Positions 1 to 64,000 of a stretch of 64,000 bases of DNA are shown piece after piece. The stretch is from positions 9,995 through 73,994 of the forward strand of contig JAZDGR010000052.1 in assembly GCA_043806735.1 (NCBI GenBank). Reading direction: 5' to 3'. Position numbers and translations under genes: made by a program. The notes beneath the pieces were generated by a model. The model saw nothing but the letters and a program-made list of their open reading frames with translations. It was not told the origin of the DNA and did no database searches. Position 1 is the first letter of the stretch; each line of letters begins with the position of its first letter. This stretch comes from a bacterium (GTDB lineage: Bacteria; Bacteroidota; Bacteroidia; Bacteroidales; FEN-979).

Positions 1-607
1 ATTTCAGGATCTCGATGCTTTCGATCTGTTCGCTGCGGGGATTCTCATCTTTCAGCAAGTTTATCGTATTGATGATGGCATTCAGCGGCGTGCGGATCTC
101 GTGGCTCATGGTGGAGAGGAACTTCTGCTTGGCGTGGGTGGCATCCTCTGCGATCTCTTTGGCCGTCTTGAGGTCTTTTTCGATCTTTTCCCTCCACAGG
201 ATCTCGTCCTGCAGGTTTTTCCGCTGTTTGTAAAGGTTGATGAACACGGTGACCTTCCCGATCAGGATATCGGGGATGATGGGCTTCGTGATAAAGTCCA
301 CCGCCCCGGTCTTGATGCCTTTGACCCGGTAATAGTCTTCGTGGTAAAAAGCGGTGATGTAGATGATGGGGAGAAGTTCATTTTCAGGATTTTGCCGGAT
401 ACGTTCCACGGCTTCAAAGCCATCCATCCCGGGCATATGGACATCCATCAGGATCAGGGCAAAATCGGTTTCCTGTGCCTTTGTAATCGCCTCTTCTCCC
501 GACAGAGCCCTTACAAAACTGGCATCCAGGTCGGCGAGCATCTCTTCCAGGACGATGATGTTTTTGATCCGGTCGTCAACGATCAGAATTTTGGGTTTTG
601 TAATCAT
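1..607 (-). CDS. hybrid response-regulator / histidine kinase, N-terminal part (runs off the left edge)
   Basis: Absent from the ORF track because it is edge-truncated. My reverse-strand translation from the ATG at 607-605 reads MITKPKILIVDDRIKNIIVLEEMLADL...LMDVHMPGMDGFE (REC domain), then ...KFLSTMSHEIRTPLNAIIN (HisKA H-box). The frame stays open to position 2. Its start overlaps the cheB-like stop as ATGA. Confidence 0.8.
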   Translation of the reverse strand, partial: MITKPKILIVDDRIKNIIVLEEMLADLDASFVRALSGEEAITKAQETDFALILMDVHMPGMDGFEAVERIRQNPENELLPIIYITAFYHEDYYRVKGIKTGAVDFITKPIIPDILIGKVTVFINLYKQRKNLQDEILWREKIEKDLKTAKEIAEDATHAKQKFLSTMSHEIRTPLNAIINTINLLKDENPRSEQIESIEILK

Positions 608-1176
608 ACTAAAGAATTCAAAAAGTTCGCAATCTCTTTCAGTGTCAATATCTGGTCCACTTTCACCGATTCAATCGCCGATCGGGGCATGGTATCGGAT
701 TCGGCTTCCCCGGGGTTCTGTACGATGACATGGCCTCCCAGTTCTTTGATTTTTTTCAGCCCCCGGCTTCCGTCGTTATTGGCGCCGGTAAGCACGATGC
801 CGATCAGTTTTGCGTGGTATGCCTCGGCGGCCGTCTCAAACAACACGTCGATGGAGGGGCGGGCATAATTGACCCGCTCATCCACGGTTAGGGTAAACGA
901 CCTGTCGGTCTCAAGCAGCAGGTGATAGTTCGGGGGCGCCACATAGGCCGTTCCTCCCTGCGGAACCTCTTTCTCGTCGGCTTCCTTCACCCGGAGCTTA
1001 TGAAGGTCATCCAGGAACGATGGGAGGTAGTTGTCCGAGTCGGGGCTCATATGCTGAACGAGGATCATCGGCAACGGGAATTTTTCGTCAAGTAGAGTAA
1101 AGATGGTTTTCAACGCGTGCAACCCTCCCGCCGAAGAACCGATCACGACCGCCTGATACTTCTTTTTTGAAACCAC
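604..1176 (-). CDS. cheB: CheB-type protein-glutamate methylesterase, catalytic domain only (no REC domain)
   Basis: 190 aa. VVIGSSAGGLHAL matches the CheB Ser-motif region, and LTGANNDGSRGLKKIKELGGHVIVQNP is a typical CheB C-terminal core. It lies directly downstream of cheR. Confidence 0.8.
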   Translation of the reverse strand: MVSKKKYQAVVIGSSAGGLHALKTIFTLLDEKFPLPMILVQHMSPDSDNYLPSFLDDLHKLRVKEADEKEVPQGGTAYVAPPNYHLLLETDRSFTLTVDERVNYARPSIDVLFETAAEAYHAKLIGIVLTGANNDGSRGLKKIKELGGHVIVQNPGEAESDTMPRSAIESVKVDQILTLKEIANFLNSLV

Positions 1177-1187
1177 GGGGTGTAAAG

Positions 1188-2033
1188 TTACGACGAAAAT
1201 TTCTTAATGTATATTCTTTCTTTTTCAACAACCGGTTCAAACTCGCCATAGTGCGCCGAGAACTGCAGGTTTTCCTTGGAGCCGAGGCAGAGGAAACCGC
1301 CACCTGTCAGGCTGTCGATGAACAGGCGGATCACTTTGTCCTGGAGCTGGCGGTCGAAATAGATCAGCACATTCCGGCAAACCACCAGGTTGACCTCGGC
1401 AAAAACGCTGTCGGTCACCAGGTTATGGGTCGCAAAGACGATGTTTTTCCGGAGCGATTCATGCAGCTTTGCCACCTCCTCATTGGCGGTATAATAGTCG
1501 GAGAAGGATCTCCTCCCTCCTGCTTTCTGGTAACTGACCGTATACTCCTTGATCCGGCTGACCGGGTAGGATGCCTCCCTGGCATGTTTGATGATACGAG
1601 GATTGAAATCGGTGGCGTAAATCTGGGTTTTGTGTAGCAGTCCCTCTTCCTTGAGCATGATGGCCATGGAAAAGACCTCCTCCCCACTGGAACATCCGGC
1701 ATGCCAGATCTTGACAAAAGGGTACGTCCGTAAGACCGGCAAAACACTCTGTCTAAGCACCTTGTAAAAAGAGGGGTCGCGGAACATTTCGGTGACGTTG
1801 ATCGAGAGATCCATCAGGATCTCATTCACAAACCGGGTATCGTAAAGGGTTTTGTAGATCATCTCGGAAATGGTATTCAGTCCCGACAGCTGAAACCGGT
1901 TCAGGATGCGGCGCTTGACATGAGCCTGGGAATAATTCCGGAAATCGTACCCGTATTTCTGGTAGATGGCCTCGACCACTAATCGGATCTCAATGTCCTG
2001 GCTCTCCAGGTTCTCTTCCTGTTGCTTTTTCAC
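1188..2033 (-). CDS. cheR: CheR-type protein-glutamate O-methyltransferase
   Basis: 281 aa. It has the CheR N-terminal helical part (YGYDFRNYSQAHVKRRI), the SAM-binding motif IWHAGCSSGEEVFS and CRNVLIYFD. Confidence 0.85.
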   Translation of the reverse strand: MKKQQEENLESQDIEIRLVVEAIYQKYGYDFRNYSQAHVKRRILNRFQLSGLNTISEMIYKTLYDTRFVNEILMDLSINVTEMFRDPSFYKVLRQSVLPVLRTYPFVKIWHAGCSSGEEVFSMAIMLKEEGLLHKTQIYATDFNPRIIKHAREASYPVSRIKEYTVSYQKAGGRRSFSDYYTANEEVAKLHESLRKNIVFATHNLVTDSVFAEVNLVVCRNVLIYFDRQLQDKVIRLFIDSLTGGGFLCLGSKENLQFSAHYGEFEPVVEKERIYIKKFSS

Positions 2034-2046
2034 TCGTACAATTTGT

Positions 2047-3123
2047 TTAAGGGGTTTCGCGCCCGTTTTGCTTCAGGGCATTCTGAATCAGCGAGGCGAT
2101 CACGCTCACCAGCAGGATCCCTGCAATGATCATCAGCGATTGTTGCGTGCTGAGGTGCAGCCAGTGGAAATGATGCAAAATCATCTTTACTCCGACAAAC
2201 GTCAGCAGGACGGCAAGGCCCAGCTTCAGGTAATGGAACCGGTTCATGACATTCATCACCAGGAAGAAGAGGGAACGCAGGCCGAGGATGGCGAAGATGT
2301 TGGAGAAAAACACAATGTAAGGGTCCTGGGTTACTGAAAAAACAGCAGGGACCGAGTCGACAGCAAAAATCACATCCGTGAATTCGATGATCAGAAGGAT
2401 GATAAACAAGGGCGTTAAAAACCGTTTTCCATTTTTTTTGATCCAGAATTTCTCCCCATGGTCTTCCCGGGTGACCGAAAACCATTTCGAGGCAAATCTC
2501 ACCACGGGATGGTGTTCCGTGTCAATCCGGTCTTCGTCTTTCCGGGTAAAAAATTCCATTCCCATTTTGCCTCCCACCACAAGGAGAATCCCACCGAAGA
2601 TCAGCAGGAACCAGGCGAATTGCTGGATCAGGGCGCTCACGGCAAAGATGAAGAGAAACCGCATGACAATCGCTCCCAGGATTCCCCAGAAAAGCACCTT
2701 TTTGTAATACTCCTGCCGGATGTTGAAGGAGAGAAAAATCATGATGATCACGAAGACGTTGTCAACGGAGAGGGAATATTCGATGAGGTATCCCGTGAGG
2801 TATTCCAGCGCCAGGTTCAGGTTGTAAACCCGGATAGCCTCTTCCATCCCCAGTCCCTCGATGCTGATCGGGTGACTGTAAGTTTGGATCCGATCTCCGA
2901 TCGCTTCCAGTGTATCGGATCCGTGGATCAGGTTTCCGTGGCTGCGGATGAAAAAATAGAATCCGATCGAGATGCCTACCCAAACGAGGGTCCGCACGAG
3001 GGCTTCCTTCAGGCTGAGTTTGTCATTTTTCTTATTGAACAGGCCCAGATCGATTGCCAGCATCAGGCCGATAAACAGCAGGAATGAAGCGAAAAAAACA
3101 AACTCGTTTACCGACATGGTCAT
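2047..3123 (-). CDS. TerC family integral membrane protein
   Basis: 358 aa and polytopic. TerC-like segments include YLIEYSLSVDNVFVIIMIF and IIEFTDVIFAVDSVPAVF. Confidence 0.8.
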   Translation of the reverse strand: MTMSVNEFVFFASFLLFIGLMLAIDLGLFNKKNDKLSLKEALVRTLVWVGISIGFYFFIRSHGNLIHGSDTLEAIGDRIQTYSHPISIEGLGMEEAIRVYNLNLALEYLTGYLIEYSLSVDNVFVIIMIFLSFNIRQEYYKKVLFWGILGAIVMRFLFIFAVSALIQQFAWFLLIFGGILLVVGGKMGMEFFTRKDEDRIDTEHHPVVRFASKWFSVTREDHGEKFWIKKNGKRFLTPLFIILLIIEFTDVIFAVDSVPAVFSVTQDPYIVFFSNIFAILGLRSLFFLVMNVMNRFHYLKLGLAVLLTFVGVKMILHHFHWLHLSTQQSLMIIAGILLVSVIASLIQNALKQNGRETP

Positions 3124-3149
3124 GGGAATAGGTTATCGGGATGATAGGT

Positions 3150-3157
3150 CAAAAATA
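3150..3157 (-). promoter_or_regulatory. Bacteroidota -7 box (TATTTTTG on the minus strand) upstream of terC-like gene
   Basis: The plus strand reads CAAAAATA, the reverse complement of TAnnTTTG. It lies 27 nt upstream of the ATG at 3123. Confidence 0.4.
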
Positions 3158-3168
3158 ATAAAAATTCT

Positions 3169-3176
3169 TACTTTTG
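3169..3176 (+). promoter_or_regulatory. Bacteroidota -7 box TACTTTTG upstream of glnA
   Basis: Matches TAnnTTTG and ends 32 nt before the ATG at 3209. Confidence 0.45.
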
Positions 3177-3208
3177 CATCCCTGCTCGTACAAAGAAACC
3201 AGATTGCT

Positions 3209-4717
3209 ATGAATGAAGTCGTTGTGCTCAATCCGAACCCGCTGATCCGGTTTTTGGACAAACCTTCGGATGATTTTACCCGGGATGACCTGATCCGGTT
3301 CATCGAGGGCCATGGGATCCAACTAGTGAATTTCCGGTATGCCGGCGCCGACGGCCGTTTGAAGACCCTCAATTTCATTATCAAAAGCCGGAAGCACCTG
3401 GAGAGCATTCTCAACGCCGGGGAACGGGTGGACGGGTCGAGCCTTTTCCCGCATTACATCGAAGCGGGTTCTTCCGACCTATATGTGGTCCCGCGGTACC
3501 GCACCGCCTTCCTGAATCCTTTTTCCGCGATCCCCGCACTCGACATCCTCTGTTCATATTACGACAAAGACGGTTTGCCGTTTGCCAGTTCTCCAGAGTA
3601 CATCATGCGAAAAGCGCACCGGGCTTTGAAAGAGTCGGCCGGACTCGATTATGAAGTGATGGGGGAACTGGAGTACTATGTGATCAGCGAAAAAAACCCT
3701 CTCTATGAAGCGGCCGACCAGCGCGGGTATCATGAATCCTCCCCTTTCTGCAAGTGGGAGAAGCTTCGCATTGAGGCCATGCAGGCGATTGCCACTTGCG
3801 GCGGCTTCATCAAGTACGGCCATTCGGAGGTAGGCACCTTCACCGAGTCGGGACTCCTCTATGAGCAGAACGAAATCGAATTCATCCCGGTACGGCTGGA
3901 AGATGCTGCCGAGCAGCTTCTCATCGCCAAATGGATCCTCCGGTCGCTGGCTTATAAATATGGCGTGACTGTGACCTTTGCGCCCAAGATCACCACCGGA
4001 AAAGCCGGCAGCGGTCTGCATATTCATACCCGGTTGCTGAAGAATGGGAAGAGCATGATGGTGGAAAACGGGGTCCTTTCGGGTACCGCCCGGAAGGCCA
4101 TTGCGGGCTACCTATTCCTGGCCAAATCCCTTACCGCTTTCGGGAACATGATCCCCACTTCCTATTTTCGCCTGGTGCCGCACCAGGAAGCGCCGACCAC
4201 CATCTGCTGGGGTGACCGCAACCGTTCGGTCCTCGTGCGTGTTCCTTTGGGATGGAGTGATTCCAAAAACAACATGGTAAAGGATGCCAATCCGCTGGAA
4301 AAGGAAACCCGAAACCATTTCATCAACCGGCAAACGGTTGAGTTCCGCTCTCCCGATGGGTCGGCTGACGTCTACCTGCTGTTTGCCGGACTGGCTGTTG
4401 CGGCCAGGTACGGACTAGAGATGAAAGAGGCGCTCGCTTATGCCGAGAAAACCTATGTGGATATTAACATCTTTGATGCCAAATATAAAAAGCGGGTCCG
4501 CGAACTTCAGTACCTCCCCTCCTCGTGCTGGGACTCTGCCGATGCGCTGGAGAGTCAGCGGGCGATTTACCAGTCGAAAGGAGTCTTCCCGAAAAAGATC
4601 CTCGACGGGATCATCAAGAAGCTCAAGAGTTTCGACGACCAGCATCTCCTGCGGAACATCATGGACAGCGAGAAGGAGATCATCAAGCTGGTGAATACCT
4701 TCCTTCATTGCGGATAA
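3209..4717 (+). CDS. glnA: glutamine synthetase (about 500-aa form)
   Basis: Start moved to MNEVVVLNPNP. The longer tracked ORF (2972) overlaps terC and the promoter box. It has a GS beta-grasp N-terminus (LVNFRYAGADGRLKTLNF) and a catalytic-domain segment (EIEFIPVRLEDAAEQLLIAKWILRSLAYKYGVTVTFAPK...GSGLHIH). Confidence 0.85.
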   Translation: MNEVVVLNPNPLIRFLDKPSDDFTRDDLIRFIEGHGIQLVNFRYAGADGRLKTLNFIIKSRKHLESILNAGERVDGSSLFPHYIEAGSSDLYVVPRYRTAFLNPFSAIPALDILCSYYDKDGLPFASSPEYIMRKAHRALKESAGLDYEVMGELEYYVISEKNPLYEAADQRGYHESSPFCKWEKLRIEAMQAIATCGGFIKYGHSEVGTFTESGLLYEQNEIEFIPVRLEDAAEQLLIAKWILRSLAYKYGVTVTFAPKITTGKAGSGLHIHTRLLKNGKSMMVENGVLSGTARKAIAGYLFLAKSLTAFGNMIPTSYFRLVPHQEAPTTICWGDRNRSVLVRVPLGWSDSKNNMVKDANPLEKETRNHFINRQTVEFRSPDGSADVYLLFAGLAVAARYGLEMKEALAYAEKTYVDINIFDAKYKKRVRELQYLPSSCWDSADALESQRAIYQSKGVFPKKILDGIIKKLKSFDDQHLLRNIMDSEKEIIKLVNTFLHCG

Positions 4718-4866
4718 ATCGGACGTTATGTCATGCAGAAGATCATCCGTTGCGTCATTTTGTCGCCAGAAAAGATTCCGGGTTCCGTTTTTCGCATTTG
4801 GTACATAAATTGAACCTGGCCGGTCAGAACAACAATAAAACAAAAAATATAAAGGAGGACTACATT

Positions 4867-5292
4867 ATGACAATTATCAGGTGGCAACACAGAAACCCGT
4901 TGGCCAATATTGTGTCCGGTTTTTTCGACACCGAATTCCATGATTTCTTCGGCAGACGCGTGTGCGACCCTACCGCGAACATCATGGAGAAACCTGAAGG
5001 GTTTGAACTGGAGATCGCTGCTCCGGGATTGAAGAAAGAAGATTTCAAGATCAACCTTGAAAATGCCGTTCTTACCATCTCTTCCGAAATGGAAGACGAA
5101 AAGAGGGAAGAAGGCAAAAACTACACCCGGAAAGAGTTTTATTACGGGTCTTTCAGCCGTTCATTCACCCTGCCGAAATCGGTTGACACCGAGAAGATCA
5201 AAGCCGATTACGACAATGGCATCCTGCGGATCGATTTACCGAAGAAAGCAGAATCCACGCTGGAAATCAAGAAAGAGATCAAGATCTCCTAA
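4867..5292 (+). CDS. Hsp20 / alpha-crystallin small heat-shock protein
   Basis: Start at MTIIRWQ. Alpha-crystallin core: FELEIAAPGLKKEDFKINLENAVLTISSE...FSRSFTLPKSVDTEKIKADYDNGILRIDLPK. AAGGAGG lies 8 nt upstream of the ATG. Confidence 0.9.
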   Translation: MTIIRWQHRNPLANIVSGFFDTEFHDFFGRRVCDPTANIMEKPEGFELEIAAPGLKKEDFKINLENAVLTISSEMEDEKREEGKNYTRKEFYYGSFSRSFTLPKSVDTEKIKADYDNGILRIDLPKKAESTLEIKKEIKIS

Positions 5293-5312
5293 ATTGATAC
5301 AAAACTTCCCCG

Positions 5313-6377
5313 TCAGAAGAGGTGCCGGAACGGAAGTAAGATGTATTCGAATATCTTTTCAATCTTCGGACGGTTCAGCCAGCGGGGAAAGTCAAACGGC
5401 TCGGAGTTCCGAAGCGTTTCCCTGACATGCTGATCAAGCTGGCGAAGGATTTCGGGTTCGCTTCCGATCAAGGCAATTTCATACTGATACCGGAAGCTCC
5501 GGTAATCAAAATTGGCTGAGGAGACCGAGAAGGTCTTTTTGTCGATGATCAGCAGTTTTGCATGGAGATTGTGCGGGGTATAAAAGAGGAGCTGTACCCC
5601 GTTTTTATGCATCATCCCGAAATATTTGTTCCGGAGGATATCGACCATGCGCATGTCGGAATGCTTTGGCATGATCACCTTCACATCGATCCCCCGCCTG
5701 CCAGCATCCATCAGCGCCTTTCGTAACAGAAAGCCGGGAAGGAAATAGGGGGTTTCGATCAGCACGCTGGTCCTGGCGCTGCGGATCATCTGGGTATACT
5801 TTTTCTTCAACCGCTGCAGGGGGATAGAAGGCACGTCGCGGACAATCTCGTACTCCCCGAACTTCATATTCTTGCTGTAACTCAGCTTGTTGGTGATGTA
5901 GTAAGGATTGAATGCCTCGAAATTCTGCTCGAAAACCGTCCGGAAAGTCGGCGTGATCTCCCCGTGAAACCTGAGTGCCAGCTCTCTCCAGTTGAGGTTG
6001 TATCCGGTGATATTCGCCGACCCGATGTAACAGATCAGGTCGTCGATCACCATGATTTTCCGGTGATCGCGGCGATGTCCCCGGGTAAAGAGGTCGCTGC
6101 TGATCTTGATCTTTTCGAAAAACTTGACCTCCCCGCCAAAGGCGATAAGGTCGGTAAAAAAGGTCTCTGATACCGGCCCTCTCCCCCACGAATCAATCAG
6201 CAGCTTCACCTTCACCCCTTCCTGGGCTTTCCGGGTGAGGGCATCTTTAAACTTGATCCCTATATGGTCGTTGGCGAATTTGTAAGTCTCCAGGTAGACA
6301 TAGGATTTTGCATTTGCTATGTCGTTGAGCATCAGGTTATAAAGCTTCAATGTATCGTCAATAACCAGGAACTCCAT
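5313..6377 (-). CDS. phospholipase D family protein (ClsB-like cardiolipin synthase, no TM segment)
   Basis: 354 aa with two HKD motifs: HRKIMVIDDLICYIGSANI and HAKLLIIDKKTFSVSSANF. Confidence 0.8.
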   Translation of the reverse strand: MEFLVIDDTLKLYNLMLNDIANAKSYVYLETYKFANDHIGIKFKDALTRKAQEGVKVKLLIDSWGRGPVSETFFTDLIAFGGEVKFFEKIKISSDLFTRGHRRDHRKIMVIDDLICYIGSANITGYNLNWRELALRFHGEITPTFRTVFEQNFEAFNPYYITNKLSYSKNMKFGEYEIVRDVPSIPLQRLKKKYTQMIRSARTSVLIETPYFLPGFLLRKALMDAGRRGIDVKVIMPKHSDMRMVDILRNKYFGMMHKNGVQLLFYTPHNLHAKLLIIDKKTFSVSSANFDYRSFRYQYEIALIGSEPEILRQLDQHVRETLRNSEPFDFPRWLNRPKIEKIFEYILLPFRHLF

Positions 6378-6416
6378 ACCGGCGGGGAATCAGAAGTTAT
6401 ATACTCTTCAATTCTT

Positions 6417-6424
6417 CAAAATTA
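6417..6424 (-). promoter_or_regulatory. Bacteroidota -7 box (TAATTTTG on the minus strand) upstream of the PLD gene
   Basis: The plus strand reads CAAAATTA, 40 nt upstream of the ATG at 6377. Confidence 0.35.
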
Positions 6425-6475
6425 GGAAAACATTCCTGAATTTTCCAACGGATTCGCCAACGGAGCGAAATTTTG

Positions 6476-6483
6476 TAGCTTTG
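6476..6483 (+). promoter_or_regulatory. Bacteroidota -7 box TAGCTTTG upstream of yicC-like gene
   Basis: Matches TAnnTTTG and ends 16 nt before the ATG at 6500. Confidence 0.4.
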
Positions 6484-6499
6484 TTAAAAATTCACCTGT

Positions 6500-7381
6500 A
6501 TGATCAAATCGATGACCGGTTACGGGAAAGGGGTTGTCGACCTCCCCGCCCGGAAACTGACGATCGAGATCAAATCGCTGAACAGCAAGGGGCTTGACCT
6601 GAACGTGAAGATCCCAGCCTGGTTCAGGGAGAAAGAGCTGGATGTCAGGAGCCTGCTTGCAACCCTGCAGCGGGGGAAGATCGACCTCTTCATCTCTTCC
6701 GAGTCGACCAGTGAAACCCTCGCCTATTCAATCAACAAACCGCTGGCTCACAAATATTACGAAGAGCTGAAAGAGCTGCTGCATGAGTTCCGTGAAGATT
6801 GTCCGGGCGGATTGCTGCCCCTGGTGGTCAGGATGCCGGATGTGCTTACGACCGGCCGGCAGGAGATCGATCCCTCGGAATGGGAAGCGATACGGGGGGA
6901 GCTTGAGCGGGCGATCGGGCAGGTAGAGGAATTCCGGATCCAGGAAGGGGCTACCCTCGAAGGCGATATCCGATCGCGGGTTACATCGATCCTTGCCCTG
7001 TTGGAGAAGGTTCTTCCTTTTGAGAAGGAACGGAAAGAGCAGGTGCGCCAAAACCTGCTGAAAGAACTTGACCAGTTAATTTCGTCTCCTGTTGCAACAA
7101 GAATAGACCCGAACCGGTTCGAGCAGGAACTGATCTACTACCTCGAGCGAATGGACTTCACGGAAGAGAAGGTCCGGCTTCAAAAACATGGGGAGTTTTT
7201 TCTGGAGACGCTTCAATCGGCCGAATCGCAGGGAAAGAAACTGGGATTTATCACGCAGGAAATGGGGCGTGAGATCAACACTCTGGGTTCCAAAGCTTCC
7301 CATGCAGAGATCCAAAAAATCGTGGTCCAGATGAAAGAGGAGTTGGAGAAGATCAGGGAGCAACTGCTGAATATTTTATGA
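6500..7381 (+). CDS. yicC: YicC family stress-induced protein
   Basis: 293 aa. It has the canonical N-terminus MIKSMTGYGKG and the C-terminal block GFITQEMGREINTLGSKA. Confidence 0.85.
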   Translation: MIKSMTGYGKGVVDLPARKLTIEIKSLNSKGLDLNVKIPAWFREKELDVRSLLATLQRGKIDLFISSESTSETLAYSINKPLAHKYYEELKELLHEFREDCPGGLLPLVVRMPDVLTTGRQEIDPSEWEAIRGELERAIGQVEEFRIQEGATLEGDIRSRVTSILALLEKVLPFEKERKEQVRQNLLKELDQLISSPVATRIDPNRFEQELIYYLERMDFTEEKVRLQKHGEFFLETLQSAESQGKKLGFITQEMGREINTLGSKASHAEIQKIVVQMKEELEKIREQLLNIL

Positions 7382-7941
7382 CCCAAAAAGCAATCATCGT
7401 ATCTGCCCCTTCGGGCGCCGGCAAATCTACGATTGTTCACCGCCTGATGCAGCGATTCGCCGAAATGGAATTCTCGGTTTCGGCCTGCACACGGCCTAAA
7501 CGGGGCGCCGAAGCGGAGGGGAAAGAGTATTATTTTCTTTCGGCGGAACCCTTCCTCGAAAAGGTCGCAAACGGCGAATTCGTTGAATGGGAGGAGGTGT
7601 ACCCCGGAAGTTACTACGGCACCCTGAAGTCGGAGCTGAACCGGATCTGGGGGCTCCGGAAAATCCCCGTATTCGACGTGGACGTGAAAGGCGGACTGAA
7701 CCTCAAAAAATATTTCGGCGCCAGTGCTCTTGCCTTTTTTATCCAGCCTCCTTCCCTCAAGATCCTCGAGCAACGCCTGCGCACGCGGAGTACCGAATCG
7801 GAAGAGAGTCTTCGGAAAAGGCTGAGCAAAGCGGAGTATGAAATGAGCTTTGCAGATAAATTTGATGAGGTTCTTGTGAATGATGACCTGGCACAGACGG
7901 TCGATCAGGCCATAGTATCTGTCAGAAATTTCCTGGAATGA
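7378..7941 (+). CDS. gmk: guanylate kinase
   Basis: 187 aa. P-loop SAPSGAGKST, plus YYFLS...F.E.A.V.G.YYGT-type core. Start overlaps the yicC stop by 4 nt. Confidence 0.9.
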   Translation: MTQKAIIVSAPSGAGKSTIVHRLMQRFAEMEFSVSACTRPKRGAEAEGKEYYFLSAEPFLEKVANGEFVEWEEVYPGSYYGTLKSELNRIWGLRKIPVFDVDVKGGLNLKKYFGASALAFFIQPPSLKILEQRLRTRSTESEESLRKRLSKAEYEMSFADKFDEVLVNDDLAQTVDQAIVSVRNFLE

Positions 7942-8540
7942 TGAAACCGGCTGCGACAAAAACCGGACTATTCTTCGGCTCCTTCAACCCGATCCACCTC
8001 GGGCACCTGATGATCGCCAGTTACATGGTGGAGTTTACGGATATTACCGAGGTATGGTTTATCCTCTCGCCGCACAACCCCCTGAAGGAAAAAGCCACGT
8101 TGCTTCCCGATGTAAACCGCCTTTATATGGTCAACGTGGCCGTGGAGGACGAACCGAAATTCCGCGCTTCCAACATCGAGTTTCACCTGCCCAAGCCCTC
8201 TTACACCATCGACACCCTCACCTGCCTGCAGGAACAATATCCCGGCAAGGAGTTCATCCTCCTGTCCGGATCCGACATTCTGCCTTCCTTCCACAAATGG
8301 AAAAACCACGAGCAGCTGCTGAACCTTTATAAATTCTATATCTACCCGCGACCGGATACCGCACCCAGTCCGTACGACACACACCCGTCCATTACCTTCC
8401 TCCCTGCCCCCCTGATCGAACTCTCTTCAAGCTTCATCCGGGAAGGCATCCGGGAGGGAAAGAATATGCTGTATTTCCTGCCTGCAAAAGTCTGGAAATA
8501 TATAGATGAGATGGGATTTTACAAAACTACACCGCCATGA
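7938..8540 (+). CDS. nadD: nicotinate-nucleotide adenylyltransferase
   Basis: 200 aa. GLFFGSFNPIHLGHL (HxGH-type nucleotidyltransferase motif) and ISSSFIREG-like ELSSSFIREG. Confidence 0.85.
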   Translation: MMKPAATKTGLFFGSFNPIHLGHLMIASYMVEFTDITEVWFILSPHNPLKEKATLLPDVNRLYMVNVAVEDEPKFRASNIEFHLPKPSYTIDTLTCLQEQYPGKEFILLSGSDILPSFHKWKNHEQLLNLYKFYIYPRPDTAPSPYDTHPSITFLPAPLIELSSSFIREGIREGKNMLYFLPAKVWKYIDEMGFYKTTPP

Positions 8541-9915
8541 TCGATTCGATCTCCTGTACCGTTTTCGGGATGGGTTTGCCAAGTACCCGGAATCCGGTGC
8601 GGGTAACGAGCACGTTGTCTTCTATGCGGATCCCGCCAAAATCCCTGTAGGTATCAACTATGTCGTAGTTGATGAATTGAGTGTGTTTTTTCTCTGATTT
8701 CCAACTATCGATGAGTTCGGGAATGAAGTAGATCCCTGGTTCGATGGTCATGACAAAGTGCTCTTGCAGACGTCGGCCAAAACGGAGGAATCCGAGGCCG
8801 AATTCTTTGCTCCGTTTGATCTCTTCGTCATAGCCGACAAAAGATTCTCCGAGTCCCTCCAGGTCATGCACATCCAGTCCGATCGGATGGCCTAGTCCGT
8901 GCGGGAAAAACATTGTGTGGGCTCCCTGGCTGACCGCCTCATCGGGATCGCCTTTCATGATCCCGATGTCCTTCAGCCCTTTCGCAATCTCCTTCGCAGC
9001 AAGCAGGTGAATATCCCTGAACGGGACACCCGGTTTGATGGCTTCGATGGTAGCTAAATTGGCAGCCAAAACAACCTTGTATATCCCCTCCTGCCGGTGG
9101 GAAAACTCCCCTCCAACCGGGACGGTTCGCGTAATGTCGCTAGCATAATGGTATTCTGATTCGCTTCCGGCATCGATGACGAGCATCCGGTCGGGCATCA
9201 ACATATTGCCATGATAATGGTTATGAAGGGTTTGTCCGTTGATGGTGAGGATGACCGGAAAAGAGACTCCGCAGGCGTTGGCGAGTGCAATTCCTTCGAT
9301 AGTCCCTGCAATTTCGCGTTCAATGGTCCCGGGTCGCGCCATCTTCATGGCGGTGGTCTGCATTATCCAGGCCACATCCACCATGCTTTCCATCTCCTGG
9401 ATCTCAAGGTTGTCTTTCTTCATCCGGAGTTTTATTACCCCTTTGATCAGGGATTCGGATACCTGATTTCGCACTTCGCTAAAGGGAATATCGAGCAGCT
9501 CTGAAATTTGGATGATCGTCTCGCCGCGATAGGGAGGAAGATAGTGAACTTTCCTCCCCCTGGCAACAGCTGCCCGCAGTATGCTTTCCAGCTCCGTCAT
9601 GGGGTAAGTTACTTCCACCCCTGCCTGGTTGCCCCGTTCCTTCATGGTAGGCTGCTTGCCTATCCAGATGATGTCGGTGATGTCGACGTCATTCCCGAAA
9701 AGGTAATCTTTCCCTCCATCCAGGTCGATGATCCCGGTCAGGTCGGGTTGGTCCAGTCCGAAAAAATAGAGAAAGTTGCTGTCCTGCCTGAATGAGTATG
9801 TATTGGCCGGATAGTTGAAGGATACCTCCTGGTTGCCCGGAAAAAACAACAAACCGCCGTCTACCTCATTGCGAAGCTTGTTTCTTCTGTCTTTGTAGAT
9901 GCTTGAAGGGAACAT
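8527..9915 (-). CDS. Xaa-Pro aminopeptidase (M24B family)
   Basis: 462 aa. M24 metal-ligand blocks: VIDAGSESEYHYASDITRT, FFPHGLGHPIGLDVHD, MTIEPGIY, IRIEDNVLVT. Confidence 0.85.
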   Translation of the reverse strand: MFPSSIYKDRRNKLRNEVDGGLLFFPGNQEVSFNYPANTYSFRQDSNFLYFFGLDQPDLTGIIDLDGGKDYLFGNDVDITDIIWIGKQPTMKERGNQAGVEVTYPMTELESILRAAVARGRKVHYLPPYRGETIIQISELLDIPFSEVRNQVSESLIKGVIKLRMKKDNLEIQEMESMVDVAWIMQTTAMKMARPGTIEREIAGTIEGIALANACGVSFPVILTINGQTLHNHYHGNMLMPDRMLVIDAGSESEYHYASDITRTVPVGGEFSHRQEGIYKVVLAANLATIEAIKPGVPFRDIHLLAAKEIAKGLKDIGIMKGDPDEAVSQGAHTMFFPHGLGHPIGLDVHDLEGLGESFVGYDEEIKRSKEFGLGFLRFGRRLQEHFVMTIEPGIYFIPELIDSWKSEKKHTQFINYDIVDTYRDFGGIRIEDNVLVTRTGFRVLGKPIPKTVQEIESIMAV

Positions 9916-9982
9916 AATTTAGATTGTTTTAAAATATGAATAAAATCCGTTTTCAGGTGTCGAAGGTACAAAAAATATCTTC

Positions 9983-9990
9983 TAACTTTG
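9983..9990 (+). promoter_or_regulatory. Bacteroidota -7 box TAACTTTG upstream of sdhC
   Basis: Matches TAnnTTTG and ends 25 nt before the ATG at 10016. Confidence 0.45.
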
Positions 9991-10015
9991 TCCATCATCT
10001 ATATAACCATTCACT

Positions 10016-10690
10016 ATGAGTTCTTCACTGTTGCACTTTTCATCCATCACCAAGAAGATCTGGATGGCTTTCCTCGGTTTATTCCTGATGGTTTTTCTGG
10101 TCGTTCACCTGGGCATCAACCTTTGCCTGTTGCGTGACGATGGCGGAGCCTGGTTTCACGAAGCGGCGCATTTCATGGGGACCAACTACATCGTAAAGGT
10201 CTTTGAAGTGATTTTGTTCGGGGGGTTCATCTTTCACATCTTGCTGGGGATTCTCCTGCAACTCCGCAACTGGATGTCGCGCCCGACGCGATACCGCATC
10301 AACAACCGTTCAACCACCCCGTTCCTGAGTAAATACATGATCTACTCCGGAGGGATCGTGCTGATTTTCCTGATCATCCATTTCATGAACTTCTATTTTA
10401 TCAGGCTGGGCTGGGTTGAAAGTCCGGTTGCCCCCTTGGAAGGCGGGGAGCCCGATTTTTATGAAACAGCCCGCTGGTTGTTCGTCCAACCTTTTTATTC
10501 GGTGCTTTACATCTTCCTGATGGTAGTCCTCGCGTTTCATCTAAACCATTCGTTTGGCGCAGTTTTTCAGACGTTCGGACTAGCTCATAAGACCTATACT
10601 CCGTACATCAAGGGATTTGGAACTTTCTATTCAATCGTGATCCCTGCTGGTTTCATTATCATACCGCTCTATTTTTTAATTTTTAGTTAG
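10016..10690 (+). CDS. sdhC: succinate dehydrogenase / fumarate reductase cytochrome b subunit (b558 type)
   Basis: 224 aa with about 5 TM helices carrying His residues. It lies directly upstream of the flavoprotein subunit. Confidence 0.8.
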
Positions 10691-10695
10691 TTCGT

Positions 10696-12633
10696 ATGGC
10701 TGAATTAAGTTCAAAAATTCCACAGGGTCCGGTGGCAGAAAAATGGACCCGGTATAAAGCTCATCAGAACCTGGTCAATCCTTCCAACAAACGGAAACTG
10801 GATGTACTTGTCGTGGGAACCGGTCTGGCCGGCGCTTCTGCGGCTGCCTCTCTCGGGGAGCTCGGGTTCAATGTCAAGATCTTCTGTTACCAGGATAGCC
10901 CTCGCCGGGCGCACAGCATTGCGGCCCAGGGCGGGATCAATGCGGCGAAAAACTATCCGAACGACGGCGACAGCATTTACAGGTTATATTACGACACAAT
11001 CAAGGGAGGCGACTACCGTTCGCGCGAAGCCAACGTATACCGGCTCGCGGAAGTGAGTAACGACATCATCGACCAGTGCGTGGCCCAGGGGGTTCCCTTT
11101 GCGCGCGAATACAGCGGGTTGCTGGAGAACCGTTCGTTTGGCGGAGCGCAGGTGTCTCGCACGTTTTATGCCCGCGGACAAAGCGGACAACAGCTGCTGC
11201 TCGGAGCTTACGGATCGCTGAGTCGCCAGATCAAGGAGGGTCAGGTCAAGATGTACAACCGGCATGAGATGATGGACGTAGTGATGGTGGATGGGAAAGC
11301 CCGTGGGATTATCGCGCGTGATCTGATCACCGGGGAACTGGAGCGTTATTTCGGCCATACCGTGATCATTGCTACCGGAGGGTATGGAAACGTTTTCTAC
11401 CTTTCCACCAATGCCATGGGTTCCAACACAAGCGCCATCTGGCAGATCTTCAAAAAAGGGGCTTTCTTTGCCAATCCCTGTTTTACCCAGATCCATCCCA
11501 CCTGCATCCCGGTTCACGGGGATTATCAGTCGAAGCTTACCCTGATGAGTGAGAGCCTCCGGAATGACGGCCGTATCTGGGTCCCGAAAAACAAGGAAAC
11601 TGCCGAAAAGGTCCGCAAAAGGGAACTAAAAGCCAACCAGGTCAAAGAGGAAGACAGGGATTATTTCCTCGAACGCAGATATCCTGCTTTCGGGAACCTG
11701 GTTCCGCGCGATGTAGCTTCACGGGCAGCCAAAGAGCGTTGCGATGCCGGGTACGGAGTTGGAGATACCGGGCTGGCCGTCTTCCTCGACTTTGCCGATT
11801 CCATCAAACGGCTCGGAAAGCACGTGATCGAAGAACGATATGGAAACCTTTTCCAGATGTATGAAAAGATCGTGGACGAAAACCCTTACGAAAATCCCAT
11901 GATGATCTTCCCGGCCGTCCACTATACCATGGGCGGGACCTGGGTTGATTACGAACTGATGAGCACCGTCCAGGGGCTGTTTGTTGCGGGAGAGGCCAAC
12001 TTTTCCGACCACGGCGCTAACCGTCTGGGGGCTTCTGCCCTGATGCAGGGGCTGGCCGACGGCTATTTCGTATTGCCTTATACCATCCAGAACTACCTCT
12101 CGGACCAGATTAATGTCCCCAGGATATCCACAGACAAACAGGAGTTTGCCGCTGCGGAACAAGCCGTCGCGGCAAGGCTTGAGAAACTGATGGTCATCAA
12201 GGGAACAAAATCGGTCGACCATTTTCACAAAGCCCTGGGAAAGATTATGTGGGAATATGTCGGAATGGGGAGAAACGCGGAGGGGTTAAAGAAGGCCATC
12301 GCCCTGATCAGGGAACTCCGGGAGGATTTCTGGAAAGAGGTAAAGATCCCCGGAAAAGCAAACGAAATGAATATCGAACTCGAGAAGGCCAACCGGGTAG
12401 CCGACTTCCTGGAACTCGGGGAGCTGATGGCCCTCGACGCCCTGGAGCGGAATGAAAGCTGTGGCGGCCATTTCCGCGAAGAGTTCCAGACCGAAGAAGG
12501 AGAGTGCTTGCGCGACGATAAAGATTATATGTATGTTGCCGCCTGGGAGTACAAAGGCGAAGGCGAATTCGTACTACATAAGGAGCCGCTTGTTTACGAA
12601 GAGATCGAGGTGAAGCAGCGGGTGTACAAATAG
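10696..12633 (+). CDS. sdhA: succinate dehydrogenase / fumarate reductase flavoprotein subunit
   Basis: 645 aa. FAD-binding motif [31 protein letters not shown], and the C-terminal [10 protein letters not shown]. Confidence 0.92.
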
Positions 12634-12661
12634 CGATTAGGGATTAGGGATTAGGGGTTAG
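12634..12661. repeat. heptanucleotide tandem array (GGATTAG)x4, left bracket of the four-helix-bundle cassette
   Basis: Reads cgattag ggattag ggattag gggttag and starts on the base after the sdhA TAG stop. Confidence 0.9.
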
Positions 12662-12669
12662 AATTGTAA

Positions 12670-13053
12670 ATGAATGTGCCAAAGAAAATAGTGTCGTATC
12701 ATGATTTGGAGGTCTGGAGGCGTGGCGTGGAATTAGTAAAACAGGTCTATAAGATAACATCTGGATTTCCAAAATCTGAGTTATATGGTATGACTTCTCA
12801 GATTCGCAGGGCTGCTATTTCATTTCCTGCAAATATCGCTGAGGGTTGGGGGCGGGAATCCTCAAAAAACTATATACAGTTTTTGCGAAATTCCAGAGGT
12901 TCTTTATTTGAATTGGATACATTGCTAATAATTACACAAGAACTCAGTTATATTTCAACCGATCAAAGTAATAATATCCGGAAGGAAATAAATGAGCTTG
13001 GAAAAATGTTAAACTCAATTATTCAAAAAATCAATGCAAGGATTTCGGAATAG
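12670..13053 (+). CDS. four-helix-bundle protein (23S rRNA intervening-sequence protein / Avd-like family)
   Basis: 127 aa. Family-typical text: YHDLEVWRRGVELVKQVYKITSGFPKSELYGMTSQIRRAAISFPANIAEGWGR...FLRNSRGSLFELDT. It is inserted between sdhA and sdhB. Confidence 0.85.
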   Translation: MNVPKKIVSYHDLEVWRRGVELVKQVYKITSGFPKSELYGMTSQIRRAAISFPANIAEGWGRESSKNYIQFLRNSRGSLFELDTLLIITQELSYISTDQSNNIRKEINELGKMLNSIIQKINARISE

Positions 13054-13070
13054 CTTTCTAGTTCCTCAAC

Positions 13071-13119
13071 CCTAATCGCTAATCCCTAATCCCTAATCCC
13101 TAATCCCTAATCGCTTATT
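13071..13119. repeat. heptanucleotide tandem array (CCTAATC)x6 plus one degenerate unit, right bracket, inverted relative to 12634-12661
   Basis: Reads cctaatc gctaatc cctaatc cctaatc cctaatc cctaatc gcttatt and ends on the base before the sdhB ATG (13120). CCTAATC is the reverse complement of GATTAGG. Confidence 0.9.
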
Positions 13120-13860
13120 ATGAAACTTACGCTCAAGATCTGGAGGCAAAAAGACGCTAAATCGAGAGGAAAATTTGTTTCCTACAGCATCGACAACATT
13201 TCACCAAACTGCTCCTTTCTGGAGATGCTCGACATCCTGAATGAACAGTTGATCGGGAAAGACGAGGAACCCGTGACCTTTGACCACGATTGCCGCGAAG
13301 GGATTTGCGGGATGTGCAGTTTGTACATCAACGGCCGTCCGCATGGTCCCGACGACGCCATCACCACCTGTCAGCTCCATATGCGGAAGTTCAAAGACGG
13401 CGAACCCATTGTTGTCGAACCTTGGCGGGCTAAGCCTTTTCCCGTGATCAAGGACTTGATCATTGACCGGACGGCCTTTGATAAGATCATTCAGGAGGCC
13501 GGCTACATTTCTGTGAGAACGGGAGGGACGCCGGATGCCAACAGCATCCTGATCAGCAAGGTCGATTCCGATCTGGCCATGGATGCTGCGGCTTGCATCG
13601 GGTGCGGCGCCTGCGTGGCCGCCTGTAAAAATGCTTCGGCCATGTTGTTTGTTTCAGCTAAGGTTTCCCAGTTTGCGCTTCTTCCTCAGGGGCAGGTGGA
13701 AGCAAAGGAACGTGTGAAAAAGATGGTGGCCAAGATGGACGAACTGGGGTTCGGGAACTGCACCAATACTTATGCCTGCGAAGTCGAATGTCCGAAGCTG
13801 GTTTCCCGCTCCAACATCGCCCGGATGAACCGGGAGTTTATTTTTGCCAAGATTCTTTAG
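13120..13860 (+). CDS. sdhB: succinate dehydrogenase / fumarate reductase iron-sulfur subunit
   Basis: 246 aa with three Cys clusters: [33 protein letters not shown]. Confidence 0.92.
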
Positions 13861-13968
13861 CCCCTAAATCCCCACTTGCCCCCAAACCCCCTAAAGGGGG
13901 CTTATTCCCGCTTCGCGGGATTATCCTCCTGAAAAGGAGGAGTAAGTCCCCTTCAGGGGATTTAGGGG
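13861..13968. repeat. 108-bp nested-palindrome element (terminal inverted repeat CCCCTAAATCCCC / GGGGATTTAGGGG)
   Basis: Starts on the base after the sdhB stop. A 13-bp perfect terminal inverted repeat encloses the mini-hairpins ccccctaaaggggg, cccgcttcgcggg, cctcctgaaaaggagg and ccccttcagggg. Confidence 0.85.
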
Positions 13969-13983
13969 CAAACGAGACAAGAC

Positions 13984-15096
13984 ATGAAATTCATTGATAT
14001 CCAGACAGACAAAACAATCAAGCAGAAGTTGATCCAAACCATTCAGGATCAGCGAGTCAGCCATGCTCAGTTGTTTTATGGACCCGAAGGGTCAGGAAAA
14101 CTGGCCCTGGCCATCGCATATGCGCAGATGATTAATTGCACTGCCCCTAAATCCCCTGACTTACCCCCCGGCCCCCTAAAGGGGGAGGTTTCCCCCCAAG
14201 GGGGAAGTAAGTCCCCTTTAGGGGATTTAGGGGTGGACTCCTGCGGCATCTGCCCCTCCTGCATTCAGTTCCAGAAACTGGCCCATCCCGACCTCCACTT
14301 CTTTTATCCTACCGCTACCACGAAACAGGTTTCATCCAAGCCTTCCAGCAAACATTTCATCGAAGAGTGGAGGAAGTTTCTCCTGGAAAATAACTACCGG
14401 GTGAACCTGGCCGGGTGGTACGATTTCATCGGGATTGAAAACAAACAGGGGACGATCTATGCCGACGATGCCAACGAGATCAACCGCATCCTGAGTTACA
14501 AGAGCTATGAGTCGGAATACAAGGTCGTCATTATCTGGATGATCGAAAAACTGTTTCATGCAGCCGCGCCCAAGTTGCTCAAGATCCTCGAAGAACCACC
14601 CGAAAAGACACTGTTCATCCTGGTTTCCGACAACCCCGATCAGGTCATTCCGACCCTTGTATCCCGTTGCCTTCCGGTGAGGATTCCAAAGATTCAACCA
14701 GAGGAGACGCGGTTGACTTCGAAAGAGGATCAGGTTCTGTTTGAGACCTTCCGGAAATGGATGCGGATCTGTTTTGCCAACAACATTCCCGAACTAATCG
14801 GTTTTGCATCTGACGTGGGGAAAATCGGCAGGGAAAAGCAAAAAAGCCTTCTTCAGTACGGACTGGACCTTTCGGGAAACGCGCTCGCTCTCCGGCATGG
14901 GTTTTTCCGGGGATCAGCTTCCGGAGGCGAAGAATCGGAGTTCATAAAAAAGTTTTCGCCGTTCCTTTCCGAAACAAAACTGCTTCCCTTTTATACCCTG
15001 CTCAACTCCTCCATCTACCACATCGAACGCAACGCCCATGCGCCGACGCTCTTTCTTGATCTGTCGTTGAAGTTCACCGGGCTGCTCAAAAGATAA
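13984..15096 (+). CDS. holB: DNA polymerase III delta-prime subunit (clamp-loader), carrying a 30-codon repeat-derived insert
   Basis: 370 aa. It has GPEGSGK, the zinc-module-like CGICPSC...HPDLHFFYP and the SRC motif LVSRCL. An extra segment PKSPDLPPGPLKGEVSPQGGSKSPLGDLGV sits just before the Cys module. Confidence 0.8.
   Translation: MKFIDIQTDKTIKQKLIQTIQDQRVSHAQLFYGPEGSGKLALAIAYAQMINCTAPKSPDLPPGPLKGEVSPQGGSKSPLGDLGVDSCGICPSCIQFQKLAHPDLHFFYPTATTKQVSSKPSSKHFIEEWRKFLLENNYRVNLAGWYDFIGIENKQGTIYADDANEINRILSYKSYESEYKVVIIWMIEKLFHAAAPKLLKILEEPPEKTLFILVSDNPDQVIPTLVSRCLPVRIPKIQPEETRLTSKEDQVLFETFRKWMRICFANNIPELIGFASDVGKIGREKQKSLLQYGLDLSGNALALRHGFFRGSASGGEESEFIKKFSPFLSETKLLPFYTLLNSSIYHIERNAHAPTLFLDLSLKFTGLLKR
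14144..14233. repeat. 90-bp nested-palindrome element, same family as 13861-13968, in frame inside holB
   Basis: It has the same 13-bp termini (cccctaaatcccc ... ggggatttagggg), an inner inverted pair gacttac/gtaagtc, and the mini-hairpins ccccctaaaggggg and ccccccaaggggg. Length is 90 nt, i.e. 30 codons. Confidence 0.85.
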
Positions 15097-15102
15097 TTTT
15101 TG

Positions 15103-15110
15103 TACATTTG
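15103..15110 (+). promoter_or_regulatory. Bacteroidota -7 box TACATTTG upstream of the PSP1 gene
   Basis: Matches TAnnTTTG and ends 17 nt before the ATG at 15128. Confidence 0.4.
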
Positions 15111-15127
15111 CGTAGATTTCCTGAACT

Positions 15128-16249
15128 ATGGACGAACCCGAAGCAAAACCGACTCCGCTTGAGTCCAATCCATTTTTGAGCCGGGGCTGCGTGGAGCCAC
15201 CGCGAATCGGCCATAAAAATGACGGGATCTTCAGCCACCGGTGTAGCAAGTTTGACACCTTCAATTGGCTGGAAAAGTTGCCGGTATCCGCCGGGTATAC
15301 TCCTCCCGATGTGGTGGAAGTCAGGTTTAAAAACAGCCGCAAAGATTTTTTCCGGACAACGCCCGACATCGAATTGAGAGTCGGAGACATCGTAGCCGTG
15401 GAGGCATCGCCCGGGCACGACATCGGGATCGTCAGCATGACCGGCGAAATTGTCCGGTTGCAGATGCGAAACAGGGGGATCCGGCCCGCTTCGGAAGAGA
15501 TCCGCAAAGTATACCGGCGGGCACGCATCAGTGATGTGGAAAAGTGGATCGCGGCGGTGGAGTTGGAAAATTCCACCATGTTCAAATCCCGTGAGATGGC
15601 CGAAAAGCTGGGGCTGTCGATGAAGATCAACGACGTGGAATACCAGGGGGATAACACCAAAGCCATTTTCTACTATACCGCCGACGACCGGGTCGACTTC
15701 CGGGAGCTGATCAAGGTGCTGGCCGAGGAGTTCAAGGTGCGAATCGAAATGAAGCAGATCGGCGCCAGGCAGGAAGCCAGCCGGCTTGGCGGAATCGGTT
15801 CGTGCGGAAGGGGACTCTGTTGCTCGACCTGGTTGAGCCATTTTCACTCCGTGACTACGCAGGCCGCCCGGGTCCAGCAACTCTCCATGAATCCTCAAAA
15901 ACTGGCCGGACAATGCGGCAAGCTGAAATGCTGCCTCAACTACGAATATGAAACCTATGTGGATGCCCTGAAGGATTTTCCCGATACCGATACGGTTCTG
16001 AAAACCAGGAAGGGTGACGCTTTTCATCAGAAGACCGACATTTTCAACAAGCTGATCTGGTACTCCTACGCCGGGACTACCAGTAACCAGATGGCCATTC
16101 CTGTCGATCAGGTGATCCAGGTCATCGAACAAAATAAAAAAGGGATCTTTCCCGAAAACCTGGAAGATCTCTCCAATAGTACCGAACAAAAAACCGACTT
16201 CGAAAACGGGAACGGACCAGATGACCTGAGTTACCTTGATCATTCCTAG
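15128..16249 (+). CDS. PSP1 domain protein (RicT/YaaT-like)
   Basis: 373 aa. PSP1 core: GDIVAVEASPGHDIGIV...AIFYYTADDRVDFRELIKVLAEEFKVRIEMKQIGARQEA...GSCGRGLCCSTW...CGKLKCCLNYE. Confidence 0.8.
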   Translation: MDEPEAKPTPLESNPFLSRGCVEPPRIGHKNDGIFSHRCSKFDTFNWLEKLPVSAGYTPPDVVEVRFKNSRKDFFRTTPDIELRVGDIVAVEASPGHDIGIVSMTGEIVRLQMRNRGIRPASEEIRKVYRRARISDVEKWIAAVELENSTMFKSREMAEKLGLSMKINDVEYQGDNTKAIFYYTADDRVDFRELIKVLAEEFKVRIEMKQIGARQEASRLGGIGSCGRGLCCSTWLSHFHSVTTQAARVQQLSMNPQKLAGQCGKLKCCLNYEYETYVDALKDFPDTDTVLKTRKGDAFHQKTDIFNKLIWYSYAGTTSNQMAIPVDQVIQVIEQNKKGIFPENLEDLSNSTEQKTDFENGNGPDDLSYLDHS

Positions 16250-16272
16250 TTCCGGTTGAAGTCCTCCGAAGC

Positions 16273-16749
16273 ATGCATCCTAACATCCGGATATCTCTCT
16301 TCGTTATTCAACTTGCCGTTGCCTGGTCACTTTGTTCGTGCCTCGACAACCGGGTCTTTGATGAGAGCATGAGAATAGAGAAAGGGGTGTGGAAGGCGGA
16401 TAACATTGCATCCTTTTCCGTCGTTATTACCGATACCATTGCCTTATACGATTTTTACGTGGATGTAAGAAATGACATAAGCTATAAATTCAGCAACCTG
16501 TATCTTTTTCTCAGGACAGATTTTCCCGATGGCCGGGTAACCCGGGATACGATCGAATGCATCCTGGCAACATACGAAGGAAAGTGGCTGGGTTCGGGGA
16601 TCGGGAGCGTAAGGTCCAGCAGGTTCCTGTTTCAGAAAGGAATGCGGTTCAAGATTCCGGGAACCTACTGGTTTGCATTTGAGCAGGCCATGCGTGTCCC
16701 TGATCTTGAGGGGATTCGTGATTTCGGGATCCGTATTGACAAGGAATAA
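16273..16749 (+). CDS. gldH: gliding-motility lipoprotein GldH-like
   Basis: 158 aa. It has a lipoprotein signal with Cys (AWSLCSC). Its size and pattern (RVFDE...W.K.D...F....D....YDF.V.VRN...Y.FSNLYLFL...PDG...D..E..LA...GKWLG.G...) match my recollection of GldH. The usual holB-PSP1-gldH neighbourhood is present. Confidence 0.7.
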   Translation: MHPNIRISLFVIQLAVAWSLCSCLDNRVFDESMRIEKGVWKADNIASFSVVITDTIALYDFYVDVRNDISYKFSNLYLFLRTDFPDGRVTRDTIECILATYEGKWLGSGIGSVRSSRFLFQKGMRFKIPGTYWFAFEQAMRVPDLEGIRDFGIRIDKE

Positions 16750-16770
16750 TTCTCTGCTAGTCAAAATATA

Positions 16771-19041
16771 ATGGGTTCAAAAGGGAAAGGAAAAGTTCCG
16801 GCCGGTAAGGTGAAAAAGTACATCTGGGGGTTCTGGATCACTTACCTGCTTGGGCTTTTGCTGGTTATTTTTATCTTTGTTTCCATCGGATACGGCCTTT
16901 TCGGGAAGATGCCCAGTTTCCGGGATCTAGAGAACCCGGAAAGCAACCTGGCGGCGGAGATTTTTTCGTCCGACGGAAAACTTCTCGGGAAATATTATGT
17001 TGAGAACCGGTCGAACATCCATTACCAGGATCTCTCCCCCAACGTGGTGAATGCCCTGATCGCCACCGAAGATGCACGGTTTGAGACCCATTCGGGCATC
17101 GATGTGAAAGCTACGGGGCGGATGTTTTTCGGCATCCTTTCCGGGGCCGACAAAGGAGGCGGAAGTACTATTACGCAGCAACTTGCCAAGAACCTTTTCC
17201 CCAGGAAGCCCCATTATTCAAAACTGGAATTGGGGGTGATGAAGCTTAAAGAATGGGTCACTGCCGTGAAGCTGGAGCGGAACTATTCAAAACAGGAGAT
17301 CCTGGCCATGTACTTGAATACCGTCGACTTCGGGAGCATGTCGTACGGCATTAAATCGGCAGCCAGGACCTATTTCAACAAAACTCCCGTCCAGCTTTAT
17401 GCCGAAGAAGCCGCTTTGCTGATCGGGATCCTGAAAGCCCCTTCCTTCTTCAGCCCCGTCAGGAATCCCGAGCGTGCCCTGGAACGGCGGAACATCGTTC
17501 TCCGCCAGATGGAGAAATACGGTTATCTAACCCGTATGGAGTACGATTCGATCAAGGAGGTTCCGATTGACATGACCAGTTACCGGATCCAGGACCATAC
17601 CAGCGGACTGGCAACCTATTTCCGGGAGTACCTACGGATGTACCTAACCGAATGGTGCGAGAGCCACCCCAAAGAGGATGGGACTCCCTATAGCCTGTAC
17701 CGCGACGGATTGAAGATCTACACTACCATCAACACCACCCTCCAGGAGTATGCTGAGGAGGCCGTGCGCGAATACCTCGGAAAAGAGCTGCAACCTTCAT
17801 TCTTCCGGCACTGGAAAGGGCAACCCAACGCCCCGTTTGTATTTGAGAACAATCCGCGCAAAGAGATCAACAGCCTTATGACATCGGCGATGCGGCGTAC
17901 CGACCGGTATTACCGTTTGAAGCAGGATAATTATTCTGACGAAGACATTTACCGGAATTTCCAGCAGCAGGTCTCCATGAAAGTCTTCTCCTGGAAAGGC
18001 CCGATCGACACCGTCATGACCCCCTGGGATTCGATCCGCTATTACAAATTCTTCCTCCAGGCAGGATTACTATCCATGGATCCGCACACGGGGTATATAA
18101 AAGCTTACGTGGGAGGGATCGACAACAAATATTTCCAGTATGATCATGTGATCCTGAGCAAACGGCAGGTGGGTTCCACGTTCAAGCCCTTCCTGTACAC
18201 ACTGGCCATTCAGGAAGGGGAAACCCCGTGTACAAAATACCCGAATATCCAGCCGGTCATCGAGCTGTGGAACGGCGATAAATGGGCCCCCGACAATGCT
18301 GATGAAGATCGTCGCGGCGAGGAGGTCACCCTGAAATGGGCCCTGGCGAACTCCAACAACTGGGTGAGCGGACATCTGATGAAGAAATACAGTCCGCAGG
18401 ATGTCATCACCATTGCCCGGAAGATGGGGGTCACCAGCGATATCCCGGCGGTCTATTCCATTGCCCTGGGATCGTGCGACCTCACATTGTACGAGATGAC
18501 GGGCGCTATGAGCACCTATGCCAACAAAGGCCAGTGGATCCAACCGATCTTTATCACCCGCATCGAAGACAAATATGGGAACGTCCTGGAGCAGTTTGTC
18601 CCCAGGCGACAGGAAGCCATCAGTGAAAAGACGTCTTACCTTATGATCGAGCTGCTGAAAGGGGTGGTGGAGAGCGGGACCAGCGTAAGGTTGAGATACA
18701 AATACGGATTTACCAATGAAATTGGCGGCAAGACCGGAACCACGCAAAACCAGAGCGACGGTTGGTTTATGGGGATCACGCCCGACCTGGTGACGGGTGT
18801 TTGGGTAGGTTGCGAAGACCGGGCGGCTCATTTCCGAACGATAGACTTAGGGCAGGGGGCCAACATGGCCCTCCCGATCTGGGCGATCTACATGAAGAAA
18901 GTATATGCCGACTCCACTACCACCGGGATTACGAAACGTGCGTTTGATCGTCCGGATTTCCCGGTCGATGTGACATTCAATTGCGACTCTCTGGCCAAGA
19001 TCAGGAAAAAGCCCGATAAGAATAAATTCGACGAGTTCTAA
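16771..19041 (+). CDS. penicillin-binding protein 1A (bifunctional transglycosylase / transpeptidase)
   Basis: 756 aa. GT51 motifs EDARFETHSGID and GGSTITQQLAKN. Transpeptidase motifs GSTFKP (SxxK), SNN and KTGTT. Confidence 0.92.
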   Translation: MGSKGKGKVPAGKVKKYIWGFWITYLLGLLLVIFIFVSIGYGLFGKMPSFRDLENPESNLAAEIFSSDGKLLGKYYVENRSNIHYQDLSPNVVNALIATEDARFETHSGIDVKATGRMFFGILSGADKGGGSTITQQLAKNLFPRKPHYSKLELGVMKLKEWVTAVKLERNYSKQEILAMYLNTVDFGSMSYGIKSAARTYFNKTPVQLYAEEAALLIGILKAPSFFSPVRNPERALERRNIVLRQMEKYGYLTRMEYDSIKEVPIDMTSYRIQDHTSGLATYFREYLRMYLTEWCESHPKEDGTPYSLYRDGLKIYTTINTTLQEYAEEAVREYLGKELQPSFFRHWKGQPNAPFVFENNPRKEINSLMTSAMRRTDRYYRLKQDNYSDEDIYRNFQQQVSMKVFSWKGPIDTVMTPWDSIRYYKFFLQAGLLSMDPHTGYIKAYVGGIDNKYFQYDHVILSKRQVGSTFKPFLYTLAIQEGETPCTKYPNIQPVIELWNGDKWAPDNADEDRRGEEVTLKWALANSNNWVSGHLMKKYSPQDVITIARKMGVTSDIPAVYSIALGSCDLTLYEMTGAMSTYANKGQWIQPIFITRIEDKYGNVLEQFVPRRQEAISEKTSYLMIELLKGVVESGTSVRLRYKYGFTNEIGGKTGTTQNQSDGWFMGITPDLVTGVWVGCEDRAAHFRTIDLGQGANMALPIWAIYMKKVYADSTTTGITKRAFDRPDFPVDVTFNCDSLAKIRKKPDKNKFDEF

Positions 19042-20189
19042 TTGTCGAGAACTTTGGTCGTTTCCTTGTAATTCACCCCTCTCTCTTTCAGCCCTTTCAG
19101 CAGGAAGTTTACACATTCAGGACGCTTTCCGAGGAACTCAGGAACGGTGATCCCCTTGTGATCATAGATCCCTTCGGCGATCATACGGAGGGCGACCGTA
19201 GCGGTATATCCGGTTGTCCGGGCCATGGAATGGACCCGGGTAACCGGGTCGTACGTATCGAACAGATCGTAAACGTACCTCAACCGTTTCCTTTCCTTCT
19301 TCCCTTCCACAACCACTTTCATGATGGTGATGTCCACCTCTCCCTCCTTCAGCTTCCATTTCGGGAACAGCAACCGGGCAGTTACATCGATAGGACGGAT
19401 CATTTTTCCGTTGATCTCCAGGATCTCCTGGCTAAAAAACCCGGTTTCGCGAAGAAGCCGCATCTTCTCAATATGCCCGGGATAACGAAGGGTTTTTTCC
19501 CTCATATTGGGACACTTTATGGTGTGTACAAGCGAGCGCAGGCCGTCGGTATTAAACGCTTCCAGCGTACCGATTCCCGGGAAGTTGAGCAGTTCGGCGT
19601 CGGAAAGAGCCGGCCTCACGACCGGTTTGCCGTTTTCGATAAAGCGGGCCGGCCGGGTATATTCTTCAATTATATCCAGCGGGGAGAAGACGGCCTTGTA
19701 CTCATAGGGCCATTCCCTCACCTGGGGCAGTCCACCCACATAATAAATGATTTTCTCGGTTTCGTCGAGGAGGTGATCCACGTATCCGATCAGCACGTTG
19801 CACATGCCGGGGGCGACCCCGCAATCCATGATGGCGGTGACATTTTTCTTCCGGGCAAGGTCTTCGAGGGCAAACGGATCTTCGATGAAAAACGCAATAT
19901 CAACCACATTTTTCCCGGCTTCAATGACGGCCTTGAGGGTTTGAAATCCCATGAAACCGGGGACGGCATTGAGTACCAGATCATAGCTGGCCACCAGCCG
20001 GGTGACCTCTTCCGGGAAACTGAGATTCATCTGGATGGGTTTGACAGAGCTTCCCTCCGTGACCTTCTGCAAGGTCTCTTTATTGATATCGACAACCGAC
20101 ACCTGAAAATCAGGGTCTTTAGCCAGGTCCAGGGCCATTGGCCCTCCGACCAGTCCGGCGCCGAGAATGATGATCTTTTTCGTGCTCAT
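19038..20189 (-). CDS. saccharopine dehydrogenase family oxidoreductase
   Basis: 383 aa. N-terminal Rossmann motif KIIILGAGLVGGPMALDL, and length and C-terminal domain typical of the saccharopine DH family. Only 29 nt downstream of the LtaS-like gene, on the same strand. Confidence 0.65.
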   Translation of the reverse strand: MSTKKIIILGAGLVGGPMALDLAKDPDFQVSVVDINKETLQKVTEGSSVKPIQMNLSFPEEVTRLVASYDLVLNAVPGFMGFQTLKAVIEAGKNVVDIAFFIEDPFALEDLARKKNVTAIMDCGVAPGMCNVLIGYVDHLLDETEKIIYYVGGLPQVREWPYEYKAVFSPLDIIEEYTRPARFIENGKPVVRPALSDAELLNFPGIGTLEAFNTDGLRSLVHTIKCPNMREKTLRYPGHIEKMRLLRETGFFSQEILEINGKMIRPIDVTARLLFPKWKLKEGEVDITIMKVVVEGKKERKRLRYVYDLFDTYDPVTRVHSMARTTGYTATVALRMIAEGIYDHKGITVPEFLGKRPECVNFLLKGLKERGVNYKETTKVLDN

Positions 20190-20218
20190 TTTGTAAAAGT
20201 TTGAGTCAGAGTAAGCGG

Positions 20219-22678
20219 TTAATGAGCGGTAAATCCCGAGATCTTAACCGAAAGTGTATCCATTTTTACGGGTATTTTCTGTTTGTTCCACAAGTATAGT
20301 TTCATAAATTTTGAACTTAACCCCTCAACCCGGCTTACATCAAAAAGCTCTCTCATCCGGATCGTATCCCACGACTCACCGGATCCATCTGGTATGTTTG
20401 TTCTGTTTAGGTCGAACGAAAGATAAAGATGCTGGGCATAGGTGGAATCCACTATCTCCACTACCAGTTTGGGAAGAGTGGCGGCGTCTTGCGGATCCGC
20501 TTTGACATTCAGGTTCATCTCCAGATATATATATTTGAAGTCCTGGTCAAAATCAACCGGCTTACTAATCCCGATAAATTCCGCGTTAGTCGGAAAATCA
20601 TGGTATCTGTAAACAGAAGAAAGGGGAATGGGATGCTGTTTGGAATCATTTCCGATGTATTTGCCAAGTGGAACCAATGCGTTGCAATCGGCAATGTGGC
20701 GGCTCAAGGTAAGATAATTTTCATGTTCTTTCTTCAGTTCAGCCAGCATGGCGCTGTTTTCCGTTTCCTTGAAGCTGAATCCCTCTTCTTTAACATACAG
20801 CTTTGAGTAGGAGAGGAAATAGTTATTCCGGAGGTAATCCACTTCTTCTTTATTATTCAGCACGAAGGAGAGCGCATGTTTGTTGCCGGAAGTGGATGAG
20901 ACATCGATCCCGCTTCCCAGCCAGTGGCAATAGGGATTCGTATGGATCCCGTAAGCGGGCCTGAGCAGCGCAAGGAATGAGGGTGTGATGTCAAGATGCG
21001 AAGAAACAGCATCAAAACTGGCTGCCTGGTTCAACATGGGGGAATAAATGATCAGGGGTACATGGTACTTTTCCGCCGGAGTAACCCAGGAGGTATGGAG
21101 TTCAGGCATTGCGTGGTCTCCGGTGATCAGAAAAATCGTGTTCCCGAAGCCGGGCCGTTGCCGGTATTTATCGAAAAATCTCCGAAGCATGTCATCGGTG
21201 TACAAAATGGTGGAAAATATGTGGCTCAGCTTCTCTATCATTCCCTTTCGTCTATCTTCCGGGGGCATCCTGTCAAGGATTTTTTTCAGCCGGGCAAGGT
21301 ATTGATCTTTATTTGGGGGGATAAAGGGAGCATGCATCGAAAGAGTCAGGTAGATATCCAACCGGGGGGATTTCTGAAGAGAATCCAGGATTTCCAAAGA
21401 TCGCTCAAAGAGTTCTCCATCAGGGTAACCCCAGCGGAACCAATCATCGTAGATGACGTCGTTTTCATGTTCCTTCCCGAATGTCTTCAGCACAAACTCC
21501 ACACCTTCATCTACAAGGAATCCTTCGTAATTTGTGAATTTCGGATCGCCTCCGTAAAAGAAACTCGGGTAATAACCATTGTCCTTGAGATAACGGATCA
21601 TAGAGAAGTGTATCGGGGCCTCTTTTCCTGATTCAATGAACACCCCTTTGCTATATGGAAGAGAGGCAAAAACTGCAGGAAAGACATTGAAGGTTCTTTC
21701 CGAGGTGGCCAGGAAATTGTTCCAGTAAAGACTTTTGGAAATCAAGGAATCAAGAAAAGGCATAAAGCTCCCGAAATAAGGGTTCGTGCCGCAGAAGGTA
21801 GGGGTCAAAGATTCAACGATGAAGAAAACCAGGTTTGGTTTTTGCTCATTCAGGTTAAAAAAACGACCCAGTGCATCATAGGTATTATCCATCCTGAGAA
21901 AGGGGTAGGCCGGATCCAGGTATATGAACCGCTGATTGTTTTTTTGATATTCCCGTGCGATTTCCAGGATCCGGGGATCAGACAACCGGGTAGTTCTAAA
22001 CACAGCTGCGTTGGACAAACCCGAATTGCCGGCATTTTCCAGGTAAAATTGAAACACTTTTTTACCTGCGTAATGGAGCTTGTTCTCCACCAGGTAATAA
22101 TCAAATTCCTTAAGGTAATTATGCCGCGAAGGGGTTGTTACGGCGACCAGCACAGGAGATAAAATAAGCAGAATACCTGTAAGGATGAGTGTTGCCCGGC
22201 CGGCTTTCCGTTTTCTGAAAATGCGCAGGAGGATCAAAGGGATGGCAATGATCAGCACATAAACTACCATTCCCCCTATATCAACACGGGTGGAACTGAT
22301 TACTATACTAATGATCTCATCCCAGGAATAGGAGAAGATGACCTGGTCAAGGGGAATAAGGGTGATAGTAAAATACTTGATCGCCGAGAAAGACAGGATA
22401 AAAACAAGCAGCATGAGGACACTAAAGAAAGCAGCGGCTATCGTTTTCTTCCACATCCCGATCGCAAGGTAGGGGAATAGCAGGATCAGAGAGCAGGTGA
22501 AAAAAAGAAGGTAATCGTTGCCCAGTCCGGCCAGTTCCAGTCCCCATGTCCGGGGCGGAAGCTGATAAAGCGAAGTAAGGCTGTTCAGTTCGTAGATCCG
22601 GAAGAGAAGCGGTAAGGGGAGAAACGCAATAAGCAGGATACTATAATGTTGAAGCAGGGATAACAGTTTCTCTTTCAT
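20219..22678 (-). CDS. LtaS/OpgB-like membrane-anchored sulfatase-fold (phosphoglycerol/alkaline-phosphatase superfamily) transferase with C-terminal CBM-like module
   Basis: 819 aa. About 5-6 N-terminal TM helices are followed by the sulfatase-fold blocks NLVFFIVESLTPTF and IFLITGDHAMPE. The C-terminal ~150 aa end in KLYLWNKQKIPVKMDTL. Confidence 0.7.
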   Translation of the reverse strand: MKEKLLSLLQHYSILLIAFLPLPLLFRIYELNSLTSLYQLPPRTWGLELAGLGNDYLLFFTCSLILLFPYLAIGMWKKTIAAAFFSVLMLLVFILSFSAIKYFTITLIPLDQVIFSYSWDEIISIVISSTRVDIGGMVVYVLIIAIPLILLRIFRKRKAGRATLILTGILLILSPVLVAVTTPSRHNYLKEFDYYLVENKLHYAGKKVFQFYLENAGNSGLSNAAVFRTTRLSDPRILEIAREYQKNNQRFIYLDPAYPFLRMDNTYDALGRFFNLNEQKPNLVFFIVESLTPTFCGTNPYFGSFMPFLDSLISKSLYWNNFLATSERTFNVFPAVFASLPYSKGVFIESGKEAPIHFSMIRYLKDNGYYPSFFYGGDPKFTNYEGFLVDEGVEFVLKTFGKEHENDVIYDDWFRWGYPDGELFERSLEILDSLQKSPRLDIYLTLSMHAPFIPPNKDQYLARLKKILDRMPPEDRRKGMIEKLSHIFSTILYTDDMLRRFFDKYRQRPGFGNTIFLITGDHAMPELHTSWVTPAEKYHVPLIIYSPMLNQAASFDAVSSHLDITPSFLALLRPAYGIHTNPYCHWLGSGIDVSSTSGNKHALSFVLNNKEEVDYLRNNYFLSYSKLYVKEEGFSFKETENSAMLAELKKEHENYLTLSRHIADCNALVPLGKYIGNDSKQHPIPLSSVYRYHDFPTNAEFIGISKPVDFDQDFKYIYLEMNLNVKADPQDAATLPKLVVEIVDSTYAQHLYLSFDLNRTNIPDGSGESWDTIRMRELFDVSRVEGLSSKFMKLYLWNKQKIPVKMDTLSVKISGFTAH

Positions 22679-22685
22679 TGAATGT

Positions 22686-24653
22686 CTATTCGATCGTCAC
22701 TTCGTAGATCTCCCCGATGATGTTGTTTTTCGGAAATGGAATGTTGTCCTGGGAAAACATCGACCCTACCCACCAGCGGGTGTTGTGGAATTCCTGGGAA
22801 ATGATCAGCAGCATCTGGTTATTCGGGATCGATGTGATGGTGTAATCTACATACCCGACTATGCGAAGTTGATCCTTTTCGGGTCCGATCCGCCAGATGA
22901 TCCGGTCGGGTTCCCAGTCGATCTGGAAATAATAGTAGGGTCTGCCGAAAAGCTCATCATCCAGTTCCGGCACTTTTGAAGTAATCGCACGGTAATTCAT
23001 ATCCCACTTGTGCTGCCAGAAAACCTGCCCGGCAAACACAATCGGACTGCAGCCGCCGGCATAGTGCATTGGGTCCTGGCATGCCATATCCCAGTTGGTA
23101 CAGGTCACCAAAATCTTGTCGTTCATCTCTTCCACCTCTTCCGGCATGGCCACGTTCCAGTTCGCGATGTTGTGTTGGTCGATCAGTCCCTGGTTATAGG
23201 CAGGAGGCAAAACATAACCCGGACAGTACTTAACGGTTTTCAGGATCTCAAAATCAATTTCAGAATACCCTACGTTTTTTACCCGTTTATCTATATCACC
23301 CCCGTAGTAGTTGGCAAAATACCCGGCGTTGTTGCAATCCCGCCTGAAATTCCATTCCGCCAGATTCTGGGTGATCAGCCAGATCGCATTAGTCAACCCG
23401 TTCCATACATAGTTCCGGTTCAGGAGTTCGGTCAGTTTGGCTTTCACTGTCCATTTCCCGTAAGTAAAGCCGTGCCGTGTGATGACCCCCACATTCTGTT
23501 TTTCCCACTTGCCAAATTCGGTCCCCGGATTTTTAATAATGATCTTATGCTCGTCCGCATCCGAAATTACTGTTTCACATGGCCGCTTGCTGGTGGTAGC
23601 CGTGATCGACACCATTTCTTCCTTCCGGTAAAATCGTTTGTTCCAGTTATATTCCATCATTGAATAATTGTCCTTCAGCACGTCGGCAACCACGGGAATG
23701 TTGCTGTATTTGGTTGTGGGATCAATGTAATGGACAAACTGCTCAAAGGCAGCCAGGTTATTCAGTCGGGGATTGTCGCCGCAGTTGGAATTAAAGTACT
23801 TGCCGTATTTATCCGCCGGATAGGCCCCCGGGTGAATGTAAATGCCAGCTCCCGGATCAGGCTTAGCCACGACCTTCAGGTGATAAGGGAACAGGGTGAC
23901 GACCGTATTCGGCAGCCGTTTCCCCTCCCCGTAAAGAAAATAGAAATAGGGATTCAAAAAGGAGCTGTCGGCCGGAAGGCTGATATTTTGGATCCACTCG
24001 GGGATTGTCTTCTTTTCCACGTTCCCGGAAGTGGTCACGGCAAGGAGGAAGCTGTACTCTCCCACACGCGGGTTCCGCTTCCATCGATCGTTATTGCCAT
24101 TCGAATAGTACCGTTGTTCATCCCGCGGGTTTCCGACAATCCGGAATTGATCCGCTACGCGGTAGAACTTGCCGTCGGCCGGAATCTCAACCGTGAGGGC
24201 GAATGTTTTGGCAACATCTTCCCAGCTTCCGTAGAAGTTCTCCCAAGCCAGGATATTGAGCCTGGTTACATCGGCCGTGTCGCGTTCGGGGAATTTGTAA
24301 GACTCGTTCTGGTAATAGATTTTATAGGCGAAGCGCTGGGGTTGAACACCCGTATTCCGGATGGTAAACTCCATGTGGAACAATCCGTTTTCCGTCTGGC
24401 GTACCGAGGGAATGACAAACCCCTTTTCCCTGGCATCAGTGTAATCAAGGACGATCAGCTTTTTGCAGAAAGGATCGTCGGTCTCTTTTCCGGCTGAATC
24501 GGTTTTCCAGTTGACTAGTGGATTGAAATCCCTGATGGCAAACTGATCGGAGATCACTTCTTGCCTTTCCGGAGCGCGGTTACACCCGGCTGTGAAAAAC
24601 AGGAAAGCGAACCCAAAGAGGCAACCTATCGTTTGTTTCTGTGAAAACATCAT
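22686..24653 (-). CDS. lipoprotein with C-terminal GH16-like (ExDxE) domain
   Basis: 655 aa. It has a signal peptide with lipobox FFTAGC and the GH16-type catalytic motif in GYSEIDFEILK. The N-terminal half is of unknown fold. Confidence 0.55.
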   Translation of the reverse strand: MMFSQKQTIGCLFGFAFLFFTAGCNRAPERQEVISDQFAIRDFNPLVNWKTDSAGKETDDPFCKKLIVLDYTDAREKGFVIPSVRQTENGLFHMEFTIRNTGVQPQRFAYKIYYQNESYKFPERDTADVTRLNILAWENFYGSWEDVAKTFALTVEIPADGKFYRVADQFRIVGNPRDEQRYYSNGNNDRWKRNPRVGEYSFLLAVTTSGNVEKKTIPEWIQNISLPADSSFLNPYFYFLYGEGKRLPNTVVTLFPYHLKVVAKPDPGAGIYIHPGAYPADKYGKYFNSNCGDNPRLNNLAAFEQFVHYIDPTTKYSNIPVVADVLKDNYSMMEYNWNKRFYRKEEMVSITATTSKRPCETVISDADEHKIIIKNPGTEFGKWEKQNVGVITRHGFTYGKWTVKAKLTELLNRNYVWNGLTNAIWLITQNLAEWNFRRDCNNAGYFANYYGGDIDKRVKNVGYSEIDFEILKTVKYCPGYVLPPAYNQGLIDQHNIANWNVAMPEEVEEMNDKILVTCTNWDMACQDPMHYAGGCSPIVFAGQVFWQHKWDMNYRAITSKVPELDDELFGRPYYYFQIDWEPDRIIWRIGPEKDQLRIVGYVDYTITSIPNNQMLLIISQEFHNTRWWVGSMFSQDNIPFPKNNIIGEIYEVTIE

Positions 24654-24655
24654 CC

Positions 24656-26533
24656 TTATTTTTGTGTTTGTAACGAATAGATCTGAAGGGTATTTGGCAA
24701 GGCCGGCAGTTCTTCATAGGTCTGGCAGTCTCCACCCTTGTAATTGTTATCCTTGCAGTTCCGGGCAATGACCAGGACCGACGTAACCGCGGGATCGATC
24801 CAGTTCCCCGTAAATAGCTTCAGGATCTCATAATATTTGGGATTCTGATCCCCGGTAAACCCGGTGAAATCGACATTCTCCAGCGCCTGGAAAGTGGTAT
24901 CGTTAAAGCGGATCTCTTTCAGGTCGAATCGCCAATCGCGGTTGTACCTCAGAAAGGCAAGCCGGCCTTTGGCAAACGTAACCTGGAAAAGGGGATCGCC
25001 CGGTTTCAGGGTATCCAGTCCGATAGTTACTCCTTCATTCCCCTGCCGGCCCTGGTGAGGCGGTAGGAATTTCTTGTTGGGAATGTCATACCTGAGCAAC
25101 GAATATCCCAGTTTTCCTGATTTTTTATCCTGGAAGGTCGTCAGCAAGATATTTTGGTCGAACCGGGAAAGGTATTTTCCGGCAGAGATCCGGAAAAGGT
25201 TCAGGTCGGGGTTCCACTCCCTGACTGGGTATTCTTCGCCTGTAGCAAGAGGTGTCCATCTTCCCCCATCCGGGCCGCCCGGAGTAAACCGTAACAGCTT
25301 CCAGGATCCCTCCTTGTCGAACAAAATCAGTTCAGTCAGCCTGTCGCCATTGAGGTCGCCGCAGGCCGGCGGTTTGTCTTCCCGGAGCGTGACCTCTTCC
25401 AAGGTCAATCCGGAGGATCTCCACAATAGCTTTACCCTGGCCTGTATTCCGTTCCGGGAAGCACAGGGAGCTCCGGTTTTTTCGATTCCGAGCAGCGCCA
25501 TGCCCTCGGGGCCGGTTACCAGTAATTGGTCGTTGGTGGAAGGGAGAAACCTCCCTTTTTCCCATGCATAGCCCTGGAGAAGCGGATAGATGTCGGCCGG
25601 ACAATCCAGCGGCACCTGTTCAAAAACTTGCCGATCGGGACAGTAATGATAGAGCTCGGGCTTTCCACCGGGTTTAATCACCAGCATGGACTCCGTTCCG
25701 CCGTAAGGAGTTAAAAAGTTTGCGGAGAGTACTTTGTCGGCGGGGGTAATTTCCCCGCTGTTCGTCTCTCCCTGCGTGATCAGGAATACCTTATTTCCGT
25801 TATGGATATCCTCTTTTTGCAGGTAAATGGTATGGAACGGAGGGGCGTTGAAGCCAGCAGGGCCAGGTTCTCCCTTCGTCATATCTATCCGAGCCGAATC
25901 CCCGATCCGTTCCCTGGGAGCTCCGAACACAAAATAGAAGTCATCGACCAGGATATCGGTGTTGCTGTTATTCCAGAAGTAAAGCTGGACCTGGTCATCG
26001 GAACGCAACCTGACATCCGAAAGATCAAAGTAGGCGCTGATTTTCGTCCACTGTTCAACCGGGATCAGCGGGCCGTTGAAATGCACCCCTTTCCAGCAGA
26101 TATTCACCCCAACCGAATTGTTTACCGCGAAGACGAGGGAGCCGTTAATCTCGTTGTCGGTCGGAAACACGTAGACCGAGGCGCTCATAGCCACTCCGTT
26201 GAGGTTCGCGAGGCCAATTTCTCCGGTCGATCGAACCACGCTCACCGAGAAGCTGTTCTTCCCGAAAGCTTTCGCCGAATATTCCCCCGAATGGGCGATT
26301 CCCTTGTAGATCCCGTTCGGGACATCCTGACCGGGAGCTACTTCAAAATCGAAGCTGAGGGCGTTCGGGGCGGGGGTCCGCAGTATATCACTCCGGATAA
26401 ACGCGGTCTCATTCGAGGTGGGGATTTTCATGATCTTATGCCATGGGGCGTACCGGAATACCAGGTAAGCCATGATGGCTATGAAAATGACGGCTGCTCC
26501 GATAATGAACAGCAGTTTCTTTCTTATTTTCAT
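24656..26533 (-). CDS. N-terminally membrane-anchored protein: CBM-like module + FG-GAP/beta-propeller-like region
   Basis: 625 aa. One TM helix (FIIGAAVIFIAIMAYLVF) is followed by a module ending in QLYFWNNSNTDILVDDFYFVF, then an FG-GAP-like Ca-loop CGDLNGDRLTELILFD. Confidence 0.5.
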   Translation of the reverse strand: MKIRKKLLFIIGAAVIFIAIMAYLVFRYAPWHKIMKIPTSNETAFIRSDILRTPAPNALSFDFEVAPGQDVPNGIYKGIAHSGEYSAKAFGKNSFSVSVVRSTGEIGLANLNGVAMSASVYVFPTDNEINGSLVFAVNNSVGVNICWKGVHFNGPLIPVEQWTKISAYFDLSDVRLRSDDQVQLYFWNNSNTDILVDDFYFVFGAPRERIGDSARIDMTKGEPGPAGFNAPPFHTIYLQKEDIHNGNKVFLITQGETNSGEITPADKVLSANFLTPYGGTESMLVIKPGGKPELYHYCPDRQVFEQVPLDCPADIYPLLQGYAWEKGRFLPSTNDQLLVTGPEGMALLGIEKTGAPCASRNGIQARVKLLWRSSGLTLEEVTLREDKPPACGDLNGDRLTELILFDKEGSWKLLRFTPGGPDGGRWTPLATGEEYPVREWNPDLNLFRISAGKYLSRFDQNILLTTFQDKKSGKLGYSLLRYDIPNKKFLPPHQGRQGNEGVTIGLDTLKPGDPLFQVTFAKGRLAFLRYNRDWRFDLKEIRFNDTTFQALENVDFTGFTGDQNPKYYEILKLFTGNWIDPAVTSVLVIARNCKDNNYKGGDCQTYEELPALPNTLQIYSLQTQK

Positions 26534-26542
26534 GGAACCGGA

Positions 26543-29500
26543 TTAGTTAACGAACATGAGTTTTAGTATATAGGTTTCGCCCTCAGTGGTAAGGCGGAGC
26601 AGGTAAATTCCGGGATTGACTTTTTTACCCTGTGCATCGGTTCCATTCCAGGTTACCAGGTGGTCTCCTGCATGTTGCCGCTGGTTTAGTAAGGTCAACA
26701 CGGGTTCACCCCGGATATCGGAGACATCCAGTTGAACCTGGGTACTTTCCTGCAGAGTGTACCGAATCAAGGTTTGATCCCTGAATGGATTGGGATAACT
26801 GAACAGGCCGGAAGTCCCGTTTTCGACCGGATCCGGAATCCCTATCGGATCATTGATGTGAAGAGTTACCGGGATTGGGATGATGTTATTCCAGAGATCC
26901 CGAACCAGGAGATTACAGGTGAAGTCTCCCGGATTCAGGGTTCCGGCGCTGAAGTTCAGGATAATTTCGTCACTTTCTCCAGGAAGCAGGCTGCCGGTGC
27001 TGGAAGAGAGGCTTAGCCAGTTGTTTGGGAGCCCGGTATTACTGATCCGTATCTCTTCGGGAACGAAATGAGGAGCAGTTCCCACGTTGTCGCCTGTGAT
27101 TACGTAAACAATGAAAACATCGAAGGTATTTCCCTCTCCGATCGTCCCTGTCACTACTGATGTTGCTGTCTCTCCCGGCTTGATCACTCCGCGCCCTCCG
27201 CTGCTCTCTCCGTGCCAGTTGACCGTGGCGCCGGCGCCGGTCGTGCCGTCATAGACTAGGTCCCCGAGTGATCCCCCCGAGAAGTTGGTTGCGCTGTTCA
27301 CGGTGACTCCCTGCGGAAATTCCATCCGGATATTCTTCAGGTACTCATTATCACTGCTGGTATTGGAAACCGTAAAGTTCCAACCGAATGTCTGCCCCGG
27401 CACAAAGGTGGATGCGGAGCAGGTAATTGACGATCCGGTGAGGTTATCGGTAAGGTTCGATTCATTAGCCGTTGTGTCGAAGATCTGAAGGGTGTACTCC
27501 AGCAATCCGCCGCTGGCATTGGATATGGTGAGGGTATCTGCGGTAGTGTGGCCCGGATCGAGCGCTTTACTGAATGTCAATGGACTGACCTCAATCTCCG
27601 GCAAGGCTCCTTCAAATGGCGGGAAGGTGATGAAGTCAAGCCAGCAGCAATCGTAGTAGCCCGAAATGGAATTGTCTTTATGATAGACCCATTTGAATGT
27701 GTGATATCCTTTGGAGACCGGGTAGCTGTTTTCCTGCCAGGGGAGCATCCCGTCCCACCTGCCCTGTTCGACGTTATCGATGAAGAATGCCAGGTAATCA
27801 AAGTCGGTCCCGTTGGGGTCGTCTTCACACGAAACCCGCCTCCAGAATGAGATCTCTCCGTCGGCCAGCACGTTCACAGTGAGTAGGACATGCGATTCCA
27901 TGTCGTCAAAGATCCAGCCCGATTTGATTGAATAAACACCCTCATAGGTCAGAACCTGGTCAATATTCCAGGGGGCATCGCCGCCGAAATACCATGGGAA
28001 CTTCTCAAATGTGCCTGTTTCATAATCTTCAACGATCTCCCCGGAGAACAGCCAGATGCTGTCACTCCCGTTATATCCGTTGTTTCCGGTCATGGCCGCC
28101 TGCGTCAGGTAGAGATGCTCAAAAGGAGCCTGGTCTGAAGCGGAGATATTAAAAGAAAGCTGCCAGGAAGAGTCGGGTTTCAGCACGGGGATGGTGCCAG
28201 ATTCCTGGTTTATGGTCAGCAGAGGATCTCCTGAAGTCAATAAAGTCACCAGGTTTTGCACTTTGGCCCCGCCGTGGTTTTCAAACGTGATGAGCAACGG
28301 GGAAGTTTCGCCGGGATCCAGCTGTCCGTTGTCCCCGTCGGCTACGATGATCTCTCCTATCACGATATCGGGAGCCAGCGCGATCAAATCGATGGTGGTC
28401 ATGAAATTCTGCTGGGCCGAGGTCTCGTGAAGTATCAGACTGAACGGGTGCTGGTCAGGGATATCCGGTGATATATAAAAACTGAAAGCCCCGGGAATAA
28501 AAAGTGTCTGACCAGGATTGACTGTACCGATGTATTGAACGCTGTCGATCAGTGAAATGAAGGGGTCTGTTTCCGTGATCCACGTGTTGATGTTTGTCAC
28601 AGGCTGAGAGCCCAGATTGGTCAGGCTAAGGGTAATTAAGGCGGTATCTCCGAATTCGATCAGGCTATCGCCTCCGGCTATGACGAAGTACCCGATCTGG
28701 AGTCCGTTGGTCGTAAAGTTCAACACTTTGGTGTTGGAGATCCCATTATTATCTGTGACTTTGAATTTGACCGGTTGATTGGCGTATGCGAACTGGGGTG
28801 TTCCGCTGAAAAGCCCCTCTTCCGACAGGGTCATCTCCACAGGATACCCGCAGGCTGTATACTTGTTCAGGGTGTTTGCCGGGATTGCAGAACTATTGTT
28901 GAGCTGCGAATACTGGTAGTTCCTGTTATCTCCCGATGACATTCCTCCTGTCCATACGGTTCCGACCGGGTAATTCATGTTTCCGTAATAATATTCGATC
29001 AGGCCGTTGGGGTAAAACTTAACCGCAATGTTGAGCGACGTGGACCCCGGGAGGTTATTGATCGAAGCTTTCCACCGGATCGTGGCTGAATTGGCATCAC
29101 CCTCATACCAGATGCCGTCGCCCTGGGCCGAATAGAGCCTCAGGTCGGCCATGAAGGGGCTGAGGATCCGGGTCTGCCTGAACAACAGGTTGGGATCTAC
29201 AAGGTAAGGGTAGGTGTAAGGCTGATCGTCGAACAGAATATACCCGTCAACGTATATATAGAGCGTATTGACCACATCCTCATAGAACGGAAAAGGGAAA
29301 TCGAGTGTCTTCACGGCATACCCGGTGTTGGCATTGGTCACGGTGAGTGGCTGGGTTGTCACAGAGGGAAATAAAGCAGTGGTTACGATCTCCGGGTAAT
29401 CCAGCTGTACGTCCCAGAGGTAGGGGGTGGTCCCTCCCAAAGCCGTTAGCTGGTAAGAATAGGGCTGGTACAACGTCGCCATCGGCAAGGCAGATGTGGT

Positions 29501-30967
29501 CACTGAAGGTTTGTTGAACGAGGCGCTGTGGTTGACCGTAATCCGGGTGATGTCGTTATTCAGTAATGGGACATTGGTGGAAGGGCAATTGATGATCTGG
29601 GGTGTTCCGGAAGTATAATCGATGAGGGCCATTTGGATTATTTCTCCGGGATAGGAGTTCCCGGGATCATTTTCCTGCACCTGCAAAAAGTATTTTGCCG
29701 GCTGGCCGGGTGTCAGCCGGCTCAATATCTGAGTAATATCCAGGCCGAATTCAATGGTTTTATCCGATTCATTCGTGCCCCCCTGCATGTAGTAGGGACC
29801 TCCCTGGAAAGCAAAAATCGGATACTCGTAAATATAATTTGGAATGATGGCCGATAAATCTGTACTCATCCCAACCGTCACCTTGAGCTTGTTCCGGGAG
29901 AGGTGTTTGAGGGTCACTTTCATTGTAAGCTTCGGATCGCATGTTTGCTTTACATCCACCACATAAACCGTATGGTTCCAGATGCCGCCGTACCCGATAT
30001 CGTCGGCCAGCGTCTTATACATCAGGTAACAGAATCCCTGGTTGCACCATCCCGTACCGGCATACCCGCTAGCGAATTTCAACCCTCCAATCTCCCAATC
30101 GTGCATATCTACGATTCCGTCGCCGGTGATGTCGAGGTTGTTGGTGTATTGCCCATCATTGTTATAATCAAACCGGATCGAATCGTTGAATCCGCAAACC
30201 GTCCATGCGTGGGAAGGACTTGATCCCCAGTTGGTCTGGACAAACTTTCCCGCTTCCGGTGTTCCCGGCGGAAGTACCGTAGTGACGGAACTGTAATATT
30301 TGGCGTAAAAATTTGCTACCCCTCCTACAGACGACCCTTCCAGGTGATCCCAGAGCCAGTATTTCAGGGTCTGGAGCCCTTCCGGGTTATCTACCCGGAT
30401 TGCCTTGACCGAATTCAGCCGGTTTTTCATCCCGTTATAGTAGACGTCATACCCGGAGATCCAGCGTTTGTATCCGCCGAAATTGAGGGTGCCACCGTAA
30501 TCGGTGACATTCATGGTTCCGCAGGTCCTGACGATTTCCCAGGAATCAAAAAAACTGGCTCCCACATAGTTGTCACCACTGTTCAGGAAATCCCAGACAA
30601 AATGCGTAGGATACTGGTTGTTTGTTGTGTTGGCCGGAACCGCCCGCAAGCGGTCTATTTCGTAAGTAAAATTAAACGCAACTCCCGCCGACTGGCCGCA
30701 TTCATAGCCCGACTGAGAAGTGATGGGGCGGAAATAAGGTTGGGAGGAATTATCAATAAAGAATGGGAGCAGGGGAGCGTTCGCCCCTTTATAGGCATCC
30801 GGCAATTCAAGCAGGGGCACGTTTGCCAGTACGAAGAGCTCATCGGGAGACAACGAAGCGGGTTCATAGCCTGATCCGGAACCCGGATCCTGAGCCCACA
30901 AAGAAGCGGAGGTTAACAAGCCTATCAGAAACAGACCGAACCGAAACAGATAAGTTTTCATCTTCAC
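26543..30967 (-). CDS. 1474-aa secreted protein with T9SS C-terminal sorting domain and N-terminal papain-like (Cys/His) domain
   Basis: Signal peptide MKMKTYLFRFGLFLIGLLTSASLWAQ. Candidate catalytic Cys in QSGYECGQSAG and candidate His in PSHAWTVCGFND. The C-terminal ~85 aa (FSYPNPFRDQTLIRYTL...PGIYLLRLTTEGETYILKLMFVN) look like a T9SS CTD. Confidence 0.7.
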   Translation of the reverse strand: MKMKTYLFRFGLFLIGLLTSASLWAQDPGSGSGYEPASLSPDELFVLANVPLLELPDAYKGANAPLLPFFIDNSSQPYFRPITSQSGYECGQSAGVAFNFTYEIDRLRAVPANTTNNQYPTHFVWDFLNSGDNYVGASFFDSWEIVRTCGTMNVTDYGGTLNFGGYKRWISGYDVYYNGMKNRLNSVKAIRVDNPEGLQTLKYWLWDHLEGSSVGGVANFYAKYYSSVTTVLPPGTPEAGKFVQTNWGSSPSHAWTVCGFNDSIRFDYNNDGQYTNNLDITGDGIVDMHDWEIGGLKFASGYAGTGWCNQGFCYLMYKTLADDIGYGGIWNHTVYVVDVKQTCDPKLTMKVTLKHLSRNKLKVTVGMSTDLSAIIPNYIYEYPIFAFQGGPYYMQGGTNESDKTIEFGLDITQILSRLTPGQPAKYFLQVQENDPGNSYPGEIIQMALIDYTSGTPQIINCPSTNVPLLNNDITRITVNHSASFNKPSVTTSALPMATLYQPYSYQLTALGGTTPYLWDVQLDYPEIVTTALFPSVTTQPLTVTNANTGYAVKTLDFPFPFYEDVVNTLYIYVDGYILFDDQPYTYPYLVDPNLLFRQTRILSPFMADLRLYSAQGDGIWYEGDANSATIRWKASINNLPGSTSLNIAVKFYPNGLIEYYYGNMNYPVGTVWTGGMSSGDNRNYQYSQLNNSSAIPANTLNKYTACGYPVEMTLSEEGLFSGTPQFAYANQPVKFKVTDNNGISNTKVLNFTTNGLQIGYFVIAGGDSLIEFGDTALITLSLTNLGSQPVTNINTWITETDPFISLIDSVQYIGTVNPGQTLFIPGAFSFYISPDIPDQHPFSLILHETSAQQNFMTTIDLIALAPDIVIGEIIVADGDNGQLDPGETSPLLITFENHGGAKVQNLVTLLTSGDPLLTINQESGTIPVLKPDSSWQLSFNISASDQAPFEHLYLTQAAMTGNNGYNGSDSIWLFSGEIVEDYETGTFEKFPWYFGGDAPWNIDQVLTYEGVYSIKSGWIFDDMESHVLLTVNVLADGEISFWRRVSCEDDPNGTDFDYLAFFIDNVEQGRWDGMLPWQENSYPVSKGYHTFKWVYHKDNSISGYYDCCWLDFITFPPFEGALPEIEVSPLTFSKALDPGHTTADTLTISNASGGLLEYTLQIFDTTANESNLTDNLTGSSITCSASTFVPGQTFGWNFTVSNTSSDNEYLKNIRMEFPQGVTVNSATNFSGGSLGDLVYDGTTGAGATVNWHGESSGGRGVIKPGETATSVVTGTIGEGNTFDVFIVYVITGDNVGTAPHFVPEEIRISNTGLPNNWLSLSSSTGSLLPGESDEIILNFSAGTLNPGDFTCNLLVRDLWNNIIPIPVTLHINDPIGIPDPVENGTSGLFSYPNPFRDQTLIRYTLQESTQVQLDVSDIRGEPVLTLLNQRQHAGDHLVTWNGTDAQGKKVNPGIYLLRLTTEGETYILKLMFVN

Positions 30968-30986
30968 CTCGATTTATACTGCAATG

Positions 30987-32336
30987 TTAATGATTTTCCA
31001 GATTATAGAGGTATTTTGCATCTCTTTCAATCTGACTTTCAAGGGAAATTCCATTCATCTCAGCCTTTTTCACCAGGAACCGGAGCCATCCCCGCTCGTT
31101 ACGGATGCGGTTTTCATAGGGATACCACGGCGGATCGCTGAATCCCGGGAAAAAAGCCTGGTAGGCTTCATCCGCAAAGTTCCAGAAACCGCAATGCAGG
31201 TTGATCTCCGATACCATCAGCAGGATCACATCGAAACCGGTCAGCTTGTTCAGCAAATCACTTTTATCGACATGGACCAGGTCCCGGTCGTCAATGATAT
31301 GCGGATACAGCTTCGAATTATAGTACCAGTACTCTTCGCTTTCAAACACCTTCCCTGAATAATCGTTGATCACATTCAAGTAATAGCTGTCGGCGATGGT
31401 GAGTACTTTCAAGGTCGGTTCAGCGTGCTCCTTCCCGATTGTTACTTCCTGATAAGCCATCTTCGAACCGCGAAGCGGGATTACCAGGTTTAACAGGTCG
31501 GCGATGTCCTTATCGGTCCACCGGAGCGAATCGGAAAGTACGACACGGCCGGTTGTGAACCTTGGCAGTTTTCTGTTTGTGACGGTTTCGATATAGCCTG
31601 CCAGGGTGTCGACGACGAGCGGAACCGAATAAAGGCTCCAGTGCATTCCGTATTCCGGAAATAACGGGTAACGACAGGTGTCCTTTAGTTCAAGAAACCA
31701 TTTATTCAGGTTCAGGTACGGGATCTTCCTGCTATCCAACCAGGAAGTCAGATAGGTATAGTTCGACAGGGTTTTCCCATTCCGGAGATACCTGTAGGGA
31801 ATCAATTCAGAATAATAACTTGCTTTTCCGGGTTCCACTACCAGGATCAGATACGTGCCTGCCGAATGCAACTTTTGCTGAACGGCCTGCAGCTTTCTAA
31901 GTTTGTAGTCCCAGCTCTTTTTGCCGATAAAGTATTTCCCGGTATATTCAAGAATGTAATCCTCTTCGAACAGGTTTCCGCCTTTCCCCCGGATGAATCC
32001 CTCCGTATGCGTGATCCCGAAGAGCCGGTAATCATAGTCGTTATGGATACGGAACAGGCTATTCCGGAAACCGGTATGATCTTCGAGATTCGCTGTGGTT
32101 TTTTCCTGGAACTCCCCGCTGAACCATCGTCTCCAGGTAAAAAATTTCAACTCCGGTACGGGTTTCAGCCGGAAATATCCGTTCAGGGACTTTTCCGGGA
32201 ACCCATGAAATGAAAACTGGAGCGATGACAGGGCCAGGAAAAGAACGGTAAAACAGAGTAACATTTTTTTCAGAATCGCCATTCCCTTTAGGGACTTTTC
32301 CCGTTTTACGAGCAAAACTACTGATAGTTTTTCCAT
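30987..32336 (-). CDS. AlgJ/AlgX/DltD-like SGNH-type partner of the MBOAT (extracytoplasmic O-acyltransferase component)
   Basis: 449 aa. The true start may be the internal MAILKKMLLCFTVLF at 32282, which gives a signal/anchor. It has an AlgJ-like motif EYGMHWS and lies immediately downstream of an MBOAT gene, the usual AlgI/AlgJ or DltB/DltD arrangement. Confidence 0.5.
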   Translation of the reverse strand: MEKLSVVLLVKREKSLKGMAILKKMLLCFTVLFLALSSLQFSFHGFPEKSLNGYFRLKPVPELKFFTWRRWFSGEFQEKTTANLEDHTGFRNSLFRIHNDYDYRLFGITHTEGFIRGKGGNLFEEDYILEYTGKYFIGKKSWDYKLRKLQAVQQKLHSAGTYLILVVEPGKASYYSELIPYRYLRNGKTLSNYTYLTSWLDSRKIPYLNLNKWFLELKDTCRYPLFPEYGMHWSLYSVPLVVDTLAGYIETVTNRKLPRFTTGRVVLSDSLRWTDKDIADLLNLVIPLRGSKMAYQEVTIGKEHAEPTLKVLTIADSYYLNVINDYSGKVFESEEYWYYNSKLYPHIIDDRDLVHVDKSDLLNKLTGFDVILLMVSEINLHCGFWNFADEAYQAFFPGFSDPPWYPYENRIRNERGWLRFLVKKAEMNGISLESQIERDAKYLYNLENH

Positions 32337-32461
32337 CCATCAACAGTTTTTTCTCTAGATGTTGTAATGGTGATGATTACCGGTTTTTCATGCACATGAT
32401 CCGCCGCGACGCCACTTACATGGTAGAACAGGAAAAGATTCATAAATGGAACTGATCCGGC

Positions 32462-33931
32462 CTAGAAACGGAAATAGATAAAGGGGGTGAATCCGGTGGA
32501 AGTGATTGTCGCTTCATTCAGCACAAAGAGTATTATGGCCAGGAGTGTAAACAGGATGACCGTCGCATTTCCCGGAGTGGAGAAGAGCTTCTCGCTCCAT
32601 CCCTGAATTCGTTTCCATCCTCCCCAGAAGGAGAAAAAAATTGCAATGCCCAGCATCGTCCAGAACTTGGGGTTGAGCCAGATTTCGTTCTGACAATTGA
32701 CAAAGAGGAACATCCGGCGCAGGTAGAACCAGGCATAATCCAGGTTCTCGGCACGGAAGATCACCCAGCCGATGACCAAAACAAGAAACGTGAGGAGGCG
32801 CGAAGGAATTTTCCCGGTTTTCTTCAGCCACCTGATCAGGAACAGGCGGTCGAGGATCAGAAAGAAAGCCATGTAACCGCCCCATAGGATGAAGGTCCAG
32901 GCAGCGCCGTGCCAGAAACCGCAAATGAGAAAGGTAATGGCCGCAGCATAACAATAGAGCAGCTTGTCGGTGCGGATTCCCAGGTATTTTTCCTGTTTCC
33001 ATTTCCGGGAGGTGGAATAGGCGATCGGGAGAAACAGGTAGTCGCGAAGCCAGGTCGACAAGGTGATGTGCCACCGTTTCCAGAAATCGGTGATGCTGGT
33101 GGAAACATACGGAAAGTTGAAATTTTCAGGCAGGCGGAATCCGGCCATTTTTGCCAGTCCGATGGCCATATCGGTGTATCCCGAGAAATCGAAATAGATT
33201 TGGAACGTATAGGCAATGCCTCCGATCCAGGCAAGTCCGGAAGAGAGTTCCAGCGAACTCAGAGCAAATAATTCATTGACGGTAACCCCCAGCACATCGG
33301 CGATCAGTACTTTCTTGGAAAGTCCGATCACAAACCGGTAAAATCCGATCAGCCGCTCATTCGCGTTTTCCTGGGCTCGCCGGTCCCGGATCTGGTCAGA
33401 GATCTGCCCCACCCGCACAATGGGGCCCGAGAGAAGCTGCGGGAACATGAAGATGTATAAGGCATAGTCCTGAAGCCTTGTCAGTGCATTGTGCCGGCGT
33501 TTGTATACATCCAATGTACAAGAGAGTTTCTGGAAGGTGATAAACGAGATTCCGATGGGCAGAGCCACGTTGGTCCATTCGGCCGGTTTACTCCCGAACC
33601 AGCTTAAGAGGACATTGAACTGATCCACGAAAAAGTTCATGTACTTGAAGTACACTAACAAACCCAGGTTCAGCAGCACGCTGATCCAGAAAAGGATTTT
33701 TCGTTTTCTTCCTTCGCTCCTTTCGACCTGTTTCAGGATGATGAAGTCGGCCAGCACCGATCCGGTCACCACAAACACGAAGACAGGGGCTCCCCAGGCA
33801 TAATAGAACAGGCTGACCAGTAGTAAAAACAGGTTCTTCGGCCAACTTTGGGGTATGCGCGCAAGCAGGTAATAAATGATCAGAAAAGCCGGCAGGAAAT
33901 AGAGAAGAAACAAACTTGTACTGAAGATCAT
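32462..33931 (-). CDS. MBOAT family membrane O-acyltransferase (AlgI/DltB-like)
   Basis: 489 aa and polytopic. It has the conserved His block FWKRWHITLSTWLRDYLFLPI and CGFWHGAAW. Confidence 0.85.
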   Translation of the reverse strand: MIFSTSLFLLYFLPAFLIIYYLLARIPQSWPKNLFLLLVSLFYYAWGAPVFVFVVTGSVLADFIILKQVERSEGRKRKILFWISVLLNLGLLVYFKYMNFFVDQFNVLLSWFGSKPAEWTNVALPIGISFITFQKLSCTLDVYKRRHNALTRLQDYALYIFMFPQLLSGPIVRVGQISDQIRDRRAQENANERLIGFYRFVIGLSKKVLIADVLGVTVNELFALSSLELSSGLAWIGGIAYTFQIYFDFSGYTDMAIGLAKMAGFRLPENFNFPYVSTSITDFWKRWHITLSTWLRDYLFLPIAYSTSRKWKQEKYLGIRTDKLLYCYAAAITFLICGFWHGAAWTFILWGGYMAFFLILDRLFLIRWLKKTGKIPSRLLTFLVLVIGWVIFRAENLDYAWFYLRRMFLFVNCQNEIWLNPKFWTMLGIAIFFSFWGGWKRIQGWSEKLFSTPGNATVILFTLLAIILFVLNEATITSTGFTPFIYFRF

Positions 33932-33944
33932 ATAGCCAGGTTTA

Positions 33945-35726
33945 TTAATTTACACAGAACTTCACGGTCATATCATCCAGAAAAAAAGTAGTGCGGTGTT
34001 TATTCCAGCAGTACACCTTAATGTAAGAGTCAGTGTCGTACCATTCAGGGAGGGTAAATGTTGTAGTAATCTCGTTCCATTTCCCCATTTCCCTGAGTAC
34101 CGGATCTATCTCGAATGATTGCCATATGATTGATCGTCCTTCTTTTTCTACTGAGCATACAATCACAGCGCCCGTCAAACTATCTCCCGGATTCAACACC
34201 CATGAGTTCACCAGGATTTGGGTTGGAAACGCAAGGTCAAAGTCTTTTGCGGCTTTTATTACACCCCCGCAAAATTCAATGGAAGGATTAAAAACAGCAC
34301 AATGGGAATAGGAATGATACACCGAATCGGTTATGAAAAAATAGGAACGATCATCTGAAGGTTCATAGGTAATTGTCACCTTGTCCAGTGTTCGGTACAG
34401 GTGTATAAGGTCATCCGGGAGGATGCTTGCCTTTGTCAGATTCACTAAATACGTCCTGAAATCCCAGGTATCCGCTTTAAAACACATCGTATAATACCAG
34501 GAGGAAAGTATGTTGATATAGACGATAACAAGAAGGACTATTCCACCTGCAAACTTCCCAATCCAACGGGTATGATTCCATGCGGATTGCAGCAGAAATC
34601 CAAGGGGAATGCTGAAGACCGCATAGTACTCGATAAAACAACGGTGCCCGAAACCACAACCGAAGTACCAGGAGTACCAGGAAGCGCAAAGGTAGCTGAC
34701 CAACAGAAAGAGAAAAAGAAACTGCCATCCGTTGCGGATCTTTTTCAGGATCATCGCTCCCATTCCCAGGATCATAAGGATGGCGAGGGGTGTATTCAGG
34801 AAAAGGCCATTTTTTGGGGCAAACCACACCTCGAGGAGAAAGGGATGGCGCCAGTTCGTAAATCCTTCGTGATCATATGAATAAACCAGGAAAGAGCCAA
34901 AGCCATATTTCCAATAAAGCATCTGGGGGAATACGACAATCAACAGGCAGATCAGGAAGGTAAGCAGGTACTTCGGTTTCATAAAAATCGAGAACCTTGT
35001 GAAAAGAGCTTGCCCGGTTTGAACATTCCATAAGAAAAAGAGAAGGAGAATGATCCCGTTGATTGGCCGGATGATCACTGCCAGGGAAAAAGAAACCGAA
35101 AGTAACAAAAACCATTTCCATCGACGGGTTGCCATAAACCTCAGCAAGGCAAGCAGGTAAAGTGAAAACACAAAAAAAGAATAGATATGCGACATCGATG
35201 TTGCAATCATGGAATAATAGAAAAGATTCGTTCCTGTAAACACAAGCAGTAAAACAATGTACTGAATCAATGGCCGGAAAAACTCCCGGAGTACCTGTTT
35301 CAGGATCAGCAATCCCAGAATGAGATAGACAACAGCTGCCACATCGATCATGCGATGATAGATGGGGGAAAATCCTTTATCTTCAGAAATATTCAGGGCT
35401 TTTGCGATCCCATGAGCAGAGATAAAGAATGGGGAAAGCAGGGTGGATACTCCATAAAAATATTTGGTTTGAATGGTATTCTGTTCTTTATTCAGATGGA
35501 ACGCGTTTCCTGTTTTCTCTGCGATATTTTCCGGCAGCTTATCCGCTTCAAAGTCTGCAAAAAATAACGAAGGAAGATAGATATAGTACCCAGCTCCATC
35601 AGCCCAGATCACCCCTTTCCAGGTCAAATTATCGCGATTGTCATGGAGCAAGAATGTCAGCCCTAGTGAGATCATAAACAAGATCAGAAAAAACAGAAGA
35701 CCCGGAATGTCAGCTTTTTTCTTCAT
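33945..35726 (-). CDS. GT-C-like polytopic membrane protein (ArnT/PMT/YfhO-like architecture) with C-terminal CBM-like module
   Basis: 593 aa. Roughly 11-13 TM helices are followed by a ~150-aa soluble tail ending in KVYCWNKHRTTFFLDDMTVKF. It is a paralogue of the next gene. Confidence 0.5.
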   Translation of the reverse strand: MKKKADIPGLLFFLILFMISLGLTFLLHDNRDNLTWKGVIWADGAGYYIYLPSLFFADFEADKLPENIAEKTGNAFHLNKEQNTIQTKYFYGVSTLLSPFFISAHGIAKALNISEDKGFSPIYHRMIDVAAVVYLILGLLILKQVLREFFRPLIQYIVLLLVFTGTNLFYYSMIATSMSHIYSFFVFSLYLLALLRFMATRRWKWFLLLSVSFSLAVIIRPINGIILLLFFLWNVQTGQALFTRFSIFMKPKYLLTFLICLLIVVFPQMLYWKYGFGSFLVYSYDHEGFTNWRHPFLLEVWFAPKNGLFLNTPLAILMILGMGAMILKKIRNGWQFLFLFLLVSYLCASWYSWYFGCGFGHRCFIEYYAVFSIPLGFLLQSAWNHTRWIGKFAGGIVLLVIVYINILSSWYYTMCFKADTWDFRTYLVNLTKASILPDDLIHLYRTLDKVTITYEPSDDRSYFFITDSVYHSYSHCAVFNPSIEFCGGVIKAAKDFDLAFPTQILVNSWVLNPGDSLTGAVIVCSVEKEGRSIIWQSFEIDPVLREMGKWNEITTTFTLPEWYDTDSYIKVYCWNKHRTTFFLDDMTVKFCVN

Positions 35727-37606
35727 TACTCTTTTACGGGTTCCAGCAATTCGATCAAAAGGTCATCCATATAAAAAGGTTGTTTGCCGCGGTTCCAGAT
35801 ATAGACTGCCAGCACATCTTCCGCGTCGGTCACAAACGGAATCTCGTAATCCATACTTACGGGATTCCATTCCCCAACCTTCAGGGAATCATCTGCCAGC
35901 TGGATCGATTTGTATTTGTAGTTGTTTTCTTTCCCGGTCATGGTCACCACCAGGTTGGCCGGACTCTCTTTCATTTCAACGGTAGGGTAGACAAACAGGG
36001 TCACCCGGAGCCAGGAACCCTCTTTCGCTGCGAGCTCATTGTAGGCTACCTTAATCCCGGGGGAGAATTCAACGGTCGAGTCCATCTGATACGAATGGCT
36101 GCCAGCCTTCACGATGGTTCTGGAAAGATGCGGGTCCTGATCTGCCCCCTGGTATTCAAAGGTATAATTGGCAAGTACGCGCTTTGTAAACTGCTGACCC
36201 TCCTTCAGGAATTCGCGGTCGGAAGTTTCCACAACCTCCAGCAGTTTTTTGCTGGATTCTTCCACGTGTGTCCGACCAAAAATAGCCCAGTAGTATTCTT
36301 TCGTCATCCGCGACGGGTCAATGATCCAGGTCATGTACTGCCAGGTCTGGAACAGGTTAAGCCAGATAAAGAAAGCTGCAACAACGAAGAACACCAGCTT
36401 CAGCCAGATGCGGCGACGAAAGATCCAGGTGATGAATGCCCCGAAGGGGATCGCCAGTAAGGCATAGGATTGCATGAGGGACCGTTGGCCCAGACTGCCA
36501 CCATACCACCAGGTTGTCCAGGAGGAGACGATGAGCAGGTTGACGGTAAAAAAAAGGAATGCTGCCCAGAAGAGTTCCCGTTTCTGCCGCCAGAGGAAGA
36601 TAAAACCTGCCACCGGAAAACACATCATGGGAGCATAGATCAGCCAGCCCTTTTTCCAGGAAAAGAGGACAAACATGATGTAAGGCGCCAGGAACCGCAA
36701 TCCCTCCCCTTCTTCGTAACTGTAATACAAAAATCTCCCGGAATAGATCTTCCAGTAGATTAATTGGACTGAACCCACCAGCAATACGCACAAACCCATA
36801 CCAATGACCTGTGACCAGTGACTAGTGACTAGTGACAATTTTTTCTGCAGGGTATCTTTATTCCATATACCCCAGAGCAGGGGGATCAGTGCACTGATGA
36901 TCTCGGTAGGACGAATCAGGACCGCGAGGCCCACAAACAAACCCAGCGGTATGGCAAATCTCCATTTCGGCGTTTCATGCCATTTCATGGTAAACCAGAT
37001 GATGAGGGCATAAATGGCAAACAGCGTGTTGTGCACCATTGCCCCGTCGTATGCGGTAAGCTGGAAAAAGTTGGTTCCCAGGATCAGAAGTACCATGACA
37101 ACCGAGGTGACAACATCCGAAAAGTACCTGATCAGGATCTTGCGCAGAAACCAGATGCCGATGACGGTATAAATGAGGCATCCCATGGCAATGGAAAACT
37201 GGTAGGGCAGTGAAAACCCGTCTTGGACATAACCGAGAGCACCTGCCAGCCAATGGGCAAGAAAGAAAAAGGGTGAGAACAAAATAGCCATCCCCATCGG
37301 GTATTTCAGGATGTAGTGCTCTTCGGGGCCCATATAGGCCTGATAAAACCCGATGGTGGGTCCATATTTGTCGAGGATCTGCTGAAGCCAGGAGAAATCG
37401 GATATTCCCAGGTCATGATAGATGAACTTTGCCGGAAGGTAGAGGTAATAACCAAAAACATCCCATGAGAGGATCGAAAGTACATCATAGGTCAGCCAGC
37501 GCGGGAGTAAAAACCTGCCCAGAATTACTCCGGCCGATAAAATCAGAAAGGTAACGCCGGAGATTGGGGCAACTGCTTTATTCTTCACCATTAAACCGGT
37601 TGTCAC
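35726..37606 (-). CDS. GT-C-like polytopic membrane protein (ArnT/PMT/YfhO-like architecture) with C-terminal CBM-like module
   Basis: 626 aa with the same architecture as 33945-35726. The tail ends in [21 protein letters not shown]. It overlaps the GT2 gene by 4 nt and the next GT-C-like gene by 1 nt. Confidence 0.5.
36802..36836. repeat. heptanucleotide array, 5 units (nnGTGAC), translated in frame inside the GT-C-like gene
   Basis: Plus strand: caatgac ctgtgac cagtgac tagtgac tagtgac. On the coding strand it is read as TTG TCA CTA GTC ACT AGT CAC TGG TCA CAG GTC ATT, giving [12 protein letters not shown]. Confidence 0.85.
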
Positions 37607-38373
37607 TTTGTGTATTTCCTGTCAAAAATGTTGTACCGGATCAGGCAGATCACGGCTCTCAGCGCATCTTTCATCCGGATTTTCTTTCCTTCTTCATAGG
37701 TTCTTCCGTAGTAGGAGATGCCCACTTCATAGATCCGGATCCCCGGAAACCGTGCGATTTTGGAGGTGACTTCCGGCTCAAAGCCAAACCGCTGCTCCTT
37801 AAAATGGATTTGTTTCAGGAACCCGGCACGGAACAGCTTGTAGCAGGTCTCCATGTCGGTAAGGTTGAGGTTGGTAAAGAGGTTGGAGACGAAGGTCAGG
37901 ATCTTATTCCCGATCGAGTGCCAGAAAAAGAGGATCCGGTGGGGACGGCCTCCCATGAAACGGGAACCATATACCACATCGGCGACGCCATCCAGCATAG
38001 GTTTTAACAGCACTTCATATTCCTGGGGATCATATTCCAGGTCGGCATCCTGAATAATAATGAACTCCCCTGTTGCCAGCTCAATGCCTTTATGGATTGC
38101 TGCACCTTTGCCCTGGTTGAAGGGCTGTGAGAAGAACTGGATAGTGGTGACTGGTGACTGGTGACTGGTGACTGGTGACTTTTCAATGTACTCTTTGACG
38201 ATCTCTCCCGTATTATCCGTTGAGGCGTCGTTGGTGACAATGATCTCTTTTTTGAGTCCGCCGGGCAGGGTCGCCGAAAAGACCTTGTCAAGGATCCGGG
38301 TGATGGTTTTTCCCTCGTTAAAAGCCGGGATCAGGATGGAAAGTGTTTGATCCATGGAAGTAGAATTATTCAT
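37603..38373 (-). CDS. family 2 glycosyltransferase, small soluble polyprenyl-phosphate-sugar-synthase-like type
   Basis: 256 aa. [21 protein letters not shown] and the DxD motif [12 protein letters not shown], plus NQGKGAA. It contains the repeat-derived segment [11 protein letters not shown]. Confidence 0.8.
38145..38179. repeat. heptanucleotide array (TGGTGAC)x5, translated in frame inside the GT2 gene
   Basis: Five perfect units. The coding strand (TCACCAG)n is read as [11 protein letters not shown]. Confidence 0.9.
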
Positions 38374-40921
38374 GAAAATAGATGCGTTTCACGCGTCTTG
38401 AAATACTGGTCAGGATCTCATACGGTATCGTCTCCAGGGTTTTGGCCAGCTCCGTTACCGGGAAGTCGTCCCCGAAAATGATCACCAACTCCCCTTCGTT
38501 CACGGGGGTTCCGCTTTGCACAATCTGCGTAATGTCCAGCATGCAAAGATCCATGCAAATGTTGCCGATCACCGGGGCGCGAACCCCTTTCACCAGCAGG
38601 TGCCCGCGTCCATTTCCCAGTTTGCGGTCTAATCCGTCGGCATATCCCACCGGGACTATTGCTATGAGGCTGTCCTTATATGCTTTTCCGATGCGGTTAT
38701 AGCCGATGGTTTCTCCTGCTTGTATGGTTTTAATCTGGGTGATGACCGATCGTAAAGTGCTCACATTCCGCAGGCGCTTTTGCTCGACTTCATCATACCC
38801 TACCCCGTAAAGGCCGATCCCCAGCCGGACCATCTCGAACTGACCCTCTGGGAACCGGCTGATTCCTGCCGAATTCAGAATGTGCCTTAACACCGGGTAT
38901 CCGACAGCTTGCCTGATTTTTTCGCTCATTTCGATAAACTTGCGGAACTGTTCGCCCGTAAAGGGATCCAGATTCGGGTCTTCGCTTCCCGCAAGATGGG
39001 AGAATACGGAACAAACCCGAATGGTGTGACTTCCCGTGATTCTTTCGATCAATGCATCGAGCTCGTCGGGACAAAAACCCAGCCGGTGCATCCCGGTATC
39101 CAGCTTGATATGGATTGGAACGGCTTCCCTGGACCCGGTCGGATTCCGGTCAATGGCTTCCTCCAGCATGCGCAGGATCCGGTGGTTGTATATCTCCGGT
39201 TCAAGGTTGTAATTCAAAAGCGTTTCAATGCTCTCTTCTTCCGGACTCATCACCATAATGGGCAGACTGATGCCGGCGTTTCGCAGTTCGACGCCTTCAT
39301 CGGCATAGGCAACAGCCAGGTAATCGACATGATTGAACTGAAGCAGGTTGGCGATCTCGTAGCTTCCACTGCCGTATGAAAAGGCTTTTACCATCGCCAT
39401 AATTTTTACACCCGGTTTCAGTTTGGCCTTATAGAAGTTGAGGTTGTGAACCAGGGCATCCAGGTTGATCTCCAGTACCGTTTCATGCGATTTTTGCTGC
39501 AATGCCTGGCTGATCCGCTCAAATCCGAACAGGCGGGCGCCTTTCAGGAGAATGGTCTCGTCGCGAAAGGACGAGAGCGGGAAGTGATTTAGGAACTCAT
39601 CAGTAGTTTCAAAGAAGGCTTTCTGCATCGGAAACTGATGCAGGTTCCGTGAAATATCCGGACCGATTCCGATGATCCGGTCAATTTTTTTCTCCGCCAG
39701 GATCCTGGCGATTGTTCCGTACAGTTCCTCCTGGCTACGGCCTGTTTGCAGGATATCCGACAGGATCAGGGTCTTTTTCCGGTGCTGGTTCTGCTGCACG
39801 AGGAAATCCAGGGCAATGCCCAGCGAATTGATGTCGGAATTGTAGCTGTCGTTGATGAGGGAGCAATGGTTGATCGCCTCCTTGAGTTCGAGGCGCATGG
39901 CGACGGAAGTCAGGAGGGGGAACCGATCGGTGATACGAGATACGGGATCCGGGATTCCTAACACCATCGTCAACGCCCAGCAGTGAATTGCGTTTTCAAC
40001 AGAAGCTTCGTCGGTGAAAGGGATGGTTATTTCGATCTCTTTTTGTTGATATAATCCCCGGATGCAGGAATGTCCCTGCTCTTTTCGGATCTCTTTGATC
40101 ATCAGGTCATCTCTTTCCCCGCTCCCCCATGTAAACCGCTTCAATGCCGTGTATTTTTCCGACCGCTCAAGCAGGTCGCCGATCATCCGATAGTCTGACC
40201 GGTAGATCAGGATATCAGAGTGCACAAAAATCTTCAGCTTCTCTTCCGCTTTTCCTTCATATCCGCTGAAGTGTTCATCATGCGCCGGGCCGATGTTGGT
40301 GAGGATCCCGATGGTCGGTCTGATGATCTCTTCCAGCCGGTCCATTTCCCCGGGTTGTGAAATTCCGGCTTCAAAAATAGCCAGGTCATATCGGGGTTCC
40401 ATTTTCCAGACCGACAGGGGTACTCCGAGTTGGGAATTGAAGCTTTTGGGACTGCGGATCACTTGGAAATCCGGAGAAAGCAACTGGTACAGCCATTCTT
40501 TCACGATGGTCTTCCCGTTGCTTCCCGTGATCCCGATTACCGGATATCCGAATTGCTTCCTGTGATGGGCGGCGAGTTGCTGGAGGGCAGTCAGGGTGTC
40601 GGAGACCAGGATAAAGACAGGATCCCGTTGCTTCGCTGCGCTCGCAATGACAATGTTTCCTGCCAACTGCCAACTGCCAACTGCCAACTGCAAATTGCTG
40701 ATCAGGAAGCACTTCACGCCCTTTTCCGCCAGCTCCCGGATGTACCGGTGACCATCGTTCCGGCCGCTTACAAGGGCAATAAAGAGGGTCCCTTCGGGAT
40801 TTGCAAGCCGCCTGCTATCAATGAGCAATTCTGATATGGCCGGATCTGCCGGAGCTGAAGAAATCACCTCCCCGTCGGTGATCCGGGCGATCTCGCTGGC
40901 GTTATATTGAAGCACACTCAT
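38366..40921 (-). CDS. murF: bifunctional UDP-MurNAc-tripeptide--D-Ala-D-Ala ligase (MurF) / alanine racemase (Alr) fusion
   Basis: 851 aa. Mur ligase P-loop GITGSNGKT in the N-terminal half. Alr PLP-site block [12 protein letters not shown] and the C-terminal PVGYADG in the second half. It carries a repeat-derived insert [24 protein letters not shown]. Confidence 0.85.
40661..40695. repeat. heptanucleotide array (TGCCAAC)x4 plus one degenerate unit, translated in frame inside murF-alr
   Basis: Reads tgccaac x4 then tgcaaat. The coding strand (CAGTTGG)n is read as [11 protein letters not shown]. Confidence 0.9.
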
Positions 40922-41997
40922 TCCTGGTTGCTCTCAGATTCCGCTTTCGCGGGCTGAAGCGGATTTTTTCTCAGTTCTTTGTATTGAACCCGGTTGTTGA
41001 ATATATCACATGCCAGGAACAGGGCATGCCGGAATGCTTCCGGGTTGGCTTCGTTTTTCCCGGCAATATCGAACGCCGTTCCGTGAGCCGGAGAGGTACG
41101 GATCACCGGCAATCCCGCAGTATAGTTCACCCCTTCATCGAAGGATAACAGCTTGAACGGAACCATCCCCTGGTCGTGGTAGATTGCCAGGATCCCGTCG
41201 AAAGCGCGGAAATTGGAGGAGCCGAAGAAACCGTCGGCCGGAAAGGGGCCAAAAACCAGGATCCCTTCCCCGAAAGCTTTATCGATGGTGGGTTTGATGA
41301 TGCGGGTATCCTCATCCCCGATCAGACCGTCGTCTCCGGCATGCGGATTGAGCGCCAGGACCGCGATTCTGGGTTTCAGTACCCCGAAGTCCTGTATCAG
41401 GGATTGATTGAGGATTTTGATCTTGTTCAATAAAAGCTCCTCTGTGAGGGTTTCCGATACCTTCGACAGGGGAATATGACCGGTTACCACCCCGATCCGG
41501 AACTGCTTGTTCACCATCAGCATCAGCATCTCCCTGACTTTGCATTTCTCAGCCAGGTATTCGGTATGACCGGGAAACTGGAAACTCTCTGACTGAATAT
41601 TTTTTTTGTTGATGGGAGCTGTCACCAGCACATCGATCTGATTTCTCAACAGGTCCGATGTCGCCATTTCCAACGATTTGAACGCCAGCTCTCCGGCTAT
41701 CGGGGTTAGCTTCCCTATGTCAATTTTTACTTCATCTTCAATGATGTTGATGATGTTCGGCCTGCGAGGATGAGCCTGGTCAGCCCTTTTCACAAGGTTG
41801 AAGTTGAGGTCGGTGATGTTCATGATCTTGCGGTAGTAAGATGCTACCTTGGAAGAGCCATACACAATGATGGTATAATTCTCAAGCAACCACTGATCCT
41901 GTAACGTTTTTATAATGATCTCGTAACTGATCCCGTTGATATCCCCGTGAGAAATTCCCACCCGGATGCGGTTTTCTTTTTCTGCAATCTGTTCCAT
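40918..41997 (-). CDS. pdxA: 4-hydroxythreonine-4-phosphate dehydrogenase
   Basis: 359 aa. PdxA blocks: GISHGDINGISYEI, FQFPGHTEYLAEK, LNPHAGDDG, IRTSPAHGTAFDIAG. Confidence 0.88.
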   Translation of the reverse strand: MEQIAEKENRIRVGISHGDINGISYEIIIKTLQDQWLLENYTIIVYGSSKVASYYRKIMNITDLNFNLVKRADQAHPRRPNIINIIEDEVKIDIGKLTPIAGELAFKSLEMATSDLLRNQIDVLVTAPINKKNIQSESFQFPGHTEYLAEKCKVREMLMLMVNKQFRIGVVTGHIPLSKVSETLTEELLLNKIKILNQSLIQDFGVLKPRIAVLALNPHAGDDGLIGDEDTRIIKPTIDKAFGEGILVFGPFPADGFFGSSNFRAFDGILAIYHDQGMVPFKLLSFDEGVNYTAGLPVIRTSPAHGTAFDIAGKNEANPEAFRHALFLACDIFNNRVQYKELRKNPLQPAKAESESNQE

Positions 41998-42002
41998 ATT
42001 TC

Positions 42003-42026
42003 TATTTTCCTAATTTCCTATTTTCC
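42003..42026. repeat. octanucleotide array (TAWTTTCC)x3 abutting the pdxA start
   Basis: Reads tattttcc taatttcc tattttcc. On the pdxA strand it reads GGAAAATA GGAAATTA GGAAAATA GAAAT ATG. Confidence 0.8.
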
Positions 42027-42203
42027 CAACTTGGCTGAGCCAGAACCAAACAAGAATAAAAGCGTAAATTTAGCATAAAAGGCTAAGTGAAGCCCGAAAA
42101 GAAGATATTGTAAGCGAAGCTATTGCATAGAATGGTAAAACCAAGGGGTTACTGCACATTTTATAGTTTTTAAGGCACTAATTTCACAGTTTCCTTTCCC
42201 CTC

Positions 42204-42848
42204 CTACCAGTATGGCTTCCCCTTAAACTGGTAAAACAACGACAGTGAAAGCACATCATTGTATTGCCCGGTATCGAAAAACCGCTTTTTATAACCATTC
42301 GCCACGCCATCGCGGATCGAGAGGATCGAGTTGTTGGTGCGGAAATTGACTTTAAGGCTTTTGGTAATGTAGCACGAAACGCCTATGATCGCGTTGAAGG
42401 TGAGGGTGCGCAACGGGATCCCTTCATCGTGTATCTCATACCCGTCATATCGCTCTTCATAGGAACCAACCAGGATATCGAAGGCCGGTCCGATCTCCAC
42501 GCTTAACCGTTTCAGGAAATTATACTGATAAAGGATCGGGATTTCAATGTAATTCAGCCGCAATTTGTAACTCCAGCTGTCTCCTTTTTCGTAATCGGCA
42601 TTTTTGCGGCTTCCTTTCTGGATGAATTCCAACTCCATCTGGAAGGATGAATGCCTGCTGATGTCGAGGACCACAAAACCCCCGCCCTGGAACCCCACCT
42701 TGTCAAATCCTTCCCACAGGTCTCCTGCAACCTGGCTGACATTGCCACCTCCCATCAACCCGCCGTCGAACTTCTGGGCAGTAAGTCGGCTACCTTTAAG
42801 AGACAACAAGTAAAGTATCCCCAAAACTACAACTGCTTTCGTATTCAT
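42204..42848 (-). CDS. small outer-membrane beta-barrel (porin-family/OmpA-like barrel) protein
   Basis: 214 aa. It has a signal peptide (MNTKAVVVLGILYLLSL...AQ), an alternating beta-strand pattern, and an aromatic-rich C-terminus SLSLFYQFKGKPYW. Confidence 0.6.
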   Translation of the reverse strand: MNTKAVVVLGILYLLSLKGSRLTAQKFDGGLMGGGNVSQVAGDLWEGFDKVGFQGGGFVVLDISRHSSFQMELEFIQKGSRKNADYEKGDSWSYKLRLNYIEIPILYQYNFLKRLSVEIGPAFDILVGSYEERYDGYEIHDEGIPLRTLTFNAIIGVSCYITKSLKVNFRTNNSILSIRDGVANGYKKRFFDTGQYNDVLSLSLFYQFKGKPYW

Positions 42849-42880
42849 ATATAAGTTATAAGGTCAGGAGGTCAGACGCT

Positions 42881-42901
42881 TCACGTCTCACGTTTCACGT
42901 C
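42881..42901. repeat. heptanucleotide array (TCACGTY)x3, preceded by aggtcag-g-aggtcag
   Basis: Reads tcacgtc tcacgtt tcacgtc. It lies between the barrel gene start and the response-regulator promoter. Confidence 0.75.
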
Positions 42902-42940
42902 ATAAAATTACGATTTTATCCCGAATCTTCTCACATTTGT

Positions 42941-42948
42941 TAACTTTG
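42941..42948 (+). promoter_or_regulatory. Bacteroidota -7 box TAACTTTG upstream of the OmpR-type regulator
   Basis: Matches TAnnTTTG and ends 26 nt before the TTG start at 42975. Confidence 0.4.
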
Positions 42949-42974
42949 AAGCTCAGTTTCAGAATTCGGTCTCT

Positions 42975-43673
42975 TTGGAAAACGCAGATTACAGAATCCT
43001 TCTGGTCGACGACGAAGCGGATATCCTGGAATTCCTCGGATATAACCTGAAACGGGAAGGGTACCAGGTTGCCAAAGCCAGAAGCGGGAATAAGGCGATC
43101 AGGCTTGCCAGGGAATTTCTTCCTCACCTGATCATCCTGGATGTGATGATGCCCGGGATGGATGGGATGGAAACCTGCGCTGTCCTGCGAAATATGCCCG
43201 AATTGAAACATACGCTTGTCATCTTTCTTACAGCCCGGGGCGAAGACTATTCTCAGATTGCCGGGTTTGAGGCAGGAGCGGATGACTACATCACAAAACC
43301 CATTAAACCCAGGCTTTTCCTTTCACGGATCCAGGCTTTACTGAGACGTCACGGAACGCAGGGTCCGGAAACCGATGTTGTACCGGAGCTGCTTGTTACC
43401 CGTCATTTGACCATAGACAAAGGAAAGTATACGGTCCTCCGGAATGGCATGGAGATTTCCCTGCCAAAAAAGGAATTTGAACTGCTGCGGTTCCTGGCTT
43501 CCTCCCCAAACAAAGTGGTGACCCGCGAGGAGATCTTTGCAGCAGTTTGGGGAGACGACGTCCTTGTGGGCGAACGAACCATCGACGTGCATATCCGTCG
43601 CATCAGGGAGCGGTTGGGGATTGAGAACATCAAAACGGTCAAAGGAGTTGGGTACAAATTTGAAGACCGATGA
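42975..43673 (+). CDS. OmpR/PhoB-family response regulator
   Basis: 232 aa. REC domain (ILLVDDEADILEF, DVMMPGMDG, KP) plus winged-helix output domain (TIDVHIRRIRERL...VKGVGYKF). There is no in-frame ATG before the REC domain, so the tracked TTG start is kept. Confidence 0.85.
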   Translation: MENADYRILLVDDEADILEFLGYNLKREGYQVAKARSGNKAIRLAREFLPHLIILDVMMPGMDGMETCAVLRNMPELKHTLVIFLTARGEDYSQIAGFEAGADDYITKPIKPRLFLSRIQALLRRHGTQGPETDVVPELLVTRHLTIDKGKYTVLRNGMEISLPKKEFELLRFLASSPNKVVTREEIFAAVWGDDVLVGERTIDVHIRRIRERLGIENIKTVKGVGYKFEDR

Positions 43674-44731
43674 AATACCATGAACCACGGCTTATTTCAT
43701 TGATCAATTCTGCGTTGGTCACGTTCGTTTATATCCTTTTTCTTCTGCTGGGGGGATGGATTCTTTTTCCCGGTATCCTGAATTCTGTTCAGGCCTGTTT
43801 GTTTATCGTCCTGTCAGCAGCAATTCTTTTCCTGATTTCCTTTTTTATTTTCCGGTATACGTTGGAACGCTTCATCTATAGCAAAATCAGGTTGATCTAC
43901 AAAACGATCCACGAAAGTAAGATCAGGAAAGGGCAGGCAAAATCTTCGCGGATCGATCCCCGGTTACTTGAAAATGTGGGCCGGGAAGTTGAAGTCTGGC
44001 AGCAGGAAAAGAGCCGGGAGATTGAGCAGTTGAAACAGCTTGAGCAGTACCGGAGGGAGTTTATCGGCAACGTGTCGCACGAACTGAAAACCCCGTTATT
44101 CAATATCCAGGGATATGTGTTGACTTTGCTGGATGGCGGTCTGGATGATTCTTCCATCAACCTGGAATACCTGAAACGGACCGAGAAAAGCATTGAGCGG
44201 CTGATCCGGATTGTGGAAGACCTGGATGAGATTTTCCTGCTGGAATCAGGTCAGCTCAAACTGAATGTGACCCGGTTTGACATCAATTCCCTGTCGAAGG
44301 AGGTGTTGGAGCTGCTGGAGGTAAAAGCCAGGAAAAAGAGCATCCGGCTGGTTCCTGCGAAAGAAGATAAACCCATATCCGTAGAAGGGGATAAAGAAAA
44401 GATCCGGCAGGTGCTCACGAACATCCTGGAGAACTCGATCCGGTATGGTGTTGAGGAGGGGAAGACAAAAATCAGTTTCTTCGACATGGGGGAGCATATC
44501 CTTACTGAAGTCACCGACAATGGGATAGGAATTGAGCCGGAGGAGTTGTCCAGGGTCTTTGAACGGTTTTACCGTACGAAAAGCGGCCGGGCTTCTTTTT
44601 CGAAAGGGAAAGGGCTCGGACTGGCAATTGTCAAACACATCCTGGAAGCTCATCAACAAACGGTAAATGTCAGAAGTACTCCTGGCGTCGGAACTACCTT
44701 TGGGTTTACCCTTAAGAAAGTCAACATCTAG
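43670..44731 (+). CDS. sensor histidine kinase (PhoR-like)
   Basis: 353 aa. Two N-terminal TM helices, H-box FIGNVSHELKTPL, and N/G boxes LTNILENSIRYG and DNGIGI...GLGLAIVKH. It overlaps the regulator gene by 4 nt. Confidence 0.85.
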   Translation: MKYHEPRLISLINSALVTFVYILFLLLGGWILFPGILNSVQACLFIVLSAAILFLISFFIFRYTLERFIYSKIRLIYKTIHESKIRKGQAKSSRIDPRLLENVGREVEVWQQEKSREIEQLKQLEQYRREFIGNVSHELKTPLFNIQGYVLTLLDGGLDDSSINLEYLKRTEKSIERLIRIVEDLDEIFLLESGQLKLNVTRFDINSLSKEVLELLEVKARKKSIRLVPAKEDKPISVEGDKEKIRQVLTNILENSIRYGVEEGKTKISFFDMGEHILTEVTDNGIGIEPEELSRVFERFYRTKSGRASFSKGKGLGLAIVKHILEAHQQTVNVRSTPGVGTTFGFTLKKVNI

Positions 44732-44734
44732 GCA

Positions 44735-45709
44735 TCAGCTTTTTCGCTCGGTCGTAAACAGGACCAACTGCTCCAGGGATTCACGGCAGGGGCCGGGCGG
44801 GAAGGTACGGATCAGTGAAATGGATTTATCGCGGTATTCCATCATCTTTTCCCGGGCATAATCGAGGCCTCCGCTTTGCCTGACTTTTTCCATCAGTTGC
44901 GCTACCCTTTCGGGATTGGTATTATGGTTCTTCACGGTATTGATGATCCATCTCTTTTCTGTGAAAGGGGTATTATTGAGCAGGTAAATCAGGGGCAGCG
45001 TCATTTTCTGGTCTTTGATGTCGATGCCGTTTGGTTTTCCTGTAATTTTCCCGGATGCATAATCAAACAGGTCGTCCTTTATCTGGAAAGCGATCCCGGT
45101 ATATTCTCCAAACAGGCGCATCCGTTCTACCGTTTCGTCATTGGCACCTGCGGATGCCGCGCCCGAAGCACAACAGGAAGCAATCAGGGATGCTGTTTTC
45201 TTCCGGATGATTTCGAAATAGATCTCTTCCCGGATGTCTAGTCTGCGTGCTTTCTCGATCTGCAAAAGCTCCCCTTCGCTCATCTCCTTCACGGCCCGGG
45301 AAACGATCTTCAGGAGACTGAATTCATTCTTTTCAAGGGACAGGAGCATCCCCCGGGAAAGTAAAAAGTCGCCGACCAGCACGGCAATTTTATTCTTCCA
45401 AAGGGCATTGACCGAAAAAAAACCCCTTCGCATATTCGAGTCATCCACCACATCGTCGTGGACCAGGGTAGCAGTATGAAGCATTTCAATCAGGGATGCC
45501 GCCACATAAGTGCTCTCACTCACCTCTCCGCAGACCCGGGCAGACAAAAAGACAAACACCGGACGAATCTGTTTCCCTTTTCTCCGGATGATGTAGTTCG
45601 TAATGGTATCAAGCAGGAGAACCTGGCTTTTCATATAGTCTTTGAACTTGCCGTTAAAAATTTCGAGGTATTCGGCAACAGGAGCTTTGATCTGTTCTAA
45701 AGACTGCAT
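44735..45709 (-). CDS. ispB: polyprenyl diphosphate synthase (IspB-like)
   Basis: 324 aa with two Asp-rich motifs: LVHDDVVDDSNMRRG and FQIKDDLFDY. Confidence 0.85.
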   Translation of the reverse strand: MQSLEQIKAPVAEYLEIFNGKFKDYMKSQVLLLDTITNYIIRRKGKQIRPVFVFLSARVCGEVSESTYVAASLIEMLHTATLVHDDVVDDSNMRRGFFSVNALWKNKIAVLVGDFLLSRGMLLSLEKNEFSLLKIVSRAVKEMSEGELLQIEKARRLDIREEIYFEIIRKKTASLIASCCASGAASAGANDETVERMRLFGEYTGIAFQIKDDLFDYASGKITGKPNGIDIKDQKMTLPLIYLLNNTPFTEKRWIINTVKNHNTNPERVAQLMEKVRQSGGLDYAREKMMEYRDKSISLIRTFPPGPCRESLEQLVLFTTERKS

Positions 45710-45806
45710 CGGTACCGGATTGGTGTGTAAAAATAAGGATAATTCAACAGGTAACTATAGGATTATCCTGATAAAAATAAGAATTTTGCAGCCTAACCTC
45801 AATCTG

Positions 45807-46586
45807 ATGGCGGGATTCCTGTTTCATGAAGTGGTCTTCGGTCCGGTCCGCAGCCGGCGACTCGGACTCTCCCTGGGCATAAACCTGTTACCTACGCACT
45901 CCAAATATTGTTCTTTTAACTGCATCTACTGTGAATGCGGCTGGACACCGCCCGTCTCGGGAACCCTTCCGGAAATCCCCTCACGGGAAGAGGTTTTCTG
46001 GTACCTGGAAAAACAGCTTAAGGAATTGAAAGAGGAGGATTACCTCCCCGATGCAATCACTTTTGCCGGGAACGGTGAGCCCACGATCCATCCCGGTTTC
46101 CCGCAGATCGTAGAGGATACGATCTCTTTGAGAAACCTCTATGCGCCTGACGCAAAGGTGACTGTGCTGTCCAATGCCAGTTTGCTTAACAGGGAAGAAG
46201 TTTTCAGGGCGTTGCTCAGGCTGGACCACAACATCCAGAAACTCGATGCCGGAAGTGATCGGATTTTTCGCCTGATGAACAATCCGGTTGAACCTGTCAG
46301 GTTAGAAGAACTGGTAAACAACCTGAAACGGTTTCACGGGAACGTAATCATCCAGTCGATGTTCCTGCGCGGGATCTATAAAGGAGAGGAGGTCGACAAT
46401 ACCACAGATGAAGAGGTTTCAAAGTGGCTGAATCACCTGCAGGAGATCACCCCGAAATCGGTTATGATCTATCCGGTAGCCCGTGCTACTCCGGTTCATA
46501 CCCTGGAAAAAATCCCTATCTTTACCTTGGAAAAAATCGCGGAAAAAGTCCGGGCAGCCGGGTTAAAGGTTGAAGTCTATCAGTGA
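45807..46586 (+). CDS. radical SAM protein
   Basis: Start moved to MAGFLFHEVVFGPVRSRRLG. CxxxCxxC cluster in YCSFNCIYCECGW. About 259 aa. Confidence 0.75.
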   Translation: MAGFLFHEVVFGPVRSRRLGLSLGINLLPTHSKYCSFNCIYCECGWTPPVSGTLPEIPSREEVFWYLEKQLKELKEEDYLPDAITFAGNGEPTIHPGFPQIVEDTISLRNLYAPDAKVTVLSNASLLNREEVFRALLRLDHNIQKLDAGSDRIFRLMNNPVEPVRLEELVNNLKRFHGNVIIQSMFLRGIYKGEEVDNTTDEEVSKWLNHLQEITPKSVMIYPVARATPVHTLEKIPIFTLEKIAEKVRAAGLKVEVYQ

Positions 46587-46600
46587 AAAACCAATAACCA

Positions 46601-47005
46601 ATGACTTTTTACTATCCAGCTAAGATCTGGCTTGCTTTCGGTGAAACCTTCGCCGGGAATCAGAAAATTGTGGACTGGTTAATTCACAACGGTTATCCCG
46701 AAGTAGCAGCTTTGTCGCATGCCATGAGAGGCAGCGACGAGGCGTTTACCTGGCTTATGACCCACGGTTTCCTGCACCTGGCTGCGCTTGACAGCGCCGT
46801 TACCTCGGAAGATCCGAAAGCGTATCAATGGCTCAAGGACAATAAACATCTTTTCCTCATTGTCTTTGCCGATGCCTGCCGCGGGAAACCGATATCTATT
46901 GCCTGGTTCCGGAAGCATAAGTTAGATGGATTCCTGCTGATTGCAATGAGGATCAAATCATTTTGCGATAATCAAACCCATGACTATCACAAAAAGCGGT
47001 TTTAA
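46601..47005 (+). CDS. hypothetical protein with two internal W-L-x2-[NH]-G-[YF]-x2-[VL]-A-A-L repeats
   Basis: 134 aa. DWLIHNGYPEVAALSHA and TWLMTHGFLHLAALDSA are followed by a third partial repeat, YQWLKDN. I recognise no family. Confidence 0.4.
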   Translation: MTFYYPAKIWLAFGETFAGNQKIVDWLIHNGYPEVAALSHAMRGSDEAFTWLMTHGFLHLAALDSAVTSEDPKAYQWLKDNKHLFLIVFADACRGKPISIAWFRKHKLDGFLLIAMRIKSFCDNQTHDYHKKRF

Positions 47006-47014
47006 CACCCGGGA

Positions 47015-49693
47015 TTAGCTGCAGCGGGAGTAATCGCAGTGGCGGCAGCGGACACACCCCTCCTCGTATACAAGGCCGTCTTTCTGGTGGCATTTCGGGC
47101 AATCGTGTTCGGCGGCTTTGGTACCGTCGGGGATGAACTTCTTCAGCGCACGTTCCACGCCATTTTTCCAGGTATTGATGGAATCCACCTCAAAATGGAG
47201 TTTGGATATGATGTTGACCACAAAGGGAAGCGGCATCCCATGACGGAGGATCCCGGAGATCAGTTTGGCATAGTTCCAGTATTCCTTGTCAAATGACCGG
47301 GAGAGTCCTTCGATGGTGATCTTGTATCCCTGGCGATCTTCAAACTGGAAGTCGTAACGCGACTGGATGCTGTCGGGGCGACTTTTGACGATCCATCCTT
47401 TCTGCACCCAGGTGGGTACCCAGAAATCGTCGGAGAGTCCGGTGAAGATTTCATAGGGCCTTCCGTTGAGCAATCCGACTACGGCCACCCATTTTTCTTT
47501 GTCGTTTTGGAACCGTACGATCTCGGCTTCCAGCTTATCGGGCCGGTGAGGAGCCTTTGTTTCCCTGAATTCGTCGAACTCCATTTTTTCCTCTTCCTTG
47601 TTGACCAATACTCCTGCACGTGATCCGTCGCGGTACACGGTCATCCCTTTGCATCCGCTCTTCCAGGCTGTTTCATAAATCGTACCAATCAGTTCCTTGG
47701 GGGTATCTTTCGGCACATTCACCGTTACGCTTATGGAATGGTCGACCCATTGTTGAACGGCTCCCTGCATTTTTACTTTGGCGATCCAGTCGACATCGTT
47801 AGCGGTAGCCCGGTGGAACGGGGATTTTTTGATGACATCCTTCACCTCCTTATCGCTCCAATGGGATACTTCGTCTACTTTATATCCATTGGTTTCGAGC
47901 CAGGTGACGAAATTATGGTGGAACACATTGTACTCTTCCCAGGTATCTCCCACTTCATCCGTAAAAGTGATCACTACATTCTTGTCATTGGGATTCACTT
48001 TGCGGCGACGTTTGTAAGAGACGGCAAAGACGGGTTCCAGGCCGGAGGTTGTCTGCGTGAGAATGCTCACCGAGCCGGTGGGGGCAATCGTCAGCAGCGC
48101 GATATTCCGGCGACCCCATTTTTTCATGTCCTCATAAAGTTCAGGATCGGCGTCTTTCAGCCGGAGGATAAAGGGGTTGTTCTTTTCCCGTCCCGTATCA
48201 TAAATGGGGAACGGGCCTCTTTCCATTGCCATGGTAACGGAAGAACGGTAGGCTTCGATGGCGAGGATCTTATGGACTTCAACTGAAAAGTCGATGGCTT
48301 CCTCGGAGCCGTACCGGGTGCCGAGAGCTGCCAGCATATCTCCTTCGGCAGTGATTCCAAATCCGGTTCTTCTTCCCTGAATGGCTTTCTTTTTGACGTT
48401 GAGCCAGAGGGTACGTTCGCGGGCCTTGATCTCTTCGAGTTCGGGATCCTGGTCGATCTTCTCCAGGATCTTATCGATCTTCTCCAGCTCAAGGTCTATG
48501 ACATCATCCATGATGCACTGGGCTTTATGGACATGTTCGATGAAGAGCTCCGAGTTAAAATAGGCATCCTGAGTGAACGGATTTGCCACATAATTGTACA
48601 GGTTGATGGCCAGAAGGCGGCAACTGTCATACGTACAGAGGGGGATCTCTCCGCAGGGATTGGTGGAAACGGTTTTGAAGCCCAGGTCGGCATAACAGTC
48701 AGGGATCGACTCCCGCTGGATGGTATCCCAGAATAGGATTCCCGGTTCAGCCGATTTCCAGGCGTTATGTACGATCTTGCTCCAGAGGTCCCGGGCGCGG
48801 ATGGTTTTTGTTACCGTAGGTTCTGTCGACTCGACCGGATATTTCTGGGTAAATTCCCCATCATGGATCACCGCCTTCATGAAATCGTCGGTAATTTTCA
48901 CGGAAATGTTTGCACCTGTCACTTTCCCGACTTCCAGCTTGGCATCGATAAAATGCTCGGCATCGGGGTGAACAATGGATATACTAAGCATCAGGGCTCC
49001 CCGTCTTCCCTCCTGGGCGACTTCCCGGGTTGAATTGGAATACCGTTCCATGAAGGGGACAATGCCGGTTGAGGTGAGCGCGCTGTTTTTCACCATGCTG
49101 TACTTCGGCCGGATGTGCGAAAGGTCGTGGCCGACGCCTCCCCGGCGTTTCATCAGCTGAACCTGTTCCTCGTCGGTCTTCAGGATCCCGCCATAGGAAT
49201 CGGCAAGCCCTTCGTTCCCGATCACAAAACAGTTGGAAAGAGAACCAATCTGAAAATTGTTGCCTATTCCTGCCATGGGGCTTCCCTGAGGTACGATGTA
49301 CCGGAAGTCGCGGATCAGTTCGAAGATCTCCTCTTCGCTCATCGGATTGGGGTACTTGCGCTCAATCCGTGCGATTTCCCCGGCAATCCTGCGATGCATG
49401 GCATCCGGAGTCAGCTCGTAAAGGTTCCCTTCCGAATCTTTCAAGGCATATTTGTTGGCCCAGACACTTGCGGCCAGACTGTCGCCCCGGAAATATTCCG
49501 TCGATTTCGCCAGGACTTCATCAAAGGAATATTTTTTCCGTCCGGGTTCCTTTTTGGGCTCCTTTGGTTCCATTTTTTCCTTCATCTCCAAAGCATCAAT
49601 CGTTAGTTTAGGCCTGATCCTCTTGTTTAATACTTCGTTATAATAGGTCGTCTCCGTTCCCTGTTGCGTCTTAACGATGGGAGCATCTTCCAT
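47015..49693 (-). CDS. nrdJ: class II (adenosylcobalamin-dependent) ribonucleotide reductase
   Basis: 892 aa. RNR barrel blocks (SNCFV, TNPCGEIPL) and a C-terminal Cys4 zinc ribbon CPKCHQKDGLVYEEGCVRCRHCDYSRC. Length and layout fit the monomeric/dimeric NrdJ of Bacteroidota. Confidence 0.85.
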   Translation of the reverse strand: MEDAPIVKTQQGTETTYYNEVLNKRIRPKLTIDALEMKEKMEPKEPKKEPGRKKYSFDEVLAKSTEYFRGDSLAASVWANKYALKDSEGNLYELTPDAMHRRIAGEIARIERKYPNPMSEEEIFELIRDFRYIVPQGSPMAGIGNNFQIGSLSNCFVIGNEGLADSYGGILKTDEEQVQLMKRRGGVGHDLSHIRPKYSMVKNSALTSTGIVPFMERYSNSTREVAQEGRRGALMLSISIVHPDAEHFIDAKLEVGKVTGANISVKITDDFMKAVIHDGEFTQKYPVESTEPTVTKTIRARDLWSKIVHNAWKSAEPGILFWDTIQRESIPDCYADLGFKTVSTNPCGEIPLCTYDSCRLLAINLYNYVANPFTQDAYFNSELFIEHVHKAQCIMDDVIDLELEKIDKILEKIDQDPELEEIKARERTLWLNVKKKAIQGRRTGFGITAEGDMLAALGTRYGSEEAIDFSVEVHKILAIEAYRSSVTMAMERGPFPIYDTGREKNNPFILRLKDADPELYEDMKKWGRRNIALLTIAPTGSVSILTQTTSGLEPVFAVSYKRRRKVNPNDKNVVITFTDEVGDTWEEYNVFHHNFVTWLETNGYKVDEVSHWSDKEVKDVIKKSPFHRATANDVDWIAKVKMQGAVQQWVDHSISVTVNVPKDTPKELIGTIYETAWKSGCKGMTVYRDGSRAGVLVNKEEEKMEFDEFRETKAPHRPDKLEAEIVRFQNDKEKWVAVVGLLNGRPYEIFTGLSDDFWVPTWVQKGWIVKSRPDSIQSRYDFQFEDRQGYKITIEGLSRSFDKEYWNYAKLISGILRHGMPLPFVVNIISKLHFEVDSINTWKNGVERALKKFIPDGTKAAEHDCPKCHQKDGLVYEEGCVRCRHCDYSRCS

Positions 49694-49926
49694 GTACAGC
49701 CCGTGTTAACTTGTTTAACTTAATTTAATTGACTGATTAACCGTATTTTAATAAAACCCCGGGGGGAATTTTTCAGATGCAAGATACTACGAAGAAACGT
49801 CTATAGGGAGAATTTTTATTAACAGAAACAGAGAAGTTATCCCTAATAGACTGACTTCAAAAAACATAGGGCTTAATAAGTCATAAAAAGTCACTTCGCA
49901 TTGTTAAGTTGCTCAATTTCTGTGAG

Positions 49927-50364
49927 TTAACTGGAAGCGCCCCATAGTAGCTTCCTTCCGAAGCCCAGACGGTTATCCGTGAGCTTGATCAACGAGGGTT
50001 CCACCCCCCAGAGAACCAGTTTTGCCAGTCTGGCTACCGGGAATCTTGACAGGTACTCCCGTTTTGCCTGTCGCAATTCGGTTCCCTCCAGTTTTCTCAT
50101 GGTTCCCGAAAACTGGATTCCGCGTATTTTTCCGGTTATTTTGGTTTCGAGGGCGATGGTCCCGGAAACCTGTGTGTGGCCGCAGGCCAGGAACTCTTTG
50201 ATATGCCGCGTATCGGCATCCGAGGTGAAGACGAACAGGTTCCTGTCGGGCAGGTAACAATAGAAACAGGAAGCACACCAGGGTATGTTTTTATGGCTGA
50301 CTGCCAATGTCAACACATGGTGCTGCTGAATAAAGGTGAGGATTCGCGGATTGACGGGCTCCAT
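49927..50364 (-). CDS. pyridoxamine 5'-phosphate oxidase-like FMN-binding fold protein (YhbP/UPF0306-like)
   Basis: 145 aa. FIQQHHVLTLAV...PWCASCFY...LFVFTSDADTRH resembles the YhbP family. Confidence 0.5.
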   Translation of the reverse strand: MEPVNPRILTFIQQHHVLTLAVSHKNIPWCASCFYCYLPDRNLFVFTSDADTRHIKEFLACGHTQVSGTIALETKITGKIRGIQFSGTMRKLEGTELRQAKREYLSRFPVARLAKLVLWGVEPSLIKLTDNRLGFGRKLLWGASS

Positions 50365-50367
50365 TTG

Positions 50368-53300
50368 TCAGAAATCAAGACTGAGTGAGAAATAAAAGAT
50401 CGGCTTCCGGATATGCCCGTCTTCCACCCCCCAGGCGAGGTCGGCTCTCAGGAAGTACCCCAATAGGCGGGTGCGGAGGCCGCCGCCGAATCCACCCACC
50501 AGCGGATCTTTGATCATCTCGACCTGGATAAACAGGGGATTGCGGTAGATGTATTTTTTGAAGAGCTGATTGTCCTCCGACCAGGGGCTGATTCCGGTCC
50601 AGGCAGTTCCCAGGTCCCCGAATGCTACGACCTGAAAGTTGTTGAGGAAGTCGGACCGGATCGGCCGGTTGAAGAAATAGCGGAATACCGGTAAGCGGAT
50701 CTCGCTGTTGATCACGAAGAAGCTGTTCCCGTTCCGGATGTTCTGTTGAAATCCGCGTAGGTTGGTCGCGAGGGTTTGGAAAACATAATTTTGATCGAAG
50801 GCCACCGGGGTATTCATGTCAAACCGTGGCCAGAGCCAGTTATCCACCCCTCCCATGTAGTAGACCAGTTTGTTGCTTCCGAAAGAAGTAGAAGCCGCCA
50901 GGCGGTTCGCCCAGATCATGGTGCGGTGGATCTTCTGGTAGTGGCGGATATCCATCCCCAGGATAAAGACGTTGTTCCCCGGTTTGTTTACCGTCTGGTA
51001 GTATTCACCGAAGAATTTGTATCGGGTGCCATAATAAAGGTTGACTCCGTAATTCCGGGTGTTGTCATAGGTTAGTTCTCCTTTCAGGCTACCCCATATC
51101 GTATTCACATCAGGTTGCTTGAGGTTTAGTTGGTCGGTTGAGAGATAGACCGCCCGGTCGTAACGGATGGAGGCGGTTCCGCTGACATTCAGGACCGGGG
51201 TGAAGGGATACTTTGCGATGTAATAGAGTTCATTGACCTTGTGCCGGATATAGGAATAGACACCAAACTCATCCACCCCTATGCGGTGATAGATGATCTG
51301 TTGATCGAGCCGGCGTTTGCAGTTCAGATAACTGAAAATGTATTCATTGTTCACCAGGTCGAAATTGAGCCGTACACCGCCTGAGATCCGGTAATCTTCC
51401 ATCAGGTCGGTCACCCCGACCATAAACAGCACATTCAGCCCGGGATTGATAAACACCGGCTGTAGTCCGCCGCTAAAAGGCTGATAGGAAGTGTTGAGAT
51501 AGGTAAAGTCGATCTGCGTGACCATCTCATCGATCGCGTATTCCACATTGTAATTCAGCGCCTTCGCCTGTTTGTACTTATTCAGGGTATCTTGGACAGG
51601 GGTGTTCAGCAGGGTCATCAGGGAGGTGGTATCCTGTGGCGTTCTGATCATTCCGTGTTTCTTCTGAAGCATCTTCAGATAGGAACTATCCCGTGCATCC
51701 GCCGGCTGGAGGTCCCCGATGACATCGCTCAGCAGTACCGTGCGAAAATGCTTTTTCCCGGGCTTTGCAATAATTTCAATCGGTTTGATGACCGTATCCC
51801 CTTTGCTGATGGCTTCCTGCAATTCCACCTTTTTCCGCTCACGGTCCATAAATGTGGTCGGTTTGAGCGTGGCGGAAGAGACCTGTCCGGGCAACATCAT
51901 ATCCATCCGGTACATCCGTGAATATTGCTGGCCGACCACTACCTCCCCGATTCCGGCCGCGGCCAGGGAGAGGTCCTGTTCCACGATGTTTCGTTTGTAG
52001 TTGGTGACGGGAAAGGCGGTGGTGAAGTAGCGGTAATGGGTCGCTGTATCAATGTAGGAAATGACGGAGTCGAACCTGGCCAGGTAACGGTTGTAGATCC
52101 CGTTTTCATCACTGAGGTAACAGAACAATCCGTCGGCATAAGGCATGGGTTGGATCTCATTGGCCAGGGGGGTATGGGTGATCCGTTTCAGAAGCGGACT
52201 TTTCGCCCGGTAATTGTAAACAAAGATGTCGTTAATAAATGTCAATTTTTCAAGGTCCACTTCCGGATAAAATCTGACGGTATCACTCACCCGGTTGGAG
52301 GAGAAGATGATCTCCCCCGATCCCGGAAGGAACCTGGGATTGAAGTCATCGTAGACGTCGTTGGTCAGTTGCTCATGCGATCCGGCCGCGATGTTGTAAA
52401 CAAAGATATCGGATTTGCCCTTTTGCACGGCCGAGAAAGCCAGCAGGGCCCCGTCGCCCGAATATCCCATGTCGAGGATCTTCTGGAAGTTGTAAAGGAT
52501 CTGGTGGTCGAACAGTTTCTCTTCCACGTTGTAGAAGTAAAGCCAGTTTTCTCCTTTCCGTTCGGTCAGGATAGCCAGGATCTTTCCTGACGGGTGCCAG
52601 GCGAGGAAAGGGAAGGTGTAATCGGGACGTTCGGCGAGCCGGTATCCGGCGCGGTAAATCCGTTTCTTTTTCCCGGTCTCGATATCCAGCAGGTAAACCT
52701 TATAAATACCCAGTTCGTGGGTGGTATAGGCGACGATCCGGCTGTCGGGACTCAGTTTGAGCTGCCGGTAAACGCGGTTGGGCTTGTATTTCCGGTTGAG
52801 AAGCTGCCCAACCGGATTGGTCCTGTCAAAATCCTGGGTGCTGTAAAGGGCCTGGTAGTAAGCCAGCCAGTCATCTAGCAACGTCTTGTAAGGCAAACCC
52901 ACCACATAGAGGAATCCCTTTTCGATGTTCCGGCTCAGCCGGGCCATATAGACAATATTGGGGATGGCCGCTTCGCCGTATCTCACGGAAATATAATGCC
53001 AGAGGGAGTGTCCGGCCCAGGTGGCTTCAATGCCGGTGAGCCGGTTGAATTTCCGGTATTTTCCTCCCAACACGGCATCCCTGACAATGTTGTCCACTTC
53101 CGTATTCCATTTGGTGGAGATGTAGGAGATCAGTCCGTTCATGTACCATTCGGGCATGGTAAAGAGAGCGTTGTTTTTAATCTGGGCCCCGATGCCGGTT
53201 CCGTACATCATCTGGTTCAGGATCACAGTGGCGATGCCCGAGCGGATCTGCTCCTCGAAATGGGCATAATCCCCGTCGAAATAGAGCATGACACGGCCGC

Positions 53301-53721
53301 CGACGATCCGGGTAACCCCGCCCGTGTTGTAAGTATCCCAGTCGCCGTACAATCCGATGTTGCTTTGCTTCAGATCCGACAAGTTGTTGAAAATGATGAA
53401 CTGGATCTTATCCTCCAGTCCCGACTGCAGCATCAGCTCGATCTCCCGGATGTGCTGGTCGGCATATTCGGCCGTAAACTGTGCCAATTCCTTTCCGTTG
53501 AGGTAATAATAGGTGTCAAATTTGTCGAACCGGAAATAGGTCCAGAAGAAGTCGTTAAACTGCACCCGGCTCTTCCCGAAATTGAGCTGGGAGCCGTTGT
53601 AAAACTGGGCATGTAGAGAAGGAAGAAGGAAGAGGGAAGCGGGAAGAGGGAAGAGGGAAGAAGTAAGAAGAACAGTACGGAGAACGACAGTGAAAAGTCG
53701 GTGGTTTCTTTTTCCAGGCAT
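50368..53721 (-). CDS. large outer-membrane protein: N-terminal peptidase-MA-like region, TolB-like beta-propeller, C-terminal Omp85/BamA-like barrel
   Basis: Start moved to MPGKRNHRLFTVVLRTVLL, which gives a signal peptide. TolB-like repeats: SPDSRIVAYTT, WHPSGKILAI, YSGDGALLAFSAV...SDIFVYN, PGSGEIIFSSNR. The C-terminus ...IFYFSLSLDF ends in an OMP beta-signal Phe. Confidence 0.55.
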   Translation of the reverse strand: MPGKRNHRLFTVVLRTVLLTSSLFPLPASLFLLPSLHAQFYNGSQLNFGKSRVQFNDFFWTYFRFDKFDTYYYLNGKELAQFTAEYADQHIREIELMLQSGLEDKIQFIIFNNLSDLKQSNIGLYGDWDTYNTGGVTRIVGGRVMLYFDGDYAHFEEQIRSGIATVILNQMMYGTGIGAQIKNNALFTMPEWYMNGLISYISTKWNTEVDNIVRDAVLGGKYRKFNRLTGIEATWAGHSLWHYISVRYGEAAIPNIVYMARLSRNIEKGFLYVVGLPYKTLLDDWLAYYQALYSTQDFDRTNPVGQLLNRKYKPNRVYRQLKLSPDSRIVAYTTHELGIYKVYLLDIETGKKKRIYRAGYRLAERPDYTFPFLAWHPSGKILAILTERKGENWLYFYNVEEKLFDHQILYNFQKILDMGYSGDGALLAFSAVQKGKSDIFVYNIAAGSHEQLTNDVYDDFNPRFLPGSGEIIFSSNRVSDTVRFYPEVDLEKLTFINDIFVYNYRAKSPLLKRITHTPLANEIQPMPYADGLFCYLSDENGIYNRYLARFDSVISYIDTATHYRYFTTAFPVTNYKRNIVEQDLSLAAAGIGEVVVGQQYSRMYRMDMMLPGQVSSATLKPTTFMDRERKKVELQEAISKGDTVIKPIEIIAKPGKKHFRTVLLSDVIGDLQPADARDSSYLKMLQKKHGMIRTPQDTTSLMTLLNTPVQDTLNKYKQAKALNYNVEYAIDEMVTQIDFTYLNTSYQPFSGGLQPVFINPGLNVLFMVGVTDLMEDYRISGGVRLNFDLVNNEYIFSYLNCKRRLDQQIIYHRIGVDEFGVYSYIRHKVNELYYIAKYPFTPVLNVSGTASIRYDRAVYLSTDQLNLKQPDVNTIWGSLKGELTYDNTRNYGVNLYYGTRYKFFGEYYQTVNKPGNNVFILGMDIRHYQKIHRTMIWANRLAASTSFGSNKLVYYMGGVDNWLWPRFDMNTPVAFDQNYVFQTLATNLRGFQQNIRNGNSFFVINSEIRLPVFRYFFNRPIRSDFLNNFQVVAFGDLGTAWTGISPWSEDNQLFKKYIYRNPLFIQVEMIKDPLVGGFGGGLRTRLLGYFLRADLAWGVEDGHIRKPIFYFSLSLDF
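53617..53672. repeat. purine/pyrimidine heptanucleotide array, 8 units (AGARGGA-like), encoding the signal-peptide core of the Omp85-like protein
   Basis: Plus strand: agaagga agaagga agaggga agcggga agaggga agaggga agaagta agaagaa. The coding strand is read as LLTSSLFPLPASLFLLPS, followed by LHAQ. Confidence 0.85.
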
Positions 53722-53779
53722 AGACGGTCGACGGGATCTGGGGTAAAATAGAAGTGTAAAGGTACAGGAAAAAATCAAT

Positions 53780-53814
53780 CCCCCTCCCCAACCCCTCCCC
53801 AAGAAGGGAGGGGC
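53780..53814. repeat. C/G-run palindromic element in the divergent promoter region
   Basis: Sequence tccccctccccaacccctccccaagaagggaggggc. An 8-bp stem forms between cccctccc (53792-53799) and gggagggg (53806-53813). It produces the spurious N-terminal extension MGRGWGGG in the tracked ORF. Confidence 0.7.
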
Positions 53815-53832
53815 TAATTAACCTCCTTTCTT

Positions 53833-53840
53833 TATCTTTG
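53833..53840 (+). promoter_or_regulatory. Bacteroidota -7 box TATCTTTG upstream of the MBL-fold hydrolase
   Basis: Matches TAnnTTTG and ends 23 nt before the ATG at 53864. Confidence 0.45.
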
Positions 53841-53863
53841 CTTCCTCAAAAATATCCTACCGG

Positions 53864-54502
53864 ATGATCACGATCAAAACCCTTGTTGTTAATTCGTTCA
53901 TGGTGAACGCGTATGTGTTGTACGACGAAACCCTGGAAGCCATCCTGGTGGATGCTTCCTGTGCCGACCGGCAGGATGAGAACCGCCTGGCGGAGTTCCT
54001 GGAAACACATCATCTGAAGCCTATGCGGAACATCAACACGCACTGCCATGTCGATCATGTGCTGGGGAATGATTTCATCGAGCGGAAATATGGTCTCCTT
54101 CCCGAGTGCCATCAGGCAGGAATCCCTTTTGTCTTCCGGGCCAAGGATATCGCAGCCACATTTGGATTTGTTTTATCTCATATCCCGCATCCCGTATCCT
54201 TTCTGCAGGATGGGGACATTATCACGTGGGGGAACTCCGGTCTGCAGGTCCTGTACACCCCGGGTCATGCTGATGGCAGCGTATGCCTGTTCAGCAAGGA
54301 GCAGGGATTTGTTCTGACGGGCGATGTACTGTTCCGCGATTCGATCGGACGGACCGATTTTCCCACCGGGGATTTCGACCTGCTGATGAACAGCATCCGC
54401 GAGAAATTGTTTACCTTACCCGATAGTACCGTGGTGTACCCGGGTCATGGTCCGGAAACGGAAATCGGGTATGAGAAACGAAATAATCCGTTTATCCTAT
54501 AA
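53864..54502 (+). CDS. MBL-fold metallo-hydrolase (glyoxalase II-like)
   Basis: 212 aa. It has the HxHxDH motif THCHVDH, then TPGHADGS and VYPGHG. Confidence 0.85.
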   Translation: MITIKTLVVNSFMVNAYVLYDETLEAILVDASCADRQDENRLAEFLETHHLKPMRNINTHCHVDHVLGNDFIERKYGLLPECHQAGIPFVFRAKDIAATFGFVLSHIPHPVSFLQDGDIITWGNSGLQVLYTPGHADGSVCLFSKEQGFVLTGDVLFRDSIGRTDFPTGDFDLLMNSIREKLFTLPDSTVVYPGHGPETEIGYEKRNNPFIL

Positions 54503-54741
54503 TTTTTTGTTGTATTTAATGGCTGGGACAAAGATCAGAACTATTTGGGCTAAAGCCCTGCTTCCATTGTATCGTTGCCCGTCCGCTAAAGCTGACGGCA
54601 ATTTAATTTTAAACAGTCTCTTATATTCGATTATTTTTGACCGCAGAGGAAACAGAGGAGAGATCTCCGTGTCCTCAGCGCTTTCCTCAGCGTCCTCCGC
54701 GGTTAAAAGGTGTCAGCAAACAGCCTTAATATAATTTTAGC
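54503..54741. repeat. intergenic region packed with small palindromic repeat elements
   Basis: Includes the gggctaaagccc mini-hairpin and ccgtc-cgctaaagct-gacgg (54545-54600). Also includes the imperfect long palindrome ccgcagaggaaacagaggagagatctccgtgtcctcagcgctttcctcagcgtcctccgcgg (about 54641-54702). Confidence 0.7.
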
Positions 54742-55737
54742 ATGAAGATTCTGGTAATCCGGTTCAGTTCTATCGGCGACATCGTCCTGACGACCCCTAT
54801 TGTCCGGTGCCTCAAGGAGCAGTTGCCTAACGTGGAGATCCATTACCTCACCAAGAAGCAATATATCCCGGTCCTTCAGGCAAATCCATATATTACTAAG
54901 ATTCAGCTTTACAAAGAGAACTTCCGGGAGCTGGTTCCGAAGCTGAAAGCCGAACGGTTTGACCGGATCATTGATCTGCATAAAAACATCCGTTCCCATT
55001 ACATCCGGTTTTGTTTACGGAAACCTGCCACTTCATTTCCCAAAGTTAATTTTCAGAAGTGGCTGATGACCCGGTGGAAGATTGACCTGCTGCCCCCTAT
55101 TCACCTTGTAGACAGGTATTTTAAGGCAGTGGAACCGTTGGGCATCCGGAATGACGGTAACGGACTGGATTATTTTTTACCTGATCCGGGACAATTTTCC
55201 GTTTACGAGAGATTTCCCGATCTCACAGGTAGGTTCATCGCGATTGCTATCGGCGCCCGGCATGCTACCAAAATCTATCCGGCCGCCAAGGTGTCTGAAC
55301 TGTGCGATCTGTTGCCTTTGCCTGCGATTCTGCTGGGAGGAAAAGAGGATATGGCACGCGGGGAAGAGATCATCAGGATAACCCGCGCAAAGGTCTTCAA
55401 TGCCTGCGGACTGCTCACCCTCAACGAATCGGTTTCGGTAATCTTCCAGGCTGTTCAGGTAATTTCCAACGACACCGGGATGATGCACATCGCGGCAGCC
55501 CTGAAGAAGCCGGTGATCAGCCTTTGGGGAAACACTATTCCCGGATTCGGCATGTACCCGTATTTCCCCGAAGAGTGCAGCCATCTTTCGACCCTGGTTG
55601 AAGTGAAGAGCTTGTCCTGTCGTCCCTGCAGCAAGCTGGGGTACCCAGAATGTCCGAAAAAACACTTCGATTGCATGGAGAAGATCGACCCGAAGGCTGT
55701 TGTGGAGGCAGTGAGGCTGGTAAACAGTGAACAATGA
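54742..55737 (+). CDS. family 9 glycosyltransferase (LPS heptosyltransferase-like)
   Basis: 331 aa. MKILVIRFSSIGDIVLTTP, the C-terminal half ISNDTGMMHIAAAL and PCSKLGYPECP. The last residues and the stop codon lie inside the CAGTGAA array. Confidence 0.8.
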   Translation: MKILVIRFSSIGDIVLTTPIVRCLKEQLPNVEIHYLTKKQYIPVLQANPYITKIQLYKENFRELVPKLKAERFDRIIDLHKNIRSHYIRFCLRKPATSFPKVNFQKWLMTRWKIDLLPPIHLVDRYFKAVEPLGIRNDGNGLDYFLPDPGQFSVYERFPDLTGRFIAIAIGARHATKIYPAAKVSELCDLLPLPAILLGGKEDMARGEEIIRITRAKVFNACGLLTLNESVSVIFQAVQVISNDTGMMHIAAALKKPVISLWGNTIPGFGMYPYFPEECSHLSTLVEVKSLSCRPCSKLGYPECPKKHFDCMEKIDPKAVVEAVRLVNSEQ

Positions 55738-55766
55738 ACAGTGAACAGTGAATAGTGAACAGTGAC
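55725..55766. repeat. heptanucleotide array (CAGTGAA)x6 with variants
   Basis: Reads cagtgaa caatgaa cagtgaa cagtgaa tagtgaa cagtgac. It spans the GT9 stop (55735-55737) and ends 3 nt before the tatD ATG. Confidence 0.9.
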
Positions 55767-55769
55767 CGC

Positions 55770-56549
55770 ATGGCAGTTTTTGCAGATACCCACGCACACC
55801 TTTACCTGGAAGCGTTCGATGAGGATCGGGAGGAGGTCATCAGGCGTGCAGTTGAGGCGGGAGTACATTACCTTTTTCTGCCAAACATAGACACATCGAG
55901 TATCCCGTATCTCGCATCTCTTATCTCACAGCATCCCGGCTATTGCTTCCCCATGATGGGCCTTCATCCCGGTTCCGTGAAAAATGACTTCCGGGAGCAA
56001 CTGGGAGTCATTGAAATGGAACTCCGGCAAAACCCCGGAAAATACTGTGCGGTGGGTGAGATCGGGATTGACCTATACTGGGATAAGACATTTGCCAAAG
56101 AGCAGGAGGTTGTGTTTGTCAGGCAACTGGAACTGGCACTGGAGTTTAACCTCCCGGTCGCTATCCATACCCGCAATTCGATGGAACTTGCGCTGAAGTT
56201 GGTGGAAGGAATGAAGGATCCGGCCCTGTGCGGAGTGTTTCACTGTTTCAGCGGAAACCTTGCGCAAGCGAACCGGGCGATTGAACTGGGATTCAGACTG
56301 GGGATTGGTGGGGTAGTCACTTTCAAGAACTCCGGTTTGCAGACTGTGGTGGAGGAAATTGAGCTCGAACACCTGCTTCTGGAGACCGATGCTCCTTACC
56401 TGGCGCCAGTGCCGTTCCGGGGCCAGCGCAACGAACCGTCTTATATTCCGTATATTGCGGAGAAGCTAGCGGAATTGAAAAAGCTGTCTGTGGAAGAGGT
56501 AGCGGCAGTTACGACGGAAAGCGCGTTGAAGTTATTCGGTTTGCATTAG
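55770..56549 (+). CDS. tatD: TatD family metal-dependent hydrolase/nuclease
   Basis: Start moved to MAVFADTHAHLY (HxH motif). Further blocks: GEIGIDLYW, VAIHTRNS, FHCFSG, LLLETDAPYLAP. Confidence 0.85.
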   Translation: MAVFADTHAHLYLEAFDEDREEVIRRAVEAGVHYLFLPNIDTSSIPYLASLISQHPGYCFPMMGLHPGSVKNDFREQLGVIEMELRQNPGKYCAVGEIGIDLYWDKTFAKEQEVVFVRQLELALEFNLPVAIHTRNSMELALKLVEGMKDPALCGVFHCFSGNLAQANRAIELGFRLGIGGVVTFKNSGLQTVVEEIELEHLLLETDAPYLAPVPFRGQRNEPSYIPYIAEKLAELKKLSVEEVAAVTTESALKLFGLH

Positions 56550-56555
56550 GGATAC

Positions 56556-56587
56556 AGGCACCAAGGCACAGAGGCACAGAGGCACAA
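56556..56587. repeat. octanucleotide array (AGGCACAG)x4 with variants
   Basis: Reads aggcacca aggcacag aggcacag aggcacaa and starts 7 nt after the tatD stop. Confidence 0.85.
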
Positions 56588-56661
56588 CGAAGAGATCGGC
56601 AAGCTTCTCCGGATGCCGCTACGGGGGGGTGATGATGGTTTGATGGTTCAGGAACTATTCG

Positions 56662-56669
56662 TACTTTTG
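56662..56669 (+). promoter_or_regulatory. Bacteroidota -7 box TACTTTTG upstream of tRNA-Ser
   Basis: Matches TAnnTTTG, about 80 nt upstream of the tRNA 5' end. The TTCACTG array lies between this promoter and the tRNA. Confidence 0.4.
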
Positions 56670-56716
56670 CAATCCAAAAAAAACAGAGAATAACGAAAAG
56701 TGAAAAACGAATAACT

Positions 56717-56744
56717 ATTCACTATTCACTGTTCACTGTTCACT
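56717..56744. repeat. heptanucleotide array (RTTCACT)x4, inverted relative to 55725-55766
   Basis: Reads attcact attcact gttcact gttcact (gtttag). TTCACTG is the reverse complement of CAGTGAA. It ends 5 nt before tRNA-Ser. Confidence 0.9.
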
Positions 56745-56749
56745 GTTTA

Positions 56750-56837
56750 GGAGAGATGTCCGAGTGGTCTAAGGAGCACGCCTGGAGAGCGTGTAATCGC
56801 CAAAAGTGGTTCATGGGTTCGAATCCCATTCTCTCCG
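56750..56837 (+). tRNA. tRNA-Ser (anticodon GGA)
   Basis: Folded by hand. Acceptor GGAGAGA/TCTCTCC, anticodon stem CACGC/GCGTG with loop CTGGAGA, long variable arm, T-arm ATGGG-TTCGAAT-CCCAT, discriminator G. 88 nt. Confidence 0.9.
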
Positions 56838-56843
56838 CCCTCC

Positions 56844-56889
56844 CCTGCCAAAGTCCCGATGTATCGGGACGAAGGCAGGTTTTTTTTTA
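56844..56889 (+). terminator. rho-independent terminator after tRNA-Ser
   Basis: Hairpin cctgcc-aaa-gtcccga-tgta-tcgggac-gaa-ggcagg, followed by a run of 9 T. Confidence 0.75.
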
Positions 56890-56921
56890 TTTTTGTTCAA
56901 GAAAAAGAACATGAACCTGGC

Positions 56922-58133
56922 ATGAACATCGCCTGGCGAAAAGAAGTCTTGCTGGATATTCTCGAAATCCGGGGACGCATTGATGGGCTGACTGCTGCTG
57001 AAATCAAGCGGGCATTTGATCAGGCTGTGAGCGAAGGACAGCGGCATCTCATGGTCGATTTCACCGGGGTCTCCTACATGAGCAGTGCCGGATTACGGAT
57101 TATTCTTCAAACTCATAAATCGCTGAACGTCATTGGAGGTGAACTGATCCTTTTTTCCATTCCGCCTCCGGTTGCCGAGATCTTCAGGGTAAGCGGCCTG
57201 GCCCCGATGCTGCATATTTTTCAGGACCTTGCTGCCCTGAGGAAACATCTGAATGTAGCCGCTGACGATGAAACAGGTACGAATGTAGAATTTGAAGGGA
57301 TCTCGTTTGAAAAAAGGGTGATTTCCGGTGAATCCGGGTATCTTTTCCCCTATGGTTCTCCGGAAAAATTGATGGATTCTTCGTATTCAACCTCCGATAT
57401 TATCCGGGTCGATCAGTCAGAAATCGCCTATGGCGCAGGCATTTCCGCCCTGGGTGACGACGTGGAAGATTTCAGGGATTTGTTCGGTGAGTCGGTTTTT
57501 CTAAATCATCATTTCTTCTCCTACCCTGCCGTGAGGAGACCCACAGTCGATTATTCATACTTTACCAGGGACTTCAGTCATAAAATTAATTTCCTCCATG
57601 GCTTTGGGATACACGGAAACTTCTCCGGTATTCTTCATTTTGGATCGACGGAAGAACGTATTACGCTATCAAGACTGGCCAAAGCAGCCGGAAACATTTC
57701 CCGGTCGAATGTTTTTGGCATGGTACTACTGGCTTTGAGCGGGGGAATTCTCGGGATGCACCTGAAGCGTTCGCCTGTCATTGAGAACCAATCCGGGGGA
57801 AAACAGATCCTTGCACCAGATAGTTTCGATACATGGATGAGTTATCCGCTCGAGGAAGAGGCCATTCATAAAACAGTTGTGGGTGCCGGAATTGTTGTTA
57901 AAGAGCCCGGGAAACTTACACCTGAATGGAAAAGATTATTCCCGAAAGAGGGCGATCTGCATTTCCATGCCGCCGTTTTTGAAAATGGATTGTGGAGCAA
58001 CAAAATGACTGAATTTGAACAGGAGCTGGAACGGGTACTCAAGGATTTTGAAGTGGAGAAAGTGGTACACTTGCTGCCGGCCTCGGTACTTTTAAGCGGT
58101 TTTATCGGTGTAATTAACCTGGAAAATATCTGA
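56922..58133 (+). CDS. STAS-domain protein with ~290-aa C-terminal domain of unknown function
   Basis: Start moved to MNIAWRKEVLLDILEIRGRIDG, because the tracked start at 56859 lies inside the terminator. The STAS / anti-sigma-antagonist pattern is LMVDFTGVSYMSSAGLRIIL...GGELILFSIPPPVAEIFRVSGL. Its stop overlaps the permease ATG by 1 nt. Confidence 0.7.
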   Translation: MNIAWRKEVLLDILEIRGRIDGLTAAEIKRAFDQAVSEGQRHLMVDFTGVSYMSSAGLRIILQTHKSLNVIGGELILFSIPPPVAEIFRVSGLAPMLHIFQDLAALRKHLNVAADDETGTNVEFEGISFEKRVISGESGYLFPYGSPEKLMDSSYSTSDIIRVDQSEIAYGAGISALGDDVEDFRDLFGESVFLNHHFFSYPAVRRPTVDYSYFTRDFSHKINFLHGFGIHGNFSGILHFGSTEERITLSRLAKAAGNISRSNVFGMVLLALSGGILGMHLKRSPVIENQSGGKQILAPDSFDTWMSYPLEEEAIHKTVVGAGIVVKEPGKLTPEWKRLFPKEGDLHFHAAVFENGLWSNKMTEFEQELERVLKDFEVEKVVHLLPASVLLSGFIGVINLENI

Positions 58134-60970
58134 TGGATCTTTGGATTGGAGCGCTTAACCTGGGTTTTCTTTATGCCTTTATGGCAATCGGAACCTTTAT
58201 TACCTATAAACTCTATTCTTTTCCCGATATCACCATCGACGGAACCTTCACCACCGGCGCTGCTGTCGCTTCCATTCTGATCGTCGACGGCTGGAATCCT
58301 TTCCTGGTCATCCCGGTCGCATTTTCTGTTGGTTCCCTCGCAGGCTTTGTAACCGGTTTTATCCATACCCGGTTCAAGATCGAAGGCTTACTTTCGGGGA
58401 TCCTGGTCATGACCGGGTTATATTCGGTAAACCTGCACATCATGGGAAAATCGAATATTCCCCTGATGAACAGTCCTACATTTGTTTCGATCATTTCTGC
58501 TTCGAATCCAGGATTCAATCCCGAACTATGGGCGTGTATTTTCCTGGCTATGATCATCGTCGTTTTCTGGATGCTGGTTTCCCTCTTCCTGCGTACTGAT
58601 TTTGGGCTGACCATGCGAGCGACCGGGAATAATCCGGTCATGATCGCAGCCCAGGGCGTCTCCGTCGGCAGGATGAAGATCTTTGGGATCTCCCTGTCCA
58701 ATGGTTTTGTGGGAATATCCGGAGCCATGGTGGCACAGTACCAGGGCTTTGCCGACATCGGGATGGGTATCGGTTCCATCATATTCAGTCTTGCCTCTGT
58801 CATCATTGGGGAAGCGGTGTTGCGCCACCGCTCCATGTTCGTAAAGATACTGGGCGTCATCCTGGGATCCATCATCTTCCGTTTTGCAGTTGCTTTTGCC
58901 CTGTATCTGGGAATGAATCCCAACGACCTCAAGATTATTACCGCTATATTCGTGCTCCTGACCATTATCACCACCCATGCGATCAGTGTAAAGGAAGGAG
59001 GTGCATGGATACGATTCCTGCGCCGGAATAAATGGATCTTACGGCTGGTAACCATTGCTTCTGTCGTGGGAGTCATCACCTGGATTTTCATACAGGTGCG
59101 TTCCCCGTTTTCCGCGGAAGAAAAAAAGACCAAAATAGGACTGATCCTGGCAAACCAGAGTTCCCTTTTGACCAATACCCGGAATGGGTTTTATGATGAA
59201 CTAAAGAAACTGGGCTATATCCCCGGGGTAAACTGTGAGATAGATGAATTGAATGCCGAAGGCGATATCCCTACCAACAAGACCATCGTGGATCATTTCC
59301 TCTCCGAAAATGTTGATGTGTTTGTGTCGGTGTCGACGGCTTCCACTCAGGCGGTACTGAACAAAGTGAAAGATAAACCGGTTGTTTTTGCAACCGTGGC
59401 CAATCCTTTCATTATTGGCGCGGGGAAAACCGAATCCGATCATCTTCCTAATGTGACGGGAGTCTATGGAACTGCTCCAAGCATGGAGTTGTTAAAAATT
59501 TTCGTCCAATTATATCCGGGCAAACAAAAGATCGGCACTATCTATAATCCAGCTTATCCGAATACGAAAGTCAATCTCGGTGATTTCCTCCATGCCTTGA
59601 AATCATTTCCACAGATAGAGCTTGAAGAAGTCGCTGTTTCGGGAACCAGTGAAGTGCTTCAGGCAGCCCAATCGCTTGCGTCAAAAAACATAAAAGCCTT
59701 CGTCCTGATCAACGATCTCACGGTGTTCAATTCCCTGGAGTCGGTAGTAAAAGTATCCCGGCAGAGAAAAATTCCGATCTTCACCAACGATGCCGAACGG
59801 CTGAATGACGGTGTTCTTCTGGTTTACGGGTATGAGTACTACGTAAGCGGAATGCAGGCGGCTCATCTTGTCGACCGCATTTTGAAAGGAGAAAGTCCGG
59901 CAAGTATCCCGTTTGAGAAATACAAAATCATTACCTATGGGGTGAATTATGATGTGGCAAAAGAATTTGGAATCAGCCTTCCTGAATCTATCCGGAAAGC
60001 AGCCGGTGCGAGTGTGATCAATGGGAAATTAATCAGGCCGCCCCTGATCCTGCCGGGGGATATCCGCTCATCAAAAACCAGGAGAGTCGCCCTCTTCCAG
60101 TTCAGCAGTAATTCACTGATCGAACGGGCTGTTCAGGGATTTAAGGATCAGGCCAGAAAAGAAAACCTTGTCAATTCCGCTGCCGTGGTATTTTCCGAAT
60201 TCAATGCCCATGGCGATTATAGTGTCGGACAGGCCATCGCAAAAAACATTGTCGATAAAGAATACGATTATATTGTTACTTTTTCTACTGTTGCCCTGCA
60301 GATCATGGCTAACAACAACAAAAAGATCCCGCATGTTTTTTGTGCAGTGACCGATCCTGTCCGTGCAGGGGTAGCAAAAAGCGCCACGGATCATCAGCCG
60401 AATCTTACCGGTATCGCCACTCCCCAGCTTGTAGGTGCAACCGTTGAGCTCATGAAGAAGCTGCTTCCGAACGCCAGGAAAGTCGGAATTATCTGGAACA
60501 CCAGTGAGGTCAACTCGCAGATTTGTACCGAGAAAGCGAGGGAAGCCTGCAAAAAACAAGGATTCCAGCTGATCGAACGAACCATCACCAATCTGAATGA
60601 CCTCGACGATGCAGTGAATTCCATTACTACGGCCGGGATAGATATTTTCTTTATTTCGGGGGATGTAATGATCTCCCAGGTTATTCCGCAACTGGCAAAA
60701 AAAATGACCGAAAAAAACATTCCGTTTTTCAGCAATACTGCCGACGATATCCGTTCCGGAACCTTGGTGAGTCTCGGCGCCGATTACTATGAGGTCGGGG
60801 AAAAGGCAGCGGAAGTTTTTAAAAAAATCCTGGGGGGAATACCTCCAAATGATGTGCCGGTTGAAACATTCGTCCCGGCGGCGTTTGGGATAAACCTGGG
60901 TCTTGCCAAAAAATATAGGATCCCTGTTCCCGATGCACTGGTGAAACAGGCTAAAATTATTATTCGCTGA
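58133..60970 (+). CDS. ABC transporter permease (LivH/BPD_transp_2 type) fused to two tandem ABC_sub_bind-type substrate-binding domains
   Basis: 945 aa. Residues 1-~300 are polytopic permease, followed by one extra TM helix (ILRLVTIASVVGVITWIFIQV). Two SBP-like modules follow, starting KIGLILANQSSLL... and RRVALFQFSSNSLIERAVQGF... Confidence 0.7.
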   Translation: MDLWIGALNLGFLYAFMAIGTFITYKLYSFPDITIDGTFTTGAAVASILIVDGWNPFLVIPVAFSVGSLAGFVTGFIHTRFKIEGLLSGILVMTGLYSVNLHIMGKSNIPLMNSPTFVSIISASNPGFNPELWACIFLAMIIVVFWMLVSLFLRTDFGLTMRATGNNPVMIAAQGVSVGRMKIFGISLSNGFVGISGAMVAQYQGFADIGMGIGSIIFSLASVIIGEAVLRHRSMFVKILGVILGSIIFRFAVAFALYLGMNPNDLKIITAIFVLLTIITTHAISVKEGGAWIRFLRRNKWILRLVTIASVVGVITWIFIQVRSPFSAEEKKTKIGLILANQSSLLTNTRNGFYDELKKLGYIPGVNCEIDELNAEGDIPTNKTIVDHFLSENVDVFVSVSTASTQAVLNKVKDKPVVFATVANPFIIGAGKTESDHLPNVTGVYGTAPSMELLKIFVQLYPGKQKIGTIYNPAYPNTKVNLGDFLHALKSFPQIELEEVAVSGTSEVLQAAQSLASKNIKAFVLINDLTVFNSLESVVKVSRQRKIPIFTNDAERLNDGVLLVYGYEYYVSGMQAAHLVDRILKGESPASIPFEKYKIITYGVNYDVAKEFGISLPESIRKAAGASVINGKLIRPPLILPGDIRSSKTRRVALFQFSSNSLIERAVQGFKDQARKENLVNSAAVVFSEFNAHGDYSVGQAIAKNIVDKEYDYIVTFSTVALQIMANNNKKIPHVFCAVTDPVRAGVAKSATDHQPNLTGIATPQLVGATVELMKKLLPNARKVGIIWNTSEVNSQICTEKAREACKKQGFQLIERTITNLNDLDDAVNSITTAGIDIFFISGDVMISQVIPQLAKKMTEKNIPFFSNTADDIRSGTLVSLGADYYEVGEKAAEVFKKILGGIPPNDVPVETFVPAAFGINLGLAKKYRIPVPDALVKQAKIIIR

Positions 60971-60972
60971 AT

Positions 60973-61785
60973 ATGATCAGGATCCAAGAGTTAAATAAAA
61001 AATTCAATGCCGGGACCCTGGATGAGGTCATTGCCCTGGATCATATCTCGCTGGAAGTTCGTGAGCATGAATTTCTGACGGTGATCGGAACCAATGGATC
61101 CGGGAAATCGACCCTGCTTAACGCAGTGGCGGGAAATATCCTCCCCGATAGCGGGACCATTGAAATAGATGGCGAAGATGTTACCCGGAAACAGGATTAT
61201 CAACGGGCGAAAAATATATCCAGGGTCTTTCAAAATCCTTTTAGCGGAACGGCGTCTGACATGACTCTTGCTGAAAACCTTCTCATGGCCTGGTTGCGGG
61301 GAAGACCCCATTATCCGAAGATCAGCCTGAACAGGATGGGGCGTGACTTCTTCCGGAAACAGTTGGCTTCCCTGGAAATGAATCTTGAAGACCGGCTGGA
61401 TAATATCATGGGCACCTTTTCAGGGGGGCAGCGGCAGGCAATCACTTTACTGATGGCCGTCATGCAAAAACCAAACGTGCTGCTGCTCGATGAGCATACG
61501 GCTGCACTCGATCCGAAAACTGCCTCCCAGGTTCTGAAACTGACCCAGAAGTTTGTGACCGAATCCAGGTTGACGACCCTCCTGGTGACGCATTCCATGA
61601 AGCAGGCGCTGGAGCTGGGAACCCGTACCCTGATGATGCATCACGGGCAGATCATTGACGATATCCCGGCTGCCGAAAAAAAACACCTCACCGTGGAAGA
61701 CCTTCTCAATAAATTTGAGGATATCAGGAAACGGGAAAAGCTGACTCCGGAGTTGATCGAACAGTTAAAAAATCAATACGCGTAA
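60973..61785 (+). CDS. ABC transporter ATP-binding protein
   Basis: 270 aa. Walker A GTNGSGKST, signature FSGGQRQA, Walker B LLLDEHTAALD, H-loop VTHS. Confidence 0.9.
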   Translation: MIRIQELNKKFNAGTLDEVIALDHISLEVREHEFLTVIGTNGSGKSTLLNAVAGNILPDSGTIEIDGEDVTRKQDYQRAKNISRVFQNPFSGTASDMTLAENLLMAWLRGRPHYPKISLNRMGRDFFRKQLASLEMNLEDRLDNIMGTFSGGQRQAITLLMAVMQKPNVLLLDEHTAALDPKTASQVLKLTQKFVTESRLTTLLVTHSMKQALELGTRTLMMHHGQIIDDIPAAEKKHLTVEDLLNKFEDIRKREKLTPELIEQLKNQYA

Positions 61786-61797
61786 AATCGTTTATTG

Positions 61798-61872
61798 TGG
61801 GAACTACAGGATTCGAACCTGTGGCCTCCTGCTTGTAAGGCAGGCGCTCTGAACCAACTGAGCTAAGCTCCC
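61798..61872 (-). tRNA. tRNA-Val (anticodon TAC)
   Basis: The reverse complement is GGGAGCTTAGCTCAGTTGGTTCAGAGCGCCTGCCTTACAAGCAGGAGGCCACAGGTTCGAATCCTGTAGTTCCCA. It gives a clean cloverleaf with anticodon loop CTTACAA. 75 nt. Confidence 0.9.
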
Positions 61873-61883
61873 GTTTGAGGGTG

Positions 61884-61891
61884 CAAATATA
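61884..61891 (-). promoter_or_regulatory. Bacteroidota -7 box (TATATTTG on the minus strand) upstream of tRNA-Val
   Basis: The plus strand reads CAAATATA, 12 nt upstream of the tRNA 5' end. Confidence 0.5.
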
Positions 61892-61934
61892 ACCATATTT
61901 TTTTCGTAAACTTGCTTGTTCTTACTCCACGGCC

Positions 61935-63836
61935 ATGATACGGCGATCTTTTCGCTACTGCTGGTTATTGCCAACAGTGTTTCTCCTCCCCTTCTGCACT
62001 CAAACCCATTCTCCTGAAATCCAGCAGGATCCCTCCCGGCAGGCAGCAGTGCGGGATTCGATCGGAGTACTGGATTCGCTGGTTTCCATCTATAAAATCC
62101 GGGATCCAAAACTTGCCCAAACCTGTGCACGCAGTGCGATGACCCTTGCCCGGCAAATCGATGACCGGGCCATGGAAGTTAGAGCTTACAGGCTGATGGG
62201 CTTTTCATTGATCAATACAGATGAGGACTCCAGTTTTATATTTTACCACAGAGGATTGGAGATTGCAGATTCATTCCGGATCACCGGGGAAAAACCGCAT
62301 CTCTATTACAATCTGGCGGTGATTTATCAACAAGCCCAGAATTATCAGACAGCATTGGCCTATTATGATTCGGCCAGAAGGATGTTTTCCCATGGAGATG
62401 ATTTTGCGAACTTATCGAATGCCTGGTGTGCGATCGGAAACATTAAGCATGATCTCTATGATTATACAGGAGCCCGTGAAGCTTATGATACCGCATTAAA
62501 AATAGCTGTCGATCATTTCATTCATAAACAAAGGGGAATCGCTCTTGCCAATTTATCTAAATACGCAGACACCGGACAACGGGCAATCAGGATGCAAAAA
62601 GAGGCGATTGAGTATCTGAATAAATCAGAAGGGAACGAAGAAGAGATTGCCTTAATCCTGATCAATATCGGCAAATACTTTCCTGATCCGGATTCCGCAT
62701 TGGTTTATTATAAGGAAGCAATCCGGTTGGGCGAGAAGTATTCCCTGGAAGAAGTAATGATTGGAGCCTATAATAATATGGTTTATAGCTTCCTGGATAA
62801 GGGAGACCTGGCTCAGGCCGAAGCCTGTTTAAAGAAGTATGCGATTCCCCTGGCCCAATCGGATTCCAACTTCGACTGGCTCTCCACCCTGTATGATTCC
62901 TATGCCGATGTGTTTGCAGCCAAAGGCGACTTCCGGAATGCCTTTGCCTCGGAACGGAAAGCGATGGAGGCAAAGGGTCGGTCGGATACGAAGCGTGCAA
63001 CCGGTCAGGTTCGTCTGTTGGCCGCTTTGCTGGATCTGAAAAACAAAGAGTTACTGATCCGGGTAAAGAGCCAGCAAGTGCTGGCAGAGGAGAGCCGGAG
63101 CCGGCAATTCCTGCTTTGGCTGATCATTGCCATGTTTGTTGCGATAGGTCTCGGCGTTTTAGTTTTTATCCTGTCGCAACGGAACCGGTTAAACATGCAG
63201 CGCCAGCAGATTGATTCGGCTACCCGCATCCTCCGGATGGAAGAGCAGGAGAAAGAGCGGCTGGGCAGGGAGTTGCATGACCTTACCGGACAGGTGATCC
63301 TGGGGATCGCCGGGGAGCTTGAGCAAGCCGGGTTTACCGATATGGGGAAAAAGGAGCATCTTCAGCAGCGGATCCGTGAGATCGGCGACGGCATCCGGCA
63401 GATCTCCCACCGGATGGCCAAACCGGGGATGCATCAACTCACTTTGGCGGAGCTTGTCACCGACCTGTGCGACAGTTACCGGAAATCGCTGGGAATGGAG
63501 ATTGCACTCAAAATGCCGACAAAGTTGCCCGATTTGCCTCCCGAAGCTACCCTGCACCTTTACCGGGTGGTTCAGGAGCTGCTCACCAACGCAAGCAAAT
63601 ATGCCCGGGAGAGCCTGGTGAGTCTTGCAATCCATTACGATGGAAAGCAGATCGAGCTCTTCTATTCCGATGAGGGGCCGGGATTTGACAAAACCAACCT
63701 TCCTTCCGAAGGCATGGGATTATCCATTATCTTTGAGCGGATTAAGTTTTTGGGTGGGGAAGCCCGCCTCGAAACGGATCGTGGAGCCGGGACATTCTGG
63801 GAAATTATTGTGCCGGTCCACCGGTCCACCAAGTAA
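61935..63836 (+). CDS. TPR-repeat sensor histidine kinase (HisKA_3 / NarL-partner type)
   Basis: 633 aa. A TPR-like N-terminal ~380 aa is followed by one TM helix (FLLWLIIAMFVAIGLGVLVFIL). Then come the H-box LGRELHDLTGQ and the ATPase blocks LLTNASKYA and DEGPGF...GMGLSIIFERI. Confidence 0.8.
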   Translation: MIRRSFRYCWLLPTVFLLPFCTQTHSPEIQQDPSRQAAVRDSIGVLDSLVSIYKIRDPKLAQTCARSAMTLARQIDDRAMEVRAYRLMGFSLINTDEDSSFIFYHRGLEIADSFRITGEKPHLYYNLAVIYQQAQNYQTALAYYDSARRMFSHGDDFANLSNAWCAIGNIKHDLYDYTGAREAYDTALKIAVDHFIHKQRGIALANLSKYADTGQRAIRMQKEAIEYLNKSEGNEEEIALILINIGKYFPDPDSALVYYKEAIRLGEKYSLEEVMIGAYNNMVYSFLDKGDLAQAEACLKKYAIPLAQSDSNFDWLSTLYDSYADVFAAKGDFRNAFASERKAMEAKGRSDTKRATGQVRLLAALLDLKNKELLIRVKSQQVLAEESRSRQFLLWLIIAMFVAIGLGVLVFILSQRNRLNMQRQQIDSATRILRMEEQEKERLGRELHDLTGQVILGIAGELEQAGFTDMGKKEHLQQRIREIGDGIRQISHRMAKPGMHQLTLAELVTDLCDSYRKSLGMEIALKMPTKLPDLPPEATLHLYRVVQELLTNASKYARESLVSLAIHYDGKQIELFYSDEGPGFDKTNLPSEGMGLSIIFERIKFLGGEARLETDRGAGTFWEIIVPVHRSTK

Positions 63837-63851
63837 CCAACCTTCCGCCCT

Positions 63852-64000
63852 ATGATCAAGATATTTGTTATCGAAGACCATGTGGTTACCTCTGCCGGGA
63901 TCCGCAGCCTCTTCCGGTCGTCGCGCGATGCCATTGCCGTAACTGGTTGCGTCACCCGAGTGGAAGAGGCTCTTGAAAAAGCCGATCCTGCGAAGATAGA
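63852..64000 (+). CDS. response regulator (NarL/LuxR-type), N-terminal fragment running off the right edge
   Basis: My translation from the ATG at 63852 reads MIKIFVIEDHVVTSAGIRSLFRSSRDAIAVTGCV..., a REC-domain start. It lies immediately after a HisKA_3 kinase. Confidence 0.6.
   Translation, partial: MIKIFVIEDHVVTSAGIRSLFRSSRDAIAVTGCVTRVEEALEKADPAKI

Follow-up and report, generated by a model that had tools for sequence, protein, structure and literature searches.

Three co-oriented open reading frames on the forward strand lie between two tRNA genes in the window, by which we mean the whole 64-kb stretch of DNA analyzed here (Table 1; ORF listing and ARAGORN). The first encodes a protein with an N-terminal STAS domain followed by a second, C-terminal domain (CTD), and we refer to it as STAS-CTD. 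Its length is counted from the ATG that matches the N termini of its homologs; the longest ORF begins at 56859. The second gene encodes a permease fused to two binding domains, and the third encodes an ABC ATPase. The junction between the first two genes reads ATC TGA TGG, so that stop and start share 1 nt (TGATG), and a gap of 2 nt separates the permease and ATPase genes. A sequence-only reading of this DNA had described a three-gene operon with exactly this overlap and with proteins of 403 and 945 aa next to an ATPase, and every detail that we checked against the ORFs and the junction was correct. Its STAS, BPD_transp_2, and PF04392 domain calls were all matched in a Pfam profile search. A gene for a GT9 heptosyltransferase lies close to the operon, which is consistent with the diderm host assumed in that reading.

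Table 1. Positions of the operon, its bounding tRNA genes, and the domains and residues discussed in the text
Feature	Position	Strand	Basis
tRNA-Ser(GGA), bounds the unit upstream	56750..56839	+	ARAGORN
Gene, 403-aa STAS plus predicted ALDC/PTD012-like protein (STAS-CTD)	56922..58133	+	ORF, Pfam, AF2
STAS domain, residues 13-104, SpoIIAA/RsbV type by profile	56958..57233	+	Pfam, TIGR00377, PDB profiles, Foldseek
Ser55, equivalent of the phosphorylatable Ser, motif YMSSAGLR	57084-57086	+	Alignment
CTD, residues 118-403, predicted ALDC/PTD012-like fold	57273..58130	+	AF2 + Foldseek
CTD signature codon E190	57489-57491	+	
CTD signature codon D210	57549-57551	+	
CTD signature codon W305	57834-57836	+	
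CTD signature codon H347	57960-57962	+	
CTD signature codon H349	57966-57968	+	
CTD signature codon H383	58068-58070	+	
Gene, permease with two binding domains, 945 aa	58133..60970	+	ORF, Pfam
Permease core, residues 1-286, BPD_transp_2 (LivH/RbsC-type)	58133..58990	+	Pfam; hydropathy profile
Extra anchor TM helix, residues 302-320	59036..59092	+	Kyte-Doolittle scan, score 2.29
Binding domain 1, residues ~330-640, PF04392, membrane-proximal	59120..60052	+	Pfam; PDB 3lkv E 2e-35
Binding domain 2, residues ~646-945, PF04392, distal	60068..60967	+	Pfam best stretch 652-941; PDB 6hni, 3lkv, 3lft
Gene, ABC ATPase, 270 aa	60973..61785	+	ORF; Pfam ABC_tran E 4e-30
tRNA-Val(TAC), bounds the unit downstream	61797..61872	-	ARAGORN

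An importer with tethered binding domains

The permease core matches BPD_transp_2 over residues 7-275 (E 2e-28). In the Kyte-Doolittle scan it is followed by a K/R-rich cytoplasmic loop (residues 287-301, 5 K/R) and by the extra helix, which takes the chain across to the periplasmic side, so that the binding domains lie on the outer face of the cytoplasmic membrane. Two PF04392 stretches (Pfam E 3e-100) make up the binding domains, which are only ~25-30% identical to each other. Domain 1 is the one retained in single-domain relatives and is 60-75% identical to their binding domain; domain 2 occurs in a subset of relatives, with 56-64% identity in loci L008, L011-13, L021, and L022. The same architecture and length recur in many independent assemblies, as in P0214 (945 aa, 75% identity), P0215 (947 aa, 70% identity), and P0269 from Ignavibacteriales (945 aa, 53% identity), indicating that the fusion is real and not an assembly or frameshift artifact. 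The combination had been called unusual, and it is indeed undescribed in the literature searched, but the fused architecture is not rare: metagenomes contain at least 612 fused-permease clusters, each with one to four binding domains.

All ATPase motifs are intact (Walker A at residue 39, FSGGQ at 149, Walker B at 169, and the H-loop at 206), which argues for transport competence. The ATPase is exactly 270 aa long in 35/35 loci compared and ~50% identical to the ATPases of canonical SBP-permease-ATPase operons, such as that of Variovorax. A C-terminal extension of the ATPase was considered as a mark of STAS-linked systems and rejected, since the canonical ATPases are 264 aa long and align over residues 1-250/260. 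The transporter is a binding-protein-dependent ABC importer of the PF04392/BPD_transp_2/COG1101-type family, which includes TrpXYZ. Canonical importer operons of the PF04392 family have no STAS gene and work without one.

The solved PF04392 binding proteins take L-Trp, L-Tyr, or L-Phe (PMC10443332). At the TrpX ligand-contact positions T108, A127, T129, D152, and N233 (PMC9382623), domain 1 carries T, T, A, G, and L and domain 2 carries T, A, T, T, and V, respectively; the equivalents of D152 and N233 are thus replaced in both domains. The NCBIfam TrpX model NF041285 scores 343.9, under its cutoff of 390, even when summed over the two domains. Judging from these residues and scores, the substrate is probably one other than Trp, Tyr, or Phe.

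The two domains of the STAS protein

The N-terminal domain matches Pfam PF01740 over residues 13-104 (E 5e-20; 71.6 bits against a cutoff of 22.6) and scores above the cutoff of TIGR00377 (67.6 versus 53.45 bits). Foldseek with residues 1-110 of the AF2 model retrieved SpoIIAA, RsbV, and TM1442 at TMt 0.78-0.87, and the full-length model of the 403-aa protein has a pLDDT of 90.1 and a pTM of 0.74. Profiles and predicted structure therefore support the STAS fold that had been proposed for the first gene. That proposal had also pointed to MlaB-MlaF as a known case of a STAS protein serving as an ABC accessory subunit. By PDB profile matches, the domain is of the SpoIIAA/RsbV type (E 1e-19 to 1e-14) rather than the MlaB type (7ch8, E 3e-4). 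Ser55, within YMSSAGL, aligns with SpoIIAA Ser58 in the loop before helix 2, where SpoIIAA reads FMDSSGL. Both S54 and S55 are kept in 185/186 relatives of STAS-CTD (~99%).

The C-terminal ~290 residues had been reported as an unrecognized domain, and Pfam indeed returns no match on residues 110-403; neither Pfam nor NCBIfam holds a model for the CTD. Structure prediction nonetheless gives it a recognizable fold. An AF2 model of the CTD alone (pLDDT 91.0, pTM 0.91) retrieved 13 acetolactate decarboxylase (ALDC) chains in Foldseek (E 5e-6 to 5e-4, TMt 0.53-0.66) as well as PTD012 (E 5e-5), and the modeled fold is an ALDC/PTD012-like double beta-sheet. The CTD family comprises 752 representatives at 50% identity, among which the domain is found essentially only as a STAS fusion; nearly all of the best 150 of the 752 carry it at residues ~115-400 of ~400-aa proteins. 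The six signature residues listed in Table 1 are 98-99% conserved among 186 relatives, and E190, D210, H347, H349, and H383 are kept at this level in paralogs away from transporters as well. The CTD thus defines a sizeable uncharacterized family with a conserved His3/Glu/Asp site.

The invariant three His and acidic residues of the CTD recall the ALDC zinc site, in which the metal is held by three His and one Glu (PMC9090609), and the PDB entry title of PTD012 names a zinc-containing fold. The predicted fold, which has two sheets as in ALDC and PTD012, and the conservation of the five residues together suggest a metal or ligand site. The CTD differs from ALDC in being ~50 residues longer and in its His spacing, with the third His 34 residues after the HxH pair instead of 11, and its fusion to a STAS domain sets it apart from both ALDC and PTD012. 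PF03306 (AAL_decarboxy) gave no match at E <= 0.1 in a Pfam search of STAS-CTD. Alignment of the CTD, as a whole domain and as each half, with ALDC (5xne, 6inb, and 5yho) by hhalign reached a probability of 0.1-1.4%, which is not significant, and the alignments disagree, with the His positions shifted between them, whereas the five residues are invariant within the CTD family. Because the alignments are nonsignificant and unstable, we do not claim positional equivalence between the His triad and the ALDC zinc ligands. A candidate pairing of H280/K282 with ALDC H191/H193 was dropped, since no more than 38% of relatives keep H280.

Gene neighborhoods across phyla

We scanned for related loci with a 20-sequence STAS-CTD alignment and left out scan loci L035-L085, which are plain STAS matches without the CTD. 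The STAS-CTD gene adjoins a PF04392/BPD_transp_2-type transporter in 37 of the 40 loci examined, spanning at least five phyla, which bears out the conserved neighborhood on which the sequence-only reading depended. It lies directly 5' of the fused permease and ATPase genes in every Bacteroidota, Ignavibacteriota, Thermodesulfobacteriota, Smithella, and Aminicenantes locus examined, regardless of whether the permease carries 1, 2, 3, or 4 binding domains. The Verrucomicrobiota order is SBD-SBD protein, STAS-CTD, unfused permease, and ATPase, indicating that the STAS-CTD gene stays within the operon despite rearrangement. The module is widespread in uncultured lineages, mostly from sediment, lake, and groundwater, and its carriers include Bacteroidota (Prolixibacteraceae), Ignavibacteriota, Aminicenantes, Verrucomicrobiota, and Thermodesulfobacteriota. 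Relatives from Draconibacterium and Prolixibacteraceae (L020) are among those with the module. Remote STAS-CTD paralogs at L029, L032, and L033 have no adjoining transporter, so the family is not intrinsically a transporter subunit; such paralogs occur in nontransport settings, for example, beside flagellin and FliW genes.

This survey of 40 loci effectively refutes a fortuitous adjacency, in which an ordinary anti-sigma-factor antagonist would happen to sit next to an unrelated, ordinary ABC importer. Database names ("STAS domain-containing protein" or "anti-anti-sigma factor" and nothing further) would suit such an arrangement, as would the setting in the window, where the STAS-CTD gene immediately follows a tRNA gene and lacks partner-switching neighbors. 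The linkage outlasts changes in gene order, however, the STAS-CTD and permease genes are translationally coupled, and STAS-CTD, with its conserved second domain, is four times as large as an anti-sigma antagonist. The cross-phylum linkage, the overlapping stop and start, and the near-exclusive occurrence of the CTD in STAS fusions argue instead for a dedicated partnership.

The neighboring genes also point to a phosphorylation switch. A PP2C gene is present in 31 of the 37 transporter-linked loci. In L004-L025, L027, and L086-88, a REC-SpoIIE gene lies directly 5', while Aminicenantes carry a dCache-HAMP-SpoIIE gene in this place, plus an RsbW-like kinase and a small STAS protein. RsbW-like kinase genes occur in L001/L002, L031, L089, and L091, and no Ser kinase gene adjoins the operon in the Bacteroidota loci examined. 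Together with the SpoIIAA/RsbV-like STAS domain and the near-invariant Ser55, these PP2C and RsbW-like genes of relatives suggest that STAS-CTD is phospho-switchable. The position of the tRNA-Ser gene in the window is occupied by a REC-PP2C phosphatase gene in most relatives. No relatives of SpoIIE, RsbW, or the 296-aa histidine kinase of other Bacteroidota were found by tblastn in the whole 64-kb window, which contains no PP2C, RsbW-like kinase, or cognate histidine kinase genes; in this genome, it is therefore the conservation of Ser55 that points to a switch.

The same neighborhoods could be read in the opposite direction, with the transporter as a receptor (a transceptor or co-sensor) and STAS-CTD as its output. 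An external ligand would be signaled by the tethered binding domains together with the transport cycle. The ATPase would catch or release STAS-CTD, whose free form would enter a partner-switching cascade of RsbW-like kinase, small STAS protein, and sigma factor or other effector, much as idle MalK sequesters MalT and PstB/PhoU informs PhoR. Full partner-switching sets (small STAS, HATPase_c_2 kinase, and PP2C) with sensor kinases flank the Ignavibacteriota and Aminicenantes operons, and in L001, an ECF sigma gene follows the ATPase gene. The upstream histidine kinase of Bacteroidota is short (296 aa) and has only HisKA and HATPase_c in Pfam, suggesting that it takes its input from a partner, and the paralogs beside flagellin and FliW genes fit a general signaling protein. 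Against this, the intact ATPase motifs and the one to four divergent binding domains look like a nutrient scavenger, comparable to GlnPQ, and sigma or transcription factor genes show no consistent linkage, either in the Bacteroidota loci or in the window. A transporter could combine sensing with regulated import, and we consider one that acts primarily as a receptor rather unlikely.

Alternatively, the main role of STAS-CTD could be enzymatic: as an ALDC/PTD012-superfamily metalloenzyme, it would convert the compound that the transporter brings in, either in a metabolon or as a pathway neighbor, with the STAS domain only regulating or localizing it. PTD012 has esterase activity, an invariant His3/Glu/Asp set is typical of a catalytic site, and the strict linkage of STAS-CTD to the transporter genes suggests that the two stand in a 1:1 relation. 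ALDC, an established enzyme (PMC9090609), and PTD012 are the two-domain structural relatives, and each has a zinc site. However, in the one alignment that recurred, itself nonsignificant, no conserved CTD residues correspond to ALDC Thr55 and Arg142; paralogs with the same site have flagellin genes as neighbors and neither transporter nor pathway genes; and the tight PP2C/RsbW linkage points to signaling rather than catabolism. A mainly enzymatic role thus appears improbable.

A candidate regulated importer and its known counterparts

We favor an ABC importer that would be regulated by a phospho-switchable, metal-site-bearing STAS subunit, a reading to which we give about an even chance. With the STAS fold, the intact fusion, and the conserved neighborhood all borne out, the "regulated importer" first suggested from the sequence remains the best reading. 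The permease and ATPase would presumably each be homodimeric, with two nonidentical binding domains tethered to each permease C terminus via the extra membrane helix and with the 403-aa STAS-CTD as a dedicated cytoplasmic subunit. Operon conservation suggests that the unphosphorylated STAS domain might dock on the ATPase in the manner of MlaB on MlaF and set its activity. Phosphorylation of Ser55 by an RsbW-type kinase would release the STAS domain, and a signal-controlled PP2C, which in relatives is REC- or Cache-linked, would dephosphorylate Ser55 and restore docking. The ALDC/PTD012-like domain, in turn, may bind a metal and a small cytoplasmic ligand through the His3/Glu/Asp set and thereby provide metabolic feedback. 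We infer this direction of control.

In its most specific form, which we advance tentatively and at somewhat less than even chance, a partner-switching phosphorelay, made up of a sensor-controlled PP2C and an RsbW-type kinase, would end on the ATPase of a nutrient importer, not on a sigma factor, through a phospho-STAS subunit whose CTD, as a branch of the ALDC/PTD012 zinc fold that had gone unrecognized, reads a cytoplasmic metabolite. If true, it would be the first case of an ABC importer whose accessory STAS subunit gates it through reversible Ser phosphorylation; conversely, it could be the first importer to feed its transport state into a partner switch. The module is undescribed in the literature searched, which covered STAS and ABC transporters, partner switching, PF04392/TrpXYZ importers, fused binding domains, and anti-sigma antagonists in transport. 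STAS domains are a shared element of anion transporters, the Mla lipid transporter, and sigma-factor partner switches. This module retains the phospho-Ser of SpoIIAA and is tied to PP2C in most relatives and to an RsbW-like kinase in some, making STAS control of transporters directly testable.

Among known systems, MlaB-MlaF (MlaFEDB) shares with this operon a cytoplasmic STAS protein encoded with an ABC transporter. MlaB is needed for ATPase function, and its T52A substitution, at the equivalent of the SpoIIAA phospho-Ser, abolishes MlaFEB ATPase activity, while MlaB phosphorylation has only been hypothesized (PMC5016091). MlaB is a single ~100-aa STAS domain that belongs to an MCE-type lipid system lacking binding proteins, and no kinase or phosphatase is linked to it. 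In contrast, STAS-CTD has an added 286-aa domain and accompanies a solute importer with a different permease family; the window operon has no MlaD and its permease is BPD_transp_2, not MlaE, and it is thus not an MlaB-type operon.

The SpoIIAA/SpoIIAB/SpoIIE and RsbV/RsbW/RsbU modules share with STAS-CTD the STAS fold and the conserved phospho-Ser loop, and with its relatives the neighboring REC or sensor PP2C and HATPase_c_2 kinase genes. The phosphotransfer from RsbK to RsbY (REC-PP2C) in B. cereus, as outlined in PMC9912610, sets a precedent for placing a PP2C under two-component control. STAS-CTD departs from these partner switches in its lasting linkage to ABC transporter genes in place of a sigma/anti-sigma pair, none of which is consistently linked to it among the loci examined, and in its extra, putative metal-site domain. 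The kinase and phosphatase genes of partner switches are absent from the window.

The 945-aa protein resembles GlnPQ in having two tandem binding domains covalently fused to a permease. GlnPQ, from Gram-positive hosts, uses a different binding-protein family (polar-amino-acid domains) placed N-terminal to a BPD_transp_1-type permease. Here, PF04392 domains are C-terminal to a BPD_transp_2 permease and joined through an added helix in a diderm host, and relatives have up to four domains. In GlnPQ of Lactococcus, two nonidentical tandem domains are tethered to a homodimeric translocator, giving four per complex, and tethered binding domains have already been acknowledged for "some Gram-negative bacteria" (PMC8025302); our findings add another transporter family to those with tethered domains, as many as four on one permease. 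The TrpXYZ-type importers (TrpX of S. suis and S. pneumoniae, CD0873 of C. difficile, and 3LKV of V. cholerae) have the same three component families but, unlike the window operon, use separate lipoprotein or periplasmic binding proteins and have no STAS gene.

MetNI and ModBC are importers with cytoplasmic regulatory domains. The C2 domain of MetNI, ModBC, and the CBS domains of OpuA resemble the proposed role of STAS-CTD as a cytoplasmic ligand or signal module that would act on the ATPase to gate import; OpuA, as outlined in PMC7673798, is gated by ionic strength and c-di-AMP. These systems carry the module as part of the ATPase polypeptide, where it binds its ligand directly, whereas STAS-CTD is a separate polypeptide with a putatively phosphorylatable STAS domain and a different fold.

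The three-gene unit and its fused permease

The unit under study comprises three tightly spaced genes (see table). The stop codon of the gene for STAS-CTD, a 403-amino-acid protein with a STAS domain and a C-terminal domain (CTD), overlaps the permease start codon by one base (ATC TGA TGG), and a 2-nt spacer separates the permease and ATPase genes. Pfam assigns the second protein a BPD_transp_2 match (E = 2e-28) and two PF04392 binding domains (E = 3e-100), and the third an ABC_tran match (E = 4e-30). In this ATPase the Walker A, signature, Walker B, and H-loop motifs are all intact. The operon, the TGATG overlap, and the three domain types proposed in the sequence-only reading were thus recovered from ORFs, junction sequence, and Pfam searches. 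Surrounding housekeeping genes encode TatD, a GT9 heptosyltransferase, an MBL-fold protein, and a TPR histidine kinase; the heptosyltransferase gene fits a diderm cell envelope with LPS. Two mutually inverted arrays of the heptamer TTCACTG flank tatD, the second stopping 3 nt short of tRNA-Ser, and a two-unit probe yielded 7 matches against 0.01 expected by chance.

Features of the transporter unit, its surroundings in the window, and selected loci of other genomes
Feature	Location	Position	Strand	Description
Receiver-like match	window	146-592	-	adjoins CheB domain
CheB methylesterase domain	window	604-1176	-	at window start
TTCACTG array	window	55723-55765	-	~6 copies
8-mer AGGCACAG	window	56556-56586		3.9 tandem copies, directly 3' of tatD stop codon
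TTCACTG array	window	56714-56747	+	~5 copies
tRNA-Ser(GGA)	window	56750-56839	+	one boundary of unit
STAS-CTD gene	window	56922-58133	+	403 aa, counted from the ATG matching the N-termini of all homologs
Permease-SBD-SBD gene	window	58133-60970	+	945 aa; BPD_transp_2 and two PF04392 substrate-binding domains (SBD)
ATPase gene	window	60973-61785	+	270 aa; ABC_tran
tRNA-Val(TAC)	window	61797-61872	-	other boundary of unit
STAS-CTD paralog	L029	6664-8067		near EF-G and phosphopantetheinyl transferase genes
STAS-CTD paralog	L032 (Kiritimatiellae)	747-2183		amid flagellin and FliW genes
STAS-CTD paralog	L033 (Verrucomicrobiota)	~7983-9400		same paralog type as L032
Apparent RsbW-like kinase-STAS fusion	L031 (Verrucomicrobiota)	6035-6913	+	one 292-aa ORF
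Conserved neighborhood	L086 (Bacteroidota)	2571-5663, 11996-15731		around operon
Four-domain permease gene	L090	6001-10695		four PF04392

A hydropathy scan ends the permease core near residue 286, followed by a loop (residues 287 to 301) with five K/R residues and a hydrophobic helix (residues 302 to 320). This extra helix would place both binding domains in the periplasm. When the 945-amino-acid protein was used as the query, 612 clusters reached E <= 1e-20, and in the best matches BPD_transp_2 always occurs together with PF04392. Fused permeases fall into length classes of ~650, 945, 1250, and 1563 amino acids, which carry one to four binding domains in tandem, respectively, and their sources, judged by name, include Bacteroidota, Ignavibacteriales, Aminicenantes, and Omnitrophota. 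Independent assemblies encode proteins of 945 to 949 amino acids with 53 to 75% identity to the window permease, which rules out a frameshift or assembly artifact and reproduces the fusion to two binding domains described earlier. Four-domain permeases (1549 to 1568 amino acids; L090 and proteins P0216, P0220-P0226, and P0229) would supply eight binding domains per homodimeric transporter.

The membrane-proximal domain 1 shares 60 to 75% identity with the sole binding domain of one-domain relatives, and domain 2 shares 56 to 64% with its distal counterpart in other relatives that have two domains. Because these identities exceed that between the two domains (~25 to 30%), domains 1 and 2 are old paralogs rather than products of a recent duplication. 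They probably differ in specificity. PF04392 proteins with solved structures bind L-Trp, L-Tyr, or L-Phe (PMC10443332), and the PDB entries nearest both domains are 3lkv, 6hni, and 3lft. At the TrpX contact residues T108, A127, T129, D152, and N233 (PMC9382623), domain 1 carries T, T, A, G, and L and domain 2 carries T, A, T, T, and V. The window protein also scores under the cutoff of the NCBIfam TrpX model. Given these replacements and the missed cutoff, we do not predict aromatic amino acids as substrates; the importer belongs to the PF04392/BPD_transp_2 family yet falls outside TrpX by both equivalog score and ligand residues.

Genomic linkage of the STAS-CTD gene

We found 71 full-length relatives of STAS-CTD at 90% clustering and surveyed synteny at 40 loci encoding the full two-domain protein, some of them near-duplicates. 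The gene directly adjoins the same type of permease and ATPase in 37 of the 40, which cover all Bacteroidota, Ignavibacteriota, Smithella, Thermodesulfobacteriota, and Aminicenantes loci and the four-domain locus L090. Verrucomicrobiota encode a separate 667-amino-acid tandem binding-domain protein and an unfused permease (309 to 313 amino acids), with the STAS-CTD gene lying between these two genes or directly 5' of the permease gene. At each of the 35 loci compared, the ATPase has a length of exactly 270 amino acids. Canonical family operons (e.g., on a Variovorax plasmid) encode a binding protein, a permease, and a 264-amino-acid ATPase and contain no STAS gene. Three remote paralogs (24 to 26% identity; L029, L032, and L033) have no adjacent transporter. 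Whether the STAS gene stays beside the transporter had been posed as a question, and the survey identifies it as a conserved component of this transporter type; a fortuitous adjacency is very improbable, being effectively excluded by the synteny data.

Regulatory genes recur around the transporter, with a PP2C gene in 31 of the 37 linked loci within the fetched flanks. A gene for a REC-SpoIIE (REC-PP2C) phosphatase lies immediately 5' of the STAS-CTD gene in L004-L025, L027, and L086-L088, often preceded by one for a 296-amino-acid HisKA/HATPase_c kinase, and is found downstream on the other strand in L090. Upstream genes in Aminicenantes encode a small STAS protein, an RsbW-like (HATPase_c_2) kinase, an NMT1-type protein, and a dCache-HAMP-SpoIIE phosphatase. 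In Ignavibacteriota, REC-SpoIIE, RsbW-like kinase, and small STAS genes lie ~5 kb upstream, and downstream there is a gene for an ECF sigma factor; verrucomicrobial loci feature RsbW-like genes together with a SpoIIE gene adjoining the ATPase gene. The apparent fusion ORF of L031 lies directly 3' of the ATPase gene, facing a SpoIIE phosphatase gene. Partner-switching neighbors of this kind could also fit a transporter that acts as a receptor, passing its own state through STAS-CTD into the partner switch, a reading that we consider unlikely.

The closest relatives of the window (76% and 69% identity) have a complete kinase, REC-PP2C, STAS-CTD, permease-SBD, and ATPase operon in a conserved neighborhood. 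Unlike them, the window has just the last three genes between the two bounding tRNA genes, and no SpoIIE, RsbW-like, or 296-amino-acid kinase relative was found anywhere in its 64 kb. The receiver-like match, the sole REC-like sequence found in the window, bears no relation to the module's PP2C regulators.

Bacteroidota relatives (L004-L011, L014-L025, L027, and L086-L088) share a neighborhood around the operon, all on the opposite strand, with an nSTAND1-WD40 protein gene upstream and genes for a GNAT acetyltransferase, two Ddl-like ATP-grasp enzymes, and a KamA-like radical-SAM lysine 2,3-aminomutase downstream. The GNAT/Ddl-like/KamA-like set resembles a beta-lysine-type pathway; the window contains no gene of this neighborhood. 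Many Chloroflexota loci (L036, L037, L040, and L043-L082; Ardenticatenaceae, Promineifilaceae, and Leptofilum) have two same-strand STAS matches ~850 nt apart, which suggests two STAS domains, in one protein or split over a gene pair, with a ~180-amino-acid unknown region between them.

The two domains of STAS-CTD

Pfam places a STAS domain at residues 13 to 104 (E = 5e-20), as the sequence-only reading had proposed. The family profile matches SpoIIAA, RsbV, and TM1442 in the PDB at E = 1e-19 to 1e-14 and MlaB only at 3e-4, and the STAS part of the AF2 model (pLDDT 90.1) resembles the first three structures with Foldseek TM scores of 0.78 to 0.87. The domain is therefore of the partner-switching type, nearer SpoIIAA than MlaB. 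The motif YMSSAGL aligns with the SpoIIAA motif FMDSSGL, so that Ser55 occupies the phospho-Ser58 position; of 186 relatives, 185 have Ser there.

The C-terminal domain, called unrecognized by the same reading, indeed has no Pfam or NCBIfam model, with no Pfam match over residues 110 to 403, but its fold is recognizable. A profile of it retrieved 752 representatives from a library of 1.84 billion proteins; nearly all of the best 150 are ~400 amino acids long with the domain at ~115 to 400, and all 10 remote members tested carry an N-terminal STAS domain. Modeled by itself (pLDDT 91.0, pTM 0.91), it matched 13 chains of alpha-acetolactate decarboxylase (ALDC) in Foldseek (E = 5e-6 to 5e-4; TM score 0.53 to 0.66) and human PTD012 (E = 5e-5), beyond which just far weaker DUF296-type matches appeared. 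This is the pattern of the AF0104/ALDC/PTD012-like superfamily; the domain has the ALDC/PTD012 fold but falls outside these proteins by sequence. E190, D210, H347, H349, and H383 are 98 to 99% conserved among 186 family members and are retained also in the paralogs without an adjacent transporter. ALDC holds zinc through three His residues and a C-terminal Glu, with an additional catalytic Glu (PMC9090609). Profile-profile alignment of the CTD to ALDC was not significant and the alignments conflict over the His residues, so the predicted metal site is a well-motivated inference rather than a demonstrated equivalent of the ALDC site. That STAS-CTD is chiefly an enzyme whose substrate is the imported compound, as such a fold might imply, appears to us quite improbable.

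Proposed mechanism and comparison with known systems

From the observed gene linkage, fold, and residue conservation, we infer an importer whose ATPase would be controlled by a dedicated STAS subunit, the best supported of the readings weighed, to which we give about an even chance. Phosphorylation may toggle the association of STAS-CTD, as suggested by the conserved Ser55 and by the PP2C and RsbW-type genes linked to the module, and the ALDC/PTD012-like domain could add a metal-dependent ligand input. The module is widespread and conserved and permits a direct test of ABC transporter phospho-regulation by a STAS subunit, and its CTD constitutes a new domain family. The literature searched contained no description of a STAS-ALDC-like protein, its transporter link, or a PF04392-permease fusion, while tethered binding domains are already acknowledged for "some Gram-negative bacteria" (PMC8025302).

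GlnPQ likewise has two different tethered binding domains, but the window importer is built from other protein families with the opposite fusion topology. The closest precedent is MlaB-MlaF, in which a STAS subunit also works on an ABC transporter: MlaB is required for MlaFE assembly, T52A at the position of Ser55 abolishes ATPase activity, and phosphorylation was put forward only as a hypothesis (PMC5016091). STAS-CTD itself does not belong to that system, differing from MlaB in its two domains, its transporter family, and a STAS domain nearer SpoIIAA.
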